DNA of 60,769 bases from a virus (lineage: Duplodnaviria; Caudoviricetes), in IMG/VR virus record IMGVR_UViG_3300043427_002600, positions 1 to 60,769 of that record; one strand, given 5' to 3'. Under the pieces are notes generated by a model. That model did not search any database. It saw only the letters and a program-made list of their open reading frames with translations, and was not told the DNA's origin. Positions within the stretch are counted from its first letter, which is position 1. Every line of letters starts with the position of its first letter. Shown here piece by piece: positions 1-60,769 of the stretch. A program made the translations under genes and the position numbers.

Positions 1-934
1 GAAATTCGGTCCAAGTTTGCTTACACTTGTCGTGAAGTTCGTCATTAGGAACAATAACCTTGTCCAGTTCCAGTTTGGGAATCTCTACATAGACATTCTC
101 ATAACCATTCGTATTGACGAGTTTCTTAAGTGCTTCCTCAAGAGATTCCATCGTTTTCACTTCAGGTTCTTCGTTATGTTCTCCACCTAAAGGACCACTT
201 TGGGGTTGTTGAGATTGTTGTTTCTGCTCACTACCATCATCAGACTCAGAACCATCGGCACCAGACTCTTCGGGTTGGTCGTTATCACCTTCTTCCTGAT
301 TCTCAAAATCATCAGGACCAGAATCTCCACCAGAACCACTGGTTGGATTCTCGTGAGAGTCCAGATTGACTTTGGTTTCTTCGTTTTGCTTTTCTTTACA
401 ATACTTATAGAGAACTTCAGCAGCATTCAGAACCTCAGGGAAGGTTTCAGCAGCACCGATCAAATCAACAATCTCACGTTCCTGTGAAGTGAAATCCAGT
501 TTCAGGAAGTTGCCCACCTTGAAGTAAAGATTTGCTTTGTCGGCAAGATTGAAAGTATCCAGGTCTTCATCAGCAATAGAAAAGAAATCTTGATCGTTCA
601 GTTCCTTATAACCGTTGTAGAAAGTCTTGGCAAGTCCAGGATAACGCCGCTTCATCAGTTTCTCAATACGTGAGTCTTCTACTATGTTTACGAATTGCGG
701 AGGAACCTTATGATTCTCGGTCCAGTCCTCATCAGGAGTTTCCAGAGCGTGTCCTACCTCATGCCCCACCAGAAGGTCATAGACGGTGCTGCTGGCACGT
801 TCCCACATCGGAAGAGTCAGCACACGAGTATGAACGTTGAACTGAGCGGTCTCTACCTTCTTATGCTCTACCACAAGGTCTTCGGTGGCAAGAAGTTTAG
901 CAAGTTGGGACTTGATTGCGTGATTGACGGGCAT
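1..934 (-). CDS. Cyanophage HEXXH metallopeptidase-like protein (CobT/VWA-type partner of CobS); 3' end runs off window
   Basis: Manual translation from ATG at 934: MPVNHAIKSQLAKLLATEDLVVEHKKVETAQFNVHTRVLTLPMWERASSTVYDLLVGHEVGHAL; HEVGH motif; not in ORF track because it is truncated. Confidence 0.8.
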   Translation of the reverse strand, partial: MPVNHAIKSQLAKLLATEDLVVEHKKVETAQFNVHTRVLTLPMWERASSTVYDLLVGHEVGHALETPDEDWTENHKVPPQFVNIVEDSRIEKLMKRRYPGLAKTFYNGYKELNDQDFFSIADEDLDTFNLADKANLYFKVGNFLKLDFTSQEREIVDLIGAAETFPEVLNAAEVLYKYCKEKQNEETKVNLDSHENPTSGSGGDSGPDDFENQEEGDNDQPEESGADGSESDDGSEQKQQSQQPQSGPLGGEHNEEPEVKTMESLEEALKKLVNTNGYENVYVEIPKLELDKVIVPNDELHDKCKQTWTEF

Positions 935-956
935 AGGTTTGTTTTCTTATGAACCT

Positions 957-1014
957 ATTATACAAAAAAAGAGGGTGGTGAAACCCTCTTGTGTGCCAGT
1001 TTGAAAAGTGGTCT
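957..1014 (-). promoter_or_regulatory. Early-type promoter: TATAAT -10 plus GTGCCA-N10-TGGTCT dyad
   Basis: -10 at 957-962; dyad at 993-1014, 30 bp upstream; same architecture as the promoters at 55-60.6 kb. Confidence 0.65.
964..990 (-). terminator. Rho-independent terminator
   Basis: Minus strand AAGAGGGTTTCACCACCCTC followed by a T tract, just after the 1014 stop. Confidence 0.7.
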
Positions 1015-2420
1015 TAGGCAGTTTTAGTATCAGTTTTATTTTGCCCTTTAACCATCAAATTTCCACCCATAATTTTATTAACTGTTCCGGGAGGTAAATC
1101 TTCTCCTCTACTATGTCTATTAATATATCCAGTAGGAGTTTTAGTTAATCCACGAGTGCCAGCGTCCCCAGATCTATTGGGTCCTTGAGTACCATAATTA
1201 TTTAATACTTTTGGAAAATCCTCAACAATACTCTGTCTCCACTCTTCACTCATATTCGCCATAATTACAAGTGCTGCCTCATTTGTATCGGCATATCCTT
1301 CGGCAACTAGGTGCTCAAGGATAGAGTCAAAGAGATCATATTCTTCTTTATGTACTGAAGAAAAATCTCTGAATGAACTATTTCCTCTAGGTAATTCTGA
1401 AGGGCCATATCCATCTCTTTCATATCCTTTACGGTATTGAACAGGTTGTCCTCTTCCCGTTTTATTAGTTCTTCTTTTACCTTTAAGAGGTCCAGTAATA
1501 TTTGGAGAATACCCAGTTCCTCCTTCTTTTCTTCTACGAAAAGAACCTGTGGCAGTGCTGCGTCTCATTGAATCAACAACTCTAGACCCAACTTGAGTTC
1601 CCGCAGATGCTCTTGCACCATCAGACATTCCAGCAGTATAAGATGCCATACGATTTTCATCAAGATTCTCCACTTCTTCCATATAAATCTCACACATATC
1701 ATCCCAAGTATATTCACTCAGGTCATAACCTTCTTCTACAAGACCATTCACCCACGCCTCTACTTCTTCTCTAGTTACAGCAGCGGCAAATTTTACAGCA
1801 CCTGAAGCACCTTTACCAACTTCTTTAGCAACTTCACCAACTTTACCAGCCGCTTTTTTAGCAACTTCCACAGTTCCGCGAACATTGCTCATAAATTTCT
1901 TTCTAGTTTCAATATCTTTCTGTGCTTTGTTTTTTGCCGCATCAAGTCCTCTATTGACAGCACCAGCAACACGATCTAATACACCTTTCTTCTTTGGTTG
2001 TTGCTTCTTCACAAAGGCAACGGCAGACTGTCTCTGTAAAGATGCCTTGAGTCCTGATGGTTTTGCTTCCGATGCTTCTGCTTCTGCTTCTCTTCTTGCT
2101 GCTTTCTGAGAACGAAGTCTCTCTAATGATTTACCAGTTGGTTTCCCACCTCTAAATGGTTTTCCTTTTGCTGTAACTGGTTCAACCTTGACACCACCTG
2201 CTCTTGCCTCTGTCAAATAGTACTCTTCGGCAATATCATATACAAACTCACCAAACTCTTCTACACCGAGTTCTTCAATCAAAATTTCAACACCTTCTTC
2301 ATTCAACCCCATCTCATAGAAATATTGTGCTGCAATTTCTACTTCTTCAGTAAGTTCTTCTTGAGGGGTATAAATGGAAGCATAAGCTTCTTGTAAATCT
2401 ACAATTTCTTGATCTCTCAT
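1014..2420 (-). CDS. Modular late protein with alternating acidic and basic segments (putative internal head protein)
   Basis: 468 aa; three related acidic modules (EMGLNEE.., EEGYDLSEYTWDD.., AEGYADTNEAA..); CTAAATA late-like promoter at 2447-2453. Confidence 0.6.
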   Translation of the reverse strand: MRDQEIVDLQEAYASIYTPQEELTEEVEIAAQYFYEMGLNEEGVEILIEELGVEEFGEFVYDIAEEYYLTEARAGGVKVEPVTAKGKPFRGGKPTGKSLERLRSQKAARREAEAEASEAKPSGLKASLQRQSAVAFVKKQQPKKKGVLDRVAGAVNRGLDAAKNKAQKDIETRKKFMSNVRGTVEVAKKAAGKVGEVAKEVGKGASGAVKFAAAVTREEVEAWVNGLVEEGYDLSEYTWDDMCEIYMEEVENLDENRMASYTAGMSDGARASAGTQVGSRVVDSMRRSTATGSFRRRKEGGTGYSPNITGPLKGKRRTNKTGRGQPVQYRKGYERDGYGPSELPRGNSSFRDFSSVHKEEYDLFDSILEHLVAEGYADTNEAALVIMANMSEEWRQSIVEDFPKVLNNYGTQGPNRSGDAGTRGLTKTPTGYINRHSRGEDLPPGTVNKIMGGNLMVKGQNKTDTKTA

Positions 2421-2445
2421 TTTTTCGTAAATAGTTTCCTATCTT

Positions 2446-2874
2446 TTATTTAGTGTTCATCGTGATTCCATCAAGATGATCTACTTCGTGTTGAATAACT
2501 CTTGAAGTAAGACCAGAATAACTATTGATACAAGGCATTCCTTTGGTATTACGATACTTGACTTTGACGGTTTCAGGTCTTGTGATTTGCAAATATTCGC
2601 CAGGAATACTCAAGCATCCCTCTTCCATTTCACAACTTTGATCAGAAAACTCCAAAATCTCTGGATTGATCATTACGACTGGATTATCATCAATCAATAC
2701 GACAATAATTCGTTTCAGTACTCCAACTTGATTTGCGGCAAGTCCAATACCTTTATTTTCAAGCATCGCACTTACCATAGAAGCACAAAGAGTTCTTACG
2801 GTATCATCTACGCGATCAACTCTTTTTGCTTTTTGAGTCAGGACTTTATCCCCCAGAGTTCTGATAGTAAGCAT
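2446..2874 (-). CDS. def: Peptide deformylase
   Basis: All three PDF motifs: GIGLAANQVG, EGCLS, QHEVDHLDG. Confidence 0.95.
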   Translation of the reverse strand: MLTIRTLGDKVLTQKAKRVDRVDDTVRTLCASMVSAMLENKGIGLAANQVGVLKRIIVVLIDDNPVVMINPEILEFSDQSCEMEEGCLSIPGEYLQITRPETVKVKYRNTKGMPCINSYSGLTSRVIQHEVDHLDGITMNTK

Positions 2875-2889
2875 ATGTATCTCTCGCTA

Positions 2890-3045
2890 CTATACCATAT
2901 ATAGCGCACTAAAAGAAGAAGCGCCCCCTTGCGAGAGGCGCTTCTTGAGTGCTTGGCGACGTGCCTTTGCTTGTCGGAGTGCTTGCGGTTTGAGTTTCCG
3001 CTTCTGTTCTTTTTTGGAATGGTGATAGCGGTTGGGGACTTGCAT
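2890..3045 (-). CDS. Small basic hypothetical protein (51 aa)
   Basis: MQVPNRYHHSKKEQKRKLKPQALRQAKARRQALKKRL...; ATG overlaps the g46 stop; resembles the small ORF following g46 in cyanophages. Confidence 0.6.
   Translation of the reverse strand: MQVPNRYHHSKKEQKRKLKPQALRQAKARRQALKKRLSQGGASSFSALYMV
2911..2946 (-). terminator. Rho-independent terminator
   Basis: GAAGCGCCTCTCGCAAGGGGGCGCTTC followed by TTCTTTT. Confidence 0.6.
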
Positions 3046-4772
3046 TACTCTTGTGCTTGTGAGGACATCATACGGGAGAAACCCTTGACTTTTTCGAAAC
3101 GGAGGACAGTTTCAAATTTGTCCTCAAGTCCTGTCTTATGAGAGATTACAAAGATATTAGCATCTTTAATCACATATTTGATAATCTTTAAGAATTCATC
3201 AGTTCCAAATCCATCAAGCGAACTATCAAAAACCTCATCCATAATCAGCAGATTGGTATTGACAGAGTTTTTAACTTTCGCAACTTCTCTCCAAGTAAAG
3301 AGTAAAGATAAATCCACTCTCATTTTCTCACCCTCAGAAAATGAGGCATAAGAAAAGTTTTCATGAATGGGAGATTTTATACTCTCATTAAACTCTTCAT
3401 CCAGTTGAAAATTAATATAAAAGTCCATCATCTGTAGGTAACGATTCACCTGCTGATTTATGAACGGAAGATACTTCTTAATAATCTTCGTTTTTACACC
3501 ATCATCCTTGAGTAAGGAGTAGGCAAAATCGTAATAAACGATTTCTTCTTTTTTCTTTGAAAGGTCTTCGAATGTTTGTTGGAGATTGTCTCTAAATTCT
3601 TCTAACTTCTCATGTTCAGAATTTCTGTTTTTAAGTTGTTCGGTAATAGTTTGAACTTCAGATTCAAGACCTCGTATTTGTCTCTGGTTGAGGGAAATCC
3701 GAGTATTGTTTTGAGAAATCTCATGGTTGAGTTTCGTAATCTCCTTAGATAGAACTGTGAATTGACGCTCTCTCTCTTGTTCTAACTTTATAGTCTCCTC
3801 AAGTTCTTGAAAACCTTTCTGGAGTTCCTTTGCTTTATTTTGAGCGTCTGCTATTCTATTTAACCGAAACTCTTCTTCTATGGTTTGAGTACAGGTGGGG
3901 CATACCGTATTTTCAGTAAAGAACTTATGCTCTTTGGTAATCGCTGATACTTTCTGAGAGATTTTACCTTTAAGATTGTTAAGCTTTACTAACTTATCGC
4001 CAGTTCCAATCACCTCTTCTTGTTCTTTAGTATATCCAAAAATCTGTTCTTCAATCTTGGCATTCTCAGTCATATAAATGCCAACTTCAGAATCTAAATT
4101 GGCAATCTTTTGTTGATTGGCATTGATGTTGGCATTTCCACGATTTTCAAGTTCCCCAATAAACTCCTCTTGCATCTTGATTTTGTCTTTGAGATTTCCC
4201 TTACGGGCATCTAAAGATTTAATTTGATCTTTTTGAACTCGGATCTTATCTTTAATGAGAGCATTCATTGCAGAGAAAATACGAATATCCAAAAGGTCTT
4301 CAATCACCTCACGACGATTTGCTGTCGTAAGCTGCATAAAAGGCACAAAGGTGCTACTACCCAAAATCACAATTTGAGTAAAAGACTTGTAATTAACTTT
4401 GAGAATATTCTCTTCTAGAATTTTTTGATTTGCTCTGTCGTCTGCTTCCTTATGAAGTTGAACACCATTCACTTCAATATCAAAAATATTGGGTTTAATT
4501 CCACGACGAACAAGATAGTCTCTACTATTCACAGAGAACTCAATTTCAACTACACAATCCTTCTCATTTACACTGTTGAGTAGTTGAGGTTTATTAATAC
4601 GCCTAAACGGTTTGTTGAAAAGAACAAACGTAAGTGCATCCAGAACAGTTGATTTCCCTGCTCCGTTTGTTCCAATAATTAAATTTGTATGGTGTTTTTC
4701 AAAATCAATTTCAGTCCAACTATTTCCAGTTGAAAGAAAGTTTTTCCATTTAATCTTGTGAAATACTAACAT
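3045..4772 (-). CDS. g46: Recombination endonuclease subunit gp46 (Rad50/SbcC-like)
   Basis: Walker A GTNGAGKST, CPTC zinc hook, FSEGEK signature, LLIMDEVFD Walker B. Confidence 0.95.
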   Translation of the reverse strand: MLVFHKIKWKNFLSTGNSWTEIDFEKHHTNLIIGTNGAGKSTVLDALTFVLFNKPFRRINKPQLLNSVNEKDCVVEIEFSVNSRDYLVRRGIKPNIFDIEVNGVQLHKEADDRANQKILEENILKVNYKSFTQIVILGSSTFVPFMQLTTANRREVIEDLLDIRIFSAMNALIKDKIRVQKDQIKSLDARKGNLKDKIKMQEEFIGELENRGNANINANQQKIANLDSEVGIYMTENAKIEEQIFGYTKEQEEVIGTGDKLVKLNNLKGKISQKVSAITKEHKFFTENTVCPTCTQTIEEEFRLNRIADAQNKAKELQKGFQELEETIKLEQERERQFTVLSKEITKLNHEISQNNTRISLNQRQIRGLESEVQTITEQLKNRNSEHEKLEEFRDNLQQTFEDLSKKKEEIVYYDFAYSLLKDDGVKTKIIKKYLPFINQQVNRYLQMMDFYINFQLDEEFNESIKSPIHENFSYASFSEGEKMRVDLSLLFTWREVAKVKNSVNTNLLIMDEVFDSSLDGFGTDEFLKIIKYVIKDANIFVISHKTGLEDKFETVLRFEKVKGFSRMMSSQAQE

Positions 4773-5025
4773 TCTTAGGAGGAATTACAATATCGTCAGG
4801 AGTAATTACGGCATATCTATAATTATACATCTTACAAGTCTTTATGGCAAGCTCATCATCAACTTCCACTACATCCATTTCAGTTTCTTCTTGGTCTTCT
4901 AGCATTAAGGCATAACGGGTTGCGTCATCTTCATCCTCAAAAAGAAATAAGACTTTATGCCCGTATTGGTCTTGAACTGCGTATGCTCCGTCGTCCTTTC
5001 TGTCTTTAAGAGTGAGAAGAAACAT
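4750..5025 (-). CDS. Conserved hypothetical protein (DUF3110-like)
   Basis: Motif LFEDEDDATRYALMLE; lies between g47 and g46; likely start MFLLTL at 5025, coupled to the g47 stop. Confidence 0.7.
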   Translation of the reverse strand: MFLLTLKDRKDDGAYAVQDQYGHKVLFLFEDEDDATRYALMLEDQEETEMDVVEVDDELAIKTCKMYNYRYAVITPDDIVIPPKNVSISQD

Positions 5026-6062
5026 TATTCTACTTCGCAAGCTTGTTGGTAGAGGTCTTGAAAAATTCCTTTAATAATTGTCTTATCAAACTCAAATTCT
5101 GATTCATCAATATAACGACTTAGGATTGAAAGTGTATTCTCTTCTTCATCAATTTCAAAATCTTCACTTTCTTGAATTTCAAAGTTCTCAATAATTTTGA
5201 GTTCTTGAATATTCGCATTATAAAGTTTATCAATAAATTTCTCAAAATCTTTGGGTTTTGATTTTTTACGAACAATCACCTTTACAATTTTGTTTTCGTA
5301 TTCGGTTGTATCAAACAATTGATAAGGCGTGTCCTCATAGTAGATATTATAGAATAATTTATAAGGATTATTAATTGGAGTATGAGTAAGAGTTTCCGTA
5401 TCAAAGATATGAAATCCTCTTGTATCATTTACATCTGTCCAATACATTTCATAAGGATTACCAAGATAGAAAATGCGTCCATTATCAGAACGAGTGTGGT
5501 AATGACCAGAAAATACCTTCTTGAACTTTGAAAAAATATCCGCATCCAGTCCATGATCCTCCATTACAAGATTACGATTAACACGAAAACCTTGAAGTTC
5601 TAAATGACCCATAGCAACTTTCGCTTTGGTCTTTTGAATTTGGTTCAAAGTTTCTTCATAGTTTTCACTACAAATCCAGGGAATCATCATAATATTCAAT
5701 CCACCAACATTAATGGTTTGTGGAGAACTATAAGTCTTAATATTTGGATACGTTTGAAGAAGCAGACTGGGGGAATTAACGCTATTGGTATTCTTGTAGT
5801 AACAATCGTGATTACCAATAATCATATGAACCTCATACTTTTTCATAGGTTCAAATACAACTCTCTTTGCCCATTCAAGACTTTGATAGTCAATTGATTT
5901 ACGGCTATCAAAAGCATCACCCATATGAATGACTGCCTCTACTCCGTGTTCTTTGAGAGCAGGGAAAAATACATTCTTGTAGAACAACTCAAAATGGTCA
6001 TGAAGGTATTTGGAACCTTTTCTTGCCCCGTAATGTGTATCCGTAAGAATTGCTATCTTCAT
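5025..6062 (-). CDS. g47: Recombination endonuclease subunit gp47 (Mre11/SbcD-like)
   Basis: Metallophosphoesterase motifs DTHYG, GDAFD, GNHD, SGHYH. Confidence 0.95.
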   Translation of the reverse strand: MKIAILTDTHYGARKGSKYLHDHFELFYKNVFFPALKEHGVEAVIHMGDAFDSRKSIDYQSLEWAKRVVFEPMKKYEVHMIIGNHDCYYKNTNSVNSPSLLLQTYPNIKTYSSPQTINVGGLNIMMIPWICSENYEETLNQIQKTKAKVAMGHLELQGFRVNRNLVMEDHGLDADIFSKFKKVFSGHYHTRSDNGRIFYLGNPYEMYWTDVNDTRGFHIFDTETLTHTPINNPYKLFYNIYYEDTPYQLFDTTEYENKIVKVIVRKKSKPKDFEKFIDKLYNANIQELKIIENFEIQESEDFEIDEEENTLSILSRYIDESEFEFDKTIIKGIFQDLYQQACEVE

Positions 6063-6580
6063 CGATTTCCGTTTCTGTACTGGATTGCGTCCTTCATACT
6101 ATTATACTCCGAATTGTTTCCAGAAAGCAAGTTGTCATCTATCATCATAACCTCATCAAAACCAGTTCTTTCAATAATCTTGGTCTTAATATCTAATTGC
6201 TTTTTCTCCTTTTGAATTCTTCTCAAAAATGCGTAGTGAATAATTTGAGTAAAGTAGGCAAAAGGATTTGTAGATTTCTCTGGGTCAAAATTATGAATAT
6301 ACTGAACACAGTTTTCAATTCCATCGGAAATCATATCCTCACGGAACATATAATTCACAAAGTTCGGTTTGTATGATAGATGAGTTGCAATCTTTAAAAA
6401 ACACTCTCCAAGATAGTTGGGAATAGGAGGCTTTCCTTCCCAATGTTTTGATCTATCTTGTCTTGTTGGATTTCTAGAATTTCTTTCAAAAAAATCTGCT
6501 TCAACTTTAGATCTATAAACAGTAAGTGCTTCTAATAATTCTTTATTATTTACATAGTGTTCAGTTTTCTTTTTAGGCAT
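6059..6580 (-). CDS. g55: Late transcription sigma factor gp55
   Basis: HYVNNKEL, NYMFREDMISDGIENC, NPFAYFTQI motifs; synteny. Confidence 0.95.
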   Translation of the reverse strand: MPKKKTEHYVNNKELLEALTVYRSKVEADFFERNSRNPTRQDRSKHWEGKPPIPNYLGECFLKIATHLSYKPNFVNYMFREDMISDGIENCVQYIHNFDPEKSTNPFAYFTQIIHYAFLRRIQKEKKQLDIKTKIIERTGFDEVMMIDDNLLSGNNSEYNSMKDAIQYRNGNR

Positions 6581-6612
6581 AGCATTGGACTCATCTATGA
6601 TAACTTTTGTTT

Positions 6613-6642
6613 ATTATAACACACAAATCAAGGGCTTGACAA
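6613..6642 (-). promoter_or_regulatory. Sigma70-like promoter for g55
   Basis: TTGTCA-N18-TATAAT with extended -10 TG. Confidence 0.65.
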
Positions 6643-6664
6643 GTTATCAAAATACGAATAGACT
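6636..6664 (+). promoter_or_regulatory. Putative antisense sigma70 promoter
   Basis: TTGACA-N17-TAGACT on the plus strand. Confidence 0.45.
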
Positions 6665-6690
6665 AGGTTTGTCTCCGTTGAAGATAAGTA

Positions 6691-7098
6691 TTAGCTTTCT
6701 TTAAGATCTTTAAAGATTCTTTCAAGGCTCTTGCGAGCATCTTCTACTGAACCAACATATCCCATTTTTTGAGACGGTTTTACAGCACCTCCAGGTTTAT
6801 AAACTTCAATTGAATCATCATCTTGAATATAACTTTCGTAGATATCAATTAAATTTTGATCTTTACTTTCAGTCATCGTAATAATTTTATCAAGTTTAAT
6901 CATATAAAGATCATCCTCAGACATTTCAATCCAAGATTTTACCTTAAGGTACGTTCCTTGATGATTTTGATATGCTTTTATTGTGACTGGATTTTGAAGA
7001 ATTACAATAGGATCCCCATCATTTTCATCAACCGTTATCAGAGAAAAAATCTCTTCACCTGATACTAACTTTAAAACGCAATAGAACTCTTCTCCCAT
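6691..7098 (-). CDS. Conserved hypothetical protein (Sm-like fold) between uvsW and g55
   Basis: KLVSGEEI motif; conserved position in T4-like cyanophages. Confidence 0.75.
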   Translation of the reverse strand: MGEEFYCVLKLVSGEEIFSLITVDENDGDPIVILQNPVTIKAYQNHQGTYLKVKSWIEMSEDDLYMIKLDKIITMTESKDQNLIDIYESYIQDDDSIEVYKPGGAVKPSQKMGYVGSVEDARKSLERIFKDLKES

Positions 7099-8561
7099 TA
7101 GTCTTTTAGAGGTATATTTACAATATCATAATTAAAGTTTTCTTCATTATAAATTTTAATTCTTTCAATAAGGTGATTGAGTGTATAATTTTTTCTTGAT
7201 TTGTAACTAATATCATCGGCAATATCATATAGAGTTGCCTTCACTTTATTTTCCCCTTTTCTGAGTACTCTTCCAATTGATTGGAGATTTCGTATTCTCG
7301 ACTTGCTAGGGGAAGCAAATATAACATTATGCAGATTTCTGATATTGACACCAGTAGAAAAAGTGCCGTAGGAAGCAACGATGATTGCATTATTCTCTCT
7401 TTCAGTAATTTCTCTAACTAATTCTCTTTCTTCAGTATCCACTCCACCATGAACAAAAAATACGTGTCTATCATCAATTTTGCTATTATTTATGAGTTCG
7501 TAGAGTGGTTGCCCATGACCTTCTACTCTGGCAAAAAGAACAAGAGTATTGCCTTTTAAATCTAGAGCAAGATTTTTTATAAAGTTATTTCTTTTTTGAT
7601 GATTGATAATATATTGAACTTCATCTTCAAAAGTGTCAAATCTGTTTGAGGGATGCTTGAGTAATAAGACTTTAATATCTAATTTGGCAAGATGACCTTT
7701 TTGCATCAGTTCATCTGTCTTGATAATTTTATATGATGGACCAAATAAACCCTCTAAAACCCATTTGTGAGTTTGAGATCCATCTAATGTTCCCGTGAAT
7801 CCAAAACGGTATTTGGCATCACAAAGTTTAGTCATTATAGATATTAGTGACTTGGATTTAAACTGGTGTGCTTCGTCTCCAACGACAACATTAAATCTGG
7901 AAAAGTACTGCTTCGGAAGTTTGTAGATGGACTGCCAGGTAGTAATAATGACTTGGGAATCAGTTTCTCTTTCCTTTCCCGCATAGATTTTGTGACAGTA
8001 TGAACCAACATCCCATCCATAATCTGCAAAATCTTTATACATTTGTTCTACAAGGGAAGTCGTTGGAACAACTACGAGAATATTTTGTTGCTTCTCAACG
8101 TAATATCTCACAAGAGAATATATCATTAGTGACTTTCCAGAAGCAGTTGGAGATATCAATAACTTGCGATTATGTCTTAAAGCGTCGTATACTCCCTCAA
8201 TTTGGTAATCGCGTGGAGAATGCCTACTGATTGCCGTCATATAGTCCTTTACACCTTCCTTTGAGATGTTCTCATTTACCTCAAAAGGAAGACCATAAAA
8301 CTTATTATCTCTAAACTCGTAGGTATAATTGTGGTCCTTACAGAACTGAATTACCCTATCTAAAAGACCAACATATATTTCTTTCGTATCCACATTAAAC
8401 AGATAAATGAATCCATCCCACCACTTATTTTTGTAGGCGGGTGAGAACTTTGCGTTTGGAACTTCAAATTGAAAAGTATCTTTTAACTCATAGTAGATAT
8501 GAGGTTCTGCCTCTATTTGCAGATAAACCTCATTCTTTTTTGATATCACCAAATGGCTCAT
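7098..8561 (-). CDS. uvsW: RNA-DNA/DNA-DNA helicase UvsW
   Basis: SF2 motifs SPTASGKS, GDEAH, TGT, QSIGRVLR. Confidence 0.95.
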   Translation of the reverse strand: MSHLVISKKNEVYLQIEAEPHIYYELKDTFQFEVPNAKFSPAYKNKWWDGFIYLFNVDTKEIYVGLLDRVIQFCKDHNYTYEFRDNKFYGLPFEVNENISKEGVKDYMTAISRHSPRDYQIEGVYDALRHNRKLLISPTASGKSLMIYSLVRYYVEKQQNILVVVPTTSLVEQMYKDFADYGWDVGSYCHKIYAGKERETDSQVIITTWQSIYKLPKQYFSRFNVVVGDEAHQFKSKSLISIMTKLCDAKYRFGFTGTLDGSQTHKWVLEGLFGPSYKIIKTDELMQKGHLAKLDIKVLLLKHPSNRFDTFEDEVQYIINHQKRNNFIKNLALDLKGNTLVLFARVEGHGQPLYELINNSKIDDRHVFFVHGGVDTEERELVREITERENNAIIVASYGTFSTGVNIRNLHNVIFASPSKSRIRNLQSIGRVLRKGENKVKATLYDIADDISYKSRKNYTLNHLIERIKIYNEENFNYDIVNIPLKD

Positions 8562-8584
8562 ATTCTATATCATTATGATACAAA

Positions 8585-8592
8585 TATTTATT
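8585..8592 (-). promoter_or_regulatory. Late promoter (AATAAATA)
   Basis: T4-type late consensus just upstream of uvsW. Confidence 0.6.
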
Positions 8593-8598
8593 TCCAAT

Positions 8599-8620
8599 AA
8601 AAAAGAGGCATTTCTGCCTC
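8599..8620 (-). terminator. Rho-independent terminator
   Basis: GAGGCAGAAATGCCTC followed by TTTTTT. Confidence 0.75.
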
Positions 8621-8625
8621 TGGAT

Positions 8626-9051
8626 TCATTTTTTATTTTTTAATGCTTCTATTCTTCTTTGTGCTTTACTTCCCTTCCCTCTTGGTAAAGTATCTACCTG
8701 AGGCATTCCATGCCCTGCAACATTCTCTTTTCCAGTCTTCCAATTAACGCCACCTGCGTTATTAAATGCAGAACTAGAAAGCTTTCTTTTTTTAACTCCT
8801 GGACTTGTTCTACTATTTGCAATAGTATTTTTTGGAGCTCTACTTTTTTGTGGGTTTGGGTGGGAACCAAATCCTTGAGATGGATGTTCTTTTCCAATAA
8901 AAGATTTACCAGACAACCAATTTGCCTGTCTTTTTCTTTTTCCTTCCGCGCCATCAGTTGTTGTTTTTCGGGAAGCAATAGCAATAGCTCTTTCTTTTCT
9001 TTCACCAGTTAGTTCTTCACAAATATATAAAAACTCTTGAAATGTTTTCAT
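8626..9051 (-). CDS. Putative internal head protein with capsid-targeting sequence
   Basis: N-terminus MKTFQEFLYICEE; very basic body; CTAAATA at 9067-9073. Confidence 0.65.
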   Translation of the reverse strand: MKTFQEFLYICEELTGERKERAIAIASRKTTTDGAEGKRKRQANWLSGKSFIGKEHPSQGFGSHPNPQKSRAPKNTIANSRTSPGVKKRKLSSSAFNNAGGVNWKTGKENVAGHGMPQVDTLPRGKGSKAQRRIEALKNKK

Positions 9052-9069
9052 TTATCTTTTTATTTTTAT

Positions 9070-9501
9070 TTAGTTAAACCCTGCCGTGAACTTGTGCCAC
9101 TCAATACTGTTCTTGATTTGGTAGTTTCTCTGAGAAATCATCTTAATCACTTCCTCCAGAAACTTAAGCATCACATCATAATACCGAATCTTCATATCAA
9201 TTTTATTGAGTCTCTCATCAGCGTCCATATGCCTCTGTATGGCGTCTTTCTCTCTGACCTTATACGGGAAAGGTTCTTCCACATAAACCTCTGCTGGTGC
9301 CTTTCCTGTGTAGTAATTATAACGCTCTAATCTTACCTTGCTGTAAGTATCTCTTGCCTTCTCACGAAGCAAAGTAATCGTATTGTGGAGAGTATAATAT
9401 TTAGAGTGTAGTTGAGGAATTTTTAAAGATTCATCGTGTAAGTTATCGGGATCTATGACAGAATCTCTCTGCCACATTTCCTGAATTTCATCAAGGTTCA
9501 T
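9070..9501 (-). CDS. uvsY: Recombination mediator UvsY
   Basis: SLKIPQLHSKY and RNYQIKNSIEW motifs; synteny. Confidence 0.9.
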   Translation of the reverse strand: MNLDEIQEMWQRDSVIDPDNLHDESLKIPQLHSKYYTLHNTITLLREKARDTYSKVRLERYNYYTGKAPAEVYVEEPFPYKVREKDAIQRHMDADERLNKIDMKIRYYDVMLKFLEEVIKMISQRNYQIKNSIEWHKFTAGFN

Positions 9502-10040
9502 GTGCTTGTGTCTATATTGTAGATAGTATACTTGAAAGTTACGTCTGCTGTAAAGTACTGAACGTCTGTTTGTGTAGCATCAAATTCAAGAGAAGACAAA
9601 TATATTGGAAATAAGTCTTTAAATTTGACTGTCGCATTTGTTTTAAAATTACTATCTAAAATATAAAGAGTTCCGTCACTAAACGCCTTTTTAGGATCTA
9701 GTGGTTGTGTGACATCATTTTCATCTGTTAAAAGATCTCTATATTGCTGAGTTGTCTCTGGAAAACCAAGACCTGTCAACCAGTTATGAACTGCCATATA
9801 ATTTTCCATATCTTCATCGACCATAAATCTTAAAGTTAAATCACCATACTGAAGTTTTCCCCCAGGAATGTCCAAGTCCTTAAGATAATTCGGTTGCTGA
9901 AGAACAGATAATGAAATTTCTGGAATTCTTGCGGAATTGCAGAAAAATGGGATCTTTGGTTCTTTTGCCAGAGTGAATTTAAATCCAACTGGTGAAAGAA
10001 AGTTTCGGTTTGTAATTTGATTTGGAAAATTGCAAGCCAT
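9498..10040 (-). CDS. g3: Tail tube terminator / tail completion gp3
   Basis: NFLSPVGFKF, FMVDEDMENY motifs; position between g23 and uvsY. Confidence 0.85.
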   Translation of the reverse strand: MACNFPNQITNRNFLSPVGFKFTLAKEPKIPFFCNSARIPEISLSVLQQPNYLKDLDIPGGKLQYGDLTLRFMVDEDMENYMAVHNWLTGLGFPETTQQYRDLLTDENDVTQPLDPKKAFSDGTLYILDSNFKTNATVKFKDLFPIYLSSLEFDATQTDVQYFTADVTFKYTIYNIDTST

Positions 10041-10045
10041 AATTT

Positions 10046-10270
10046 TTAATATTTTCCGTACATTAGACCTTTACTTTGTGTTACTGGAAATGTTGGTGAT
10101 GGAGTTGCAGTTGGATTCACTGGAACTAATGTGAATTTTCTATTAGGGGATGGTTTAGAACCTGGACCTATTTGACCAGACATCGCTTTATTTAAATTTT
10201 TTTGTGCTTCTGCATCCAATTGGATCGTATTTTTGGAAAGATCTTCTCGAAATTCCTGAAACGTTTTCAT
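10046..10270 (-). CDS. Putative internal head protein with capsid-targeting sequence (74 aa)
   Basis: True start MKTFQEFRE at 10270, after the g23 terminator and CTAAATA at 10282-10288. Confidence 0.65.
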   Translation of the reverse strand: MKTFQEFREDLSKNTIQLDAEAQKNLNKAMSGQIGPGSKPSPNRKFTLVPVNPTATPSPTFPVTQSKGLMYGKY

Positions 10271-10290
10271 CGTTTTATTTTTATTTAGAT

Positions 10291-10317
10291 AAAAAAAAGG
10301 GATCCCGAAGGATCCCC
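10291..10317 (-). terminator. g23 terminator with cUUCGg tetraloop
   Basis: GGGGATCC-TTCG-GGATCCC followed by T8. Confidence 0.9.
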
Positions 10318-10337
10318 ATAAGATATGTGAGAAAGAC

Positions 10338-11753
10338 TCACATAAGGTTTGCAACTTTAACTCTTCTGTAGTATACGTTTGAGTTAGTTGAGATATTATC
10401 TCCCGCTGATGCGACAGTACCACCCTTAGCAAATGGATTCGCAACGACTCCATAACGAGTCTTGAATCCGATTTTTGGTTGGAAGGTATCCTGACCAACA
10501 GCACGTACCATCTGGAGAGGTACATATGGGCAGTAGAAGAGTCCAGCGTCATAAGGTGAAGAACCCTTATAACCGACAACATAGAACTGATTTGCAGCAA
10601 CGTTTGCCGAATATGGGTCGATATAGACTCTATACTTACCTTGGAGAACACCAGCAAAAGTGTTTCCGGTATCATCAACGTTAAGGTTAGCGTTAAGAGC
10701 TGGGGTATAATCCAGAACTCCTGCCATCGTGAGTGCCGAAGCAACGTCAGCAGAGCAAAGGATCATATTACCCTTCCCTCTACGAGTTTGCTGAGCGATA
10801 GCGTTAGCGTCGCGTTCGATCTGGAAAATCAGACCTTTGAACTTCTCAACTGACCAACGACCGTTGGAGTCAACATCAAGGTCAAAAGTACCAGCGGTAG
10901 CAGTATTAACCTGAGCACCAGGAACTGCAACCTTATAAACTGTACGGATGATTTCTCTGTTGATTTCAGCGAGAATCTCTGTGCTAAGAATATTAGCAAG
11001 CTCAGCTTCTGCATTCAGACCGTGAATTGCCTTTAGGTCTTGTGCGAGTTCGAGCGAATACTCAGCTTTCAGTGCTCTTGACTTAGCAGTAACAGTAAGC
11101 TTTTCAATCGAGAATGCCATCTCGTTGAAAGCATTATTAGCCGCATCGTCTCCAAGTGCTTCAGCATTACCAGTGGTCATGCCTTCGCCAACGTTATAGG
11201 CATCATCGCCACTAACGTTATTTGCTTGGTTTGTTGGGCTGAGAACTGATGGATTGTTACCCTTTTGGTTAGTAGTACCTAAACCAACAGTTCCATCAAT
11301 GTAACCAGCAGTAAGATTGCTCGTATTGTTCTGACCCGAGAATGCCGAATCTACTTCATTGTAGAACGCTTCAGTGCCACTTTGATTGCGATAACGTGAA
11401 CGCATTGCAAAGATAAGTCCTGTAGGTCCGTTCATTGGTTGAACGCCACACAGATCATAAGCGATCAGATTAGGCATTGAACGTCTGATTAGTGAGATCA
11501 GAACGGGGTCGAAACCTGCGACTGGTGATCCAGTTGTGTTTGATGCACTTCCACCAAATCCACCGGTACCGGCAGAGTTGGTTGGGGAAGCTTCTGAAAG
11601 AAAAGAACGCTCTTCACGAAGCTCTCTTTCTTGGTTTTCTAGCAGGATAGCGGTTACAGATCTACGATGTGCATCTTTGATCGGATCCATTCCGGAATAA
11701 TCCAGAATTGGTGCCCACTTCTCCTGCAAATGTTCCGAATTGTACATTTGCAT
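10338..11753 (-). CDS. g23: Major capsid protein gp23
   Basis: GVQPMNGPTGLIFAM, SRALKAEYSLELAQDLKAIHGL, FQPKIGFKTRYG. Confidence 0.98.
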   Translation of the reverse strand: MQMYNSEHLQEKWAPILDYSGMDPIKDAHRRSVTAILLENQERELREERSFLSEASPTNSAGTGGFGGSASNTTGSPVAGFDPVLISLIRRSMPNLIAYDLCGVQPMNGPTGLIFAMRSRYRNQSGTEAFYNEVDSAFSGQNNTSNLTAGYIDGTVGLGTTNQKGNNPSVLSPTNQANNVSGDDAYNVGEGMTTGNAEALGDDAANNAFNEMAFSIEKLTVTAKSRALKAEYSLELAQDLKAIHGLNAEAELANILSTEILAEINREIIRTVYKVAVPGAQVNTATAGTFDLDVDSNGRWSVEKFKGLIFQIERDANAIAQQTRRGKGNMILCSADVASALTMAGVLDYTPALNANLNVDDTGNTFAGVLQGKYRVYIDPYSANVAANQFYVVGYKGSSPYDAGLFYCPYVPLQMVRAVGQDTFQPKIGFKTRYGVVANPFAKGGTVASAGDNISTNSNVYYRRVKVANLM

Positions 11754-11801
11754 TTGTTTTTACCTTTGTAAAAGTTTTAGTTTGACTTTATAATCTAAAA
11801 A

Positions 11802-12968
11802 TCAATTTTTAGCGACTCTACTGAGTGTTTGGAGATATGCTTCCATAATTGGTGATACGGATTGCCCGCCATCATAGGAAACATCTTCAGACAAGTTTTC
11901 AGTTTCATCTCTTTGAGTACCAGTATTTGTTGGGAAATACGATTCCCTCAGAGTTACCAGTTTCTCACGATAGTTTGCTTCACTATCAAACTCAACATTT
12001 TCGGCAAGAGAAGCGAGTTTGTCTTTCTGAGAAAGTGCAAGACCCTCAGTGACATCTGCAAAAATTACATCAGCAACTGACTCTGCTAATCTTCTATTCA
12101 GAGCAACGTTTCTTTCGATTTGCTCGTTGAGTTTTTCTTCCATTTCATCAAGTTTATCTACCATACTCTCGATTACATTATACTTATCTTCAGGGATTGT
12201 TACATAATGATCTTCAAAAAGACTCTTCATTCCTTGGAGGAATGATTCGGTCATTTCAGTCTTAAGACCGTGCTCAACTGCGAGTGCATTTTCTTGCATC
12301 CACTCGTCAGCAACATACTCAAGGTATGCATCGAGTCTTTCGGTAAGACCTTCTTTAATAGCAATAACTTCTTCTACCAGTGCTTCTTCATAAGCAACTT
12401 GAAGATCTTCTTTGATTTCAGCAACCTTCGAACGGATTGCTGCCTCAAAGATGGTTCGTGCTTTCTCTTGGAATTCTTCAGAAAGCTCTTCACCAGCAAG
12501 GAGAGCATTGACATCTTCTTCAATGTCAAACTCTTCCTTCATTTCATCTTCACAAGAGGTTTCTTTTTTACCTTTCTTACCTTTCTCTTTGGGTTCCATT
12601 TCTTCTGGACCACCCTCATGATACTTTTCGGTTACTTCCTCGTCACCTTCTTCTAGTTCATCCTCATCTTCGACGAGTTCCTCATCCTCATCTTCAACCT
12701 CTTCTTTAGCCATTGTTGGCATAGGTTCAGCAGATGCTGCCTTAGCATTGACAACATCTCTTACCTGAGCAAGAGTAGCGCCAGGAGTTTTTAGCATATT
12801 TGAATCGTCATCTGGACGACTATTCTGTGGAGTAGGACCTCCCAAATCTTCCCAAGCACCAGTTTGTCCTGGAGTAATAGATCCAGTACCAGTTTGCATT
12901 GGCTCGGCAGGTGCAGCCCCTTTGGTTACTACGTTTTCCATTTCTTGTAAATTTCTACCAACGGACAT
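11802..12968 (-). CDS. g22: Prohead core scaffold protein gp22
   Basis: Acidic coiled coil with LSEEFQEKARTIFEAA and YLEYVADEW; between g21 and g23. Confidence 0.93.
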   Translation of the reverse strand: MSVGRNLQEMENVVTKGAAPAEPMQTGTGSITPGQTGAWEDLGGPTPQNSRPDDDSNMLKTPGATLAQVRDVVNAKAASAEPMPTMAKEEVEDEDEELVEDEDELEEGDEEVTEKYHEGGPEEMEPKEKGKKGKKETSCEDEMKEEFDIEEDVNALLAGEELSEEFQEKARTIFEAAIRSKVAEIKEDLQVAYEEALVEEVIAIKEGLTERLDAYLEYVADEWMQENALAVEHGLKTEMTESFLQGMKSLFEDHYVTIPEDKYNVIESMVDKLDEMEEKLNEQIERNVALNRRLAESVADVIFADVTEGLALSQKDKLASLAENVEFDSEANYREKLVTLRESYFPTNTGTQRDETENLSEDVSYDGGQSVSPIMEAYLQTLSRVAKN

Positions 12969-12996
12969 TTGTTTTGATTTTGTTATAATCTATATT

Positions 12997-13004
12997 TATT
13001 TATA
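12997..13004 (-). promoter_or_regulatory. Late promoter TATAAATA
   Basis: Exact T4 late consensus upstream of g22. Confidence 0.8.
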
Positions 13005-13006
13005 AA

Positions 13007-13657
13007 TTAAAGATTTGCTAAGAAATCTTGGAACAATTGAACTTTATGTTCTTGAAGAGTTTTTTCATCAACTAAAGTATTTATTCTACGCTTAGCTGAT
13101 TCTGCGAGTTTTTCACGAAGGATTCCTCCCTCCCAAACCCACTCCTTTCCTTCCATAATTCCAGAAACAAAAGCATCAGGTGCTGAAGGATCGGCAACGA
13201 TATCTGCAGCAGTTGCAAGCATAAAATCTTCACCAACAATTTTATGACCTTCATTGGTTGTCTGAAGTGATCCAACACCACGAGAAGAAACACCGAGGCA
13301 AACACCAGAATCTAAAAGAGATTGGGCAATCTTACCCATAGGAGTTTCGAGAAGTTGTGCCTTACCTCTAAAATTGCTTCCATCTTGTTCGAGAGAAACA
13401 ATCTTGTGAGAAACACGATCCAGATTTACAGTTGGACCATCTGGATGTCCAAGTTCCCCAAGAGCACGACCTTTGTTAATAAAGGCTTCAGTGTATCTCT
13501 TTACCTCACGGGAAAGAGTTTGCATTGGATACATTCTTCCATTACGATTACAAATATCACCTTGAAGGAAAATACCCTCAATAAACATACACTTTTTACC
13601 ATTTACCTTTTCGGTAATAAATTCGACTTGTGAGACTTCTTCTGTGATGAGTTTCAT
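13007..13657 (-). CDS. g21: Prohead protease gp21
   Basis: NRNGRMYP, GELGHP, GVSSRGVGS, DIVADPSAPDA. Confidence 0.95.
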   Translation of the reverse strand: MKLITEEVSQVEFITEKVNGKKCMFIEGIFLQGDICNRNGRMYPMQTLSREVKRYTEAFINKGRALGELGHPDGPTVNLDRVSHKIVSLEQDGSNFRGKAQLLETPMGKIAQSLLDSGVCLGVSSRGVGSLQTTNEGHKIVGEDFMLATAADIVADPSAPDAFVSGIMEGKEWVWEGGILREKLAESAKRRINTLVDEKTLQEHKVQLFQDFLANL

Positions 13658-13661
13658 TTTT

Positions 13662-14189
13662 TTATTCGGAAACTAGTTGGACTATTTCTGCGATGCTTAC
13701 ATTTGTTCCTGCACTATCTGCAAGTGCTGCTACTTTTACACTTCTAGAAACAGTTGAATTGGTAACTGTTATTATACCAACTATCGATGAAGTGTTAGCA
13801 GCAATTGTAATAGAAGAATCTGTCAATGCTGTGATTTCCCTATGTACTGTATTAATGCCAGATGGTTCCGCACCCTCAATAGTTACATAGTCACCGACAA
13901 TAAATGGATTTCCTGCGTTTTCTAAAAATGTAACGACTGTTGTTGCTCCAGTCGTAATACCAGCAATTTTTTGTTTTGCAATCCTTTCTTTCAAAACTTC
14001 CGTTCCATATGGTGGGATATGAAAAGAATTGGTTGTTACAACTGGATTTGCACCAGTTTCTACATAAATCGCAGTTAAACCAGTAGAAACTCTGATATAT
14101 CCTGCCTTTAATGCAATAGGATTACTAGTTGCAGCTGTAGAAACTGTTGGCGAAATTCTATTTACGTTTTGAACTATTTTTACAGCCAT
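13662..14189 (-). CDS. Hypothetical beta-rich structural protein
   Basis: 175 aa, T/V/G-rich, translationally coupled within the head operon. Confidence 0.7.
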   Translation of the reverse strand: MAVKIVQNVNRISPTVSTAATSNPIALKAGYIRVSTGLTAIYVETGANPVVTTNSFHIPPYGTEVLKERIAKQKIAGITTGATTVVTFLENAGNPFIVGDYVTIEGAEPSGINTVHREITALTDSSITIAANTSSIVGIITVTNSTVSRSVKVAALADSAGTNVSIAEIVQLVSE

Positions 14190-14362
14190 TATTCAGCATC
14201 CTCATTTTCTTCTACTTGCTCATCACCAAACATTACTGAAGCAATTTCTGGTCGAGCAGCATCTACTCGATCAGCAGCTTTTGCATATAACAATTCTTTA
14301 ATCTTGTTGGAAACGTCCGAGGGTGTTCCATCAGTTGCAATCAAATCGATAAGTTCTTCCAT
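14189..14362 (-). CDS. Small acidic prohead core protein (gp67-like, 57 aa)
   Basis: Manual translation MEELIDLIATDGTPSDVSNKIKELLYAKAADRVDAARPEIASVMFGDEQVEENEDAE; directly downstream of g20. Confidence 0.75.
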   Translation of the reverse strand: MEELIDLIATDGTPSDVSNKIKELLYAKAADRVDAARPEIASVMFGDEQVEENEDAE

Positions 14363-14387
14363 AAAAATAAGTTTATATTTATAAGAT

Positions 14388-14395
14388 TATTTATA
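14388..14395 (-). promoter_or_regulatory. Late promoter TATAAATA
   Basis: Exact consensus overlapping the g20 stop. Confidence 0.75.
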
Positions 14396-16100
14396 TTTTC
14401 CCACCTTTAGGTTCTGTGGGAATCTCGGGTGCTGCTGGTGCTGGTTGTTCCATTGGAACTTCCCCCATAGATGCTTGATTTTCAACTTCACCTTCTGGGG
14501 GCATTCCTTCTTGTGGAATCGGATTACCCATTTCATCTACAGGTGCATTTGGATCAGGTAAAATACCTTTTTCAATTTCATCATCAATCTGTGCATCAAT
14601 TTCAATAATTTCCGAATCTGTTTGACGAAGAATCTTTTTGCGAACATATTCTGTTGAGAAATATTTGCCAAGATATGGTTCAATCTGTACCATTAATCCA
14701 AGTCTATTTGTCAATAGTTCTGCTTCCTTAAGTTCAGCAAAGTGATTATCATAAAGAAAATCATATTGAATATGATCTTCCATTTTTTCCCAATCTTCTG
14801 GAGTGACAATATTTTTCAGAAGAAGTTGAGTACGAAGAATATCATTAAACATTCTTGCGAATCTTTTTCTGAGACGACCTACGAACTTAGAAAACTTAAG
14901 TTCATCCCTTAGAATCTCCGAAGAACGACCGAGATTGAATCCATCTCCACCACCAGCAATTCTTGATTCGGGAACTCCGAGTGCCCTATAAAGTTTCTTT
15001 TGAAAATATTCAATATCAGAAAGTTCCCCAAGATTTTGACCGCCAGGAAGAGTTGTGATTTCAGTTCCTCTACCACCTTCTCTACGAGGTAACCAAAAAT
15101 CCTCCATCATAGACATAAATTTACGATCATCTCTTACTTCTCCAGTATTCGCATCATAAACAAGTTTATTGCGATAGCGAGACATAACCTCTTTAAGGTA
15201 TTGCTCTGCCTTTACCTTAGGAAGGTTTCCAACATCAATATAGAAAATACGACGTTCTGGTGCTCTGGATAGTCTATAGATTACAAGGCTATCCTCAATC
15301 ATACGAAGTTGATTGAGAGCTTTAATTGCTTTGTGGAGATATGAAAGAACTGTTCCCTTATTTCTATCTACAAGACCTGAAGTGCAGTATGTAATCGCAT
15401 CCTTTGCAATTTTAAGAGATCCTTTAGATGCTCCTCCACTCAAACCTCCCATAGATCCCATAGGATAATTGGGAGTTGGAGAGTAGATAAAATATTCTTC
15501 TACATCAGAATAACTTAGTTCGGAGTTGGTTAAATTTGCATTTGCAGTTAATCTGCTTACAACAGGATCACCATTTTTTCCTTTTGTTTTGACCTCTTGA
15601 CGAACGTGCTTCATCTTCATTGGATCAATATACCTCAGTTCTTTAATTCCCTCCTGAGGTTTTTTCATATCAATGACTTTAAGATAATAAAGTCTCCCAT
15701 CCACATACCAATTTCTAAAAATTTCGTGACACTTTCTATCAAAGTCCATCATTTCTTTGATCGACTTAAATTCGTTTCTGATTATTTCTTTTAATTTATC
15801 ACTTGCATTTAAATTTGATAATTCAATTTCCACGGGAGAATCATATAAGTCACTTACAAGTGCCTCATTTACAACATCCTCAATCGCCCCATCACATTCT
15901 GGGTGTAGCGCCATTTCTCTATAGCGGCGCATTAAGTCAAATTCGGTTCTATAGACACCCTCAATATCTACATATTGACCATAAAACCCAGATTGGACAA
16001 AATAATCAACCCCGTCCTCATCTGTCTGGGGAACGGGGGAGACTATAGATTTGGATTTCTCTTCTGCATCCTCAATCGAAAAACCAAAAAGTTTCGCCAT
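14391..16100 (-). CDS. g20: Portal vertex protein gp20
   Basis: YRLSRAPERRIFYIDVGNLPK, EDFWLPRREGGRGTEITTLPGG. Confidence 0.98.
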   Translation of the reverse strand: MAKLFGFSIEDAEEKSKSIVSPVPQTDEDGVDYFVQSGFYGQYVDIEGVYRTEFDLMRRYREMALHPECDGAIEDVVNEALVSDLYDSPVEIELSNLNASDKLKEIIRNEFKSIKEMMDFDRKCHEIFRNWYVDGRLYYLKVIDMKKPQEGIKELRYIDPMKMKHVRQEVKTKGKNGDPVVSRLTANANLTNSELSYSDVEEYFIYSPTPNYPMGSMGGLSGGASKGSLKIAKDAITYCTSGLVDRNKGTVLSYLHKAIKALNQLRMIEDSLVIYRLSRAPERRIFYIDVGNLPKVKAEQYLKEVMSRYRNKLVYDANTGEVRDDRKFMSMMEDFWLPRREGGRGTEITTLPGGQNLGELSDIEYFQKKLYRALGVPESRIAGGGDGFNLGRSSEILRDELKFSKFVGRLRKRFARMFNDILRTQLLLKNIVTPEDWEKMEDHIQYDFLYDNHFAELKEAELLTNRLGLMVQIEPYLGKYFSTEYVRKKILRQTDSEIIEIDAQIDDEIEKGILPDPNAPVDEMGNPIPQEGMPPEGEVENQASMGEVPMEQPAPAAPEIPTEPKGGKI

Positions 16101-16131
16101 TTTATAAATTTAAACTGTTGTTATCTACTAT

Positions 16132-16722
16132 TTAGTTAATATCCTCACCACCAGCTGCTGGTGAAGTACCTTTGATTGCTTCCCACCAATGAACTTGCAT
16201 TTCTACAGTAAATTCTTCAATATTATCATTGTCATATCCTAAATTAATAGAACTGATTGCAGTTGGGAAAGTATCATAGAAATGATACGCTCTCAGAATA
16301 CTTCCATCACGATTTAACTGATAGACAAAAGCATCTGCTTGATAAAGTGCTGGATCAGTCGTTCCAGTATTATCGGAAAGACGATTCATATAGTTACTCC
16401 ACTTTTCAAAAGCTGATCGAATTGAAAAATCAGTATCATTGAGGATTGTAATTGTCCAAGATTCGAAGGATCTATCTCCAGCAACTTTCAGAGTTCTTCC
16501 TCTAAAAGCAACTTCCAATTGAGTTACATTTGATGCTGGAAGTGCTGCAGTTTTGACAAGAAATCTAGTCTTATCCAATGTTACTGCATCAACGCCAATT
16601 GCTGCTGGGAATGAAAGTTCAACTTCAAAGAGGTTAGATCTGGTGCCGCCACCCGACAATTTACTCTTGAAGTCTGTAATTTTCCTTAAAGGAATTGTAT
16701 TGAGTTGGGTTCTGGTTGCCAT
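16132..16722 (-). CDS. g19: Tail tube protein gp19
   Basis: RSNLFEV, FRGRTLKVAGDRSFESWTITILND. Confidence 0.95.
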   Translation of the reverse strand: MATRTQLNTIPLRKITDFKSKLSGGGTRSNLFEVELSFPAAIGVDAVTLDKTRFLVKTAALPASNVTQLEVAFRGRTLKVAGDRSFESWTITILNDTDFSIRSAFEKWSNYMNRLSDNTGTTDPALYQADAFVYQLNRDGSILRAYHFYDTFPTAISSINLGYDNDNIEEFTVEMQVHWWEAIKGTSPAAGGEDIN

Positions 16723-16744
16723 TTTTTTAAAACCTCTGAGTTAA

Positions 16745-18901
16745 TTAAAAGTTTCCAATTACTTCTTCAAAATCAACACCAGTCTTGGTGGCAATAAAGT
16801 TCAAACCAATAAAGTTAATTGATCTTGCTGGTTTGATGTAAATATCAGCAACGAATTCATTATTATCAATGACTGCAGCAGTATTATTAGTTTCATCACA
16901 AACAACGACATAATCAAAAATTCCCCTCTTCGCCTGAACATCACGGAGGAATGGTTCAATCGTATTTACAAAATTTGTTCTTGTAATTTCATCATTGAAT
17001 TCGAAGAGAGCATCTTTTGCTGCTTGTGAAATCGCATCTTCAAGATATATGAAGAGGCGGCGAACATTAACACGATCAAAAGAAGATGCTTTCGCAAGAC
17101 CAGTTCTATCACCAAATAGAACAATTCCTGCCCCTGGTGAGAAGATTACTGGATTAACTCTATTTGTATAAAGTCTATCTCTTTGCGATTTTGAAGGATT
17201 GTATGCAAGTTTAACTGCATTGAGAATTGCTCCCCTAGTTGTTCCTGCTGGCGAATACCACGGGAAATTGTTAATGTCATTTCTTGCACAAAGTCCAGCA
17301 ATATCACCGTTTAGTGGAATATATCTAAATGTATCCGAGAATCTATCGTACATATACTTATATCCACTGTCAAATATTGCATAAGATGAGGATGCAATTG
17401 GAGCATAAAATGTTAATACATTATTAGTAATGTCTTCTGCAGATCTAACATTTACTTCAGTTTGAACTGCAGTATCGGTTAATGCAGCACCTCTGTATGG
17501 GGAAATAAGTGCGATAGCGTCTTTTCTCAATTCAGCAACGGAAATGAGTTTGTTTGCTAAAGATTGGGCAGTGGTGATATCATATGCAGCAGATCCCATC
17601 AGTAAGAAATCTACTTTAAAGTTTTCGGTATTTTCAAATAAATCATATCCATCGGAAAGTTCTCCTAAAGATGCTGTTAAAGATCCAGATGCTGTAATTG
17701 TAGAAATTCCCGAATAATCTTTTCCGCGACTTAAAGAATCTGTTGAAGATCCGTAAGCTCCAAATGTAATTCCATCAGCATCTTGATCCCAACCAGTATC
17801 AGTTTCTAAAGTGAATCCAGAACTATATCCAGTTGTTACAATACCTGTTGGAGCTCCAAGTCCAAAAATGTAACTTGAATTATTTACAAGATATTTTCTC
17901 CAATAAGATGGATTACCAACAGAAAATTCGGCATCTTTTGCTTTAGAAAGATTAAGATGCTTTTCTAAAATAGTTCCTGCATTTCCGGTGATCGATCCCA
18001 ATCCATCAATTACAACTACATGAACTTCATCAAATCTAGAATTTCTCGCGCTGGCATAAGCAGAAGTTCCTGGTCTTGGTGCAAGATTATTCCAATTAAT
18101 TGAGGTTGAGGTGGTTAATCCAACTGTTTGTTGATCAAACCAATCAAGTCTTGATATGTAAGTTGTAGATGCATAGGAAATTGCCTGTCCGTTTGTATGA
18201 ATTGCAACTGAACCTGTGGTTGAAAAGGCGTATATTCCAGAAGATTGATAATCCACTTCAGTTTCTGTATTAGCTGCAGATACATGACTTAAAACCTTAA
18301 CTTCAATTCTACTAGCACCAATACCCGTGATTATTCCCTTCAAATGTCCATCTAAAGTAGTTGTGGTTCCGGAACCAGGTAAAACTGAAGAAATTGCTTG
18401 AGTTACACCATAACCAACTAAAATATTAGTTGTATTAATTCCAGTTAAAATTTGATCTGCTTTAGAATCAATAATTGCAACTCTAACTCCATTAGACCAA
18501 GAACCAGGATTTCTTGCTGCTACTACAACACCAGTAAGAGTATTCTCATCATAACCCAAAGCATCATAATGCTCTAGACTATCAATTTTAACGCTTGATG
18601 CAGTACCAATAAAACCATTTCTTAAGTCACTATCATTTGCCCTTATAACTCTTAATGATCCACCATATGCAAGATAAGAAGAAGCAGTTAGCCAATGCTC
18701 ATAGTGCTTATCTGTAGAATATGGTTGTCCGAAATTGTTAAGTAAATCATTTTCATTTTCAACTAACGTTGGAACATCAATAGGACCCTTAGCAAAGGGT
18801 GCTACTATAGCACCAGTTTTATTCGATGATGGTGTAGTTCTTCCAGTGGTTAAATCAATTTCCCTAACTACAATTCCAGGAGATGCTAAATTTAGCGGCA
18901 T
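16745..18901 (-). CDS. g18: Tail sheath protein gp18
   Basis: SPGIVVREID, PWYSPAG, FDRVNVRRLF, IKPARSINFI. Confidence 0.97.
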   Translation of the reverse strand: MPLNLASPGIVVREIDLTTGRTTPSSNKTGAIVAPFAKGPIDVPTLVENENDLLNNFGQPYSTDKHYEHWLTASSYLAYGGSLRVIRANDSDLRNGFIGTASSVKIDSLEHYDALGYDENTLTGVVVAARNPGSWSNGVRVAIIDSKADQILTGINTTNILVGYGVTQAISSVLPGSGTTTTLDGHLKGIITGIGASRIEVKVLSHVSAANTETEVDYQSSGIYAFSTTGSVAIHTNGQAISYASTTYISRLDWFDQQTVGLTTSTSINWNNLAPRPGTSAYASARNSRFDEVHVVVIDGLGSITGNAGTILEKHLNLSKAKDAEFSVGNPSYWRKYLVNNSSYIFGLGAPTGIVTTGYSSGFTLETDTGWDQDADGITFGAYGSSTDSLSRGKDYSGISTITASGSLTASLGELSDGYDLFENTENFKVDFLLMGSAAYDITTAQSLANKLISVAELRKDAIALISPYRGAALTDTAVQTEVNVRSAEDITNNVLTFYAPIASSSYAIFDSGYKYMYDRFSDTFRYIPLNGDIAGLCARNDINNFPWYSPAGTTRGAILNAVKLAYNPSKSQRDRLYTNRVNPVIFSPGAGIVLFGDRTGLAKASSFDRVNVRRLFIYLEDAISQAAKDALFEFNDEITRTNFVNTIEPFLRDVQAKRGIFDYVVVCDETNNTAAVIDNNEFVADIYIKPARSINFIGLNFIATKTGVDFEEVIGNF

Positions 18902-18936
18902 CTTTATTCTCCGTGATATCCAGAATTATCTAGAAA

Positions 18937-18944
18937 TATTTATT
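18937..18944 (-). promoter_or_regulatory. Late promoter (AATAAATA)
   Basis: Upstream of g18. Confidence 0.6.
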
Positions 18945-18983
18945 AAAATACTTATCTTAAACGGGGAAACGCTGCATGAATAT

Positions 18984-19226
18984 CTACCAATCAGGATAAT
19001 ACCAATCTGTACAATATCGTTTGGATTTTTTAGACTCTTTGATTCTTTTTATAGTACATTCTCTACACTCATATGAATACGATGATATTAGAGTATTATT
19101 CTTTCTTGTCTTATAAAATCCATCTATTAAATTTTTTTTAATTCCACAAACTCTACATTTTCTTTCTGTAAAAAGCAAGTGTTCTACTTCAAACTGTTCC
19201 CCCAAATCCATTAATGATATTCCCAC
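18984..19226 (-). CDS. Small zinc-finger hypothetical protein
   Basis: CRVC...CREC; follows g17; true start may be MDLGEQF at 19211. Confidence 0.65.
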   Translation of the reverse strand: MGISLMDLGEQFEVEHLLFTERKCRVCGIKKNLIDGFYKTRKNNTLISSYSYECRECTIKRIKESKKSKRYCTDWYYPDW

Positions 19227-20932
19227 ATATATGAACGATCACCATATTCATCTGCATTCCATATCTCAGTGCTATCGAGTTTATTCTCATTAGTTGCAAA
19301 CATCCAACGATCTCCAGTCTTTTCTTCAACTACGACACTCATATCTTCCAATCCATCAGAAATAAATCCGAATGGGGACATATCCTGATCTATTTGATTT
19401 TTTTGTTCTTCATAAATTCTTTTGCGAACATCATTATCAGTCATTTCTTTGAAATAATCTTGAGCGACTAACCAAGAAAAAATAACCAAACACATTGCTA
19501 AGTCATCATTACATCCCTCTTCTGCTTCAAATGAATTGTGTTTTTGTGAAAATGTTGTTAATTCCGAAATAATATCATAATCTACAGTTAATAACTTATC
19601 ATCTTCCATTAATGTTTTTAAGTTGGAACATCCTAGTTTTTTAACTGCGGCAGTAGTCCTTACTCCAAGTTGCGACTTCTTACCACTAAATCCCGATCCA
19701 ACAATTTGACCAGCACGACCTCTCATAGCACACATTAAAATATTATCATATTCCAAGTCAAAATGAAGAATATTTGCAACTTGATCCCCGATATCATTGA
19801 CTTCAACTAACAACCAAGCATCATTGTATCCTCTGGCAACTTCATCAATAATACTTGGGAATAACATTGGTTTAATTTCATTATTTCTATATTTTCCGAC
19901 AACTTTATATGGAAAATTACTTATATCAAATATAATAAATGCCGAATAATCATTTCCAAGACCACGAGCAACATCAACAGTTATTAAGTAGTTATGTTCT
20001 TCTTGAGGATTTTCATAGATGTCCAAACCAGCATTTCTCTTTATTGGATCTTCATAAACAAAATTTCTAAGTTTTGCTGGATTAATTAATGTGTTAATAG
20101 ATCCTAAAAATTCACATTCAAACTCAACTTTAAATTGCTGCTCGCTAGTGTTAGCAATTGTTTGTTCTCTCCATTTTTCATCTCTTCCAGGAACTTCTGA
20201 CCAATGGACATCAGTGGGAATATATTCATTTTTCTTACGTTCCGCATCATGCCACATACGGTAAAAGTGATTCATACCACGAGGAGTGGATACGATAATT
20301 ACTTTTGTTGATTGTCCCGAAGAAATAGTAGGATAAACGGAAGCGAAGAAATCATCGGCAATATGATTTGGAATGAAAGCAAATTCGTCTAAAAATATAA
20401 TATTATAAGATCCACCACGAACAGCAGATGCTGATGTAGAAGCGGCAATGATTTTAGATCCATTTTCAAGCTCTAAGCTACCTCTGTTCCACTGTAAGAC
20501 ACCTTGCTGCATCCATTTGGGTAAATTTTCATATGCTAGTTGTAGGCGCTGCAAAAGGTCTCTGGCTGTCGATGCTTTGTTTGCGAGAATAGCAATATTC
20601 ACATTATCATTAAAGACCGCATAATGTAAAAGATAAGACACGCAAGTTGTTGATTTGCCAGTCTGACGAGGCATCTTGCAAATATTGAAACGGTTCTTAT
20701 GAAACCTTGAAATTAATTTTTCTTGAAATGGATATAATTCAAACGGAACAAGACCGTGATCCAAAGAAACAATTTTAATATAATTTCTAGCAAAATATAC
20801 CGGATCCTCTTTGCATTTAAAAAATTCTAGAATCTGTTCTTGAGACCATTGTATGGTAGTGTTTGCCTTTTTTAAATTGGGATTGGATAGATAGGCATCA
20901 CCCTGTTTTAATTGAATATCTTGAATTGCCAT
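19211..20932 (-). CDS. g17: Terminase large subunit gp17
   Basis: RQTGKST Walker A, IIFLDEFAF Walker B, VDVARG and NDDLAM nuclease motifs. Confidence 0.97.
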   Translation of the reverse strand: MAIQDIQLKQGDAYLSNPNLKKANTTIQWSQEQILEFFKCKEDPVYFARNYIKIVSLDHGLVPFELYPFQEKLISRFHKNRFNICKMPRQTGKSTTCVSYLLHYAVFNDNVNIAILANKASTARDLLQRLQLAYENLPKWMQQGVLQWNRGSLELENGSKIIAASTSASAVRGGSYNIIFLDEFAFIPNHIADDFFASVYPTISSGQSTKVIIVSTPRGMNHFYRMWHDAERKKNEYIPTDVHWSEVPGRDEKWREQTIANTSEQQFKVEFECEFLGSINTLINPAKLRNFVYEDPIKRNAGLDIYENPQEEHNYLITVDVARGLGNDYSAFIIFDISNFPYKVVGKYRNNEIKPMLFPSIIDEVARGYNDAWLLVEVNDIGDQVANILHFDLEYDNILMCAMRGRAGQIVGSGFSGKKSQLGVRTTAAVKKLGCSNLKTLMEDDKLLTVDYDIISELTTFSQKHNSFEAEEGCNDDLAMCLVIFSWLVAQDYFKEMTDNDVRKRIYEEQKNQIDQDMSPFGFISDGLEDMSVVVEEKTGDRWMFATNENKLDSTEIWNADEYGDRSYMWEYH

Positions 20933-20933
20933 A

Positions 20934-22271
20934 TCAATAAATCTCTCTCCACCTCATAGAAACTCCAACATTAGTGCTAGCATCACCTATATTAGATACT
21001 CTAACTGAAAAAATTTCAGAGTCTGTAGAATCAAAATTTTGAGATAAGAAATTTTTCTTTGAAGTTGGCCCTGATTGGGCATCTGCAGTTGTTGCTGATG
21101 GTTTTTGTTGATTTTGACTTTCTCCTGCAGCATATCCACCCATAAAATCTTCAAAATACGCTGTACTAATTCCAGTTAGAGATTGATTATATTCGACAAC
21201 AGATTCATCATTTTCAGAAACCCAAGTTCCTAATCCACTAAGAGCAACAGAACTTCGTAACTTCACAACCTCATATTTTATATTAGCACCATTTGTAAAT
21301 ACAGAAACATCTTCAAGTTTTACTGTTGCTCTATTTGGATATCCCTTGAATGAATTTTTAAGTCTAATTGCAAGAATAGGAACTGTAGTACCTATTCCAA
21401 CAGTTCTAAGATTTGTTGTATGTGAATATTCTCTGCCTGCTTCTGTATATCCACCTTCACTCATCACGGTAGAACAAATTTGAATAAATGAACCACCAGC
21501 ACCTACTTGTGCTCCAGTATTTCTAACCTCACATCTTACTGGAAGATTTGGATTAGACATATAAACGGTTGGAAGAACATTTGAATTATAAAATTCGTGA
21601 GCAATAACATTTAATCCATTAATACTGAATCCACAACGAACTCTACCTACACCCAACCACTCAAAGTCGGTCATGAATAATTGGGTTTTGGTGATGTCTA
21701 AATTAAATCTTGAGGGACCATTTCCGTCCAGAGTATCCTTATTCCATTGAGATTGTGGAACTCTTCTGTCTGAAGCAATCCCAGTTACATAAGACCTGAT
21801 TACAAAACTCAAAGTTCCATCTGGTGCCTGCTCAAAGAAAATACCATCTCTATCATCAAAATATCCAGTCCTCTTATAAACGTTTTGCTGTGCTGCACCA
21901 AAATTAAATGTTGAATAAATTACCTGTGATTTGCCAGGCATATAATGATGATATCTCTTTGTCTGGTGAATACAGTATCCATTCGTGCTGATACCAGAAC
22001 TTAAAATTGCTGCTGCCTGATTACCATCGAAACTTACAGATGCTCCAGTTCCCACCTTTACATCTATAAAGTCTGGGTCAATAGCATAAAGATGCTTATA
22101 ATCTCCAAGAGTATATGGATTTGATGTTCTTAATCTTCCAAAAGCATCTCCAGAAAATCCTTGTCCAAGATCTTCATAAATTTCTCCATACTTATTAGCC
22201 CTCATATAAACCTCAAAGAGGGTTCTCTCTTGGTTTAAATAATCTTGTTCGTTCTTATTCCACTGTGCCAT
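20934..22271 (-). CDS. Hypothetical beta-rich protein, putative virion component
   Basis: 445 aa; DAFGRLRTS and DFEWLGVGRVR segments; inserted upstream of g17. Confidence 0.6.
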   Translation of the reverse strand: MAQWNKNEQDYLNQERTLFEVYMRANKYGEIYEDLGQGFSGDAFGRLRTSNPYTLGDYKHLYAIDPDFIDVKVGTGASVSFDGNQAAAILSSGISTNGYCIHQTKRYHHYMPGKSQVIYSTFNFGAAQQNVYKRTGYFDDRDGIFFEQAPDGTLSFVIRSYVTGIASDRRVPQSQWNKDTLDGNGPSRFNLDITKTQLFMTDFEWLGVGRVRCGFSINGLNVIAHEFYNSNVLPTVYMSNPNLPVRCEVRNTGAQVGAGGSFIQICSTVMSEGGYTEAGREYSHTTNLRTVGIGTTVPILAIRLKNSFKGYPNRATVKLEDVSVFTNGANIKYEVVKLRSSVALSGLGTWVSENDESVVEYNQSLTGISTAYFEDFMGGYAAGESQNQQKPSATTADAQSGPTSKKNFLSQNFDSTDSEIFSVRVSNIGDASTNVGVSMRWREIY

Positions 22272-22287
22272 TTTGTATTACTCCTAT

Positions 22288-22596
22288 TCAATCAGACCAA
22301 GAAAATTTTTCAGGTCTATATCTTTGCGAACTCTTAATAGTTATATCACTATTTGTTGATGGGTAAATGTTATGAACAATTGCTCCAGGATATTCTCCCT
22401 GAAGTTGCTCGGCAAGTTTAGTTTTATCCATCATTTGCCCACCAATTTCTAAACGATATATCTTTCCTTCCCAAACAACATCAGCGATAAAAGATTCGCT
22501 TGTAGTTTCTGGTTGGGGAGAATTCATATAAAGATTCCCATTGAAATCTCCGGCGATATTGATGCTTTCTGAAATAAATTGTTGAAATGATTTCAT
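22288..22596 (-). CDS. Hypothetical protein with CTS-like N-terminus
   Basis: MKSFQQFISES start; 102 aa. Confidence 0.65.
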   Translation of the reverse strand: MKSFQQFISESINIAGDFNGNLYMNSPQPETTSESFIADVVWEGKIYRLEIGGQMMDKTKLAEQLQGEYPGAIVHNIYPSTNSDITIKSSQRYRPEKFSWSD

Positions 22597-23006
22597 TACT
22601 TATCCTTTTCTCTTAAGTAATCTATCGCTGCTTGTAAATTATTTATGTTATCTTTAAAATTTCCCAATCCTCTATTACAGTGGTTACATAACATACCTCT
22701 AAATTTTCCTGTTCCATGATTATGATCCATTACCAAAGCATAAACTTTACCTAAATGTTTGTTATATCTTGAACCTGCAAGTTCATTACCACCACATATA
22801 TCACATTTTTCTTGTTTTCTCAATTCTTTAACTTCATCATCTGAAAGTTGACCTCTAAACTTTCCCCTGTTTATTTCACTTCTATAAGATGCTCTACATT
22901 TTCTACACCAACTATCTAAACCATCTTTACATTTATTATGAGGTGGAAAATTTATAGTGTCTCTTGGTTTTTCTTTTTTACACCTAGTACAGATTTTTGT
23001 ATTCAT
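22596..23006 (-). CDS. Endonuclease VII-like HNH (homing) endonuclease
   Basis: N-terminal CxxC..CxxC, CDICG, DHNHGTGKFRGMLCNHCNRGLG. Confidence 0.85.
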   Translation of the reverse strand: MNTKICTRCKKEKPRDTINFPPHNKCKDGLDSWCRKCRASYRSEINRGKFRGQLSDDEVKELRKQEKCDICGGNELAGSRYNKHLGKVYALVMDHNHGTGKFRGMLCNHCNRGLGNFKDNINNLQAAIDYLREKDK

Positions 23007-23050
23007 ACCTTTTCATTACTCTATTATTTATGTAATGAAAAGGTATGAAT
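23001..23050 (-). promoter_or_regulatory. Perfect 19-bp hairpin covering the endonuclease start codon, with a late promoter in the loop
   Basis: ATTCATACCTTTTCATTAC (23001-23019) / GTAATGAAAAGGTATGAAT (23032-23050); CATAAATA on the minus strand at 23025-23032. Confidence 0.85.
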
Positions 23051-24435
23051 TAACACTTCCATCTTCTTCTTGCTTTGCAAATTGGTTTATCTGGAGTTTT
23101 AGAGCAATCTATATTGTGCATATCTCTTTGACCTGCAGATCGTGAACAAAAATTCTTACGACGTTTTGCCCTTTTACCTTTTGGTTTTTTCTCAGTTACT
23201 GCAGTTTGAAGTTTTGACCCAGGATTTTCACGACGATAAGCATTTACTGCTGCTTGACTTAATCCATCTGTTTTATCTTGGCGATTCACTTTTTGCCAAT
23301 CTTCAAATAATCCAAGATCTGCTCTCCAATTTGAAAGTTCTTCCTTTTTTACGCAACGATTATAAGTTTTTCCAAAAAGTTTTTGAGTTCCTGTTTTTTT
23401 ATATCCAGTCCAACATTTTTTCGATTCTTCCACAACATCATGCTCTCCACTATCTATATAATCCGCTGCAGCATCAAGATAATCTGCTGCTTTTGTGATT
23501 TTTGACTGAACCCAAGCTTCAATATTACCCTCGCCTTTTAATTTTCCACGAAGTCTTCTTGCTGCAGAAATAATTGTAGAAAGTTCAGATCGGGCCATTG
23601 AATGCTCATGATCGTATTGTTTAGACTCTGGGAAATTTCCTGGATGTGGAGTATTTGGGTCATAATCTTTACCAAAAAGACTAGGTAAAGAGTACATATC
23701 CCAATATTTTGGACCATACTTACACTCACCGCGAGTCTCGTCTTTTTTACACTTAGGGCAAAATCTAATCATTTCCATAGCCTCTGATTTTGTACCCCAA
23801 TTGTCAGCACCCACTTTTCTACACCTTACAAGTGCCCCCGAAGCATATGCACTTGGCCAGATTTTATATCTACTTTTTACTTTATGATAACAAGCATCCT
23901 TTTCACCCTTCTTTTCTTGAATGTATTCTTCTTGTGTCACGATTTTTGCAGCTCCTGATCTATTTGGATTTGGATCTTCTCTACGTTTTTTAGCAGATCT
24001 TTTATTTCTTTCTTTTTTACTCATATTTGCACGATCATCGGGATCACGACAAAATGGTTTTGTCGTTTGACCTGGTTGTTTTGCACATGGCTTACCATCA
24101 TACTTTCCACCAGTTTGAACCCAACCACCATCATCAAACCACCTATCTAACCTGCCATTATAATCCTTTGCTTTAATTCCATCAGTTGCTTCTTTCACAT
24201 CATTAAATTTTTTATGGTCTTTTTTAGCATCAGATTCCATTTTTTTCAGACGAGTATAATAATCTGGGATTTCATCAAGATGCTGCAGAGCAATATCAGT
24301 AGCAAGGTCTTTATCTTTTGTATGCTCATATTCAATAGGGATTCCCATTCCCAGTTGATTCTTTATAAAAGAAACTTCTAAACGATGTTTCTTTGCAATT
24401 TGCTCAACCGTTTTATGAGATTTTAATTTATGCAC
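23050..24435 (-). CDS. Multi-module basic late protein (putative packaged polyprotein)
   Basis: 461 aa, GTG start; several small Cys/Lys-rich modules separated by x-x-E sites; CTAAATA at 24460-24466. Confidence 0.65.
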   Translation of the reverse strand: MHKLKSHKTVEQIAKKHRLEVSFIKNQLGMGIPIEYEHTKDKDLATDIALQHLDEIPDYYTRLKKMESDAKKDHKKFNDVKEATDGIKAKDYNGRLDRWFDDGGWVQTGGKYDGKPCAKQPGQTTKPFCRDPDDRANMSKKERNKRSAKKRREDPNPNRSGAAKIVTQEEYIQEKKGEKDACYHKVKSRYKIWPSAYASGALVRCRKVGADNWGTKSEAMEMIRFCPKCKKDETRGECKYGPKYWDMYSLPSLFGKDYDPNTPHPGNFPESKQYDHEHSMARSELSTIISAARRLRGKLKGEGNIEAWVQSKITKAADYLDAAADYIDSGEHDVVEESKKCWTGYKKTGTQKLFGKTYNRCVKKEELSNWRADLGLFEDWQKVNRQDKTDGLSQAAVNAYRRENPGSKLQTAVTEKKPKGKRAKRRKNFCSRSAGQRDMHNIDCSKTPDKPICKARRRWKC

Positions 24436-24448
24436 AATGATAAAAAAA

Positions 24449-24871
24449 TTACTCCTTATTATTTAGAAAACCTTGCTTTAGTAATTTTGAAAGTTCTGTA
24501 GTTGAACCAATAAACACGGCGTTGTTGGTTACATTATTAGATGTTTTTGTAGATTCATCTTCAACATCTTTTAATTTCTTTTGGAGATCTATTAATTTAT
24601 CAGTTACATCACCCACATTTTTTATAAGTTGTCCAGCAACTTCATATGCTCTTGGAGATGCAGAATCTCCGGCAAGTTCCATAATTCCATTAATCGCCTC
24701 CTGTCCCTTTTCAATCAATGAATATAGATTTGCTCTCGTATATTCGTAATCCTTTTTAATATCATCAGGTTTTAAAGGTGATACTGTTATATCTGTCGCA
24801 ACCTTATCCACTTCTACAATACTACTCTCAATATTGAGGGATTGGTCCAACTTATCATAATTATTTTTCAT
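24449..24871 (-). CDS. g16: Terminase small subunit gp16
   Basis: DYEYTRANL, SPRAYEVAGQLIK, FIGSTTEL. Confidence 0.92.
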   Translation of the reverse strand: MKNNYDKLDQSLNIESSIVEVDKVATDITVSPLKPDDIKKDYEYTRANLYSLIEKGQEAINGIMELAGDSASPRAYEVAGQLIKNVGDVTDKLIDLQKKLKDVEDESTKTSNNVTNNAVFIGSTTELSKLLKQGFLNNKE

Positions 24872-24876
24872 AGAAT

Positions 24877-25677
24877 TTAAATATCACTTTGTTGAGTTGG
24901 GCTATATTCCTTACTATCAAAGAATACTTCTCTAGTTTCATTGAATCCAAAATCATCTTCTGGTTCCGCATCAATTGGATCTGGGACAACAGTATATCTC
25001 ATTTCTCTCTTTGCTGTTGTGGTATCAGAACTACTATAATAATCAACTTGAACTTTGCGAATAAGACCCTCAGTAGATTCTGCAATTGGTCCGAACATAT
25101 AAGTTTTTGCGGTAAAATTAAAAGTATATATTAAAACTCTTCTTGTAGAGAAATCTCCTTCATAATCATCGGTAAATGATACATTATCTAAAACTATAGG
25201 AATATCTTTTTTTTCACCTATAGAATCAATTAAATCTACGGTTAAATTGAATGACGGTTGAAAGTATGGCAATATTTGTTCCACAACTTGCAAAGCATCA
25301 TCTTGCAATTTAGACATTAAATTTAATTGAAATCCAATATTATATGGAACTGGCATATAAACTTTTTTTACATCACCATCACCACCACAAGATTTAAAAA
25401 TTTGAGTAACGTTAGACTTCCTTGTGGGATCATACTGAATAGATGTCATTTCAAACGACAATCTGGGTAAAGTCATTGCAATTGGTTTATTTAATTCTGG
25501 TTGTTGTTCGATTCTTGCCAAAAACTTTTGAATAGGTCCATATGCTAAGGGAATTTTTATCTGACTAATACTATCTCCAGATGAATTTTTATGCCTTACA
25601 TTGATATCATTAAACAACGTACCAAATGCAATTACTGTTTTTCTAATAATTTCGTGATAAAAATAAGTTCCTAACAT
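24877..25677 (-). CDS. g15: Tail sheath stabilizer gp15
   Basis: YFYHEIIRK, IPLAYGP, QVVEQILPYFQP. Confidence 0.93.
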   Translation of the reverse strand: MLGTYFYHEIIRKTVIAFGTLFNDINVRHKNSSGDSISQIKIPLAYGPIQKFLARIEQQPELNKPIAMTLPRLSFEMTSIQYDPTRKSNVTQIFKSCGGDGDVKKVYMPVPYNIGFQLNLMSKLQDDALQVVEQILPYFQPSFNLTVDLIDSIGEKKDIPIVLDNVSFTDDYEGDFSTRRVLIYTFNFTAKTYMFGPIAESTEGLIRKVQVDYYSSSDTTTAKREMRYTVVPDPIDAEPEDDFGFNETREVFFDSKEYSPTQQSDI

Positions 25678-27071
25678 TAGTAGTTGCCAAATGGATTTGA
25701 TTGTGAAAAATCTATAATTTGATCCGCCTCATCCTGTATCACTTTGTTTTCTCCATATTTATCATAAAGATCCCATTCGTTTGCAATTGATACTGCATAA
25801 GTTGCAGAAGAAGATGACCCTACAATAATTTCTCCAGGATAAAATCCGGAGTTATTTTCACCAATATTTGCAAAGGATACTTTTAATACTTTGGTATCAT
25901 AGTCCCATGATTTAACTCTTGCTTGAGTTCCTGAAGTGGAACCCGTAATAATTTCATTAAATATATAGGTTCCGAATCCACTTAAAGATGGTGGGTTTGC
26001 AATGGTAACTATTGGTGCTTGAGTATAACCCGCACCCGAATTGGAAATTCTAATTGCAGAAACCTCATTATTTGTTCCCAGAGAAGCAATCCCAACAGCC
26101 GTCTCTCCAGTTCCAACAGAACCTGTAATCGTTATTACTGGTTTAGTTTTATACCCACTACCAACATTTAACATACTAAATGAAATAATTCCATTATTAA
26201 CTGTTTCTATAGAGCAAGTTGCTGCAGCACCAGATCCCCCACCCCCAGATATGGTAATAGTTGGTGCTACGGTATATCCAGATCCTGCGTTAATTAAAAG
26301 TATTTCTTTAACGGATCTAACTCCACCAAATGATGAGGTTATTGCAACTGCCGACGCATTTATCCCACCAGATGGTGCGGTGGATATAGAAACTGTTGGG
26401 TTCCCAGTATAAGCATAACCATCATTATTTAAATAAATTTTTCGTATATATCCCGTTCCAATTGTTGCAGATGCCGTTGCAGTTGATCCACTACCAATCA
26501 ATGTTAATGTTGTAATATATCCTTCATCTTGAACTTGAGTATCAATTTCTTCGATACTGGTATCAATAACTTCATCTTCATACTCAAATAATTCACATTT
26601 CAATTCATAAACATATAATTTTCCCAATTGATAAAATGGTTGCTCGTGTTCAACAAATTTAACTTCAAATAATCTTTGCCCTAATGGAAAATAAACCAGA
26701 TCGCCCTCCCTAGGGCGTGTCGATAATTCAATTTCATCATCATCATCTGTTTCTAAAAATGGAGAGATAAAATCTTCAAATCTCTCTCTTGAAATAAGTA
26801 AGCTTACCTCATCCTTTAAACTAACCCCAAATTTTGATAAAATATCTCCTTGTCCAGTATATCCATCGTAATTATTTACATATGCCTCTATTGCATAGTT
26901 ATCATCAAACTTTGAAGATGATATTTCTTTTAAAACACTCTCTTTTCTTACGAATTTTCTTGGAATGTAAATAACTTCTACACCATAAATTTTAAGCTGC
27001 TCATTAATCAACTCTTGAATGAGTCTCTGCTCATTTGGTGATCCCTGTAAGAAGAACGGATTAAGTGCCAT
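25677..27071 (-). CDS. g14: Neck protein gp14 with inserted GxGY beta-repeats
   Basis: RPREGDLVYFP, EHEQPFYQLGK, C-terminal DFSQSNPFG. Confidence 0.92.
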   Translation of the reverse strand: MALNPFFLQGSPNEQRLIQELINEQLKIYGVEVIYIPRKFVRKESVLKEISSSKFDDNYAIEAYVNNYDGYTGQGDILSKFGVSLKDEVSLLISRERFEDFISPFLETDDDDEIELSTRPREGDLVYFPLGQRLFEVKFVEHEQPFYQLGKLYVYELKCELFEYEDEVIDTSIEEIDTQVQDEGYITTLTLIGSGSTATASATIGTGYIRKIYLNNDGYAYTGNPTVSISTAPSGGINASAVAITSSFGGVRSVKEILLINAGSGYTVAPTITISGGGGSGAAATCSIETVNNGIISFSMLNVGSGYKTKPVITITGSVGTGETAVGIASLGTNNEVSAIRISNSGAGYTQAPIVTIANPPSLSGFGTYIFNEIITGSTSGTQARVKSWDYDTKVLKVSFANIGENNSGFYPGEIIVGSSSSATYAVSIANEWDLYDKYGENKVIQDEADQIIDFSQSNPFGNY

Positions 27072-27913
27072 TATCCAATAAAATCGTAAGGTGGTAATTC
27101 ATAATCCATTGACATTCTCTGTCTTAAACTTTCAAGTTCTCTTTCTGCATCATCGTACATTTCTCTACCGTTCAACTCAATTCCACCAGGAAGTTTTACT
27201 CCCCTAAATTTAATTAGATTTTGTCCCCACTGCCTCTTCATTAAGGAGGTTAGATATTTTTTCAAAAAACTATCATTATAAACTTTGGTAAAATCGTTTG
27301 GATCTAAAATTCTATAACAATCTATAACAATAAAAGTATCTTTATTTTGAGAATTCCAATCAATATCGAGATACATTCTATTTTGTCTTTTATTAAATCT
27401 AATTTGCTTATCTGTAGTTAAAAGAAAATCAATATCTTCTAGATAACTTTTAACCATAGCATATTGTAATAATTCAACTGAGTTAAAGTAATATAAGTCA
27501 TTCAAGAATAATTGATATTTGATACTGAACATTCCACCAGAAATAGAACTAGTATCAAATTTAAATACTTTTTCAATTCCAATTACTGAATCAGGAACTT
27601 GAATAAAATTAGAATTTTCGTAAAAATTAAACGATGTAGTTCCTATACCAGAAATATTTGCCGTACCAGTCGTTGTTACAATACCTACACCGTTTGTTCC
27701 TTTCCCTCTTCCTCTATTTAAATCTTCTTCGGTAATTTTATACTTCAAATACATTCTTTCAACACCATCAAAGTGTCTTTCATGGAAATATTGTAAGGCA
27801 TCATCTACTAAATCATCTATCTGCTCGTCGGCTAAATTAATTTCTAAGACTGGAGCGCCTAACCTTCTTAGGCAATAATCTATTAATTCTTGCCTACTAC
27901 TTGGTTTTGACAT
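27071..27913 (-). CDS. g13: Neck protein gp13
   Basis: YCLRRLGAPVLEIN, KRQWGQNLIKF, LPGGIELNG. Confidence 0.93.
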   Translation of the reverse strand: MSKPSSRQELIDYCLRRLGAPVLEINLADEQIDDLVDDALQYFHERHFDGVERMYLKYKITEEDLNRGRGKGTNGVGIVTTTGTANISGIGTTSFNFYENSNFIQVPDSVIGIEKVFKFDTSSISGGMFSIKYQLFLNDLYYFNSVELLQYAMVKSYLEDIDFLLTTDKQIRFNKRQNRMYLDIDWNSQNKDTFIVIDCYRILDPNDFTKVYNDSFLKKYLTSLMKRQWGQNLIKFRGVKLPGGIELNGREMYDDAERELESLRQRMSMDYELPPYDFIG

Positions 27914-28542
27914 TAATAAGTACCTCCATCTAAAACACTTGCCCAGGTAGGGATACCTGAAGAGTTAGTTGAAACTATATAGTTGGTTTCGGATATGGAT
28001 GTTGAGGTTGTTCCAGTTGAAACTAACTTATCATTTTGATCAAAATATGCAATTCCATATGGTTCTCCAATTGGATAATATAAAAATTGACCAACTGTTA
28101 AAATGCCAGTAATGTTGCCATTGCGAGCAGTAAATTCATCAAATACTAAATCATCAGAAATATATAAATCGCCACCAACATAAAGGTCTCCACCAGTCGT
28201 TGTAATTCCACCATTTGCGGCAAGAGTAGAAATTCCTGCGACATAAAGAGTTCCTGACAATGAAGCATCATTGGCAGTAAAATCATCAAAAACTATATCA
28301 TCCTGAACGTATAAATCTCCTCCGATATATACATCATTTCGAAAAGTTGCCAGACCAACAAAGGTAGATAAACCACTTACACTCAGTTGAGTTACTGAGG
28401 CAATTCCCCCAATTACATTTTCTGCAATTATTGCAGTTCCTCCAGCAGATCCTGAAACGCTGGATACAACTTTTATAGAGTTTTGTTGTCCAACTCTTAC
28501 TTTTGTATTTTGTTGATCAAATTTAACTCTAATATCCGACAT
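27913..28542 (-). CDS. Short fibre-like structural protein
   Basis: Internal repeat GGDLYV..DD(I/L)VFD(D/E)FTA; C-terminal LDGGTY. Confidence 0.6.
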   Translation of the reverse strand: MSDIRVKFDQQNTKVRVGQQNSIKVVSSVSGSAGGTAIIAENVIGGIASVTQLSVSGLSTFVGLATFRNDVYIGGDLYVQDDIVFDDFTANDASLSGTLYVAGISTLAANGGITTTGGDLYVGGDLYISDDLVFDEFTARNGNITGILTVGQFLYYPIGEPYGIAYFDQNDKLVSTGTTSTSISETNYIVSTNSSGIPTWASVLDGGTY

Positions 28543-28883
28543 TATCGGGTAACTCCTTCTCTTACGAGAACCATTCCCTCAATAACTCTATTTTTAATTC
28601 CTTGAGAATCTGTGATAAGAATATCATATACATATCTTCCAGGTTTTAAATTTTGAGTTTCAGTAGATCCTAAACTGATAGCAATTTTCCCCAGAGTTTT
28701 GGGAACAATAATAGTAGAACCGAAAGATACTGCTGTAGAACTTCCTGCCCATTTTCTTATCTGGGCGTTAACATCATAATCTGTTAGATTTAATGCTGAA
28801 TTATCGGAACCTTCTAAAGTAAAAGATTGAGTAAAATCGGAACCAGCATTAATAACTAAATTATTTACATATACTGATGCCAT
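28542..28883 (-). CDS. Small virion structural protein
   Basis: NAGSDFTQSF, LKPGRYVYD, RVIEGMVLVREGVT; CATAAATA at 28908-28915. Confidence 0.7.
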   Translation of the reverse strand: MASVYVNNLVINAGSDFTQSFTLEGSDNSALNLTDYDVNAQIRKWAGSSTAVSFGSTIIVPKTLGKIAISLGSTETQNLKPGRYVYDILITDSQGIKNRVIEGMVLVREGVTR

Positions 28884-28910
28884 CTATTTTTTTTGAGATC
28901 TACTTCTTAT

Positions 28911-29096
28911 TTATGTTTCAAAAACTCCAGAAGAACCCAAGGAATTAATTACCTCCTGCTGTTTTAAATATAATTTGCAGTAGAGTTTTGAAAAATTTTT
29001 TAGTTCTTCTAAATTCAATTCGTCTATAATACGAGAATGTTTCTCAAATTCAAACATCTTATCAATTGTATCAAGTTCTATATTATTTGGATTCAT
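28911..29096 (-). CDS. Hypothetical protein
   Basis: 61 aa, overlaps the upstream ORF in the operon. Confidence 0.65.
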   Translation of the reverse strand: MNPNNIELDTIDKMFEFEKHSRIIDELNLEELKNFSKLYCKLYLKQQEVINSLGSSGVFET

Positions 29097-29286
29097 TTAT
29101 CAACTCCTTCAATAAAGATTTAATTTCTTCTATATCAGACTTCATTTTTTCTATTTCATTTTTTTGAGTTTCTCTATTATGCAAACTATTAATATATTGA
29201 TTATACGATTGATTGTCCCGATTTACTATAGCACCGGTGTTTTCATCACGATATAAATTAGGATGTCCCTTTACCCGTATCATCAT
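29083..29286 (-). CDS. Hypothetical coiled-coil protein
   Basis: VKGHPNLYRDENTGAIVN followed by a coiled coil; typical of the gene after VrlC-like. Confidence 0.7.
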   Translation of the reverse strand: MMIRVKGHPNLYRDENTGAIVNRDNQSYNQYINSLHNRETQKNEIEKMKSDIEEIKSLLKELINESK

Positions 29287-32200
29287 TTAACTGCAATACT
29301 TCTTAAATCAGCAAATCGTGGAGGATTTGATTGATCAGTTCCAGACATTACAATTTTAATTGTATATCCAGTAAAGTCTCCAAGATTACTAGCAGTAAAT
29401 TCATATTCAAGGAACTGATTTTCTAAACTTGCAGGAACAAATACATCAGGAAGACCACTATTTTGAGATGGATCAACAACGTCTAAATATCCATCTTGAT
29501 TACTATCGATTGTTAAATTATTATAACCTGGAAATAGTTCAAATGCTTGTTCAATTTCACTGGAGTCTGGGCGTATTAAACTATAAAGAACTCTAAAGTC
29601 TGCAGAGGAAGGTCTGTAGGCAGATAAAAGAACTTTAAGAGACGATGCTGGTTGCTCTAATCTAATAGTATTGGATACATATACTGCAGAGTGGGGATCA
29701 TCATTTATAGAATTAACTCTTCCATCGTTAATGTAATCGGAGATGGGATTATTTAAACTATTGCTCAATAAAACAACCGAAGAGTCTTTCCAGAAAACTA
29801 GCGGAGAAAGATTATTATCAGAAGTTGATAGATTTACCTTTAATATTAGTGATTTACTTCTATTTTGAAGTAAAGATCCATTTAGGTATGTAATTTCATT
29901 AACATTTGAGCAAATGATTCTTGTTGATGAGAGTTTATTTCTTGATCCAATTTCAACATTTTCATATCCTAAGTCCTGGAAAGAAATTTCATTGCCACCA
30001 GCACTTGTTCCGCTCACTGTTCTAACTTGTGTTGATATATCTGTTAGAGAACTAGGAACCACAGAAGAAATTTGTGGGATAATTGTATCATATTGTATAT
30101 TTTGTGTAGCAGTAACTTGATTACCACCACCCGAATATTCGGAATTGAAACAAAGTTGTGGCGTGGAATCGGTATTATTGTCTGAACTTCTATCTACACC
30201 ATTTACAGACCTATCAAATTCAAGATAATATTTATCAATGTCTCCTGAAATATTACTAATATTGTGAGTTGTATTTATTCTTCTCAAAGAAACTCCAGAA
30301 AGTTCATATTTATAAATTGGGGTATTAATTGAATGGTCTTGAATAGTTGTCGAATCAAATCCTCTAGTGCAAGAAATTAACTGATTATTTGAAGTTCCAA
30401 CATACTTAATAATTTCATTACCAACTTTCACATATCCTGGATTATTGCTATCCACAAGATATCCTTCAAATGTTGTAAAGTTTGCTGTGGAAGCAAGACT
30501 AATACTCGTATCAGAAATATTAATTGGTGATATTAAGATTCCTGGTGCAATATTAGATTCTATATTATCTAATATTACTTTGTTGTTTGATGCGTGCATT
30601 CCGTGTTCAAACTGACTCACTTCTAGGACATTACCACCATAAATTCCACCGACAGGGACGGAAGACTTTATTAACGTAGAAGCTAGAGATACTGCGTTTC
30701 CAGAATTATCGTAATATACTAAAGATATGTTATCGGTAAAATCATTTCCCTGAACATTTGATAGATATAAAGTGTCTAGACCACTAATCGTTGATATAGT
30801 AATTATTGCATCTCTGCCGGTTGATGTAGAAACTGATGAGGTTACAATACCCACGATATCTCCAACAGCGTATCCATTTCCTGGATTTACTACAGTTGCA
30901 ACTCCAACAGATCCGTTAGTCGCAGTAATGTTTAACGTAAGTCCCGATCCATTACCACTAATTGAATATGTTTGTACTGCGGATGTATTTGAATAATTAG
31001 ATCCTCCACTTGTTAAACTTATTGAAGAAACGGAACTTCCCGTGCCAGTAATATAACCATACTTATACGAATCTGCCGCACCGGAACCAGAAATTTTTCT
31101 TCCAGTAGTTAATATTCCCAATAATCCACTATTTGTTACTGTGGTAATTCCAACAATTAATTTTCTTGGCAAAACTTTAACTGGGTTATTAGTTAATGTT
31201 GGAACATATCCATTACTTTCATTAAGAGATGGATTTTGGAACAAGATACTACCACTTGTTGATGTAAAGTTTGCCTTATAAAGTTTAAACTTCATATCTT
31301 GATAGTCATTTGGTGTCCATTCGGCACCATTTTGAGATTTATAGAGTCTTCCAACTGCAAACTGTTTGGTATAACGAACACTTTCCGCGTCTGGTAAAGT
31401 TGATGTATTCACAGTTTTTTGACCCATTTCTGCAATCCAAACCTCGTATTGGTCAGATTGTGGTGATAGGAGTGCTATTGCATATTGAAGTCCTGGAGAA
31501 AGATAAACTGGGTAATCAAATGTTACTTTTGTCGCTACTGTTGCATCTCGTGATGTGGTTATTTGATCTGGTCTTAATGTAACTTGTGCAAGTATTGTTT
31601 TTGTTGGTGTTCCCAACTCAACTGTTCTTACTTCTACAGTTAGAGGAGTATTTCCAGAATCTTTACTTGCAAAAAAGAGATCTACAGCAGTTAAGTATAC
31701 ACCATTGGTGTCATCATTTGCAATATTACCATTAACATCCTCAATATTTCCACCAACAGTAAATGATTGTGCCAAAGGATCTACAAATTGGAACCTAATA
31801 TTTTGTGTAGTAATTGTTCTCTGCCTTTGTTCCCATCTACCAGTAGATCTGTAAATAGTCTCTCCAGAAGAAATTAATGCACTTCCAGGAAGAGGAGTTT
31901 CATTATTTTCACTCGATGTTAATTTATAAACTTTAGCACCTGTATTTACTCTAGTTGCTGGTGGTGGAATTGTATTTGGATCTCTTAGGAAAAATGATCC
32001 AAAAAGATCTCCATAATTATCGGAAACCAATCTTAAATCTTTAACATAAGCGATTGAACCACTAGTTGTACCAACCAACTTCATTCCAGGAATTAAATAT
32101 CCAGAGTACAAACCTTGAGTTTGTTGGCATAAAGATTCAATATCTACATTCAAAATATTTGAAGAAGAACTATATGATGCTGGAATATTTTCATTTCTCT

Positions 32201-35200
32201 TGTAAGGATTGATATTATATGTTGTTGATGGTGAATTAAAAGGACCTTCTTTGTGATTTGAAGTTGCAACTCTAAATCTAATTAAAATTCTATCATTAAA
32301 AGAACCAACTACAGTTTCACCGACTTGAAACGCCCCAGAAGAACCATAATTTTGCAAATTGGAATCACTAGAAATTTCAATTAGTTTTGGAATAAAATCG
32401 ACGCCACTTTCACCGTCTAAAAATTGATAAAATCTTGTTAATGGTCTAAGATTGGATGCATAGAATCCAGTATTTCTGGATCTCATAAACCTTTCTTCAC
32501 CATCAAATACCTCTTCTTCTTCGTTAGTTATGACAGCACCTGTCAATCTACTAACCGTTCTTCTTCTGTTAAATAACCATCCCCATAAACCTCTTCTCCT
32601 TATTCTTATCTGAGTAAATACTGGTTGTGCATTATTATTATTAATCCACCTTTGTGCAGATCCCGGAGTAATCCTTAAAGTTGTACTTGTTGTAACTAAA
32701 ATATCTTCAAGTCTAATACTTCTCACCCAGCTATCACTTTCTGGATTTAACTTTATAACTCCATTATAACTTACTACATTAAATGGATTGACATTTTCAA
32801 CTCTTGTTGCCAGTGGTTGCTCAATCCACCCAACAGATTCATATTTTAAAGTGATTGCATCCCCAGTTTTTTGTACATTTGAATCATAAAGAGTAAAATT
32901 TTTATTTAAATCCAAATCCTCATTTGTAAATACTTCCGCAGACACTGGAAGTAAATTGATACTATTTCTTCCTACTGGTGCAGATAACTCCTCAGTATCT
33001 TCATCAATTTCTGCGGTTGTTAATAAATTATTCATTAAATCATAATTTTTAAAATCATCTACAAAAAATCCAGTTTTAAATCTATTAAATCCTTGTGCAT
33101 CTTGAATTTGTAGTGTTTGAGTATTTAATTCTAAAAGAGACAAGGAAGTTACTCTTTCTAAATTCTTAACTCTATTATTAATAAGTCCAATATCTCTCAT
33201 TGTATAACGTCTATTATCAACCAAAGATATAATCGCATCTCTTGGATTATAAAGATATGGTGGAAGATTTATTGTACATAATTCTATAACTTCGGATGGA
33301 TTTGGTGGTGGTGTAGGTAATACAGATGGAGTTCCTTGCGAAACGATAAATTGACCTAACTTATTAAGATATAACTTATCAATTCTACCTAAGTAAAAAT
33401 CATACGATACTAATGAACTTTCGTTTGGAGTTAAGATTACTTTCGGTTCATTAGTAAAAGATCGTGAAGAAAAATCAAATGGGGATGAACTTGACCCAGT
33501 AAAAACGGATACTCTTGGTCTAAAGTCGAGTGTATCTGATGCCCTGACATTGTTAATGCCAATAAATGGCACATCGGAATTAAATCTCTCAGATTCGTAG
33601 CTATTTACTGTAAATACATCACCGGTATCATTGGATGGTATTGAATAATAATCAAAGATTGCTAGAATTTTATTAGTTGGTTCAGATTCTCCTTTTTTTC
33701 TCACTAGTCTGGAATAATCATAATATTGATCTTTTTGAGCCTTATCAAGAATAAATTTATTTGTGATATTTTTATATCTTCCGGCAGTAAATAGATCAAT
33801 AGTAGTATCTATATTTGATTCTTCGAAATAAACATTTTCATTTGCGAAAAACTTATTGTTGTTTAGATAAACAACTCCCAATGTATTTGAAGATGGTTTT
33901 GAAACAATTCTAGCGACTGCTTTACTCTGCTTTCCTCTAATATTTTCCCCAATAATTGCATTAGTATCAACATTAACTGTTGAACTAAATGTAAGTGTAT
34001 CCAAAACAGGATTAGAAGTATCTAATGACTCATATACAGCAATAATTTTAGCAACATCTGGATATCTTAAACAAATTTCTTCATCCTGAACTCTCAAACC
34101 ATAATAAGAATTGTATGTTAATCCATCATTAATCGATGTGTTAATTCCAGTTCCTGATTGAACATTTTTTGAAAGATCAATGCTTAATGATTGACTTCTG
34201 TTAAACTTTTTAACTTTATTTTGAATACCATTTTTGACAAATGTAGCATTAATTACACTAATATTTTTATTTTGAATGTTATTGAATGTCAATTGATTAT
34301 TGAATAGAACTACCTTATCGGAAGATAGTGGTTCAATAGTACCATCTGCATAATGAATTGAATATCTCTCTTCATCATATGGTTCAAATTGAGATATTGA
34401 AGTGCTTACTCCAAGAGTGAAGTTTGATGGGGATAATACTAAAGATCCTCCAGAAGGTGTTAAAGTTCCTGCCGATTGTGCAGTAAAAACTAAATTAGAA
34501 TTTGTTAAGTTAGTTGATGAGATATTTGTATTTGGCAATTCGGCGTATAAAAATCCACTTTGTTGATTTCTGATTCTAGGAGATCCAACGGAAAAAGTTA
34601 CTGTTGTTTGTGATACTGGCAAAGACCCATCACAAATTCCACTAACAGTAGATATTCCAGATAAAGTTATTGTAGTTTTATCGGAAGAAATTGTTGCAAC
34701 TCTATTGTATGTTTCTGTATTAAAACCAACTCGCTGATATCTGATAATAGCACCACTTGATATTCCTGTAAAAATTTTACCAGAGGAAGATACATTTCCA
34801 TTAGATTCAATTGTAATAGTATCTGTGGGTGAAAATCCCGTAGGTATTATTTTATCTAATTGAGTATCTGCCAAAAATGCAGTTGAAAATCCAGAAACTG
34901 ACGTTGATTGATATACAGATTTAATATCTTGAGATGAATATGTGGTAATATTCTTGATAGATCTAGGATATGTCTCCACACCATTAATCAAAATCTGCTC
35001 ATTTACAATAAATGTTCCAGAAGTTTGTCTTATAAAAAGTCTATCCGAACCTGACCCTGCGGCAGTTGCATATCCAGATGCTCCACTGCTTTTACCTTTG
35101 ATAAATGAGGAGAGTGGTAATTCAGATCCCGAAAGGCTTTTATTTAATTGAATTTCTGTATAAGTTTGAATATCAAATAAATAAAGATCCCAATTCGTAG

Positions 35201-36548
35201 AGTTTCCAGAATATGCAGAATCTGTAACTGAAAAAGTATAAATTCTTGCATCTCCAATTTTAGTTCCTGAAGGAGTTGTTGTTGAAGATTTTCTATAGTT
35301 GTATAAATCAACTGTCTGTTTTTGTAAAGGAGCTCCTGATACATTATTAATTCTAATCAAATTTCCCATTTCAAATGGAATATTGATATTTGTTCTAGAC
35401 TCAGTAGTTCTAGGCTTTGCAACATCTAAAATTTCAACTCCAGTTTTTTCAATATCATACCCTCTCACATATGCTTTTCCGGGAGATAACTTAATACACA
35501 TTAAGTTATCTGAAGGTGTATTACCTTGATCTGTTTTTTCATTTGAAAAATATATACCATCATTCCCTAAAGCATCGTTTAGCGAATTGTGTATAGAAAA
35601 TTGAAATGGATCAACTACATAATCTCCGGATTCATCATAAGTTCTTTGCGCCAAATAATCTTTAATTAAAGAATAGCTAGATTTTACATCTATTTTTTTA
35701 ATTGCTCCTTCCCTAACTCTCAATAATTCAACAAAATCAGTATCATTTACATCTTCAATAAGTTTTTTCGTTAATACTAAGGATATTTGAAATCTATCGG
35801 CTCCAGGTGCAGCAAAATTTGTAAATCCTTTTGCATTATCATACAGACTAGAATCATCTTTTGGGGTAATTATCTTCTCATCTATTCGCAATCCAACTCT
35901 ATATGAAGGTGAATTTGTATAATAATCTAAAATAATTGTCTGCTTCTCAACTTTAACAAAAGATCCCCTAATAAAATATATTCCCTCCCCAATTGAAGCC
36001 GCTGATCCAATCGCAGTTGAATTTGTGGAAATAGTTGTTGCAAATGGTGTTCCTGATGTTATTGTTCCAATAATCTCACTGGCATATAATTGCTCATTAT
36101 CTTGAAATTGATTTACTTGAAAATTAACATCAGAATCTAAATATTTAACGTAAATAGTTGGATATTCAATCTCAGAATTTGGTAGTTGGACAAATTGAAT
36201 AGTTGCAGTTACTCCAGATATTTGTCCTGTAATTTTTTTACCTACAAATTCCGACAAATACGATGATATTTCAACATTATACTGCTGTGGATTCAATTTA
36301 ACAGAATAAAATTGATTATCATAAACAATATTACCGGGAATTACTACAGACCCTTCTTTGAATATATGACTTCCAAATGTTTCTACTTGATTTTGTAATA
36401 TTGACTGTAAAGTATTTAATTCTCTTGCCTGAATTGGTTTTCCAGGGTTGAATAAAACTTTATAGTAATTTTTATCCCTAGCACCTTGATCCTTTTCCAA
36501 GAAGTCATCAAAGTATGGGCTTACATTAAGATTCGTTTTTTGGGCCAT
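29283..36548 (-). CDS. Large virion structural protein, VrlC-like (DUF4815-type)
   Basis: 2421 aa; NLNVSPYFDDF, QARELNTLQ, APGADRF, RRYTMRDIG, DPLAQSF. Confidence 0.85.
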   Translation of the reverse strand: MAQKTNLNVSPYFDDFLEKDQGARDKNYYKVLFNPGKPIQARELNTLQSILQNQVETFGSHIFKEGSVVIPGNIVYDNQFYSVKLNPQQYNVEISSYLSEFVGKKITGQISGVTATIQFVQLPNSEIEYPTIYVKYLDSDVNFQVNQFQDNEQLYASEIIGTITSGTPFATTISTNSTAIGSAASIGEGIYFIRGSFVKVEKQTIILDYYTNSPSYRVGLRIDEKIITPKDDSSLYDNAKGFTNFAAPGADRFQISLVLTKKLIEDVNDTDFVELLRVREGAIKKIDVKSSYSLIKDYLAQRTYDESGDYVVDPFQFSIHNSLNDALGNDGIYFSNEKTDQGNTPSDNLMCIKLSPGKAYVRGYDIEKTGVEILDVAKPRTTESRTNINIPFEMGNLIRINNVSGAPLQKQTVDLYNYRKSSTTTPSGTKIGDARIYTFSVTDSAYSGNSTNWDLYLFDIQTYTEIQLNKSLSGSELPLSSFIKGKSSGASGYATAAGSGSDRLFIRQTSGTFIVNEQILINGVETYPRSIKNITTYSSQDIKSVYQSTSVSGFSTAFLADTQLDKIIPTGFSPTDTITIESNGNVSSSGKIFTGISSGAIIRYQRVGFNTETYNRVATISSDKTTITLSGISTVSGICDGSLPVSQTTVTFSVGSPRIRNQQSGFLYAELPNTNISSTNLTNSNLVFTAQSAGTLTPSGGSLVLSPSNFTLGVSTSISQFEPYDEERYSIHYADGTIEPLSSDKVVLFNNQLTFNNIQNKNISVINATFVKNGIQNKVKKFNRSQSLSIDLSKNVQSGTGINTSINDGLTYNSYYGLRVQDEEICLRYPDVAKIIAVYESLDTSNPVLDTLTFSSTVNVDTNAIIGENIRGKQSKAVARIVSKPSSNTLGVVYLNNNKFFANENVYFEESNIDTTIDLFTAGRYKNITNKFILDKAQKDQYYDYSRLVRKKGESEPTNKILAIFDYYSIPSNDTGDVFTVNSYESERFNSDVPFIGINNVRASDTLDFRPRVSVFTGSSSSPFDFSSRSFTNEPKVILTPNESSLVSYDFYLGRIDKLYLNKLGQFIVSQGTPSVLPTPPPNPSEVIELCTINLPPYLYNPRDAIISLVDNRRYTMRDIGLINNRVKNLERVTSLSLLELNTQTLQIQDAQGFNRFKTGFFVDDFKNYDLMNNLLTTAEIDEDTEELSAPVGRNSINLLPVSAEVFTNEDLDLNKNFTLYDSNVQKTGDAITLKYESVGWIEQPLATRVENVNPFNVVSYNGVIKLNPESDSWVRSIRLEDILVTTSTTLRITPGSAQRWINNNNAQPVFTQIRIRRRGLWGWLFNRRRTVSRLTGAVITNEEEEVFDGEERFMRSRNTGFYASNLRPLTRFYQFLDGESGVDFIPKLIEISSDSNLQNYGSSGAFQVGETVVGSFNDRILIRFRVATSNHKEGPFNSPSTTYNINPYKRNENIPASYSSSSNILNVDIESLCQQTQGLYSGYLIPGMKLVGTTSGSIAYVKDLRLVSDNYGDLFGSFFLRDPNTIPPPATRVNTGAKVYKLTSSENNETPLPGSALISSGETIYRSTGRWEQRQRTITTQNIRFQFVDPLAQSFTVGGNIEDVNGNIANDDTNGVYLTAVDLFFASKDSGNTPLTVEVRTVELGTPTKTILAQVTLRPDQITTSRDATVATKVTFDYPVYLSPGLQYAIALLSPQSDQYEVWIAEMGQKTVNTSTLPDAESVRYTKQFAVGRLYKSQNGAEWTPNDYQDMKFKLYKANFTSTSGSILFQNPSLNESNGYVPTLTNNPVKVLPRKLIVGITTVTNSGLLGILTTGRKISGSGAADSYKYGYITGTGSSVSSISLTSGGSNYSNTSAVQTYSISGNGSGLTLNITATNGSVGVATVVNPGNGYAVGDIVGIVTSSVSTSTGRDAIITISTISGLDTLYLSNVQGNDFTDNISLVYYDNSGNAVSLASTLIKSSVPVGGIYGGNVLEVSQFEHGMHASNNKVILDNIESNIAPGILISPINISDTSISLASTANFTTFEGYLVDSNNPGYVKVGNEIIKYVGTSNNQLISCTRGFDSTTIQDHSINTPIYKYELSGVSLRRINTTHNISNISGDIDKYYLEFDRSVNGVDRSSDNNTDSTPQLCFNSEYSGGGNQVTATQNIQYDTIIPQISSVVPSSLTDISTQVRTVSGTSAGGNEISFQDLGYENVEIGSRNKLSSTRIICSNVNEITYLNGSLLQNRSKSLILKVNLSTSDNNLSPLVFWKDSSVVLLSNSLNNPISDYINDGRVNSINDDPHSAVYVSNTIRLEQPASSLKVLLSAYRPSSADFRVLYSLIRPDSSEIEQAFELFPGYNNLTIDSNQDGYLDVVDPSQNSGLPDVFVPASLENQFLEYEFTASNLGDFTGYTIKIVMSGTDQSNPPRFADLRSIAVK

Positions 36549-36551
36549 CTG

Positions 36552-38129
36552 TTAAAATTCCAGAATAATTTTAATGTCTTCTTTTTGCCTAGAATTCCTA
36601 GTAACTGTAGATCTATTATCAATATAGATTATGTCTCCAGACTTATTATTTATCTCTGGATTTGCGAGACCATTTTCAAATATTACACCTAAGTTTATAA
36701 CCTTATTAGAAATAGTTGTAGTGATTCCAGAATAACTCATAATATTTGCAGAAAAACCACCAACAGTTGTGACTTGTTGGGGTGGATCTTCTCCAGGAAC
36801 ATTTGGTTCGAAATTTAAAATACTATTTGTTGATGATGAGAAGAATGAAGAAATTCCTGGAAAATCTTGATAGGTAGATCCACCACCACCTCCAAAATAT
36901 AAAGATCTGTCCCTATAATACTTTAAAATACTTGTCTCACTGTCATAAGAAACAACGTATCCATATGCAACTCCACCAGTTACATTTTGTTTTATTATAT
37001 CACCGATAGAAACTGATCCGGAAATATCCTTCAATCTCATTGAATAAACGCCAGAAAATTCATTGTCAGTATATGTTGCTGTGCTAACGCCAGTTGCATC
37101 ATACGTGAATGGATTTTTTAAAATACCAATTTGTGCAAAACTAGAGTCGATTGGAAAATCTTTAGTTGAATCATCAAATCTGACATAAACTAAAACTTTA
37201 TCTGCACCCAATTCCTCATAAATATCAAATCCATGTCCCTTTGATGGTGGAATAATTGGAATTAACTCAGCATAAGTTCCTGGATTTGTAGTTGTCCCCA
37301 AATCAATTAATGCATAAGTATAATTCTTACCTCCACTAGTAACAACTACATCTGAAATTTTAGTATCTGCACCTACAGTAATTGATGTAGTTCCCCCAGA
37401 ACCATCTCCAACTAAATTACATGATTTAGTTCCAGTAGCATATCCTAATCCTTGATTTTCTATATAAACTTTTTTAATTTGATTATCGTTTAAGGTTGAA
37501 TCACCATTTTCTCTAACTGACTGAATTTGAGAATCTGTAGATGTTTGCCAATTATTTGGAACAGTAATATATTCAGTAGAGTCAAATTTAATTACATCAC
37601 TTGGAACCATTGAATACAAATATTTCCAAGTATATCCATCATCTAAAGTTACTGGTTCTAAATCTGTAAAATTTGGTTCTACCTGAGAAACATTACCAGT
37701 TCTATTTGTTACGGACGAACCGTTATCTATACAGATATAAACTCTATAATCTGAATTAATTACATAATAATTTGCATCATATAATCTTAAAGCTCCTGTC
37801 GACGGTGCAGAATTTATGCCACTATAATCTGGTCGATACATTTCATAAATTTGACCAGAAATCCAATCAATTCTTCTAACTACTCTTCTAAGATTTGCAC
37901 TGGTTATTTTTTTACCAAACAACACTGTGCTTTCATAATGATTTAAATAATCAATATTATCTGTCGGGTTTGGTGTAGTTATATTCCATTGAGAATCTCT
38001 TCCAAAACCAGAAGTTGTAGGATTGGATAACCCAACAAATACATAAAAAGAATTTGAACTGTCCTCAACAGAATCTACAAAACTAGATGCATTAAGTATT
38101 CTAAACTTATCAGTTACAATTGCTGGCAT
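36552..38129 (-). CDS. g8: Baseplate wedge protein gp8
   Basis: RVYICIDNG, DGYTWKYLY, PSKGHGFD, QKEDIKIILEF. Confidence 0.9.
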   Translation of the reverse strand: MPAIVTDKFRILNASSFVDSVEDSSNSFYVFVGLSNPTTSGFGRDSQWNITTPNPTDNIDYLNHYESTVLFGKKITSANLRRVVRRIDWISGQIYEMYRPDYSGINSAPSTGALRLYDANYYVINSDYRVYICIDNGSSVTNRTGNVSQVEPNFTDLEPVTLDDGYTWKYLYSMVPSDVIKFDSTEYITVPNNWQTSTDSQIQSVRENGDSTLNDNQIKKVYIENQGLGYATGTKSCNLVGDGSGGTTSITVGADTKISDVVVTSGGKNYTYALIDLGTTTNPGTYAELIPIIPPSKGHGFDIYEELGADKVLVYVRFDDSTKDFPIDSSFAQIGILKNPFTYDATGVSTATYTDNEFSGVYSMRLKDISGSVSIGDIIKQNVTGGVAYGYVVSYDSETSILKYYRDRSLYFGGGGGSTYQDFPGISSFFSSSTNSILNFEPNVPGEDPPQQVTTVGGFSANIMSYSGITTTISNKVINLGVIFENGLANPEINNKSGDIIYIDNRSTVTRNSRQKEDIKIILEF

Positions 38130-38147
38130 TTGAACTTGTTTTTTCTA

Positions 38148-38155
38148 TATTTATA
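38148..38155 (-). promoter_or_regulatory. Late promoter TATAAATA
   Basis: Exact consensus upstream of g8. Confidence 0.75.
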
Positions 38156-38172
38156 TTGGAATTCATATTTCT

Positions 38173-41100
38173 TTATTTTATAATAGGTCCCACACTTCTT
38201 AGTCCGTATCCTCTTCGTTGCATTATCGGGAATGTAGAAAGACCACTATCAACAGTAAATCCAGAAATACCTATTGAAATTGGGGAAGAGGATCTATTAA
38301 ATCCAGAAATTTTACCCCAAGAAAACTTTCCTACAACACCAGTAGTTGCAATTCCGACAATAGAAGATCCTGAGTGTATATTGCAAGTTACTACTCCAGT
38401 AGATGGGTTAATTCCACTAATAATATAGATATTATCTAAACAAGTTGTTCCGATTCCAACAATATCTAGATTATTACTCAAAATTGTTGTTACACCATTA
38501 CCTACTTTAGTATTAAAGACATAAAGGGGATAACCTGTGGAAAGACCTGTCAAATTTATAGTAAAATTAATCGCTAACGCAGTTCCCACACCAACTGTAG
38601 TTCCAATGCCAACGATAGTTCCAATTGTTCCTGCAATTCCTGTTATATTTGTTATATTTTCATAAATTGGACTTGGTAAAGGAACTAGAACTTGGGGAGG
38701 ATTGTTTGTAGTATATCCAAGTCCAGGATTTGTTATTGTAGTAGATGAAAGTGATCCATTCACAATGGAGATAGATGCGGTAGCAACTGTTCCAATTCCT
38801 GCACCTATTTTGGGTGGAGAAGAAATATTAACATTTATTGAAGAACCTGTATATCCACTACCAATATTAGTAATTACTAAAGATTGAACAGTTCCTGCAG
38901 CAGAAACTACGGCAGTTACTGCTGCTGAAACTGGATCATCAGCACCAGATACAATTAAAGCATCAAAATCAATTTCTCCAGGCAAAACATTTTCATAGTT
39001 GAATAGTGATATAGAATCAACAAAAATTTCATCGTCATTTTCATCAAACGTTTTTATTATTTTTGCCGTAGGATAAATTTGAGTTTCTATTGAATCACGA
39101 GATTTGGAGACTAAATTGCCATTAATAAATTTATCAGTTTTTTGTTTTATCCAACTAACAGGTTTATAATTAATAGAATCTACCCCCTTATCAAAATAAA
39201 GATTAGTTTCTATTGTTGATGATGTAAGAATATCAGTCACAGTCCTAGAATTTTGTGTTGTAGTAATTCCCAAATACGCATTATTACTAAAAACTTGCAC
39301 ATCATCACCTATTTTCAAAGTTTCATATATTAAAATTTGAGAGCTATCTTCAGAACTTCCTCTATAAAAATAGATTGCCACATTGTCTTCTTCTTTTGGT
39401 GGTTCTGTGAATACAAACGATGTTCCACCATCAAATTGATAAGATTCTCCTGGATTTTGTAGGATACCATTTATAAAAATAATTAAAAGAGAATTAAAAT
39501 TAATTAATTGAGAATCTAGATCAGATCCGTCCCTTTCAAAACTCAGTAGATTTCCATTGTAGTATAATGGAAATCTTGTTCTAGAACCATCTTGATAGTT
39601 TTTCACCGAATCAATATAATCTATTTGCCCAAATTGCCATGCAGAAAAAGAGTCAGTGAAGGTATCTAAAACAGTAATTTCAAACTCAGAAATAGGATTT
39701 GGAATTCCTTTAGCAGTTACTAACCCCACAGGTTTAAATACATCACCTTTTTCAAATCCATATCCATTTCTCTTGATTTTAAAATTCTTCACTTCAAACA
39801 ATGTAGATCCAATACCTGTTGTTGAACTTGCCCCAACATCAATATCCATTAGAATACCTATTCCACAATCAGTTGTTGATCCAACAGATAATCTAGAAAC
39901 TCCAACTATAGGTAAATTACTATAACTTGGGGAAGAAATATTAATTATTGGACTAACATATCCAGTTCCACCATTAACGATAGTAAAAGACAATGATCCA
40001 CCAGCTCCTACAGATGCTGTAATAGTTGCTGAAGAACCAACGTGACCAATTTCAGTTATTCCTATTGATATTGGTGATCTATATCCAGATCCCCAATTGC
40101 CAGTGTATAAATCGCCAGAAGTTCCAATTCCAACAGATACAATAGATCCGCCAGCACCTATTATAGCAGTCACAGATGCCCCTACAAGAGGTGCGTATCC
40201 CAATCCACCACTAGATCCAAGTGAAACAATTAAACCTCCTCTAGGGAGTTGGTTTAAATTAACATCAGATTCTGAGATTACTACTGAACCATTTGAAGAG
40301 GTTATACCAGAAAAGGTTATACTTGATATGCCAGAAATTTGATCTTCAGTAATTGCAAAATTATTATTTGGGTTATTTTCAGTTGTTGGAGTTTGGAATA
40401 TTCCATTAATAAAGACCAATCCACTTATTCCGCTTGTACCTAATCCAACAATATTATTCCCAGAAACTGTTAATTTATAAGTTTGTCCAATTCCAGTAAA
40501 TTGTTCTGAAATATTATCATAAACTTTATTATCATCGTAATTTTTTCTCAAAAATACTCTACCAGAAAAATAATCTCTTGATTCTGGTAATGCATCATCA
40601 TCATCAAATAATTGATCCTCTAATGATCCTTGGGGAGTGTCAGAGAAGTAAATATTACTTCCAACAATGTTAAATGATCCTCTATAAACTGAGGCAATGC
40701 CAGAATTTGAATGCGTAGTTGCAGATGATCCGACAGAACCTCTTTCAACACTGACAAGAGGGAATGTTCCCGCAAAAGAAATAGGTCCAGAGTAACTGGT
40801 TCCTAAACCAACATTAATTACTTTCATATATTCACTATCTACTTTCAACAAATCTCCAATTCTAATAGATGATATTCCACTTAACCCAAATGTTGTTGTA
40901 GAAGATCCAACTTGAGACCCATTATTAATGGTATAGTTTAAGAGTGCATAAGAAATAGGTTCTTGGACAATATTACTAATTGTGATAATAGATTTCTCAT
41001 TCTTTTTCAACATTTCAAATTGGTGGGCATTTCCAGATCCTAGAGAAGTGAATGTTACTGATATACCAGAATTTGCATATTCCTCTCTTGTTGAGATCTT

Positions 41101-44100
41101 AAATTTATCATTATTGATCTTAATGGCATATACTCTTTCTGGTAAAATATTAGTAACAACTCCAACATAATTTAATGTTGCCCCTATACCAACTGCAGTA
41201 GCTGCGACTCCAATGAAAGTTGATTTTGGTTCATAGATTAATTCTTCACCTGTGCTAAAGAAATGATTAGGAATGTTAAATTCTCCTGTGCTTAGGTTTA
41301 AGACACTACTATCAGAAGGATTAAATTGCTTTGCAAAAATTGATGTTCCTTGATACCTAAGCGCAAATATTTTTTTATTAATATCATCGTCATTAACTGA
41401 AATGTAACGGGAAACTCCCACAGATTCCAGTATATTAGCATATTCTAAATCTGGAGGTGGTAAATTAATGTAATCATTTTCTCTATAGAAGATTTCATTA
41501 AAAGATATTATTTCAAAATTATTTCCAGTGAAAGAAGGATCTGGATAAAATTTTAAAATTAATTCCGATCCTGATATTTCTCCACCAAAACTACCTATTC
41601 CAAGAGTACTTCCTATTGAAAGAAATGGGTATTGTAGTATAGTTGGATTAATACCATCAGAAACTAATACAACTTGATGTAAAGCACTGGTTCCACCCAC
41701 GCTGACTTTTATCGAGGATTTTACAGATGAAAATATATTATTATTGAGTGATATAACTGTTGATGCTGTAGATACATTTTTATATGAAGAATTAAATAAA
41801 ATAGTATTTTCAAACCCATCAATTTGACCGTCTAATTTAAATCTATATGTTTGCAATCCAACTGAAATTGTACTGAATCCAACATTTTTAGTTCTAATTG
41901 TTACATTATTACTTGAATTATTAGTATAATTAATTTTTATAATTCCACCACTTATAAAAGACCCAAATGTTCCTATAAAATTAGAACTCAATCCGTCATT
42001 AGTATCAAAATAAAACTCAGATATATTAGTGTTTGTTCCATCATGATCAACAAATATTTCAGAATAATTCATTTCTCCATTAGAATCATCAGTTATATGG
42101 ATCATAGAATATAGTGAATCTAAAACAGAACTTGATTTCTCAAGTAAAGTAACTGTTGATCCAGCAGAAACTGTTGTCGTAACGCCAATTAAGCTCACAA
42201 ACCCAATGTTTGTCGTGCCTATTCCAGTTGTTGAGTTGGTAAATGTATTATTCAAATATTTAATATTATAACTACTTACAAATGAATCTTTAGGTTCAAA
42301 TTTTAAATAACACTCATCAGTATCATTGTTAATATATCCAGAAAAATCACCAATAGTATTAGTTTCATATCCAGATTCTGATGATATCCTTGAGTCTACT
42401 GTACCTCTTTCTAAAATAAATATTTCAGAATCATTATTTAGAATAATCAATTCGGTAAATTGAAATTCAGTCAAATTTTTATTTGAAATTTGTACAAGAT
42501 AACGATTGAATTTTCTTGTAGAAACAATATCTGTTACTTTTGAAGAAGCTGCAAGTTCCTGATTGGAATTTGAAAATTCAGAATTAATTTGATCTATATC
42601 CAAAACTCTATTGCTAATTGCTTTAAAATAATTGGATAATTTTTTATTTTTAAATTTTAAATATTTTGATCTATCCCCAAATGTATCTACGTCTACAACT
42701 AAATCATAATTATTGACAGTATCTGCACGTTGTTCTTCAATAATAGTAAAAATTGATTCCGCAAATTGATTTGAATTCACTGAAATTGAATTCACATTAA
42801 CACCCTTTATAATTTGAGTATCTGCAAAATTTTTCAAACCTGATGGGTGAAGAATATTATTTACAGGACTGACAATATCATTCCATTCTTTATTGGTTTT
42901 AATAGAATATGAAAGATTTTGATAATAATCATTATCAGAAATTACTTGAGTATCATCATTAAGTTTTCCAATATCATCATACCACCCCACTTCAGTTATT
43001 TTTCCATAATCAATTTTAAATTGTCCAGAACATTCTTTTACATTATCAATTGACGCTATTGTGCCAGATTGAGATCCTCTTATAATTTGATTGCTTTGCA
43101 AGTCATATGTTCCAAAAAGTTTAACATAATTTTCATTAGATTCTGTAATGACTAAATCTTGAATAGTAAATTCATCTTGTACTTTAACTTGAACTGGTTC
43201 TCCAAGAATAAAGGATGAAAAATCTTGAGTGATATTAAATCTGGGGTAATCATTATAGTTAATAACTACTCCATAATTATTTTCAATTACTTTTGGAACT
43301 CCTGGATTTGTAGTTATGCCAGAAAGATCATATGTTAATATTGCCGATGATCCAGAAATTGAAGATGTATATCCAACAACGTCAAAGAATTGGTATCCAT
43401 AATCCTCCGAATTAAACCCACTTCCATCGGTAGTTTCTTTTTGTATTCCTTCTACAAAAATTTTATCACCCACAGAAAATGGTTCAATTAAAAATCCAGA
43501 TGCGGGAGTTAATAATGCACAAGTAACAATTCCAGAAGAAGAAGATTGAACAGTTTTAATTCCAACTCCATTTGTATTATTAATAGTCCTTAAAGTAACT
43601 ATTGTTTCTGGTAAACCTTTCGGGGGAGAATCAATAGTAACAGATTCAATTGAACCAGATTGAGATAAGTTAGGGATCAATAAACCAGAGTCAATTACAT
43701 TTCTATTATCACTATTGACAATAATTAAATCTGGCGAAGAAATATAATTTTTTCCAGCATTAATTATTCCAATAGAATCAATTGTATTTGAATTTTTTAT
43801 AGAATAAAACTTAGAAATAGAAGCTTCGGGTCTCAAAGTTTTATCCGAAGAATATTCAAATCCTTCATTTAAAATTCTGATTTGATTAATTTTACCTATT
43901 TGAGTAGAATCGGGTATAATATATGCCCCACTTCCAGAATCAGATTCAATTCCGTTAAATATAGGTAATTTTTTAAAATTAGAACCTGGAGAAACTATTT
44001 TTACTTTTGAAACTCCCCCAGAAGAAGATTGTGAGGAAGTTGTATATTCTAAAATATCACACTCAGATACACTATAAGAATTTTTTTCTGGAAAACTAGA

Positions 44101-47100
44101 TAAGCATATATTAAATGTTGTCGTACCTATACCAAAAACATTGTAAGAATTACTGTAAAAACTGTCAATGTAATTAATTGATGAATAATTTATAACTTCT
44201 TTGTCTGCAGTACTAATATATCCAGACTTTTGTAATGAATAAAATAGTGGTGAAGGTATATTGCTATCATAGTTTAAAGATAGTGATGCATTTGTAGTAG
44301 ATACACCTATCGTACCAGTTTTACTTATTGAAAAAGAACTAGTTGATCCAGTTGAAATAAATTCATTATAAAAATCTTGATCATAAAATATCTTAAATTC
44401 ATACCCATAAAGAGATGAGTCCTTCAAATCAAAAATAATGTTATTGTTTTTTATAATTGAAATCGGAGGATTGACCAAAGAAATAACCTGAGAGGATCCA
44501 CCAGTGCTACTAAATGTTAATGTATTGGGCGGATTTGTCTGTACAACATCAGTATAAGTTTCCCCAAGTTTAATTGTGTTATCATTTATTTTGTAAACAA
44601 AGTAAAATCCAGTCGTCAATCCAGATATTACATTATTTGCTGAATATCTGACCTTATCTCCTGTCTTCAATCCATGAGAATTAATTGATATTGTATCAAT
44701 AGAAGCATCAACAACGGAAGAATTAAATTCTATTGGATTAAATAAAATATATTCAGTATCAGCATCCCGCAAAACTTTAATACTTGACGATGATCCGACT
44801 CCTACAGATAAATTTGGTTTAACGAAAAGATTTATAGTATCATTATTGCTAAGATTGTGTGATGTTGATACTGATACTGTTGCAATATTTTTTTGAACAG
44901 ATCCTTTTACTTGATTGAAATTTGATCGTAGAGAATATTGGTAATCATAAGATCCTGGAACAAATGATCTAAAGAATAGTCCATTTGTTGTTGTAGTTAA
45001 TCCAATTTGTGTTACGATTCCAATATAATCTATAGATTTTTTGATGATATAAACAACCTGACTGTTACCACCATCTGGCAAATCAAATGCCACTCCACCC
45101 GACGTAGTACTAACAGAAATATTACTTCCCCCAAGTGCTGGTTTTTGTAATATAACTGGTTGATTTGTTTTAAACGGATGATTTGGCAAATAAATTGACT
45201 GTGTTGGTACTGATACTACATTATTTGTCTGAACACCCACATTATAAGAAATTTGCACATCAACTCCCACTGTTGTACCAATTCCAATCGAATATTGTGG
45301 GTTAAAATAAACTAAATCATTATCTCTAGAATCAAAATAATTTACAGATTTATTAATTGTAAATGAGTCTGGAATAAAATATACTGGTGTTGTTGCAGTA
45401 TGTGGCCCCACTGTCCCAACACTTATCACTCTAACTACATTTTGAGTGTTAAAAATATTAAGAATAGATAAAGTATTTGACCCTATAGTAATGCTGCTAC
45501 CAATGGAAATACTATCAGGAATACTTGAAAGATATACATCAGTTACTATACCACTTGCCAAAGTTGGTAGTTCTTGGAAAAGAGATGAAGTATAAGAAGT
45601 TACTCCAATCCGATTAATCCCATTGAGTGATCCTAAGAAAGTTGATAACCCAGAAACATTAACATAATCTAAATTATTTAAATCATGCTTTGGGGATATC
45701 TTCACCTTTATTTGATTTTTATTTTCCCATTCAAAAATTGTATTATTGTAAGAAAGTGAAGAAGTTTCTATATCTACTATAGATTTTCCTTTAATTTCAG
45801 ATACTTGTGATATTAATCCACCACCTTCAGTATCACTCTGATCGAATAATAATGTTTCTCCAATTTTATAATCTTCCCCAGAATTAATAATATTAAATTT
45901 TTCAATTGATCCGGAAGTAATAGACTCTACAACAGAAAATTGGTTAATGACCTCATTAGACTCAATAATAAAATCATTATTCGCATTAGTATCTCCGATT
46001 TTATACGGAAAAGTGTTTCTAATGAGAGATGAGTTATTAAAATCAAAAGACTGATTTAGTGATCTATTATCTTCAACAAATTTTGAACGGAATCTATTTG
46101 CAATAAAATAAGGATATTTACCTACACTATTTCCATCAACATCTTCTTCGGTAGTAGCAAAATAAGCATAAGTTCCTTTAGGAAATTCTTTTGTTACACA
46201 AAATCTTCCATTATATACATCAAGATCACCTGAATTGGTAAATTCATAATCTTCAATAAAGAACCCCGGGGGAAATAATGAAGAATTTGGCCTGTTAAAA
46301 ACTTTATCTATATTTAATGTGTATCCTGGAGATAAACGTTTTACATTTCCAAGTTCAGACTCTGGATTAGAATAACCAAAAGATCCGTAAATAGGATTAC
46401 CGTCATAAGCCCACCCAATAATAGGGGAGTGTTTAGATCCATCATCGCCAAATTCGTCCTTAATTTTATCAAAATATCCAGAAATACCATATTGCAAATT
46501 ATTATAAGAAGATTTTACAATCTCATTAGATGGTATTATTGAATCGTTAGTTGGGTGAATAGTTCCAAATAATAAATTATCATTTATGGAAAGTGACCTA
46601 ACTTGAACGTCGAAGGCCGCCCCCTTACCAGATGGAGTTATTTCAATTTTAGTATCTTTACTAGAGTATCCAATACCAGTGTTAATAACAATTACATCAG
46701 ATAATTTACCATTTTCTATGACAGGTTTTAATACAGCACCTTTCCCATTTCCCGACAAGTCTATAACGTTAAGATTTGGAGTTGAATAATAATCCTTTCC
46801 CCCATATTGAACAGATACATCCTCTATTCTACCATTTATAATAATGGGTTTGCATTGTGCTTCTTTTCCATTTTTTATTATAATAGAGGGTTTTTTCTGA
46901 TAATTTAGGATAGTTGATCCATAATCGCTACCTTTTTCATAAATGTAAATATCAGTTATTTTTCCTTTTACAATGGGTGTAGAATCAATACTTCCAATAA
47001 ATTGATTTGTGTCTAAACCGACAGGACTATATCTCACTTCTAAAGATATTTCTGGATCATTAAAAATATGATAACCACTACCAATTGTTGATCCCAAACT

Positions 47101-50100
47101 TACAAATTTTCTTCTTTCATAGTTTAATATAGTAGTCCCACCAATTCCTGCATCAGATAATCTGAAAAAATCATCGTCTATCTTTAAAATATAATATTGT
47201 TTTTCGGTTGTTAATCCTGATAATGGATTTCCTGTATTGGAGTATATAATTTTCTCACCATCTTCAAATTTATGTCCGGGAAAATAAATAGTGTCTTTTG
47301 CTGTAGAAATTCCACTAGGTAAAACTCTAAGTTTTCTATTCTTATAATTTTCTCCACCATTGATAACTTTAATTTCACTTAAAGTATTTTTAATTTCTGT
47401 CGCAAATTTTTGAATACCCGCAGCGTTACTAATAGTAAATCCTATTGTGTTAATTCCAGATCTATAATCTGTGATAGACGGATAAAGACGAATCGTGAAA
47501 TTATTTACATATTTTGCAAAATATGATGATCCATCTTTTAAAGTTAATCCAGTATTTGTGTTTGATCCAAGAAAAGTTCCAACTCCAACTGGAGTATTGT
47601 TAAGAGGTCGGTATATAATTTCTTGACCATCTAATAAGTTGTGTTCAGTTAAAAATGTTATTGTTTCTGTGGTGTTATTAACTCCTCCACCAGAGCTTGA
47701 TAATCTAGCATCAAATTCAATCTCTCTTCTTTTTCTTTCAATTATTGGTTGGAACACTGCACCAGATCCATTTCCACCAGTAATAGCAACAGAAACTACT
47801 ACGTCAATATCAAAATTTTGTGGAGTTACATAAACTTTTTCTATAGATCCACTAATGCATGGTTGAATTAATGCTGATCCACTAGAAAGAGATAAATTGG
47901 GAGGATTTATGACATCATAATCACCACCACCACTCAAAACATTAACTTTTTCTAATGGTCCATAATAAATTTTATTAGTTGTCTTATAATTAAATATTTC
48001 AACTCCATTTACAAGCATTCCAATACTTCCAGGAGGAGTTTCCTCAGATTCACCATCACCAATATTAGCATCTAAAGGAAATTTCCTAAGTATTTTTTGT
48101 GCTGATAAAATTCTTTCTTTCTGAGAATTTAAAATAAAGGTGTGAATTCCTTCTGTTAGATCACCAAAATGCAAATAATTTATTGTTCCTATTACAGACC
48201 TGGAACCATACAGTCTAACTTGTAGATTTCCTGGTAAAACTTGGATATAATATATACCTTCTTTTAACCCAGAAATTGGTGTTATTGAGGGTTTATAATA
48301 AATTTCATCACCAGTAAAAAATGAAACTTTATTACTAAAAACAATTAATGAATTTAAATTAGTTTCGGGATCTTTATCAGCAACTCCAAGTGCATCATAA
48401 GAAAATAAAGATTTAGTTATCTCATATGATGGCAATGAATTTGAAGCAATGAACATGTAATCATTATCATCATATACATTTTGAATGTCTGAGGTTATAG
48501 GATTGTAGTCAAATGGTATAGTTGAAGATGATGCGGTTTTAATTTTTCTTCTAATATCATATCTAGAACCAGATGAAAAGGTAACATTATCATCTACACC
48601 AATTTCATATAAATCACTATCGTTAATAGAAATAGAATTTACTTGGAGATTACTTTTTAATATTGTTTGAGTATTTCGGTATAGTAATTCAATAATGTCT
48701 CCGACTTTTAAACTTGATGCATCTACGGGACTTTTTAAAATAATTTGTGAAGTATTTCCTGGAGTAAAATCATCAATTATTTCATATCTGGAACTTGTAT
48801 TATAAATCCAACTATTTGAAAAAATTTCTCTATAAGTTTTATTAGTATCTGGATTTTTGATAATCTTACCGATACTTTTTACTGCTATTTTTTCACCGGC
48901 ACTTATCGGAAAATCAGTTTTAATAGGAATATAATCTGACAAAATACCAGTAATTCTTAATATAACTTTTTTGGAAGTATCACCATTTTCATATCCAAAA
49001 TAAGTATCTTCAGAAAAAATTATCGATGCCACTTCAATGGGGGAAGTTATTCCACTACACCCAAAGAATTGGTTGACGCTCTTATCAGAATAATTTATGA
49101 CATTATTTCCGGAATAAATTATTCCAGATTGTGGAAATCCTATTGTAGAATCAACTGTAATGACAGAACTTCCAATACTAATAGTTTCTAAATTTTTAGT
49201 GCTTCCTGTAATATTAAATTGCCCTGTTATCGGTTCTGGTGGAAGAGTATATCCAAGAAAAAGTAAAAGTTTATAATATGTTTTATTTTTTCTTTTAATT
49301 ATTTCTACTTCTGAAACAGATGCCGTAGTGTTTGAATCTGTTGTTTTTATTATTGTTTGTCCTTCAAGATTAAGTGGATTGCCAGATATTACATCACATA
49401 CGACAATCAATCTTCTAATATAATTTGCAGTTGAAGGTTTAATTAGAAAATTTTCAAGATTAATTATTTTTGGAGTTTCTCCAAATAAAACATTAAACAG
49501 AATTCTAAATGCTTCTTCCGTTCCTTTAGTTTGATATAAAGTTTTTAAAGACTTTATAAAGTTTGATACATTTAGATCAGAAACAAAATTAATATCTTGC
49601 AAATCTGAAGCAAGAGTATATTTTATTTTTTTATAAAATTCCTGTAAAAATAGAGAACTTAAATTATCTACCTTCGATTCGGCATTATGAGATGAAGCAT
49701 CGGAAACTGAAAAAACTAATTCTTCAGCATTTAACTGCTTATGAAAATTCGTGATTCCACTAAATCCTCTAATACAACCAGTAAATGTATTAGTAGTTAT
49801 GCCAGTATATGTAATAATCTCATCATCTATTTTCAATAAACCATATTTTTGAGGGAATCCTTTTGTACTATCAACTTGAATAGTATCACTTATTGCAGAA
49901 ATATTTGCAGAAAGAATTGTAAATCCTGTGATTACCTCTGGTGTTAAATTGTCAAGTTTTAAATACTGATCCAAATTATCAGAAATGTCAATTGAACCAC
50001 CCTGATATTCTTGGGAGATATAATATTGCTTCAAAAAATCCACAGATTTTGGACTTTCATCTAAAATAAATTCTGGTAATTGACTATCAATTATTTGTTG

Positions 50101-50136
50101 AATTTTTACTCTTGATTCAAACCCCGTTTGTATCAT
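38173..50136 (-). CDS. g7: Giant baseplate wedge initiator (gp7-like)
   Basis: 3987 aa between g6 and g8; FLKQYY, KGTEEAFRILF, HSPIIGWAYDGNPIYG, DNDYYQNLSYSIK..HPSGLKNF. Confidence 0.8.
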   Translation of the reverse strand: MIQTGFESRVKIQQIIDSQLPEFILDESPKSVDFLKQYYISQEYQGGSIDISDNLDQYLKLDNLTPEVITGFTILSANISAISDTIQVDSTKGFPQKYGLLKIDDEIITYTGITTNTFTGCIRGFSGITNFHKQLNAEELVFSVSDASSHNAESKVDNLSSLFLQEFYKKIKYTLASDLQDINFVSDLNVSNFIKSLKTLYQTKGTEEAFRILFNVLFGETPKIINLENFLIKPSTANYIRRLIVVCDVISGNPLNLEGQTIIKTTDSNTTASVSEVEIIKRKNKTYYKLLLFLGYTLPPEPITGQFNITGSTKNLETISIGSSVITVDSTIGFPQSGIIYSGNNVINYSDKSVNQFFGCSGITSPIEVASIIFSEDTYFGYENGDTSKKVILRITGILSDYIPIKTDFPISAGEKIAVKSIGKIIKNPDTNKTYREIFSNSWIYNTSSRYEIIDDFTPGNTSQIILKSPVDASSLKVGDIIELLYRNTQTILKSNLQVNSISINDSDLYEIGVDDNVTFSSGSRYDIRRKIKTASSSTIPFDYNPITSDIQNVYDDNDYMFIASNSLPSYEITKSLFSYDALGVADKDPETNLNSLIVFSNKVSFFTGDEIYYKPSITPISGLKEGIYYIQVLPGNLQVRLYGSRSVIGTINYLHFGDLTEGIHTFILNSQKERILSAQKILRKFPLDANIGDGESEETPPGSIGMLVNGVEIFNYKTTNKIYYGPLEKVNVLSGGGDYDVINPPNLSLSSGSALIQPCISGSIEKVYVTPQNFDIDVVVSVAITGGNGSGAVFQPIIERKRREIEFDARLSSSGGGVNNTTETITFLTEHNLLDGQEIIYRPLNNTPVGVGTFLGSNTNTGLTLKDGSSYFAKYVNNFTIRLYPSITDYRSGINTIGFTISNAAGIQKFATEIKNTLSEIKVINGGENYKNRKLRVLPSGISTAKDTIYFPGHKFEDGEKIIYSNTGNPLSGLTTEKQYYILKIDDDFFRLSDAGIGGTTILNYERRKFVSLGSTIGSGYHIFNDPEISLEVRYSPVGLDTNQFIGSIDSTPIVKGKITDIYIYEKGSDYGSTILNYQKKPSIIIKNGKEAQCKPIIINGRIEDVSVQYGGKDYYSTPNLNVIDLSGNGKGAVLKPVIENGKLSDVIVINTGIGYSSKDTKIEITPSGKGAAFDVQVRSLSINDNLLFGTIHPTNDSIIPSNEIVKSSYNNLQYGISGYFDKIKDEFGDDGSKHSPIIGWAYDGNPIYGSFGYSNPESELGNVKRLSPGYTLNIDKVFNRPNSSLFPPGFFIEDYEFTNSGDLDVYNGRFCVTKEFPKGTYAYFATTEEDVDGNSVGKYPYFIANRFRSKFVEDNRSLNQSFDFNNSSLIRNTFPYKIGDTNANNDFIIESNEVINQFSVVESITSGSIEKFNIINSGEDYKIGETLLFDQSDTEGGGLISQVSEIKGKSIVDIETSSLSYNNTIFEWENKNQIKVKISPKHDLNNLDYVNVSGLSTFLGSLNGINRIGVTSYTSSLFQELPTLASGIVTDVYLSSIPDSISIGSSITIGSNTLSILNIFNTQNVVRVISVGTVGPHTATTPVYFIPDSFTINKSVNYFDSRDNDLVYFNPQYSIGIGTTVGVDVQISYNVGVQTNNVVSVPTQSIYLPNHPFKTNQPVILQKPALGGSNISVSTTSGGVAFDLPDGGNSQVVYIIKKSIDYIGIVTQIGLTTTTNGLFFRSFVPGSYDYQYSLRSNFNQVKGSVQKNIATVSVSTSHNLSNNDTINLFVKPNLSVGVGSSSSIKVLRDADTEYILFNPIEFNSSVVDASIDTISINSHGLKTGDKVRYSANNVISGLTTGFYFVYKINDNTIKLGETYTDVVQTNPPNTLTFSSTGGSSQVISLVNPPISIIKNNNIIFDLKDSSLYGYEFKIFYDQDFYNEFISTGSTSSFSISKTGTIGVSTTNASLSLNYDSNIPSPLFYSLQKSGYISTADKEVINYSSINYIDSFYSNSYNVFGIGTTTFNICLSSFPEKNSYSVSECDILEYTTSSQSSSGGVSKVKIVSPGSNFKKLPIFNGIESDSGSGAYIIPDSTQIGKINQIRILNEGFEYSSDKTLRPEASISKFYSIKNSNTIDSIGIINAGKNYISSPDLIIVNSDNRNVIDSGLLIPNLSQSGSIESVTIDSPPKGLPETIVTLRTINNTNGVGIKTVQSSSSGIVTCALLTPASGFLIEPFSVGDKIFVEGIQKETTDGSGFNSEDYGYQFFDVVGYTSSISGSSAILTYDLSGITTNPGVPKVIENNYGVVINYNDYPRFNITQDFSSFILGEPVQVKVQDEFTIQDLVITESNENYVKLFGTYDLQSNQIIRGSQSGTIASIDNVKECSGQFKIDYGKITEVGWYDDIGKLNDDTQVISDNDYYQNLSYSIKTNKEWNDIVSPVNNILHPSGLKNFADTQIIKGVNVNSISVNSNQFAESIFTIIEEQRADTVNNYDLVVDVDTFGDRSKYLKFKNKKLSNYFKAISNRVLDIDQINSEFSNSNQELAASSKVTDIVSTRKFNRYLVQISNKNLTEFQFTELIILNNDSEIFILERGTVDSRISSESGYETNTIGDFSGYINNDTDECYLKFEPKDSFVSSYNIKYLNNTFTNSTTGIGTTNIGFVSLIGVTTTVSAGSTVTLLEKSSSVLDSLYSMIHITDDSNGEMNYSEIFVDHDGTNTNISEFYFDTNDGLSSNFIGTFGSFISGGIIKINYTNNSSNNVTIRTKNVGFSTISVGLQTYRFKLDGQIDGFENTILFNSSYKNVSTASTVISLNNNIFSSVKSSIKVSVGGTSALHQVVLVSDGINPTILQYPFLSIGSTLGIGSFGGEISGSELILKFYPDPSFTGNNFEIISFNEIFYRENDYINLPPPDLEYANILESVGVSRYISVNDDDINKKIFALRYQGTSIFAKQFNPSDSSVLNLSTGEFNIPNHFFSTGEELIYEPKSTFIGVAATAVGIGATLNYVGVVTNILPERVYAIKINNDKFKISTREEYANSGISVTFTSLGSGNAHQFEMLKKNEKSIITISNIVQEPISYALLNYTINNGSQVGSSTTTFGLSGISSIRIGDLLKVDSEYMKVINVGLGTSYSGPISFAGTFPLVSVERGSVGSSATTHSNSGIASVYRGSFNIVGSNIYFSDTPQGSLEDQLFDDDDALPESRDYFSGRVFLRKNYDDNKVYDNISEQFTGIGQTYKLTVSGNNIVGLGTSGISGLVFINGIFQTPTTENNPNNNFAITEDQISGISSITFSGITSSNGSVVISESDVNLNQLPRGGLIVSLGSSGGLGYAPLVGASVTAIIGAGGSIVSVGIGTSGDLYTGNWGSGYRSPISIGITEIGHVGSSATITASVGAGGSLSFTIVNGGTGYVSPIINISSPSYSNLPIVGVSRLSVGSTTDCGIGILMDIDVGASSTTGIGSTLFEVKNFKIKRNGYGFEKGDVFKPVGLVTAKGIPNPISEFEITVLDTFTDSFSAWQFGQIDYIDSVKNYQDGSRTRFPLYYNGNLLSFERDGSDLDSQLINFNSLLIIFINGILQNPGESYQFDGGTSFVFTEPPKEEDNVAIYFYRGSSEDSSQILIYETLKIGDDVQVFSNNAYLGITTTQNSRTVTDILTSSTIETNLYFDKGVDSINYKPVSWIKQKTDKFINGNLVSKSRDSIETQIYPTAKIIKTFDENDDEIFVDSISLFNYENVLPGEIDFDALIVSGADDPVSAAVTAVVSAAGTVQSLVITNIGSGYTGSSINVNISSPPKIGAGIGTVATASISIVNGSLSSTTITNPGLGYTTNNPPQVLVPLPSPIYENITNITGIAGTIGTIVGIGTTVGVGTALAINFTINLTGLSTGYPLYVFNTKVGNGVTTILSNNLDIVGIGTTCLDNIYIISGINPSTGVVTCNIHSGSSIVGIATTGVVGKFSWGKISGFNRSSSPISIGISGFTVDSGLSTFPIMQRRGYGLRSVGPIIK

Positions 50137-50137
50137 A

Positions 50138-52111
50138 TTACAACCTCTTTAGTTCCCCATTTGAATAGCTTGATCTATAGTAATCACTAGTGGAAAAAAT
50201 TACTCCAGATATATCATCACCAGATGCAATGACATCTTTTATCATATTTATTGAACTTTTTTCAATACTAAAAACCAAATATAAATCCTTTAATCCAATT
50301 ATATCGTTTGATTCTGGAAACGCTTGTATTTCAATTATATCTTGAGGTAAAGATGTTGAAGTTATATTTAATTCACCCAATCTTATTTCACCATTCGTAT
50401 AATCTACAGTACCTGCAGACTGAACTACTACTGATATTTTAGAGACCACTTCAGAATCTTTTTCTTCTAAAACTGGTATTTCTTTCACAATTGAAATAGT
50501 TCCAGTTCCACTTAAAGATCCATCAGAATTTTTATTCGGAACATCCGTTAAGAATACTGTATCATTGATTCCAAAAATAGTAAATCCTGTAGATTTAATA
50601 TTTTTTCCTTCGGGATTAATATGAAACTTATTCCCGTAGCAAATCTCATATTGAGTTAAAGAATTAATTTGTGCTTTTAAATCTCTTCTAATTCTAACTT
50701 TTGTAATATTTGAAGTAATTGCAGAGTCTGTATTGTCAATTACTTGAAGAACTTTACTATATTTAAATCTTCCACCAAAAACATTTAGTTCTGCAGAATT
50801 TGAATAGGAAGATAAAGACTCTATCACATTTGTTTTTAAGTCTTCAACGCTTCCTACTTGAGAGTAATTATAATAAATTGAAGAATCAATCTCAACATAA
50901 AGTATTTTTAAATCATTGATTTCAACATTAATTCCTGAGATAGAATATGTCTTGAGTTTATTCTTAATTTGTTGCTTATTAAACTCGGAAACATATGTTC
51001 CATTTTTCGGTTTGATGCTAATAAAAACTTTTCCATATTGAGGTGGATTAAGTTCTTCCCCCCCAACTACAGATATTGATTCTGTTTCTGGATAGAGTTG
51101 AGATTTGATAATTGCTTCGTAGTCTTTTGAAGTAACTGCTCTGTACTGTGAAGAATAAAGTCTGGGAGCATATTTTCTAATAGAACTTACACTTTCAATG
51201 TCAGATCCATTTTGGGCATTTTGTACTGTTGTGACATTAATTGAACTATTAATAATTTCTACAGAATTATTTTGATTCTTAAAGGCACCAACAAACGAAA
51301 AGGAATTTGGTCCATTGCCATCCTTACCGTCCGTAATAATATAAGTTACTGTGATTACTGACCCATTTTCGAGTTTTTTTCCAAATATACCATCCCCAAA
51401 GAGAAGTTCATATTTTTCATCTTTAACTTCTTGAATTAAATAAATTTCTGAATTCGAATCAATTTCAAAAATATTATCGACAAGATTATAAAGTCTGCCA
51501 GTTCCTTCTATATCACTTTCATCTTTTATATAAACTCTAATTGTTGATGTATCAATATACGAATTATCTAAGATAAATCTTTGATCCAAAGATCCATCAA
51601 CTACAAATTGTTTTTTTAAAAAAGTTCCTTGAAATATTTCTACATTGTTAAATGTTGCGGTTCCAACAATTCCACTACCTCTGGGAACTGTTGGACTCAC
51701 TGTTGCAGTAATATTATCTGGAATTGAAAAAACATATGAAGTCCCACTTATAGATCCTGTGCACACCAACCCAGACTGAAGAGTAAGAGTGGAAGTATTT
51801 ACATTTGATGTAGTTGCAGAAAAAGATACTACTGCTGATGCACAAGTTTTAGATCTAGGAACATATCCAACATTTCTTGCAAGAGAAACAACATTTTCTC
51901 TTACGGTTGCTGAATCTAAGAAAGATTCATTTACAACCATATTAGAGTTAAATGCCGTAATATAAGTATTATACGCTAATGTATCAATTAAAACTGAAAA
52001 ATTAGATCCTTCAAAATCAAAATCAGTGAAATTCGAATTCGCACGAAGATAATCTTTAATGGAAGTTTTAATTTGATCGAAATCTAAATTCGCAAACTTA
52101 GTAAAAGGCAT
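50138..52111 (-). CDS. g6: Baseplate wedge protein gp6
   Basis: LDFDQIK, DFDFEGSN, LAYNTY, NESFLDSA, QYRAVTSKDY. Confidence 0.93.
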   Translation of the reverse strand: MPFTKFANLDFDQIKTSIKDYLRANSNFTDFDFEGSNFSVLIDTLAYNTYITAFNSNMVVNESFLDSATVRENVVSLARNVGYVPRSKTCASAVVSFSATTSNVNTSTLTLQSGLVCTGSISGTSYVFSIPDNITATVSPTVPRGSGIVGTATFNNVEIFQGTFLKKQFVVDGSLDQRFILDNSYIDTSTIRVYIKDESDIEGTGRLYNLVDNIFEIDSNSEIYLIQEVKDEKYELLFGDGIFGKKLENGSVITVTYIITDGKDGNGPNSFSFVGAFKNQNNSVEIINSSINVTTVQNAQNGSDIESVSSIRKYAPRLYSSQYRAVTSKDYEAIIKSQLYPETESISVVGGEELNPPQYGKVFISIKPKNGTYVSEFNKQQIKNKLKTYSISGINVEINDLKILYVEIDSSIYYNYSQVGSVEDLKTNVIESLSSYSNSAELNVFGGRFKYSKVLQVIDNTDSAITSNITKVRIRRDLKAQINSLTQYEICYGNKFHINPEGKNIKSTGFTIFGINDTVFLTDVPNKNSDGSLSGTGTISIVKEIPVLEEKDSEVVSKISVVVQSAGTVDYTNGEIRLGELNITSTSLPQDIIEIQAFPESNDIIGLKDLYLVFSIEKSSINMIKDVIASGDDISGVIFSTSDYYRSSYSNGELKRL

Positions 52112-52112
52112 T

Positions 52113-52514
52113 TTATCTCGTTGCCTCTAGTATGAAAGAAAAATTTTGTGTGGGTAATTCTTGTCCAATGATATCAAAACTTACAGTCACTTCAAATTCA
52201 TTTGTATCTGGACTTGGATCAACTTCTACTTGAACATCAGAAACTCTTGGTTCATAGTTCGTAATGACGTTTAAAATTTGATCTTTTATGATCGATGCAG
52301 TACCATAATCAACAAATTCAAATAAACTTGAACGAACATCCGATCCTAATAGAGGATTAAAAAATCTTTCAGTAGGAATTGTTTCTACTAAATTACGAAT
52401 CGAACGTATGATTGCGCCCTGATTTTTTAAAATTGGTAGATCTTTAGTAATCGGATGTGGTTCAAAGGATAGACTAATATCTTTAAAAGATCTAGATATC
52501 CTAGTTATTGCCAT
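52113..52514 (-). CDS. g25: Baseplate wedge protein gp25
   Basis: FKDISLSF, ERFFNPLLGS, NYEPRV. Confidence 0.92.
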   Translation of the reverse strand: MAITRISRSFKDISLSFEPHPITKDLPILKNQGAIIRSIRNLVETIPTERFFNPLLGSDVRSSLFEFVDYGTASIIKDQILNVITNYEPRVSDVQVEVDPSPDTNEFEVTVSFDIIGQELPTQNFSFILEATR

Positions 52515-52536
52515 TGGATAAGAGTTTTTCTTGATT

Positions 52537-52544
52537 TATTTATA
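52537..52544 (-). promoter_or_regulatory. Late promoter TATAAATA
   Basis: Exact consensus upstream of g25. Confidence 0.8.
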
Positions 52545-52545
52545 T

Positions 52546-52788
52546 CTACTTCCAGGAAGAACCATAGTTTGGTTCAGTTCCATAATCCCAATCATCATAG
52601 TCTTCATCATTACGAATTCTTTCGTGTAACTCAACTTGCTTTTTAAAATCGTGTTTTGGGGCAGTATCATGCATAATTTCTTGAATTACGCGCTTTTGTG
52701 GTAATGAATTGTGATCCGTGACTAATTTTTTAGTTCCCCACATCGAATACATGTAGTTTTTGTCTCTATCGACTGGTAAATTAGACAT
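52546..52788 (-). CDS. Hypothetical protein
   Basis: 80 aa with AGGAG RBS. Confidence 0.7.
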   Translation of the reverse strand: MSNLPVDRDKNYMYSMWGTKKLVTDHNSLPQKRVIQEIMHDTAPKHDFKKQVELHERIRNDEDYDDWDYGTEPNYGSSWK

Positions 52789-52855
52789 TTTAGCTCCTGT
52801 TTTACTGAATAAAACAGAACTTTTATAAAGGAGGTTGCTATCTCCTTATTTCTAT

Positions 52856-53197
52856 TTAACGATATATCTCTTTTAGAGAATAATTATCGGAATTTAAGTA
52901 TTTTAAGAGTTCAATTGCAATTAATTTGGGATTTCCTTCTCCACATGTATAGACATCAATCGCAATACACCCATTTTCGGGCCAAGTGTGACAAGAAACG
53001 TGACTTTCCGCCAGGGCAATGACAATCGTACAACCTTGAGGGTAAAAACAATGCGAAAAAACGTTTAAAATCGTCATTTTTGCACGATTTATGCCTCTAA
53101 TCATAGCATCTTGAAGTAATTTAACATCATTAATTGCTTCAAAATCAATATCATACACCTCAAGAAGCAGGTGCTTGCCCATTGAAAATTGTTTCAA
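52856..53197 (-). CDS. speD: S-adenosylmethionine decarboxylase proenzyme
   Basis: GKHLL, LAESHVSCHTWPE (ES self-cleavage site), DVYTCG; start likely TTG 53197 or ATG 53182 rather than 53263; AATAAATA at 53218-53225. Confidence 0.9.
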   Translation of the reverse strand: MKQFSMGKHLLLEVYDIDFEAINDVKLLQDAMIRGINRAKMTILNVFSHCFYPQGCTIVIALAESHVSCHTWPENGCIAIDVYTCGEGNPKLIAIELLKYLNSDNYSLKEIYR

Positions 53198-53241
53198 CTC
53201 ATCTTTTAGTAAAAATTTATTTATTTCTATTTTAAGGCAAG

Positions 53242-53274
53242 AAAAAACACCTACTCTATACAAGAGATAGGTGT
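53242..53274 (-). terminator. Rho-independent terminator
   Basis: ACACCTATCTC..GAGTAGGTGT followed by TTTTT. Confidence 0.6.
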
Positions 53275-53289
53275 ATGATGGGAATCAAT

Positions 53290-53439
53290 TTACTTTCCTT
53301 GCCCTCTATATTTCTTACGTGCTTTATTACGAGACGAAGAAGCATATTTAGTACCTCCACCATCTCCCTGACGAGATTTCTTAGGAGGTCCAGGAATATA
53401 AGAACTACCTTTAGTCAGACCAACTTTTGCTTTTGCCAT
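53290..53439 (-). CDS. Small basic protein (49 aa)
   Basis: Manual translation MAKAKVGLTKGSSYIPGPPKKSRQGDGGGTKYASSSRNKARKKYRGQGK; GAGG RBS. Confidence 0.7.
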   Translation of the reverse strand: MAKAKVGLTKGSSYIPGPPKKSRQGDGGGTKYASSSRNKARKKYRGQGK

Positions 53440-53606
53440 ACTGTATCCTCTAATAAAATTTCAGTTTCAAGATCTTCAGGATTTGGAGAACCTGTCTGAT
53501 AAAATTCAATTGACAAATCCTCCATTATATTGAAATATTCTTTTTCTGTAAGATGATTATAAATTTTCCTTCCCTTACAGAGAATATTATAGCGTTCGTT
53601 AGACAT
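53415..53606 (-). CDS. Hypothetical protein
   Basis: 63 aa in operon with the glycosyltransferase. Confidence 0.65.
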   Translation of the reverse strand: MSNERYNILCKGRKIYNHLTEKEYFNIMEDLSIEFYQTGSPNPEDLETEILLEDTVWQKQKLV

Positions 53607-53611
53607 TCAAA

Positions 53612-54364
53612 TTAAATTACTCTTGATTTTTCGTGACCAACTCTAATACGTGGATCGCACCAAATTTCAAAGCCTGCTTCCTTTGCATCTAAACAGAAAG
53701 ATACGTCTTCTCCACACATATCTTGAACATTTCCAGATTCAAAAACTTGCATTTTAGGAGCAAACCAAGGATATTTCATTTCTGAATGTTCAAAAACACC
53801 ATGCTTAATAAGAACCCAACCAAATCCAGTATAATCAACTGTAAATGGTTTGCGACGCTTCGAAATACTTTCAACGGTTTCGTGATTCATTACACCACCA
53901 TTGCTTCTGAAATCATCTTCTTCCAACCAATGTGCAACTGATGTAGTATGCCCATCTTCTGTAGCATACCAACCAGCAGCAATATCCTTATCCATTAATA
54001 CCAATTGGAAAAATTTTTCAGTATTAAAAACAATGTCAGAATCAATCCAAAGTTGCCAATCATATTTCAGTTTTCCATCCCAAGGAATTTGGTCAGGTCC
54101 TCTGAGAACATTTGCTCCCAAACACTTACATCTTGCAAAATTAACCATTGAGGAATAATCTTGTGAGATTTGAATGCTTGCTCCAGATTGAACTAAGTCA
54201 AAACAAAGTTGAACAAAACTTTTTAAAAACTGATATGAGACTCCTCTTCCAGGAAGACAAAAAACAATTGACTTGCCCTTTATCAGTTCCTTGGCAAGAT
54301 CATAGTCCCATTCTTGTTGTATTTGTGTAGGCGCTTTTGCCTTTACTGTAAATCCTTTAGACAT
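53612..54364 (-). CDS. GT-A fold glycosyltransferase-like protein
   Basis: WIDSDIVF (DxD), TGFGWVLI, GEDVSFC, VGHEK. Confidence 0.8.
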   Translation of the reverse strand: MSKGFTVKAKAPTQIQQEWDYDLAKELIKGKSIVFCLPGRGVSYQFLKSFVQLCFDLVQSGASIQISQDYSSMVNFARCKCLGANVLRGPDQIPWDGKLKYDWQLWIDSDIVFNTEKFFQLVLMDKDIAAGWYATEDGHTTSVAHWLEEDDFRSNGGVMNHETVESISKRRKPFTVDYTGFGWVLIKHGVFEHSEMKYPWFAPKMQVFESGNVQDMCGEDVSFCLDAKEAGFEIWCDPRIRVGHEKSRVI

Positions 54365-54386
54365 AAGATAACTTGTTTACTTCAGT

Positions 54387-54415
54387 ATCATACTCTATTA
54401 TGTAGTGCTTGTCAA
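54387..54415 (-). promoter_or_regulatory. Sigma70 promoter
   Basis: TTGACA-N17-TATGAT upstream of the glycosyltransferase. Confidence 0.8.
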
Positions 54416-54586
54416 TTACTTTCTTTCTGAAAGAATAACTTCATTACCTTCTATTGAAAGGTTAATTTGCGTATCCTCGTACCATTCCAATTCATTCATA
54501 ATTTGCTCTGAGATTTTAATGTAGTAGTCTCCGCTAATTGGATCAACTTCTATGGATTCGAAAATATCTCCGGAATTTTTTTTCAT
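54416..54586 (-). CDS. AbrB/MazE/SpoVT-like small DNA-binding protein (56 aa)
   Basis: Manual translation MKKNSGDIFESIEVDPISGDYYIKISEQIMNELEWYEDTQINLSIEGNEVILSERK; swapped-hairpin pattern. Confidence 0.65.
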   Translation of the reverse strand: MKKNSGDIFESIEVDPISGDYYIKISEQIMNELEWYEDTQINLSIEGNEVILSERK

Positions 54587-54752
54587 TTCGGGTATTTTAT
54601 TTTTTACTTTTTCGATATTATATATGGGGAAAAATTTTTTAATTAAGTCTTATAAAACACTAGCGAAAGCAAGACTTTGTAGCCTAAGGGGTCCCATGGG
54701 TTTAATATACGCGCCCGCGCCGACGACCCCCCACCCCCCGCCAACTGCCGAT

Positions 54753-54796
54753 CACGAACGAACGCACTGCCCCCCACGAACGAACGCAGGGGGCAG
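54753..54796. repeat. 14-bp direct repeat plus GC hairpin
   Basis: CACGAACGAACGCA at 54753 and 54775; CTGCCCCC/GGGGGCAG stem encloses the second copy. Confidence 0.75.
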
Positions 54797-54803
54797 GAGG
54801 TGC

Positions 54804-55013
54804 TCACCCCTGGGAACTGCGCCACCCGCTGATGGGGCAGCGACCCACCTCATCGGCATGGACCTCAGCGTACTGGGCGGCGATGACCGTAGCGGGCAGA
54901 CCCCAGTGGATGTATGCCGAAGGGCGGGAACCGTTCTTCAGTTGATCGGCACGGGAGATCCAACGAATCTCACGGGTCACGAGGTCGGAGCACTGGGCGA
55001 GTGGGAAACGCAT
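54804..55013 (-). CDS. Early cassette protein (69 aa)
   Basis: MRFPLAQCSDL...; ATG 12 nt after the leader repeat. Confidence 0.6.
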   Translation of the reverse strand: MRFPLAQCSDLVTREIRWISRADQLKNGSRPSAYIHWGLPATVIAAQYAEVHADEVGRCPISGWRSSQG

Positions 55014-55082
55014 TGGAGGGGTTCGGAACTGAGAGAATTGTAGCACGAATCGGGCGGGGGTCAGTACCCCACCCCCCACGAA

Positions 55083-55271
55083 TCAGTACCCCAACCAGAC
55101 CAGGAACTCACCAGCATCAACGGGACCGAAGCGGGCGGTTGTGCCGTAGTCGGTGCGGAAGTCATCCCAGAGACCGTGTTCCTTTGCTGCCTGGCAGGCG
55201 GCAGACCAGCGGATGCACCCGTTCTCATCGGCGCAGTTCCAGACGATGGCGGGGAAGGTGGAGCAGTGCAT
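55083..55271 (-). CDS. Early cassette protein (62 aa)
   Basis: MHCSTFPAIVWNC...GEFLVWLGY; follows the repeat. Confidence 0.65.
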   Translation of the reverse strand: MHCSTFPAIVWNCADENGCIRWSAACQAAKEHGLWDDFRTDYGTTARFGPVDAGEFLVWLGY

Positions 55272-55321
55272 CGGTTCGGGGTGTGAACTGAGAGAATTGT
55301 ACAGGGTCAGAGGGGGAGAGG

Positions 55322-55534
55322 TCAACCCCCGCCGAAGACGTGGGCGACCAGACCAGCGGGATGGTTGACGCCTTCGATCACCGTGAATTCGGCGTACTTA
55401 TCGAAGTCGTCGGCGTGGTATGCTCCGAACTGCTCAATCCAGATGGCGCGGGCAGCGTCCTTCGATTCGGCAGCGATGACCGCCATACCAGCGGTGTAGT
55501 CGGAGAGCACTTCGTTCAGGATGTAGAGGTTCAT
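55322..55534 (-). CDS. Early cassette protein (70 aa)
   Basis: MNLYILNEVLSDYTAGMAVIAAES...; follows the repeat. Confidence 0.7.
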   Translation of the reverse strand: MNLYILNEVLSDYTAGMAVIAAESKDAARAIWIEQFGAYHADDFDKYAEFTVIEGVNHPAGLVAHVFGGG

Positions 55535-55573
55535 CGGTGGGGGTGTCGGTTGAACTGAGTGTATTGTAGCAGG

Positions 55574-55780
55574 TCAGGCGGCGTAGCAGTGGAGATTGAC
55601 CCACCGCCCCAGGGACAGATTCGAATCCAGGAGCAGCAGCAGAATCTCCAGGCGGGATGCCTTCAAGCGGTAGAGGCGGGCAGGAGTCTTATGAAAGCGG
55701 ACGCGAACGCTACCCGTGATGGGGTTGGCGATCAGGGTGTCGATGGCGTTGCTGTCGCTGGTATTGATGGGGTAGCGCAT
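55574..55780 (-). CDS. Early cassette protein (68 aa)
   Basis: MRYPINTSDSNAI...SLGRWVN; follows the repeat. Confidence 0.65.
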   Translation of the reverse strand: MRYPINTSDSNAIDTLIANPITGSVRVRFHKTPARLYRLKASRLEILLLLLDSNLSLGRWVNLHCYAA

Positions 55781-55824
55781 CGGGTGGGTTGCGGTTGAGA
55801 GTATTGTAGCAGGTCGGGGGCGGG

Positions 55825-55986
55825 TCAGCGCCCCTCAGTGTAGTCTCCGATGATGACCCCGTTGCAGCGGACCTGGGCGTACCCGTACTCTTCAGACAGA
55901 GACAGGCAGAGGTCCCAAGCGCGATCCTGATCGGTGGTGGTGTTCTCCCAGGGAGCGGAGGGGCAGATCACGTCGTAGCGGGTCAT
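55825..55986 (-). CDS. Early cassette protein (53 aa)
   Basis: Manual: MTRYDVICPSAPWENTTTDQDRAWDLCLSLSEEYGYAQVRCNGVIIGDYTEGR. Confidence 0.65.
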   Translation of the reverse strand: MTRYDVICPSAPWENTTTDQDRAWDLCLSLSEEYGYAQVRCNGVIIGDYTEGR

Positions 55987-56062
55987 TTGGTTTCCTTTGA
56001 ACTGAGATCAGTATAGGGCATCAGGGGCGCCGCGGCCAACGGGGTGGGCGGTTCCCTGACCG

Positions 56063-56578
56063 TCACACCAGGCGGCGACCGTGGCGGCGGATCTCACCAG
56101 CGGAGAGAGTCACACCGATGCGGGGGTCCTTTGCCTTGCCGTTGCGCTTGGCGGCGTACTGGCGTTGCGCCTTCGGCAGGATCAGGGAGAGCACCGTGTC
56201 GGCGTCCAGGACCCACACCTCAGCGACCCGTGCGCCTTCATAGCGGGCGTAGTAGTGGCGGGCATAGGCGCCGATCTTATGGTCGATCAGGTATGCTTCC
56301 TGATCCTCCCAGGTCGGTTGAACGCTGATCCCATTGTAGGTTGCGCTGATAGCGCCGCCGATTGTGGATTTGTACTCTACAGGGGTCCCGTCTGCTTCGT
56401 AGGCGTCTGCGCCGCTGTAGGAGTCTGCGACGGTGTGCCCCAGCAAGCAGGCAAGGTGGATCTCCCTGCTGCGGGCATAGGACATCGGATCACCAGCGTT
56501 CAGGGCGTCTGCTGCTTCATACAGGGCGGCGAAGGCGTCCAGGTACTGCTGCTGGGCGGTGGTGAGGGTGGCGGTCAT
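56063..56578 (-). CDS. PD-(D/E)xK nuclease-like protein
   Basis: 171 aa; RSRE...GADAYEADGTPVEYKST motif. Confidence 0.55.
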   Translation of the reverse strand: MTATLTTAQQQYLDAFAALYEAADALNAGDPMSYARSREIHLACLLGHTVADSYSGADAYEADGTPVEYKSTIGGAISATYNGISVQPTWEDQEAYLIDHKIGAYARHYYARYEGARVAEVWVLDADTVLSLILPKAQRQYAAKRNGKAKDPRIGVTLSAGEIRRHGRRLV

Positions 56579-56611
56579 CGGTGGGGGTTGAACTGGGTTA
56601 ATTGTAGCAGG

Positions 56612-56821
56612 TCAGGCGGCGCAGAGTCCATAGGATGCTGCCAGGTCGTAGAGGGCATCCAGGATGGCGACCTGATCATCATCCAACCATTCAGTGCCAC
56701 ACTGAGCGCAAACCCAATCCCAAACCAGATCGTAGTTGTAGTCTGTGCCCATCTCAAGCATAAAGGCGGGCAGTCCTTGCATTGCGCTGCGGAACTGGTC
56801 GTCGGTGGGGATGGTGATCAT
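56612..56821 (-). CDS. Early cassette protein (69 aa, acidic)
   Basis: MITIPTDDQFRSAMQGLPAF...; follows the repeat. Confidence 0.65.
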   Translation of the reverse strand: MITIPTDDQFRSAMQGLPAFMLEMGTDYNYDLVWDWVCAQCGTEWLDDDQVAILDALYDLAASYGLCAA

Positions 56822-56861
56822 CGGATCGGGTCGGTTGAGAGTATTGTAGCAGGTCGGGGGA

Positions 56862-57041
56862 TCACTCCATCCCCATCGCTTCCTTCAGGGCATTGTAGGC
56901 GCTCAACCAATGGTCGGCGTCGGCATGGTTGCCTTTAGTGCTCTCATCGCAGGCGATGCAGAGCAGGGCAGTGCGGATGGTGCCCCACTTGCCCTCGGGC
57001 AGGGTGACGGTGGTGAGGGTGTTGGGGTTCCAGGCGGTCAT
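56862..57041 (-). CDS. Early cassette protein (59 aa)
   Basis: Manual: MTAWNPNTLTTVTLPEGKWGTIRTALLCIACDESTKGNHADADHWLSAYNALKEAMGME. Confidence 0.65.
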   Translation of the reverse strand: MTAWNPNTLTTVTLPEGKWGTIRTALLCIACDESTKGNHADADHWLSAYNALKEAMGME

Positions 57042-57107
57042 CGGGGTCGTTTGAACTGAGATCAGTATAGAGGCAAAAGGGAGGGGGTGTGCCCCTCCGT
57101 TGTGCCA

Positions 57108-57206
57108 CTATTCAGGTTGGTCGGCGGCGATGGATTCCAGGATGCTCAGGATCTCATCGCCGTTGGTTCCTTGGCGGAGCAGGGAGAGGGCAAGGGACAG
57201 GGACAT
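57108..57206 (-). CDS. Early cassette micropeptide (32 aa)
   Basis: Manual: MSLSLALSLLRQGTNGDEILSILESIAADQPE. Confidence 0.55.
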   Translation of the reverse strand: MSLSLALSLLRQGTNGDEILSILESIAADQPE

Positions 57207-57269
57207 TAGGATTCGGGGGATAGAGTGTGCTGGGAGTCTTTAGGGCGCTCCCGTTCCCATTGTAGCAGG

Positions 57270-57431
57270 TCAGGCGATCCAACCCTGCTGGCGGCGCTTC
57301 TCAGCGTGGCAGGCGATGCGGAACTCCTTAGGGGTCAGGGATGCTTGTCCAGGGCGGGGACCGCGACTGGGGAGGCGGGTGATCTTGAATTCACCGGCGG
57401 CGATGGCGGCGTTCAGTTCAGCAGAGGTCAT
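57270..57431 (-). CDS. Early cassette protein (53 aa, basic)
   Basis: Manual: MTSAELNAAIAAGEFKITRLPSRGPRPGQASLTPKEFRIACHAEKRRQQGWIA. Confidence 0.6.
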   Translation of the reverse strand: MTSAELNAAIAAGEFKITRLPSRGPRPGQASLTPKEFRIACHAEKRRQQGWIA

Positions 57432-57464
57432 CAGGTCCGTTGCGGTTGATCGTATTGTAGCAGG

Positions 57465-57605
57465 TCAGGGTGCCAGGTGAGCAGGCGATCCGCAGGAGCG
57501 GTAGAAGGCGACCATAGACTCTGCCTCTGCCAGAGTGCGGAAGAACTGGGAGCGCCACTCACAGGCGTTGTAGGGGGTCTGATAGCGGACTTCGTAGCGG
57601 GTCAT
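57465..57605 (-). CDS. Early cassette protein (46 aa)
   Basis: Manual: MTRYEVRYQTPYNACEWRSQFFRTLAEAESMVAFYRSCGSPAHLAP. Confidence 0.65.
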   Translation of the reverse strand: MTRYEVRYQTPYNACEWRSQFFRTLAEAESMVAFYRSCGSPAHLAP

Positions 57606-57675
57606 CGGATCAGGTCGGTTGAACTGGGTTAATTGTAGCAGGTGGAGGGGGTCGGGTGACCCCCTGGAGAATCGC

Positions 57676-57840
57676 TCAGGCAGGGATCAGGATGTCGTTC
57701 TCCCAGCGGGCATTCTCCAGGATCTCATCGTATGCCACCTGCAGGGCGCGTTGGGCGTCTGCCTTCAGGATGGCGTTGCGGCACTGGGCGGCGATCTCCT
57801 CAATGTTCAGGGCGCGGTCGGTGGAGGGGTTGTAACGCAT
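57676..57840 (-). CDS. Early cassette protein (54 aa)
   Basis: Manual: MRYNPSTDRALNIEEIAAQCRNAILKADAQRALQVAYDEILENARWENDILIPA. Confidence 0.65.
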   Translation of the reverse strand: MRYNPSTDRALNIEEIAAQCRNAILKADAQRALQVAYDEILENARWENDILIPA

Positions 57841-57917
57841 TTGAAGTTCGGGGTTGTTTGAACTGAGAGTATTGTAGGGCAGTTTAGGGTCGTGCCCAGG
57901 ACCGTTGTGCCAGTGCC

Positions 57918-58103
57918 TCAGGCGGCACAGAGGGCGGATTCCAGGCAGACCTCCCGCACTTCGATCAGGGCATAATCGTATCCCTCATCCTCCGTCAGGT
58001 GCTGGTGGTAGGCGTCAGCAGCAGACTTGCAATCGAACAGGCGCAGGGAGTGGAAGGACTCGCCTTCATAATCCCAACCACCGATCACAGCGTAGACTTT
58101 CAT
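57918..58103 (-). CDS. Early cassette protein (61 aa)
   Basis: MKVYAVIGGWDYEGE...; follows the repeat. Confidence 0.7.
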   Translation of the reverse strand: MKVYAVIGGWDYEGESFHSLRLFDCKSAADAYHQHLTEDEGYDYALIEVREVCLESALCAA

Positions 58104-58181
58104 CGCGGGTCGTTTGAACTGAGAACAGTATAGGGGGTCAGAGAGGGGGCAGGATGCCCCCGTGTGCCAGTTGTTCGGGCG

Positions 58182-58268
58182 TCACATCCAACCGCATTTG
58201 GGGCAGGCGGGGTGTCCCTTGCAGGGGCAGGATGCGGCAACGGTCAGGGGGTCGTTGGAGCGGATCAT
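58182..58268 (-). CDS. Cys-rich micropeptide (28 aa)
   Basis: Manual: MIRSNDPLTVAASCPCKGHPACPKCGWM. Confidence 0.5.
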   Translation of the reverse strand: MIRSNDPLTVAASCPCKGHPACPKCGWM

Positions 58269-58349
58269 CGGGGTTCCTTTGAACTGAGAGAATTGTAGCA
58301 GGGAGGTCTTACCGATGCAACGCTAACGTGCCTCCCGTGTGCCAGTGCC

Positions 58350-58541
58350 TCAATCGGCGTAGAGGGATTGGAAGTCCTCCACAAACTCCCGTGCCTCATC
58401 GCCCGTCATGCGGGAGAGCATCTCACGGGCAACGGTCTCCCAGGAGAACTGATCGGCAAGGTCACAGATGGCGGCACGTGCCTGAGAGGCGCTCAGGTGG
58501 GCGGCGGTGATCTCAGCGTAGGTCATTTCCAGGCGGGACAT
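58350..58541 (-). CDS. Early cassette protein (63 aa)
   Basis: MSRLEMTYAEITAAHLSASQAR...; start placed just after the repeat at 58554. Confidence 0.65.
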   Translation of the reverse strand: MSRLEMTYAEITAAHLSASQARAAICDLADQFSWETVAREMLSRMTGDEAREFVEDFQSLYAD

Positions 58542-58593
58542 GGTGGGTTGGTTGAACTGAGTTAATTGTAGCATGGATCGGGGGGTGGCGCCC

Positions 58594-58833
58594 CTAGAAC
58601 GCCACCAGTTGGTCCACTTCCCATTGCGGCACAGTCTGGACGGTGCCGCCGCAGTTCTTCCGCAACCAGGCGTTGATGTGCTTGCTGGTGGTCGTGGAGT
58701 AGAACTGCTCGGTCCGCATCCAACCCCGACCAGGCACCAGGGCGGCAACGGGGGTGCTGTAGGAGTAGAGCACCTCAGTGCCGTCTGCCAGGGTGACCTG
58801 GGTGCTGGTGGTGGTGACTTGCTGGACCTTCAT
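58594..58833 (-). CDS. Early cassette protein (79 aa)
   Basis: LYSYSTPVAA...YSTTTSKHIN, a motif pattern recurrent in small phage proteins. Confidence 0.7.
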   Translation of the reverse strand: MKVQQVTTTSTQVTLADGTEVLYSYSTPVAALVPGRGWMRTEQFYSTTTSKHINAWLRKNCGGTVQTVPQWEVDQLVAF

Positions 58834-58881
58834 GGTGAGTTCCTTTGAACTGAGTTAATTGTAGCAGGTGGCGGATGCCAA

Positions 58882-59028
58882 TCAGCGGCAGTCCTGTGAC
58901 ACTTCACAGATCGTCACAGCAAGGCGGTCGGCATTCGCTTTGGCAACCTGCAGGGAAGCGGTCAGGATGCCGCCTCCGATCCACAGGAGCAGCAGGGTGA
59001 CACCAGCAGGGATGATCAGGCGGGTCAT
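58882..59028 (-). CDS. Small membrane protein (48 aa)
   Basis: Manual: MTRLIIPAGVTLLLLWIGGGILTASLQVAKANADRLAVTICEVSQDCR; N-terminal hydrophobic helix. Confidence 0.6.
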   Translation of the reverse strand: MTRLIIPAGVTLLLLWIGGGILTASLQVAKANADRLAVTICEVSQDCR

Positions 59029-59086
59029 TGGAGTTCCTTTGATCTGGAATCAGCATAGGGCATCAAGGATCCCCCGCAACCAGGTC

Positions 59087-59146
59087 TGTGCCAGTTCAGA
59101 AAGTGGCACAGGACCCCTCCCAGTGCCCCTGCAGTGCCTTTATAAT
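59087..59146. promoter_or_regulatory. Perfect dyad TGTGCCA-N10-TGGCACA serving divergent promoters
   Basis: Dyad at 59087-59110; minus -10 (TATGCT) 30 bp to the left; plus-strand TATAAT at 59141-59146, 31 bp to the right. Confidence 0.65.
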
Positions 59147-59238
59147 AAAGGGACAATCGGCAAAGACGGCAGCAGGGTCGCTGCCTGATCAAAGGTCGTC
59201 ACGGGGGCAGCTTTAAAATAATAAAAAAAGAAAAGTAT

Positions 59239-59266
59239 AAAAAAGGGAGGGCACCACCCCTCCCCG
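59239..59266 (-). terminator. Rho-independent terminator
   Basis: GGGAGGGGTGGTGCCCTCCC followed by a T tract, after the 59315 stop. Confidence 0.7.
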
Positions 59267-59314
59267 ATTATACCCACCAGAAGGCAGTTTAACGACCTGC
59301 CCAGGTCGCAAGTG

Positions 59315-60211
59315 TTACGCTACAGTTTGAAACTTACCGAAGTTGAAGTTGGCGTAAGCGAAGACCTCACGATTCACCAGTTTGAACATACCGAACTCAT
59401 TGGTGAGAACGTAACCCTCAGCATCAATACGGTTGCCGTTGATGTATGCTGCAGGACCATCATTGCGGCACAGGAACAGGCAATCTTCCTTAATGGACTT
59501 CACCAGCAACCACAAACGGATCAGGTTAGGATCACACTCAAAGTCATCTTCGTGAATCCTCATCCCAGCACGAATACGGGCGTTGATTTGCTTTTTGATC
59601 TCTGCTGCTTTCCTATCAGTTACGAACTGAACAGCAAGTGACAATGCACGGGCGAACTTGCACACCTCCTCAACATCAGCGAAGGATTCCTGATTGTGAG
59701 CGATGAATGCATTCGGTTTCACGAACTTGACGTGCTCGGTATCATTCCAGATTGCACGATCAGGGTATGCCTCAGCATCACGAAGATCGCTCTCAGCATA
59801 ATAGCAGGTGTGCGGAGCGATGATAATGTTCTGGGAAACTACCTCAGGAAAAACATACGTGATCGTGTTGGACTTGTACTCACAAAGTCCACCGAACCCG
59901 ATGAAGTCTGCCTGATAGATCGTTTCGGTACGGGGCAGATGATCAAAGCACGAATGAAGAATCTGCGCTACATTGCCTTCATAGAACTGATCAATCTCTT
60001 CGTGATTGTGAGCAATACGAATCTTCTTCTTGTTGAAGACTGCTTTGGTTCCTACAAAGAACTCGCCGCAGGCAGGATCAATGCCCCACACGATGGCGGG
60101 CGCTCCGTCGATCTTGACGGACAGGGAACCAGGCGTCACGAACCAGTCCAGCACGGACAGGTCGCCGTTCAGGATCGTGTCTTCGGGGTGCTCCAGGTGG
60201 GTGTTCTTCAT
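59315..60211 (-). CDS. Conserved phage protein (DUF6267-like) with ligase/nucleotidyltransferase-type motifs
   Basis: MKNTHLEHPED, VKIDGAPA (KxDG), EGYV, KLVNR. Confidence 0.7.
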   Translation of the reverse strand: MKNTHLEHPEDTILNGDLSVLDWFVTPGSLSVKIDGAPAIVWGIDPACGEFFVGTKAVFNKKKIRIAHNHEEIDQFYEGNVAQILHSCFDHLPRTETIYQADFIGFGGLCEYKSNTITYVFPEVVSQNIIIAPHTCYYAESDLRDAEAYPDRAIWNDTEHVKFVKPNAFIAHNQESFADVEEVCKFARALSLAVQFVTDRKAAEIKKQINARIRAGMRIHEDDFECDPNLIRLWLLVKSIKEDCLFLCRNDGPAAYINGNRIDAEGYVLTNEFGMFKLVNREVFAYANFNFGKFQTVA

Positions 60212-60277
60212 CGGGTAGTTTGCTTATGAACGTAGTATGGCACGAACAGGGGGGGCATCGCAACCCCCCTTGTGATA

Positions 60278-60565
60278 CTACACGAACTGGCACACGGGCA
60301 GCGCCACTTCGGTCATGAGTACGCTCTCCTGACGGAAGGCGGTTTTGAATGCCTCAGCGATCTCTGCCACGCTGTCGCTGTCGTCGGTGATAAAGGTCAG
60401 GATCGTAACCTGCTCTTGATCACCCTTCCAGAATCCCACGCCTTCGGTGACGGTGAACCCATCGAAGCGGGGGCAGACTTCCTCACGAATGAAGGTCTGC
60501 ATCATTGCCTTGGTCACGGTGCCAGAGTCGGGGATGTTGCGACCGAGGAACAGTTGGAATTGCAC
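60278..60565 (-). CDS. DUF3574/PII-like fold protein, candidate SAM lyase
   Basis: LFLGRNI, EGVGFWKGDQE, FRQESVL; GTG start after the repeat. Confidence 0.6.
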   Translation of the reverse strand: MQFQLFLGRNIPDSGTVTKAMMQTFIREEVCPRFDGFTVTEGVGFWKGDQEQVTILTFITDDSDSVAEIAEAFKTAFRQESVLMTEVALPVCQFV

Positions 60566-60635
60566 GGGGGTTTCCCTGAACTGAATTCAGTATGGCAGGG
60601 GCAGGGCACGAATGCAACCACCCCTGTGCCACTTG

Positions 60636-60769
60636 TCAGACTGTCACACCCTCCACCAGTTCCTGAATGACATCTTCATCATACACATTGGCGATCTCAT
60701 TGAGAACATCTTCAGGTCCCATGTTCCTCATGTTCTCTACAATCGTATCATAGGCAAATTGCACCAGGC
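60636..60769 (-). CDS. 3' end of an acidic early protein (partial)
   Basis: Manual: ...LVQFAYDTIVENMRNMGPEDVLNEIANVYDEDVIQELVEGVTV*. Confidence 0.6.
   Translation of the reverse strand, partial: LVQFAYDTIVENMRNMGPEDVLNEIANVYDEDVIQELVEGVTV

Follow-up and report, generated by a model that had tools for sequence, protein, structure and literature searches.

A GC-rich array of one-gene cassettes with a repeated promoter-like module in a freshwater T4-like cyanophage

The cassette array and its genomic setting

The window, by which we mean the whole 60,769-nt stretch of DNA analysed, is a T4-like cyanomyovirus fragment near Synechococcus phage S-SRM01, and its source is a freshwater T4-like cyanophage. 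Its T4-like core genes, including those for recombination, have approximately 80% nucleotide identity to S-SRM01. Composition profiles delimit a GC-rich island at positions 54710–60769 (minus strand), which reaches the end of the contig. By reading the minus strand and aligning on the -10 box we found 19 one-gene units at 54804–60647, in agreement with the original prediction of about 19 such cassettes. Their modules, 17 of them full and two partial, all lie on one strand within 5.8 kb and recur every 200–300 bp. The island is a hyperplastic region, with a DUF6267 gene on one side and the baseplate module on the other. The coding strand has six T4-type late promoters (TATAAATA), which precede structural genes; a scan of the window found none inside the island.

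All units are on the minus strand, and weight-matrix scores are given in bits. Unit 1 (60278–60633) begins with AGTGGCACA at 60633–60625, followed by a -35-like TTGCAT, a CATACT -10 box at 60594–60589, a TTCAGTTCA leader and a GTG start at 60565; it codes for a SAM-lyase-like DUF3574 protein of 95 amino acids (15.0 bits). Unit 2 (59315–60239; CATACT at 60239–60234, variant leader) codes for a 298-residue DUF6267 protein. Unit 3 (58882–59095) has ACTGGCACA at 59095–59087, TATGCT at 59057–59052, a degenerate leader and a hydrophobic 48-residue product (18.4 bits). TGCTACAAT and CTCAGTTCAA are both present in unit 4 (58594–58863, -10 box from 58863; 79 residues, phrog_5643; 34.2 bits), in unit 5 (58350–58570, -10 box from 58570, with a hairpin; 63 residues; 28.9 bits) and in unit 6 (58182–58346), where ACTGGCACA at 58346–58338 and a hairpin precede a -10 box from 58297 and a Cys-rich product of 28 residues (38.0 bits). 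Unit 7 (57918–58171) has ACTGGCACA at 58171–58163, a 7-bp GC hairpin, TATACT from 58132 and CTCAGTTCAA (61 residues, phrog_17343; 40.6 bits), and unit 8 (57676–57914) has ACTGGCACA at 57914–57906, TACAAT from 57876, CTCAGTTCAA and a longer leader (54 residues; 34.6 bits). Unit 9 (57465–57637) combines a hairpin, TGCTACAAT, a -10 box from 57637 and CCCAGTTCAA (46 residues; 30.8 bits).

As predicted, there are four places at which the upstream stop codon is fused to the module as TGA-CC-TGCTACAAT, exactly at 55574, 56612, 57270 and 57465. The units that begin with these fusions are unit 10 (57270–57459, -10 box from 57459, CAACC leader variant; 53 residues; 16.1 bits), unit 11 (57108–57264, -10 box from 57264, 52-nt leader; 32 residues; negative matrix score), unit 14 (56063–56606, -10 box from 56606, CCCAGTTCAA; 171 residues, phrog_35715; 34.4 bits) and unit 17 (55322–55568, -10 box from 55568, CTCAGTTCAA; 70 residues; 39.1 bits). 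Unit 12 (56862–57109) has AGTGGCACA at 57109–57101, a terminator-like hairpin and T-run at 57098–57080, TATACT from 57069 and CTCAGTTCAA (59 residues; 39.0 bits). A hairpin, TGCTACAAT and a CTCAACC leader variant are found both in unit 13 (56612–56848, -10 box from 56848; 69 residues, phrog_714; 27.7 bits) and in unit 16 (55574–55808, -10 box from 55808; 68 residues, phrog_7365; 27.8 bits). Unit 15 (55825–56015) has TATACT from 56015 and CTCAGTTCAA (53 residues; 39.2 bits), and unit 18 (55083–55301) has TGTACAAT, a -10 box from 55301 and CTCAGTTCAC (62 residues; 40.7 bits). The last cassette, unit 19 (54804–55042), has a hairpin, TGCTACAAT, a -10 box from 55042 and CTCAGTTCC (69 residues; 29.4 bits). 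The array is closed by a terminal GC hairpin at 54767–54796 (minus strand), and the sequence of its 5' arm and loop recurs upstream of several -10 boxes.

The cargo genes were expected to be mostly 28–95 codons long and mutually unrelated. Products of 17 of the 19 are within this range, the exceptions being those of 298 and 171 residues, and no BLASTP family holds two of the window's cargo ORFs. Pfam and PHROGs assign no function to the cargo of 17 of the 19 units, and reveal no gene for an integrase, recombinase or endonuclease in the island's 19 ORFs. Upstream, the array is flanked by a conserved gene, that of unit 2, whose protein matches PF19782 at 253 bits. At the nucleotide level it is about 65% identical to its S-SRM01 counterpart at 80841–81725.

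Anatomy and composition of the module

The composite module is about 60–70 bp long, more than originally described, and consists, from 5' to 3', of a ACTGGCACA box (often present), a GC hairpin, the -10 box, CTCAGTTCAA, a leader and the ATG; a TGGCAC box is located at a constant distance upstream of the -10 box. The original prediction placed a module before every gene, which is true in full of 17 units, whereas units 2 (60239) and 11 (57264) have a -10 box only, without the CTCAGTTCAA leader. The leader after CTCAGTTCAA is CA-rich, 15–21 nt long and without a Shine-Dalgarno sequence. In the window units the ATG is 27–36 nt past the start of the -10 box, or 10–17 nt past CTCAGTTCAA, and the proposed lack of an obvious Shine-Dalgarno sequence is borne out by the presence of its 4-mer core in only 4 of the 16 window units scanned (41 of 542 cassettes overall, and 8 of 26 core genes).

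Allowing at most one mismatch, the regular expression TACAATNNNYTCARYY has 16 matches in the window, compared to 2.59 expected (s.d. 1.54; maximum 7 in 100 shuffles), and 13 of the 16 are on the minus strand at 55027–58863, one of these 13 being an offset duplicate. A weight matrix covering positions -9 to +21 gave 17 matches, all on the minus strand at 54.8–60.6 kb; the plus strand and the remaining 54 kb of the window have none, a result that is partly circular because the training set was made up of IMG/VR copies and the window itself. A TG extension is present on about one-third of the -10 boxes and there is no conserved -35 box. About two-thirds of module copies lack both the TG extension and a -35 box, and these copies might therefore require an additional activator or be something other than plain host promoters.

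In most units there is a G-run/C-run hairpin directly upstream of the promoter. The 50 nt upstream of the -10 box have a folding energy of -14.7 kcal/mol, compared to -11.7 for shuffled sequences (P = 4 x 10−34) and -12.4 inside cargo ORFs. Of the hairpins in the window only two precede a T-run, and four window units lack a hairpin entirely, which makes a terminator function doubtful for most hairpins. The same composite architecture also occurs in the AT-rich part of the window, at 932–1000 on the minus strand, where ACTGGCACAC is followed by a hairpin and T-run, TATAAT at 962–957, a leader and an ATG at 934.

The window block is about 60% GC, compared to about 32% for the genome; island GC content is approximately 0.60 at 54.8–59.2 kb and 0.46–0.57 further on. 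GC contents at the three codon positions (GC1/GC2/GC3) are 0.59/0.45/0.73 in the island and 0.44/0.38/0.20 in 18 core genes. This GC3 contrast, which the original description did not include, is the most unusual trait of the block. Among the matches listed, loci with at least three modules have a mean GC content of 0.556 in the island and 0.384 in the downstream flank, 48 of 53 downstream flanks are below 0.45, and the median GC3 of 542 cassettes is 0.71. Among the matches listed, cassette GC3 shows no increase with the GC content of the backbone (r = -0.25, n = 314).

Distribution and rearrangement of cassettes in related phages

At least 120 IMG/VR stretches contain the module, in most cases in GC-rich islands within AT-rich backbones and at one common genomic slot. 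Among the matches listed there are 451 regular-expression copies in IMG/VR, 417 of which are followed by a complete ORF (median cargo 63 amino acids); in 386 of the 417, 27–33 nt separate the -10 box from the ATG. Also among the matches listed, 84 loci in addition to the window have at least three modules, the array is upstream of phrog_1574/baseplate genes in 58 of 58 loci, and most modules are downstream of DUF6267 in 42 of the 43 loci that contain a homolog of it; these loci are interdependent, since many are near-duplicates and every one was retrieved with the motif. The module does not belong to host genomes: in 596 Gb of prokaryote sequence we found 31 single, scattered matches, which is the level expected by chance, and none in picocyanobacterial genomes. 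Modules are few in cultured relatives. S-SRM01 has two in the 41-kb stretch examined, with an HNH endonuclease gene adjoining the two, and its module is at the syntenic position; S-SZBM1 has one weak match and S-CREM1 has none.

The proposed comparison among relatives revealed that cassettes have been gained, lost, replaced and reordered one by one. The 542 cassettes fall into 127 BLASTP families, the 94 loci that hold at least two cassettes show 82 distinct orders, and common cassette families have up to 10–13 different neighbors (all among the matches listed). For example, a cassette of the unit 6 type is present in locus L038 and missing from L112, and the BLASTN matches of unit 9 in relatives cover only its ORF, at different positions in the arrays.

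Breakpoints had been predicted to lie at the motif, and in near-identical contigs the single cassettes that differ are indeed bounded by direct repeats of 22–30 bp within the module. The difference between L055 and L112 (97–99% identical) is a single cassette, about 300 bp long and with a 28-bp flanking repeat, located inside the equivalent of the window's terminal hairpin. L038 and L112 differ by three single-cassette indels; in two of them junction repeats of 22–24 bp take in the -10 box or leader, and in the third a 33-bp stretch is replaced. Between L056 and L065, a replacement stops 8 bp short of the -10 box. More generally, 33% of 718 internal match ends are within -15 to +35 of a -10 box, compared to 10.6% of random points in the same islands, although this enrichment alone does not prove that the module is the cause, because almost all the intergenic DNA is module and selection for intact genes would also favor such positions. 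The sequence of the 30 nt preceding the -10 box varies with the family of the gene upstream, and that of the core and leader with the family downstream, but the effects are small.

Interpretation and alternative explanations

The explanation that we favor, and consider probable, is that the array consists of self-contained cassettes with early, host-read promoters and GC-rich cargo, exchanged between modules. About 19 cassettes, each probably self-contained for expression, lie between the conserved DUF6267 gene and the baseplate genes. In each, the -10 box would be of sigma-70 type, CTCAGTTCAA a conserved start-of-transcript element, and the G-run/C-run hairpin might insulate or attenuate transcription. 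To our knowledge, alt, mod, motA and asiA are absent from T4-like cyanophages. Early cyanomyovirus genes are thought, according to PMC2984593, to be read by an unmodified host sigma-70-type polymerase. From their consensus, and by analogy with phages S-PM2 and Syn9 (PMC2984593), the modules are predicted to be promoters that are active early, with one start per unit. Unmodified host RNA polymerase would then read them immediately after infection, and the cargo would as a result be early proteins. Its GC-rich, host-like codons may reflect the fitting of immediate-early genes to host translation, or could alternatively be a by-product of a high recombination rate. The comparison of relatives points to recombination between the repeated modules, in a phage that encodes a T4-type recombination system, which removes, adds, swaps and reorders single cassettes while each gene's expression would stay correct.

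As had been suggested, the array matches PeSL-type modular shuffling (defined, with its mechanism, in PMC2839356 and PMC4122927). The analogy is firmer than first claimed, because most units have a hairpin just before the promoter. We found no report of PeSL-type modular shuffling in cyanophages.

A different role for the module, as just a strong early promoter and leader, with turnover due to illegitimate recombination and selection, would make it no causal joint. Any viable breakpoint must fall in an intergenic space that is nearly all module, and modules of different cassettes are only 0.37–0.40 identical over the upstream 30 nt, outside the 19-nt core, which leaves just 20–30 bp or so of good homology. 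The module repeats flanking indels between 97–99% identical contigs are, however, the signature of repeat-mediated exchange, and T4-type recombination needs less than 50 bp of homology (PMC2839356), so we regard this alternative as rather unlikely. The island might instead be a recent foreign insert, taken whole from a GC-rich cyanophage or host. GC3 of 0.73 against 0.20, with GC1 and GC2 also raised, gives it the look of foreign DNA, and some cargo families extend across unrelated phages (unit 4, for instance, has homologs in many). Recent acquisition is nevertheless distinctly improbable, given that the slot is the same in 58/58 and 42/43 of the loci listed, that GC3 is still high in relatives with only 70–90% nucleotide identity, that modules occur in AT-rich settings too (window positions 1000–932, L114, L012 and S-SRM01), and that the picocyanobacterial genomes searched have none.

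We also considered an integron-like, site-specific system in which a dedicated recombinase or endonuclease acts at the GC hairpins or at the ACTGGCACA box. Many cassettes do have a hairpin and a box at a fixed position, the HNH gene adjoins the S-SRM01 modules, and the authors of the PeSL proposal speculated about a hairpin-binding protein (PMC2839356). But the island codes for no such enzyme detectable by Pfam or PHROGs, the junction repeats vary between -10 box, leader and hairpin loop rather than marking a single site, and cassettes here carry their own promoters, unlike those of integrons; this makes a site-specific system very improbable. Finally, the abrupt GC step at 54710, and the heavy fragmentation of Logan contigs over the island, could indicate a GC-rich contig misjoined to an AT-rich phage contig. 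We find such a chimera scarcely credible: the boundary is spanned by contigs from two sequencing runs (54036–54777 and 54036–54739), although one of the runs may have supplied the window itself, dozens of IMG/VR contigs, each assembled separately, join the same GC-rich array to the same AT-rich flank genes, and the isolate S-SRM01 has its module at the syntenic place.

The cargo of the cassettes might include anti-defence or host-takeover genes, as originally suggested, and one protein gives a weak indication of this. The unit 1 product matches PF12098 at 62 bits and PF23780 at 20.5 bits (under its cut-off), and its top fold match is a phage SAM lyase (6ZNB; E = 3.6 x 10−4). The unit 1 cassette is missing from L048, L023 and L017 and present in L118 and L083. 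The protein of unit 14 has 65% amino acid identity to a protein of phage P-SSM2.

The module and the array in the window

Between 60,647 and 54,804 on the minus strand we counted 19 one-gene units, in agreement with the original prediction of an array of about 19 cassettes that share a promoter/leader module. The ORFs behind the modules (the cargo) encode, in order, proteins of 95, 298, 48, 79, 63, 28, 61, 54, 46 and 53 aa in units 1–10, and of 32, 59, 69, 171, 53, 68, 70, 62 and 69 aa in units 11–19. The degenerate motif on which the prediction was based occurs 16 times in the window against an expectation of 2.6, and 13 of these occurrences are in the block on the minus strand. A weight matrix for positions -9 to +21, trained partly on the window's own copies, finds 17 copies, all of them in the block, and none in the other 54 kb of the window or on the plus strand. 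The 17 modules all lie inside 5.8 kb between conserved genes, and two units (60239 and 57264) have a -10 box alone. Finer details of the prediction also hold: the four sites where an upstream stop codon is fused to the module as TGA-CC-TGCTACAAT are exact; the cargo genes are mutually unrelated, with no BLASTP family common to any two of the window's cargo proteins; and Shine-Dalgarno sequences are scarce, with a core in 4 of the 16 window units, in 8 of 26 core genes, and in 41 of the 542 module-plus-ORF cassettes that we extracted from all sources.

The module is longer than originally described. In the average of 446 copies, a G-rich tract at -29 to -25 and a C-rich tract at -17 to -9 form a hairpin, TGACC lies directly 5' of the -10 box, positions +16 to +20 (CA.AC) are conserved even though the search did not impose them, and the leader is nearly devoid of G and T. 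The 50 nt upstream of the modules fold with an energy of -14.7 kcal/mol, compared to -11.7 for shuffled sequences (Wilcoxon p = 4e-34), and are more stable than the interior of the cargo ORFs (-12.4 kcal/mol). Within the window, a clear GC hairpin is present in about 11–12 of the 17 modules as judged by eye from the folds, and four units are without any. Only two hairpins in the island are followed by a T-run, and most are weakly terminator-like. A hairpin at the 5' end of the leader (GTTC...GAAC) is not a general feature, because GAAC occurs in 142 of 419 leaders, which is barely above the frequency of its permutations.

Further upstream, 162 of 561 modules have a TGGCAC box, 36–40 nt 5' of the -10 box. 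The ACTGGCACA box sits just before a hairpin, 36–40 nt upstream of -10 boxes, and is found on the minus strand of the window at 992-1000, 57906-57914, 58163-58171, 58338-58346 and 59087-59095, as well as in S-SRM01 and in one of the comparison loci (L155, 6278-7741). ACTGGCACA has a strong strand bias genome-wide (13 forward and 1 reverse in S-SRM01, 9 and 2 in P-SSM2; a reversed control gave 0), and it may act as an upstream promoter element, be bound by a factor, or belong to a terminator. The full architecture of ACTGGCACAC, hairpin with T-run, TATAAT, leader and ATG recurs at 1000-932, in the AT-rich part of the window, and the marine phage P-SSM2 has it too, without CTCAGTTCAA, 5' of small genes that are homologous. 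In the literature that we searched we did not find the ACTGGCACA box, the module or GC-rich early islands of cyanomyoviruses, though Doron 2016 and Dreher 2011 could describe related motifs; searching the literature by sequence string returned only primers.

The -10 box would fit a host sigma-70-type promoter. Our search required TAYAMT, and flanking positions that were not required are conserved too; about one in three copies carries a TG extension, and no conserved -35 box was found across the module copies. The upstream box or the conserved start region may compensate for the weak TG and -35 elements. If transcription began at the A or G of CTCAG, the leaders would be 15–21 nt long. Cyanomyoviruses are described as lacking alt, modA/B, motA and asiA, and unmodified host polymerase is thought to read their early genes (PMC2984593). 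The early promoters proposed for S-PM2 and Syn9, phages without alt, mod, motA and asiA, resemble ours in being host-type boxes 5' of non-structural genes and in being distinct from the late promoter NATAAATA, which is also in the window; the text consulted does not present them as densely arrayed cassettes, give them a conserved leader or assign them a part in recombination joints (PMC2984593). A pattern search of the window found the T4-type late promoter TATAAATA on the minus strand at 13004, 14383, 14395, 30314, 38155 and 52544, at structural genes (for example, before the gp25-like gene at 52514), but never in the island and never on the non-coding strand. Its absence from the island indicates that the island uses another promoter class.

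The window is one contig of 60,769 bp in which all long ORFs are on the minus strand. Its first 25 kb have about 80% nucleotide identity to structural and replication genes of S-SRM01, a freshwater isolate of a Synechococcus phage in the Kyanoviridae with a 240,842-bp genome, and there are more distant matches to S-SKS1 and P-SSM2, so we regard it as a fragment of a T4-like cyanomyovirus. Between 85 and 87% of the sampled words of the region are present in four freshwater metagenome runs from two studies. We considered whether the contig is circular, as the ORFs cut by its two ends (2-934 and 60636-60767, minus strand) share a reading frame when the ends are joined, but these would be about 65 kb apart by synteny with S-SRM01. 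Because that synteny makes the contig a piece of a roughly 240-kb genome, we treat the in-frame ends as chance. No tRNA genes were found within the window, and an Rfam search over 54000-60769 gave nothing credible. Two giant ORFs on the minus strand, at 29283-36548 and 38173-50136, encode 2421 and 3987 aa, and the larger one matches an S-SRM01 gene annotated as 'baseplate wedge initiator'. A non-coding gap at 59030-59314 (minus strand) has an AT-rich patch, a TATAAT-like box with the region's strongest T-run terminator (59265-59244) directly behind it, and GTGCCA...TGGCAC as an inverted repeat. The gap might represent a cassette that has decayed, or encode a small RNA.

Distribution of the array and exchange of single cassettes

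The array is real, phage-specific and widespread. The core motif is present in at least 120 stretches of IMG/VR sequence, many with 3–9 exact copies. In 42 of 43 loci the array is downstream of a gene for a DUF6267 protein, and in 58 of 58 it is upstream of phrog_1574, gp25-like and gp6-like genes. By contrast, a search of 596 Gb of prokaryote genomes with a longer form of the motif gave 31 single matches, which are taxonomically scattered and include none in picocyanobacteria. Cultured phages are nearly without the module: S-SRM01 has two in the 41 kb of syntenic sequence covered (GC 0.42-0.49), S-SZBM1 has one weak copy, and S-CREM1 has none. An HNH endonuclease gene on the opposite strand of S-SRM01 (30169-30606) adjoins the only two modules of that stretch. 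BLASTN searches of the island against 50,697 phage records gave only gene-sized matches of 65–76% identity; these records thus yielded no cultured phage whose array is comparable.

The original prediction was that cassettes would be gained, lost and reordered among relatives, and this is what we see. In the 94 loci with at least two cassettes there are 82 distinct cassette orders, in a sample that was collected using the motif itself and contains many near-duplicates. The 542 cassettes fall into 127 families, 53 of which are singletons. Recurrent adjacencies exist, but common families still have up to 10–13 different neighbors. Cassettes of the window recur in 10–24 loci each, at other positions, and BLASTN matches to relatives are cassette-sized.

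Comparisons between close relatives locate many of the break-points in the module. A single cassette of about 300 bp, with a 28-bp direct repeat at its flanks, distinguishes locus L055 from L112, the two being 97–99% identical. L038 differs from L112 by three single-cassette indels, two of which have junction repeats of 22–24 bp that include the -10 box or leader, while the third takes the place of a 33-bp stretch. In L056 and L065, flanks of 95–98% identity enclose different cassettes, with identity returning 8 bp before the -10 box, and L045 and L090 are a further pair with break-points in the module. The cassette of unit 1 is present in L118 and L083 and absent from L048, L023 and L017, and in L048 and L023 its junctions overlap within the module. 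More generally, 33% of 718 internal match ends fall within -15 to +35 of a -10 box, compared to 10.6% of random points in the islands. The 30 nt at the upstream end of a module follow more the family of the upstream gene, and the core and leader more that of the downstream gene, as expected if exchanges fall near the -10 box.

The enrichment of match ends has another possible source: the intergenic DNA is almost all module, and selection for intact genes would likewise put viable break-points there. The flanking direct repeats are stronger evidence than this enrichment, and taken together the comparative evidence supports the exchange of single cassettes through the common module. Metagenome runs give weak hints that are consistent with shuffling. 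Contigs from two runs, at 90% likeness to the window, have many cassette-scale joints (for example 55297>55825, 55986>57045 and 60254>60613), most sides of which are shorter than 30 letters, and at least one joint (55986>57045) could arise where the unit of a relative, with a different leader, maps onto a near-identical module. On the question of mini-circles, a contig joint that goes back from 58346 to 58063 is ambiguous. Summed depth in these two runs is higher over the island than over its flanks, a measure that cannot rank parts and from which we draw no conclusion.

Comparison with PeSLs and other modular systems

We conclude that freshwater T4-like cyanophages have a real and widespread array of one-gene cassettes similar to the promoter-early-stem-loop (PeSL) cassettes of RB49-type phages, and that each cassette probably directs its own expression. 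We infer the promoter function of the module, its early timing and the roles of the cargo. PeSLs are conserved composite elements, with a sigma-70-like early promoter and a G...C stem-loop, that crowd hyperplastic regions next to ORFans and through which closely related phages come to differ by indels and replacements; fewer than 50 bp of homology were considered by the authors to be enough for the T4 recombination system (PMC2839356, PMC4122927). So far, the phages with documented PeSL shuffling are T4-like and infect enterobacteria and vibrios. The array resembles the systems of the pairs RB49/phi1, PST/T4 and nt-1/KVP40 in several respects–in each an intergenic element combines a sigma-70-like promoter, putative in our array, with a stem-loop of a G-run and a C-run, the elements are dense repeats flanking small ORFans in a hyperplastic region, single ORFs have been inserted, deleted or replaced between close relatives through joints within the element, and the phages have T4-type recombination genes. 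With 19 cassettes in 5.8 kb, the array is denser than the RB49 example, for which eight PeSLs in about 5 kb are reported (PMC2839356).

There are also clear differences. Unlike PeSLs, the module has no conserved -35 box or AT-rich upstream tract, and its -10 box is only partly TG-extended. The repeat includes a conserved transcribed element (CTCAGTTCAA and the CA-rich leader) and the upstream ACTGGCACA box, most of its hairpins have no T-run, the cassettes form a GC-rich island of host-like codon usage in an AT-rich genome, and the host is a cyanobacterium. Mini-circles and reporter assays of promoter and terminator activity are among the defining features of PeSLs (PMC2839356, PMC4122927), whereas the module is known from its sequence. 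Of the six defining features, four could be assessed: three are present (a stem-loop, a hyperplastic region with small genes of unknown function, and break-points in the element between relatives), and the promoter consensus is present in part.

Another small-gene block of unknown function in a T4-like cyanophage is the 'ORFanage' of S-PM2, which is dispensable and has homologs in freshwater metagenomes (PMC4503421). It contains few PeSL-like elements, unlike our array, in which a module precedes nearly every gene. In the literature that we searched, two papers mention PeSLs together with cyanophages, and the one cyanophage study that we found to consider PeSLs judges PeSL-mediated acquisition of this ORFanage to be unlikely (PMC4503421). 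Integron cassettes, too, form arrays of single-gene units, separated by structured repeats, whose members can be gained, lost or moved one by one. They differ in that each of our units has its own -10 box or promoter, and the joints are homologous repeats rather than attC sites. No integrase or recombinase families were found among the island ORFs in Pfam or PHROGs, and we do not classify the array as an integron.

With hundreds of natural variants in public metagenomes, the gain, loss and exchange of cassettes are open to study at the population level. The module could also serve as a compact expression signal for picocyanobacteria.

Host-like composition and cargo of the cassettes

The array has an unusual, host-like codon composition and forms a compositional island that had been missed in the original prediction. 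The GC content is 0.30-0.36 at 1-54,700 and about 0.60 at 54,800-59,200, a sharp step that is spanned by contigs in two metagenome runs (54036-54777 and 54036-54739). By codon position, the 19 island ORFs have GC contents of 0.59/0.45/0.73, compared to 0.44/0.38/0.20 in 18 core genes. Among the 84 loci plus the window that have at least three modules each, mean GC is 0.556 in the island and 0.384 in the downstream flank, and 48 of 53 downstream flanks are below 0.45. Cassette GC3 has a median of 0.71 (n = 542; 5th–95th percentile 0.43-0.83), against a median backbone flank GC of 0.37, and it does not rise with flank GC (r = -0.25). Orthologous cassettes that are only 70–90% identical are still GC-rich. 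Because GC3 does not rise with flank GC and diverged orthologs remain GC-rich, we read the composition as maintained rather than freshly imported. The raised GC1 and GC2 also suggest that the cassettes have long been under a GC-rich regime, or that conversion was biased. In five comparison loci (L114, L012, L008, L104 and L064), cargo with a GC3 of only 0.25-0.6 lies behind the same box and -10 and the TTCAGTTCAAACAAACCA leader. The module, and not GC, is therefore the constant, being conserved between lineages whose cassettes have unlike compositions.

It has been argued that cyanomyoviruses retain AT-rich genomes and rely on tRNAs of their own in GC-rich hosts (PMC3152331). Early genes of Syn9 have a severe codon mismatch with at least one resistant host, Synechococcus RS9917 (PMC11726456), and mismatch between phage and host codons is among the factors discussed for host range and resistance (PMC3152331, PMC11726456). 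Host-matched early genes would be a different solution from the own-tRNA strategy, and the codon contrast bears on how the first genes of an AT-rich cyanomyovirus are expressed in GC-rich Synechococcus before any phage tRNAs can be used. One tentative reading, which we consider doubtful as a whole, is that AT-rich freshwater cyanomyoviruses keep an 'immediate-early expression platform', that is, a recombining array with host-like GC3, 5'-tagged messages and a traded gene pool. Under this reading, the array would be prone to recombination and its cassettes would be held at a GC3 of about 0.7, compared to 0.2 in the backbone, either since the host tRNA pool must translate them before takeover or through GC-biased conversion at hyper-recombining modules. 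A phage-specific 5' tag (AGUUCAA...) on every message would lead to preferential translation or to protection from infection-induced RNA decay. The cassettes would be a pool of host-takeover and anti-defense genes traded by co-infecting phages via the common module.

The array amounts to a catalog of about 127 small, probably early protein families for host-takeover and anti-defense screening. No Pfam family was found for 17 of the 19 window units, and 10 of the 19 match PHROGs of unknown function. Unit 1 (60278-60565, minus strand; 95 aa) has a DUF3574 domain (PF12098, 62 bits). It scores 20.5 bits against PF23780, under the cut-off of 28, and 12 of 48 relatives have a precomputed PF23780 match. 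Its structural model has a pLDDT of 86, and the best PDB match is 6ZNB, a phage SAM lyase (E = 3.6e-4, TM 0.58), with generic PII/ferredoxin-like folds scoring nearly as well. On the basis of this best fold match, unit 1 is a candidate anti-restriction gene and should be taken as no more than that. Unit 2 (59315-60211, minus strand) is a conserved 298-aa DUF6267 protein flanking the array, and by eye it has a K-x-D-G-like motif that may be reminiscent of motif I of ligases and nucleotidyl-transferases; its structural model (pLDDT 49.5) was too poor for a fold search. PDB sequence searches with units 1 and 2 gave nothing useful. A C-terminal Ala-Ala is over-represented among cargo ORFs from all loci (32 of 417, compared to about 1% expected), and is confined to 6 of 109 families. 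In units 7, 13 and 16 of the window, the codons GCC-GCC-TGA run directly into the next module.
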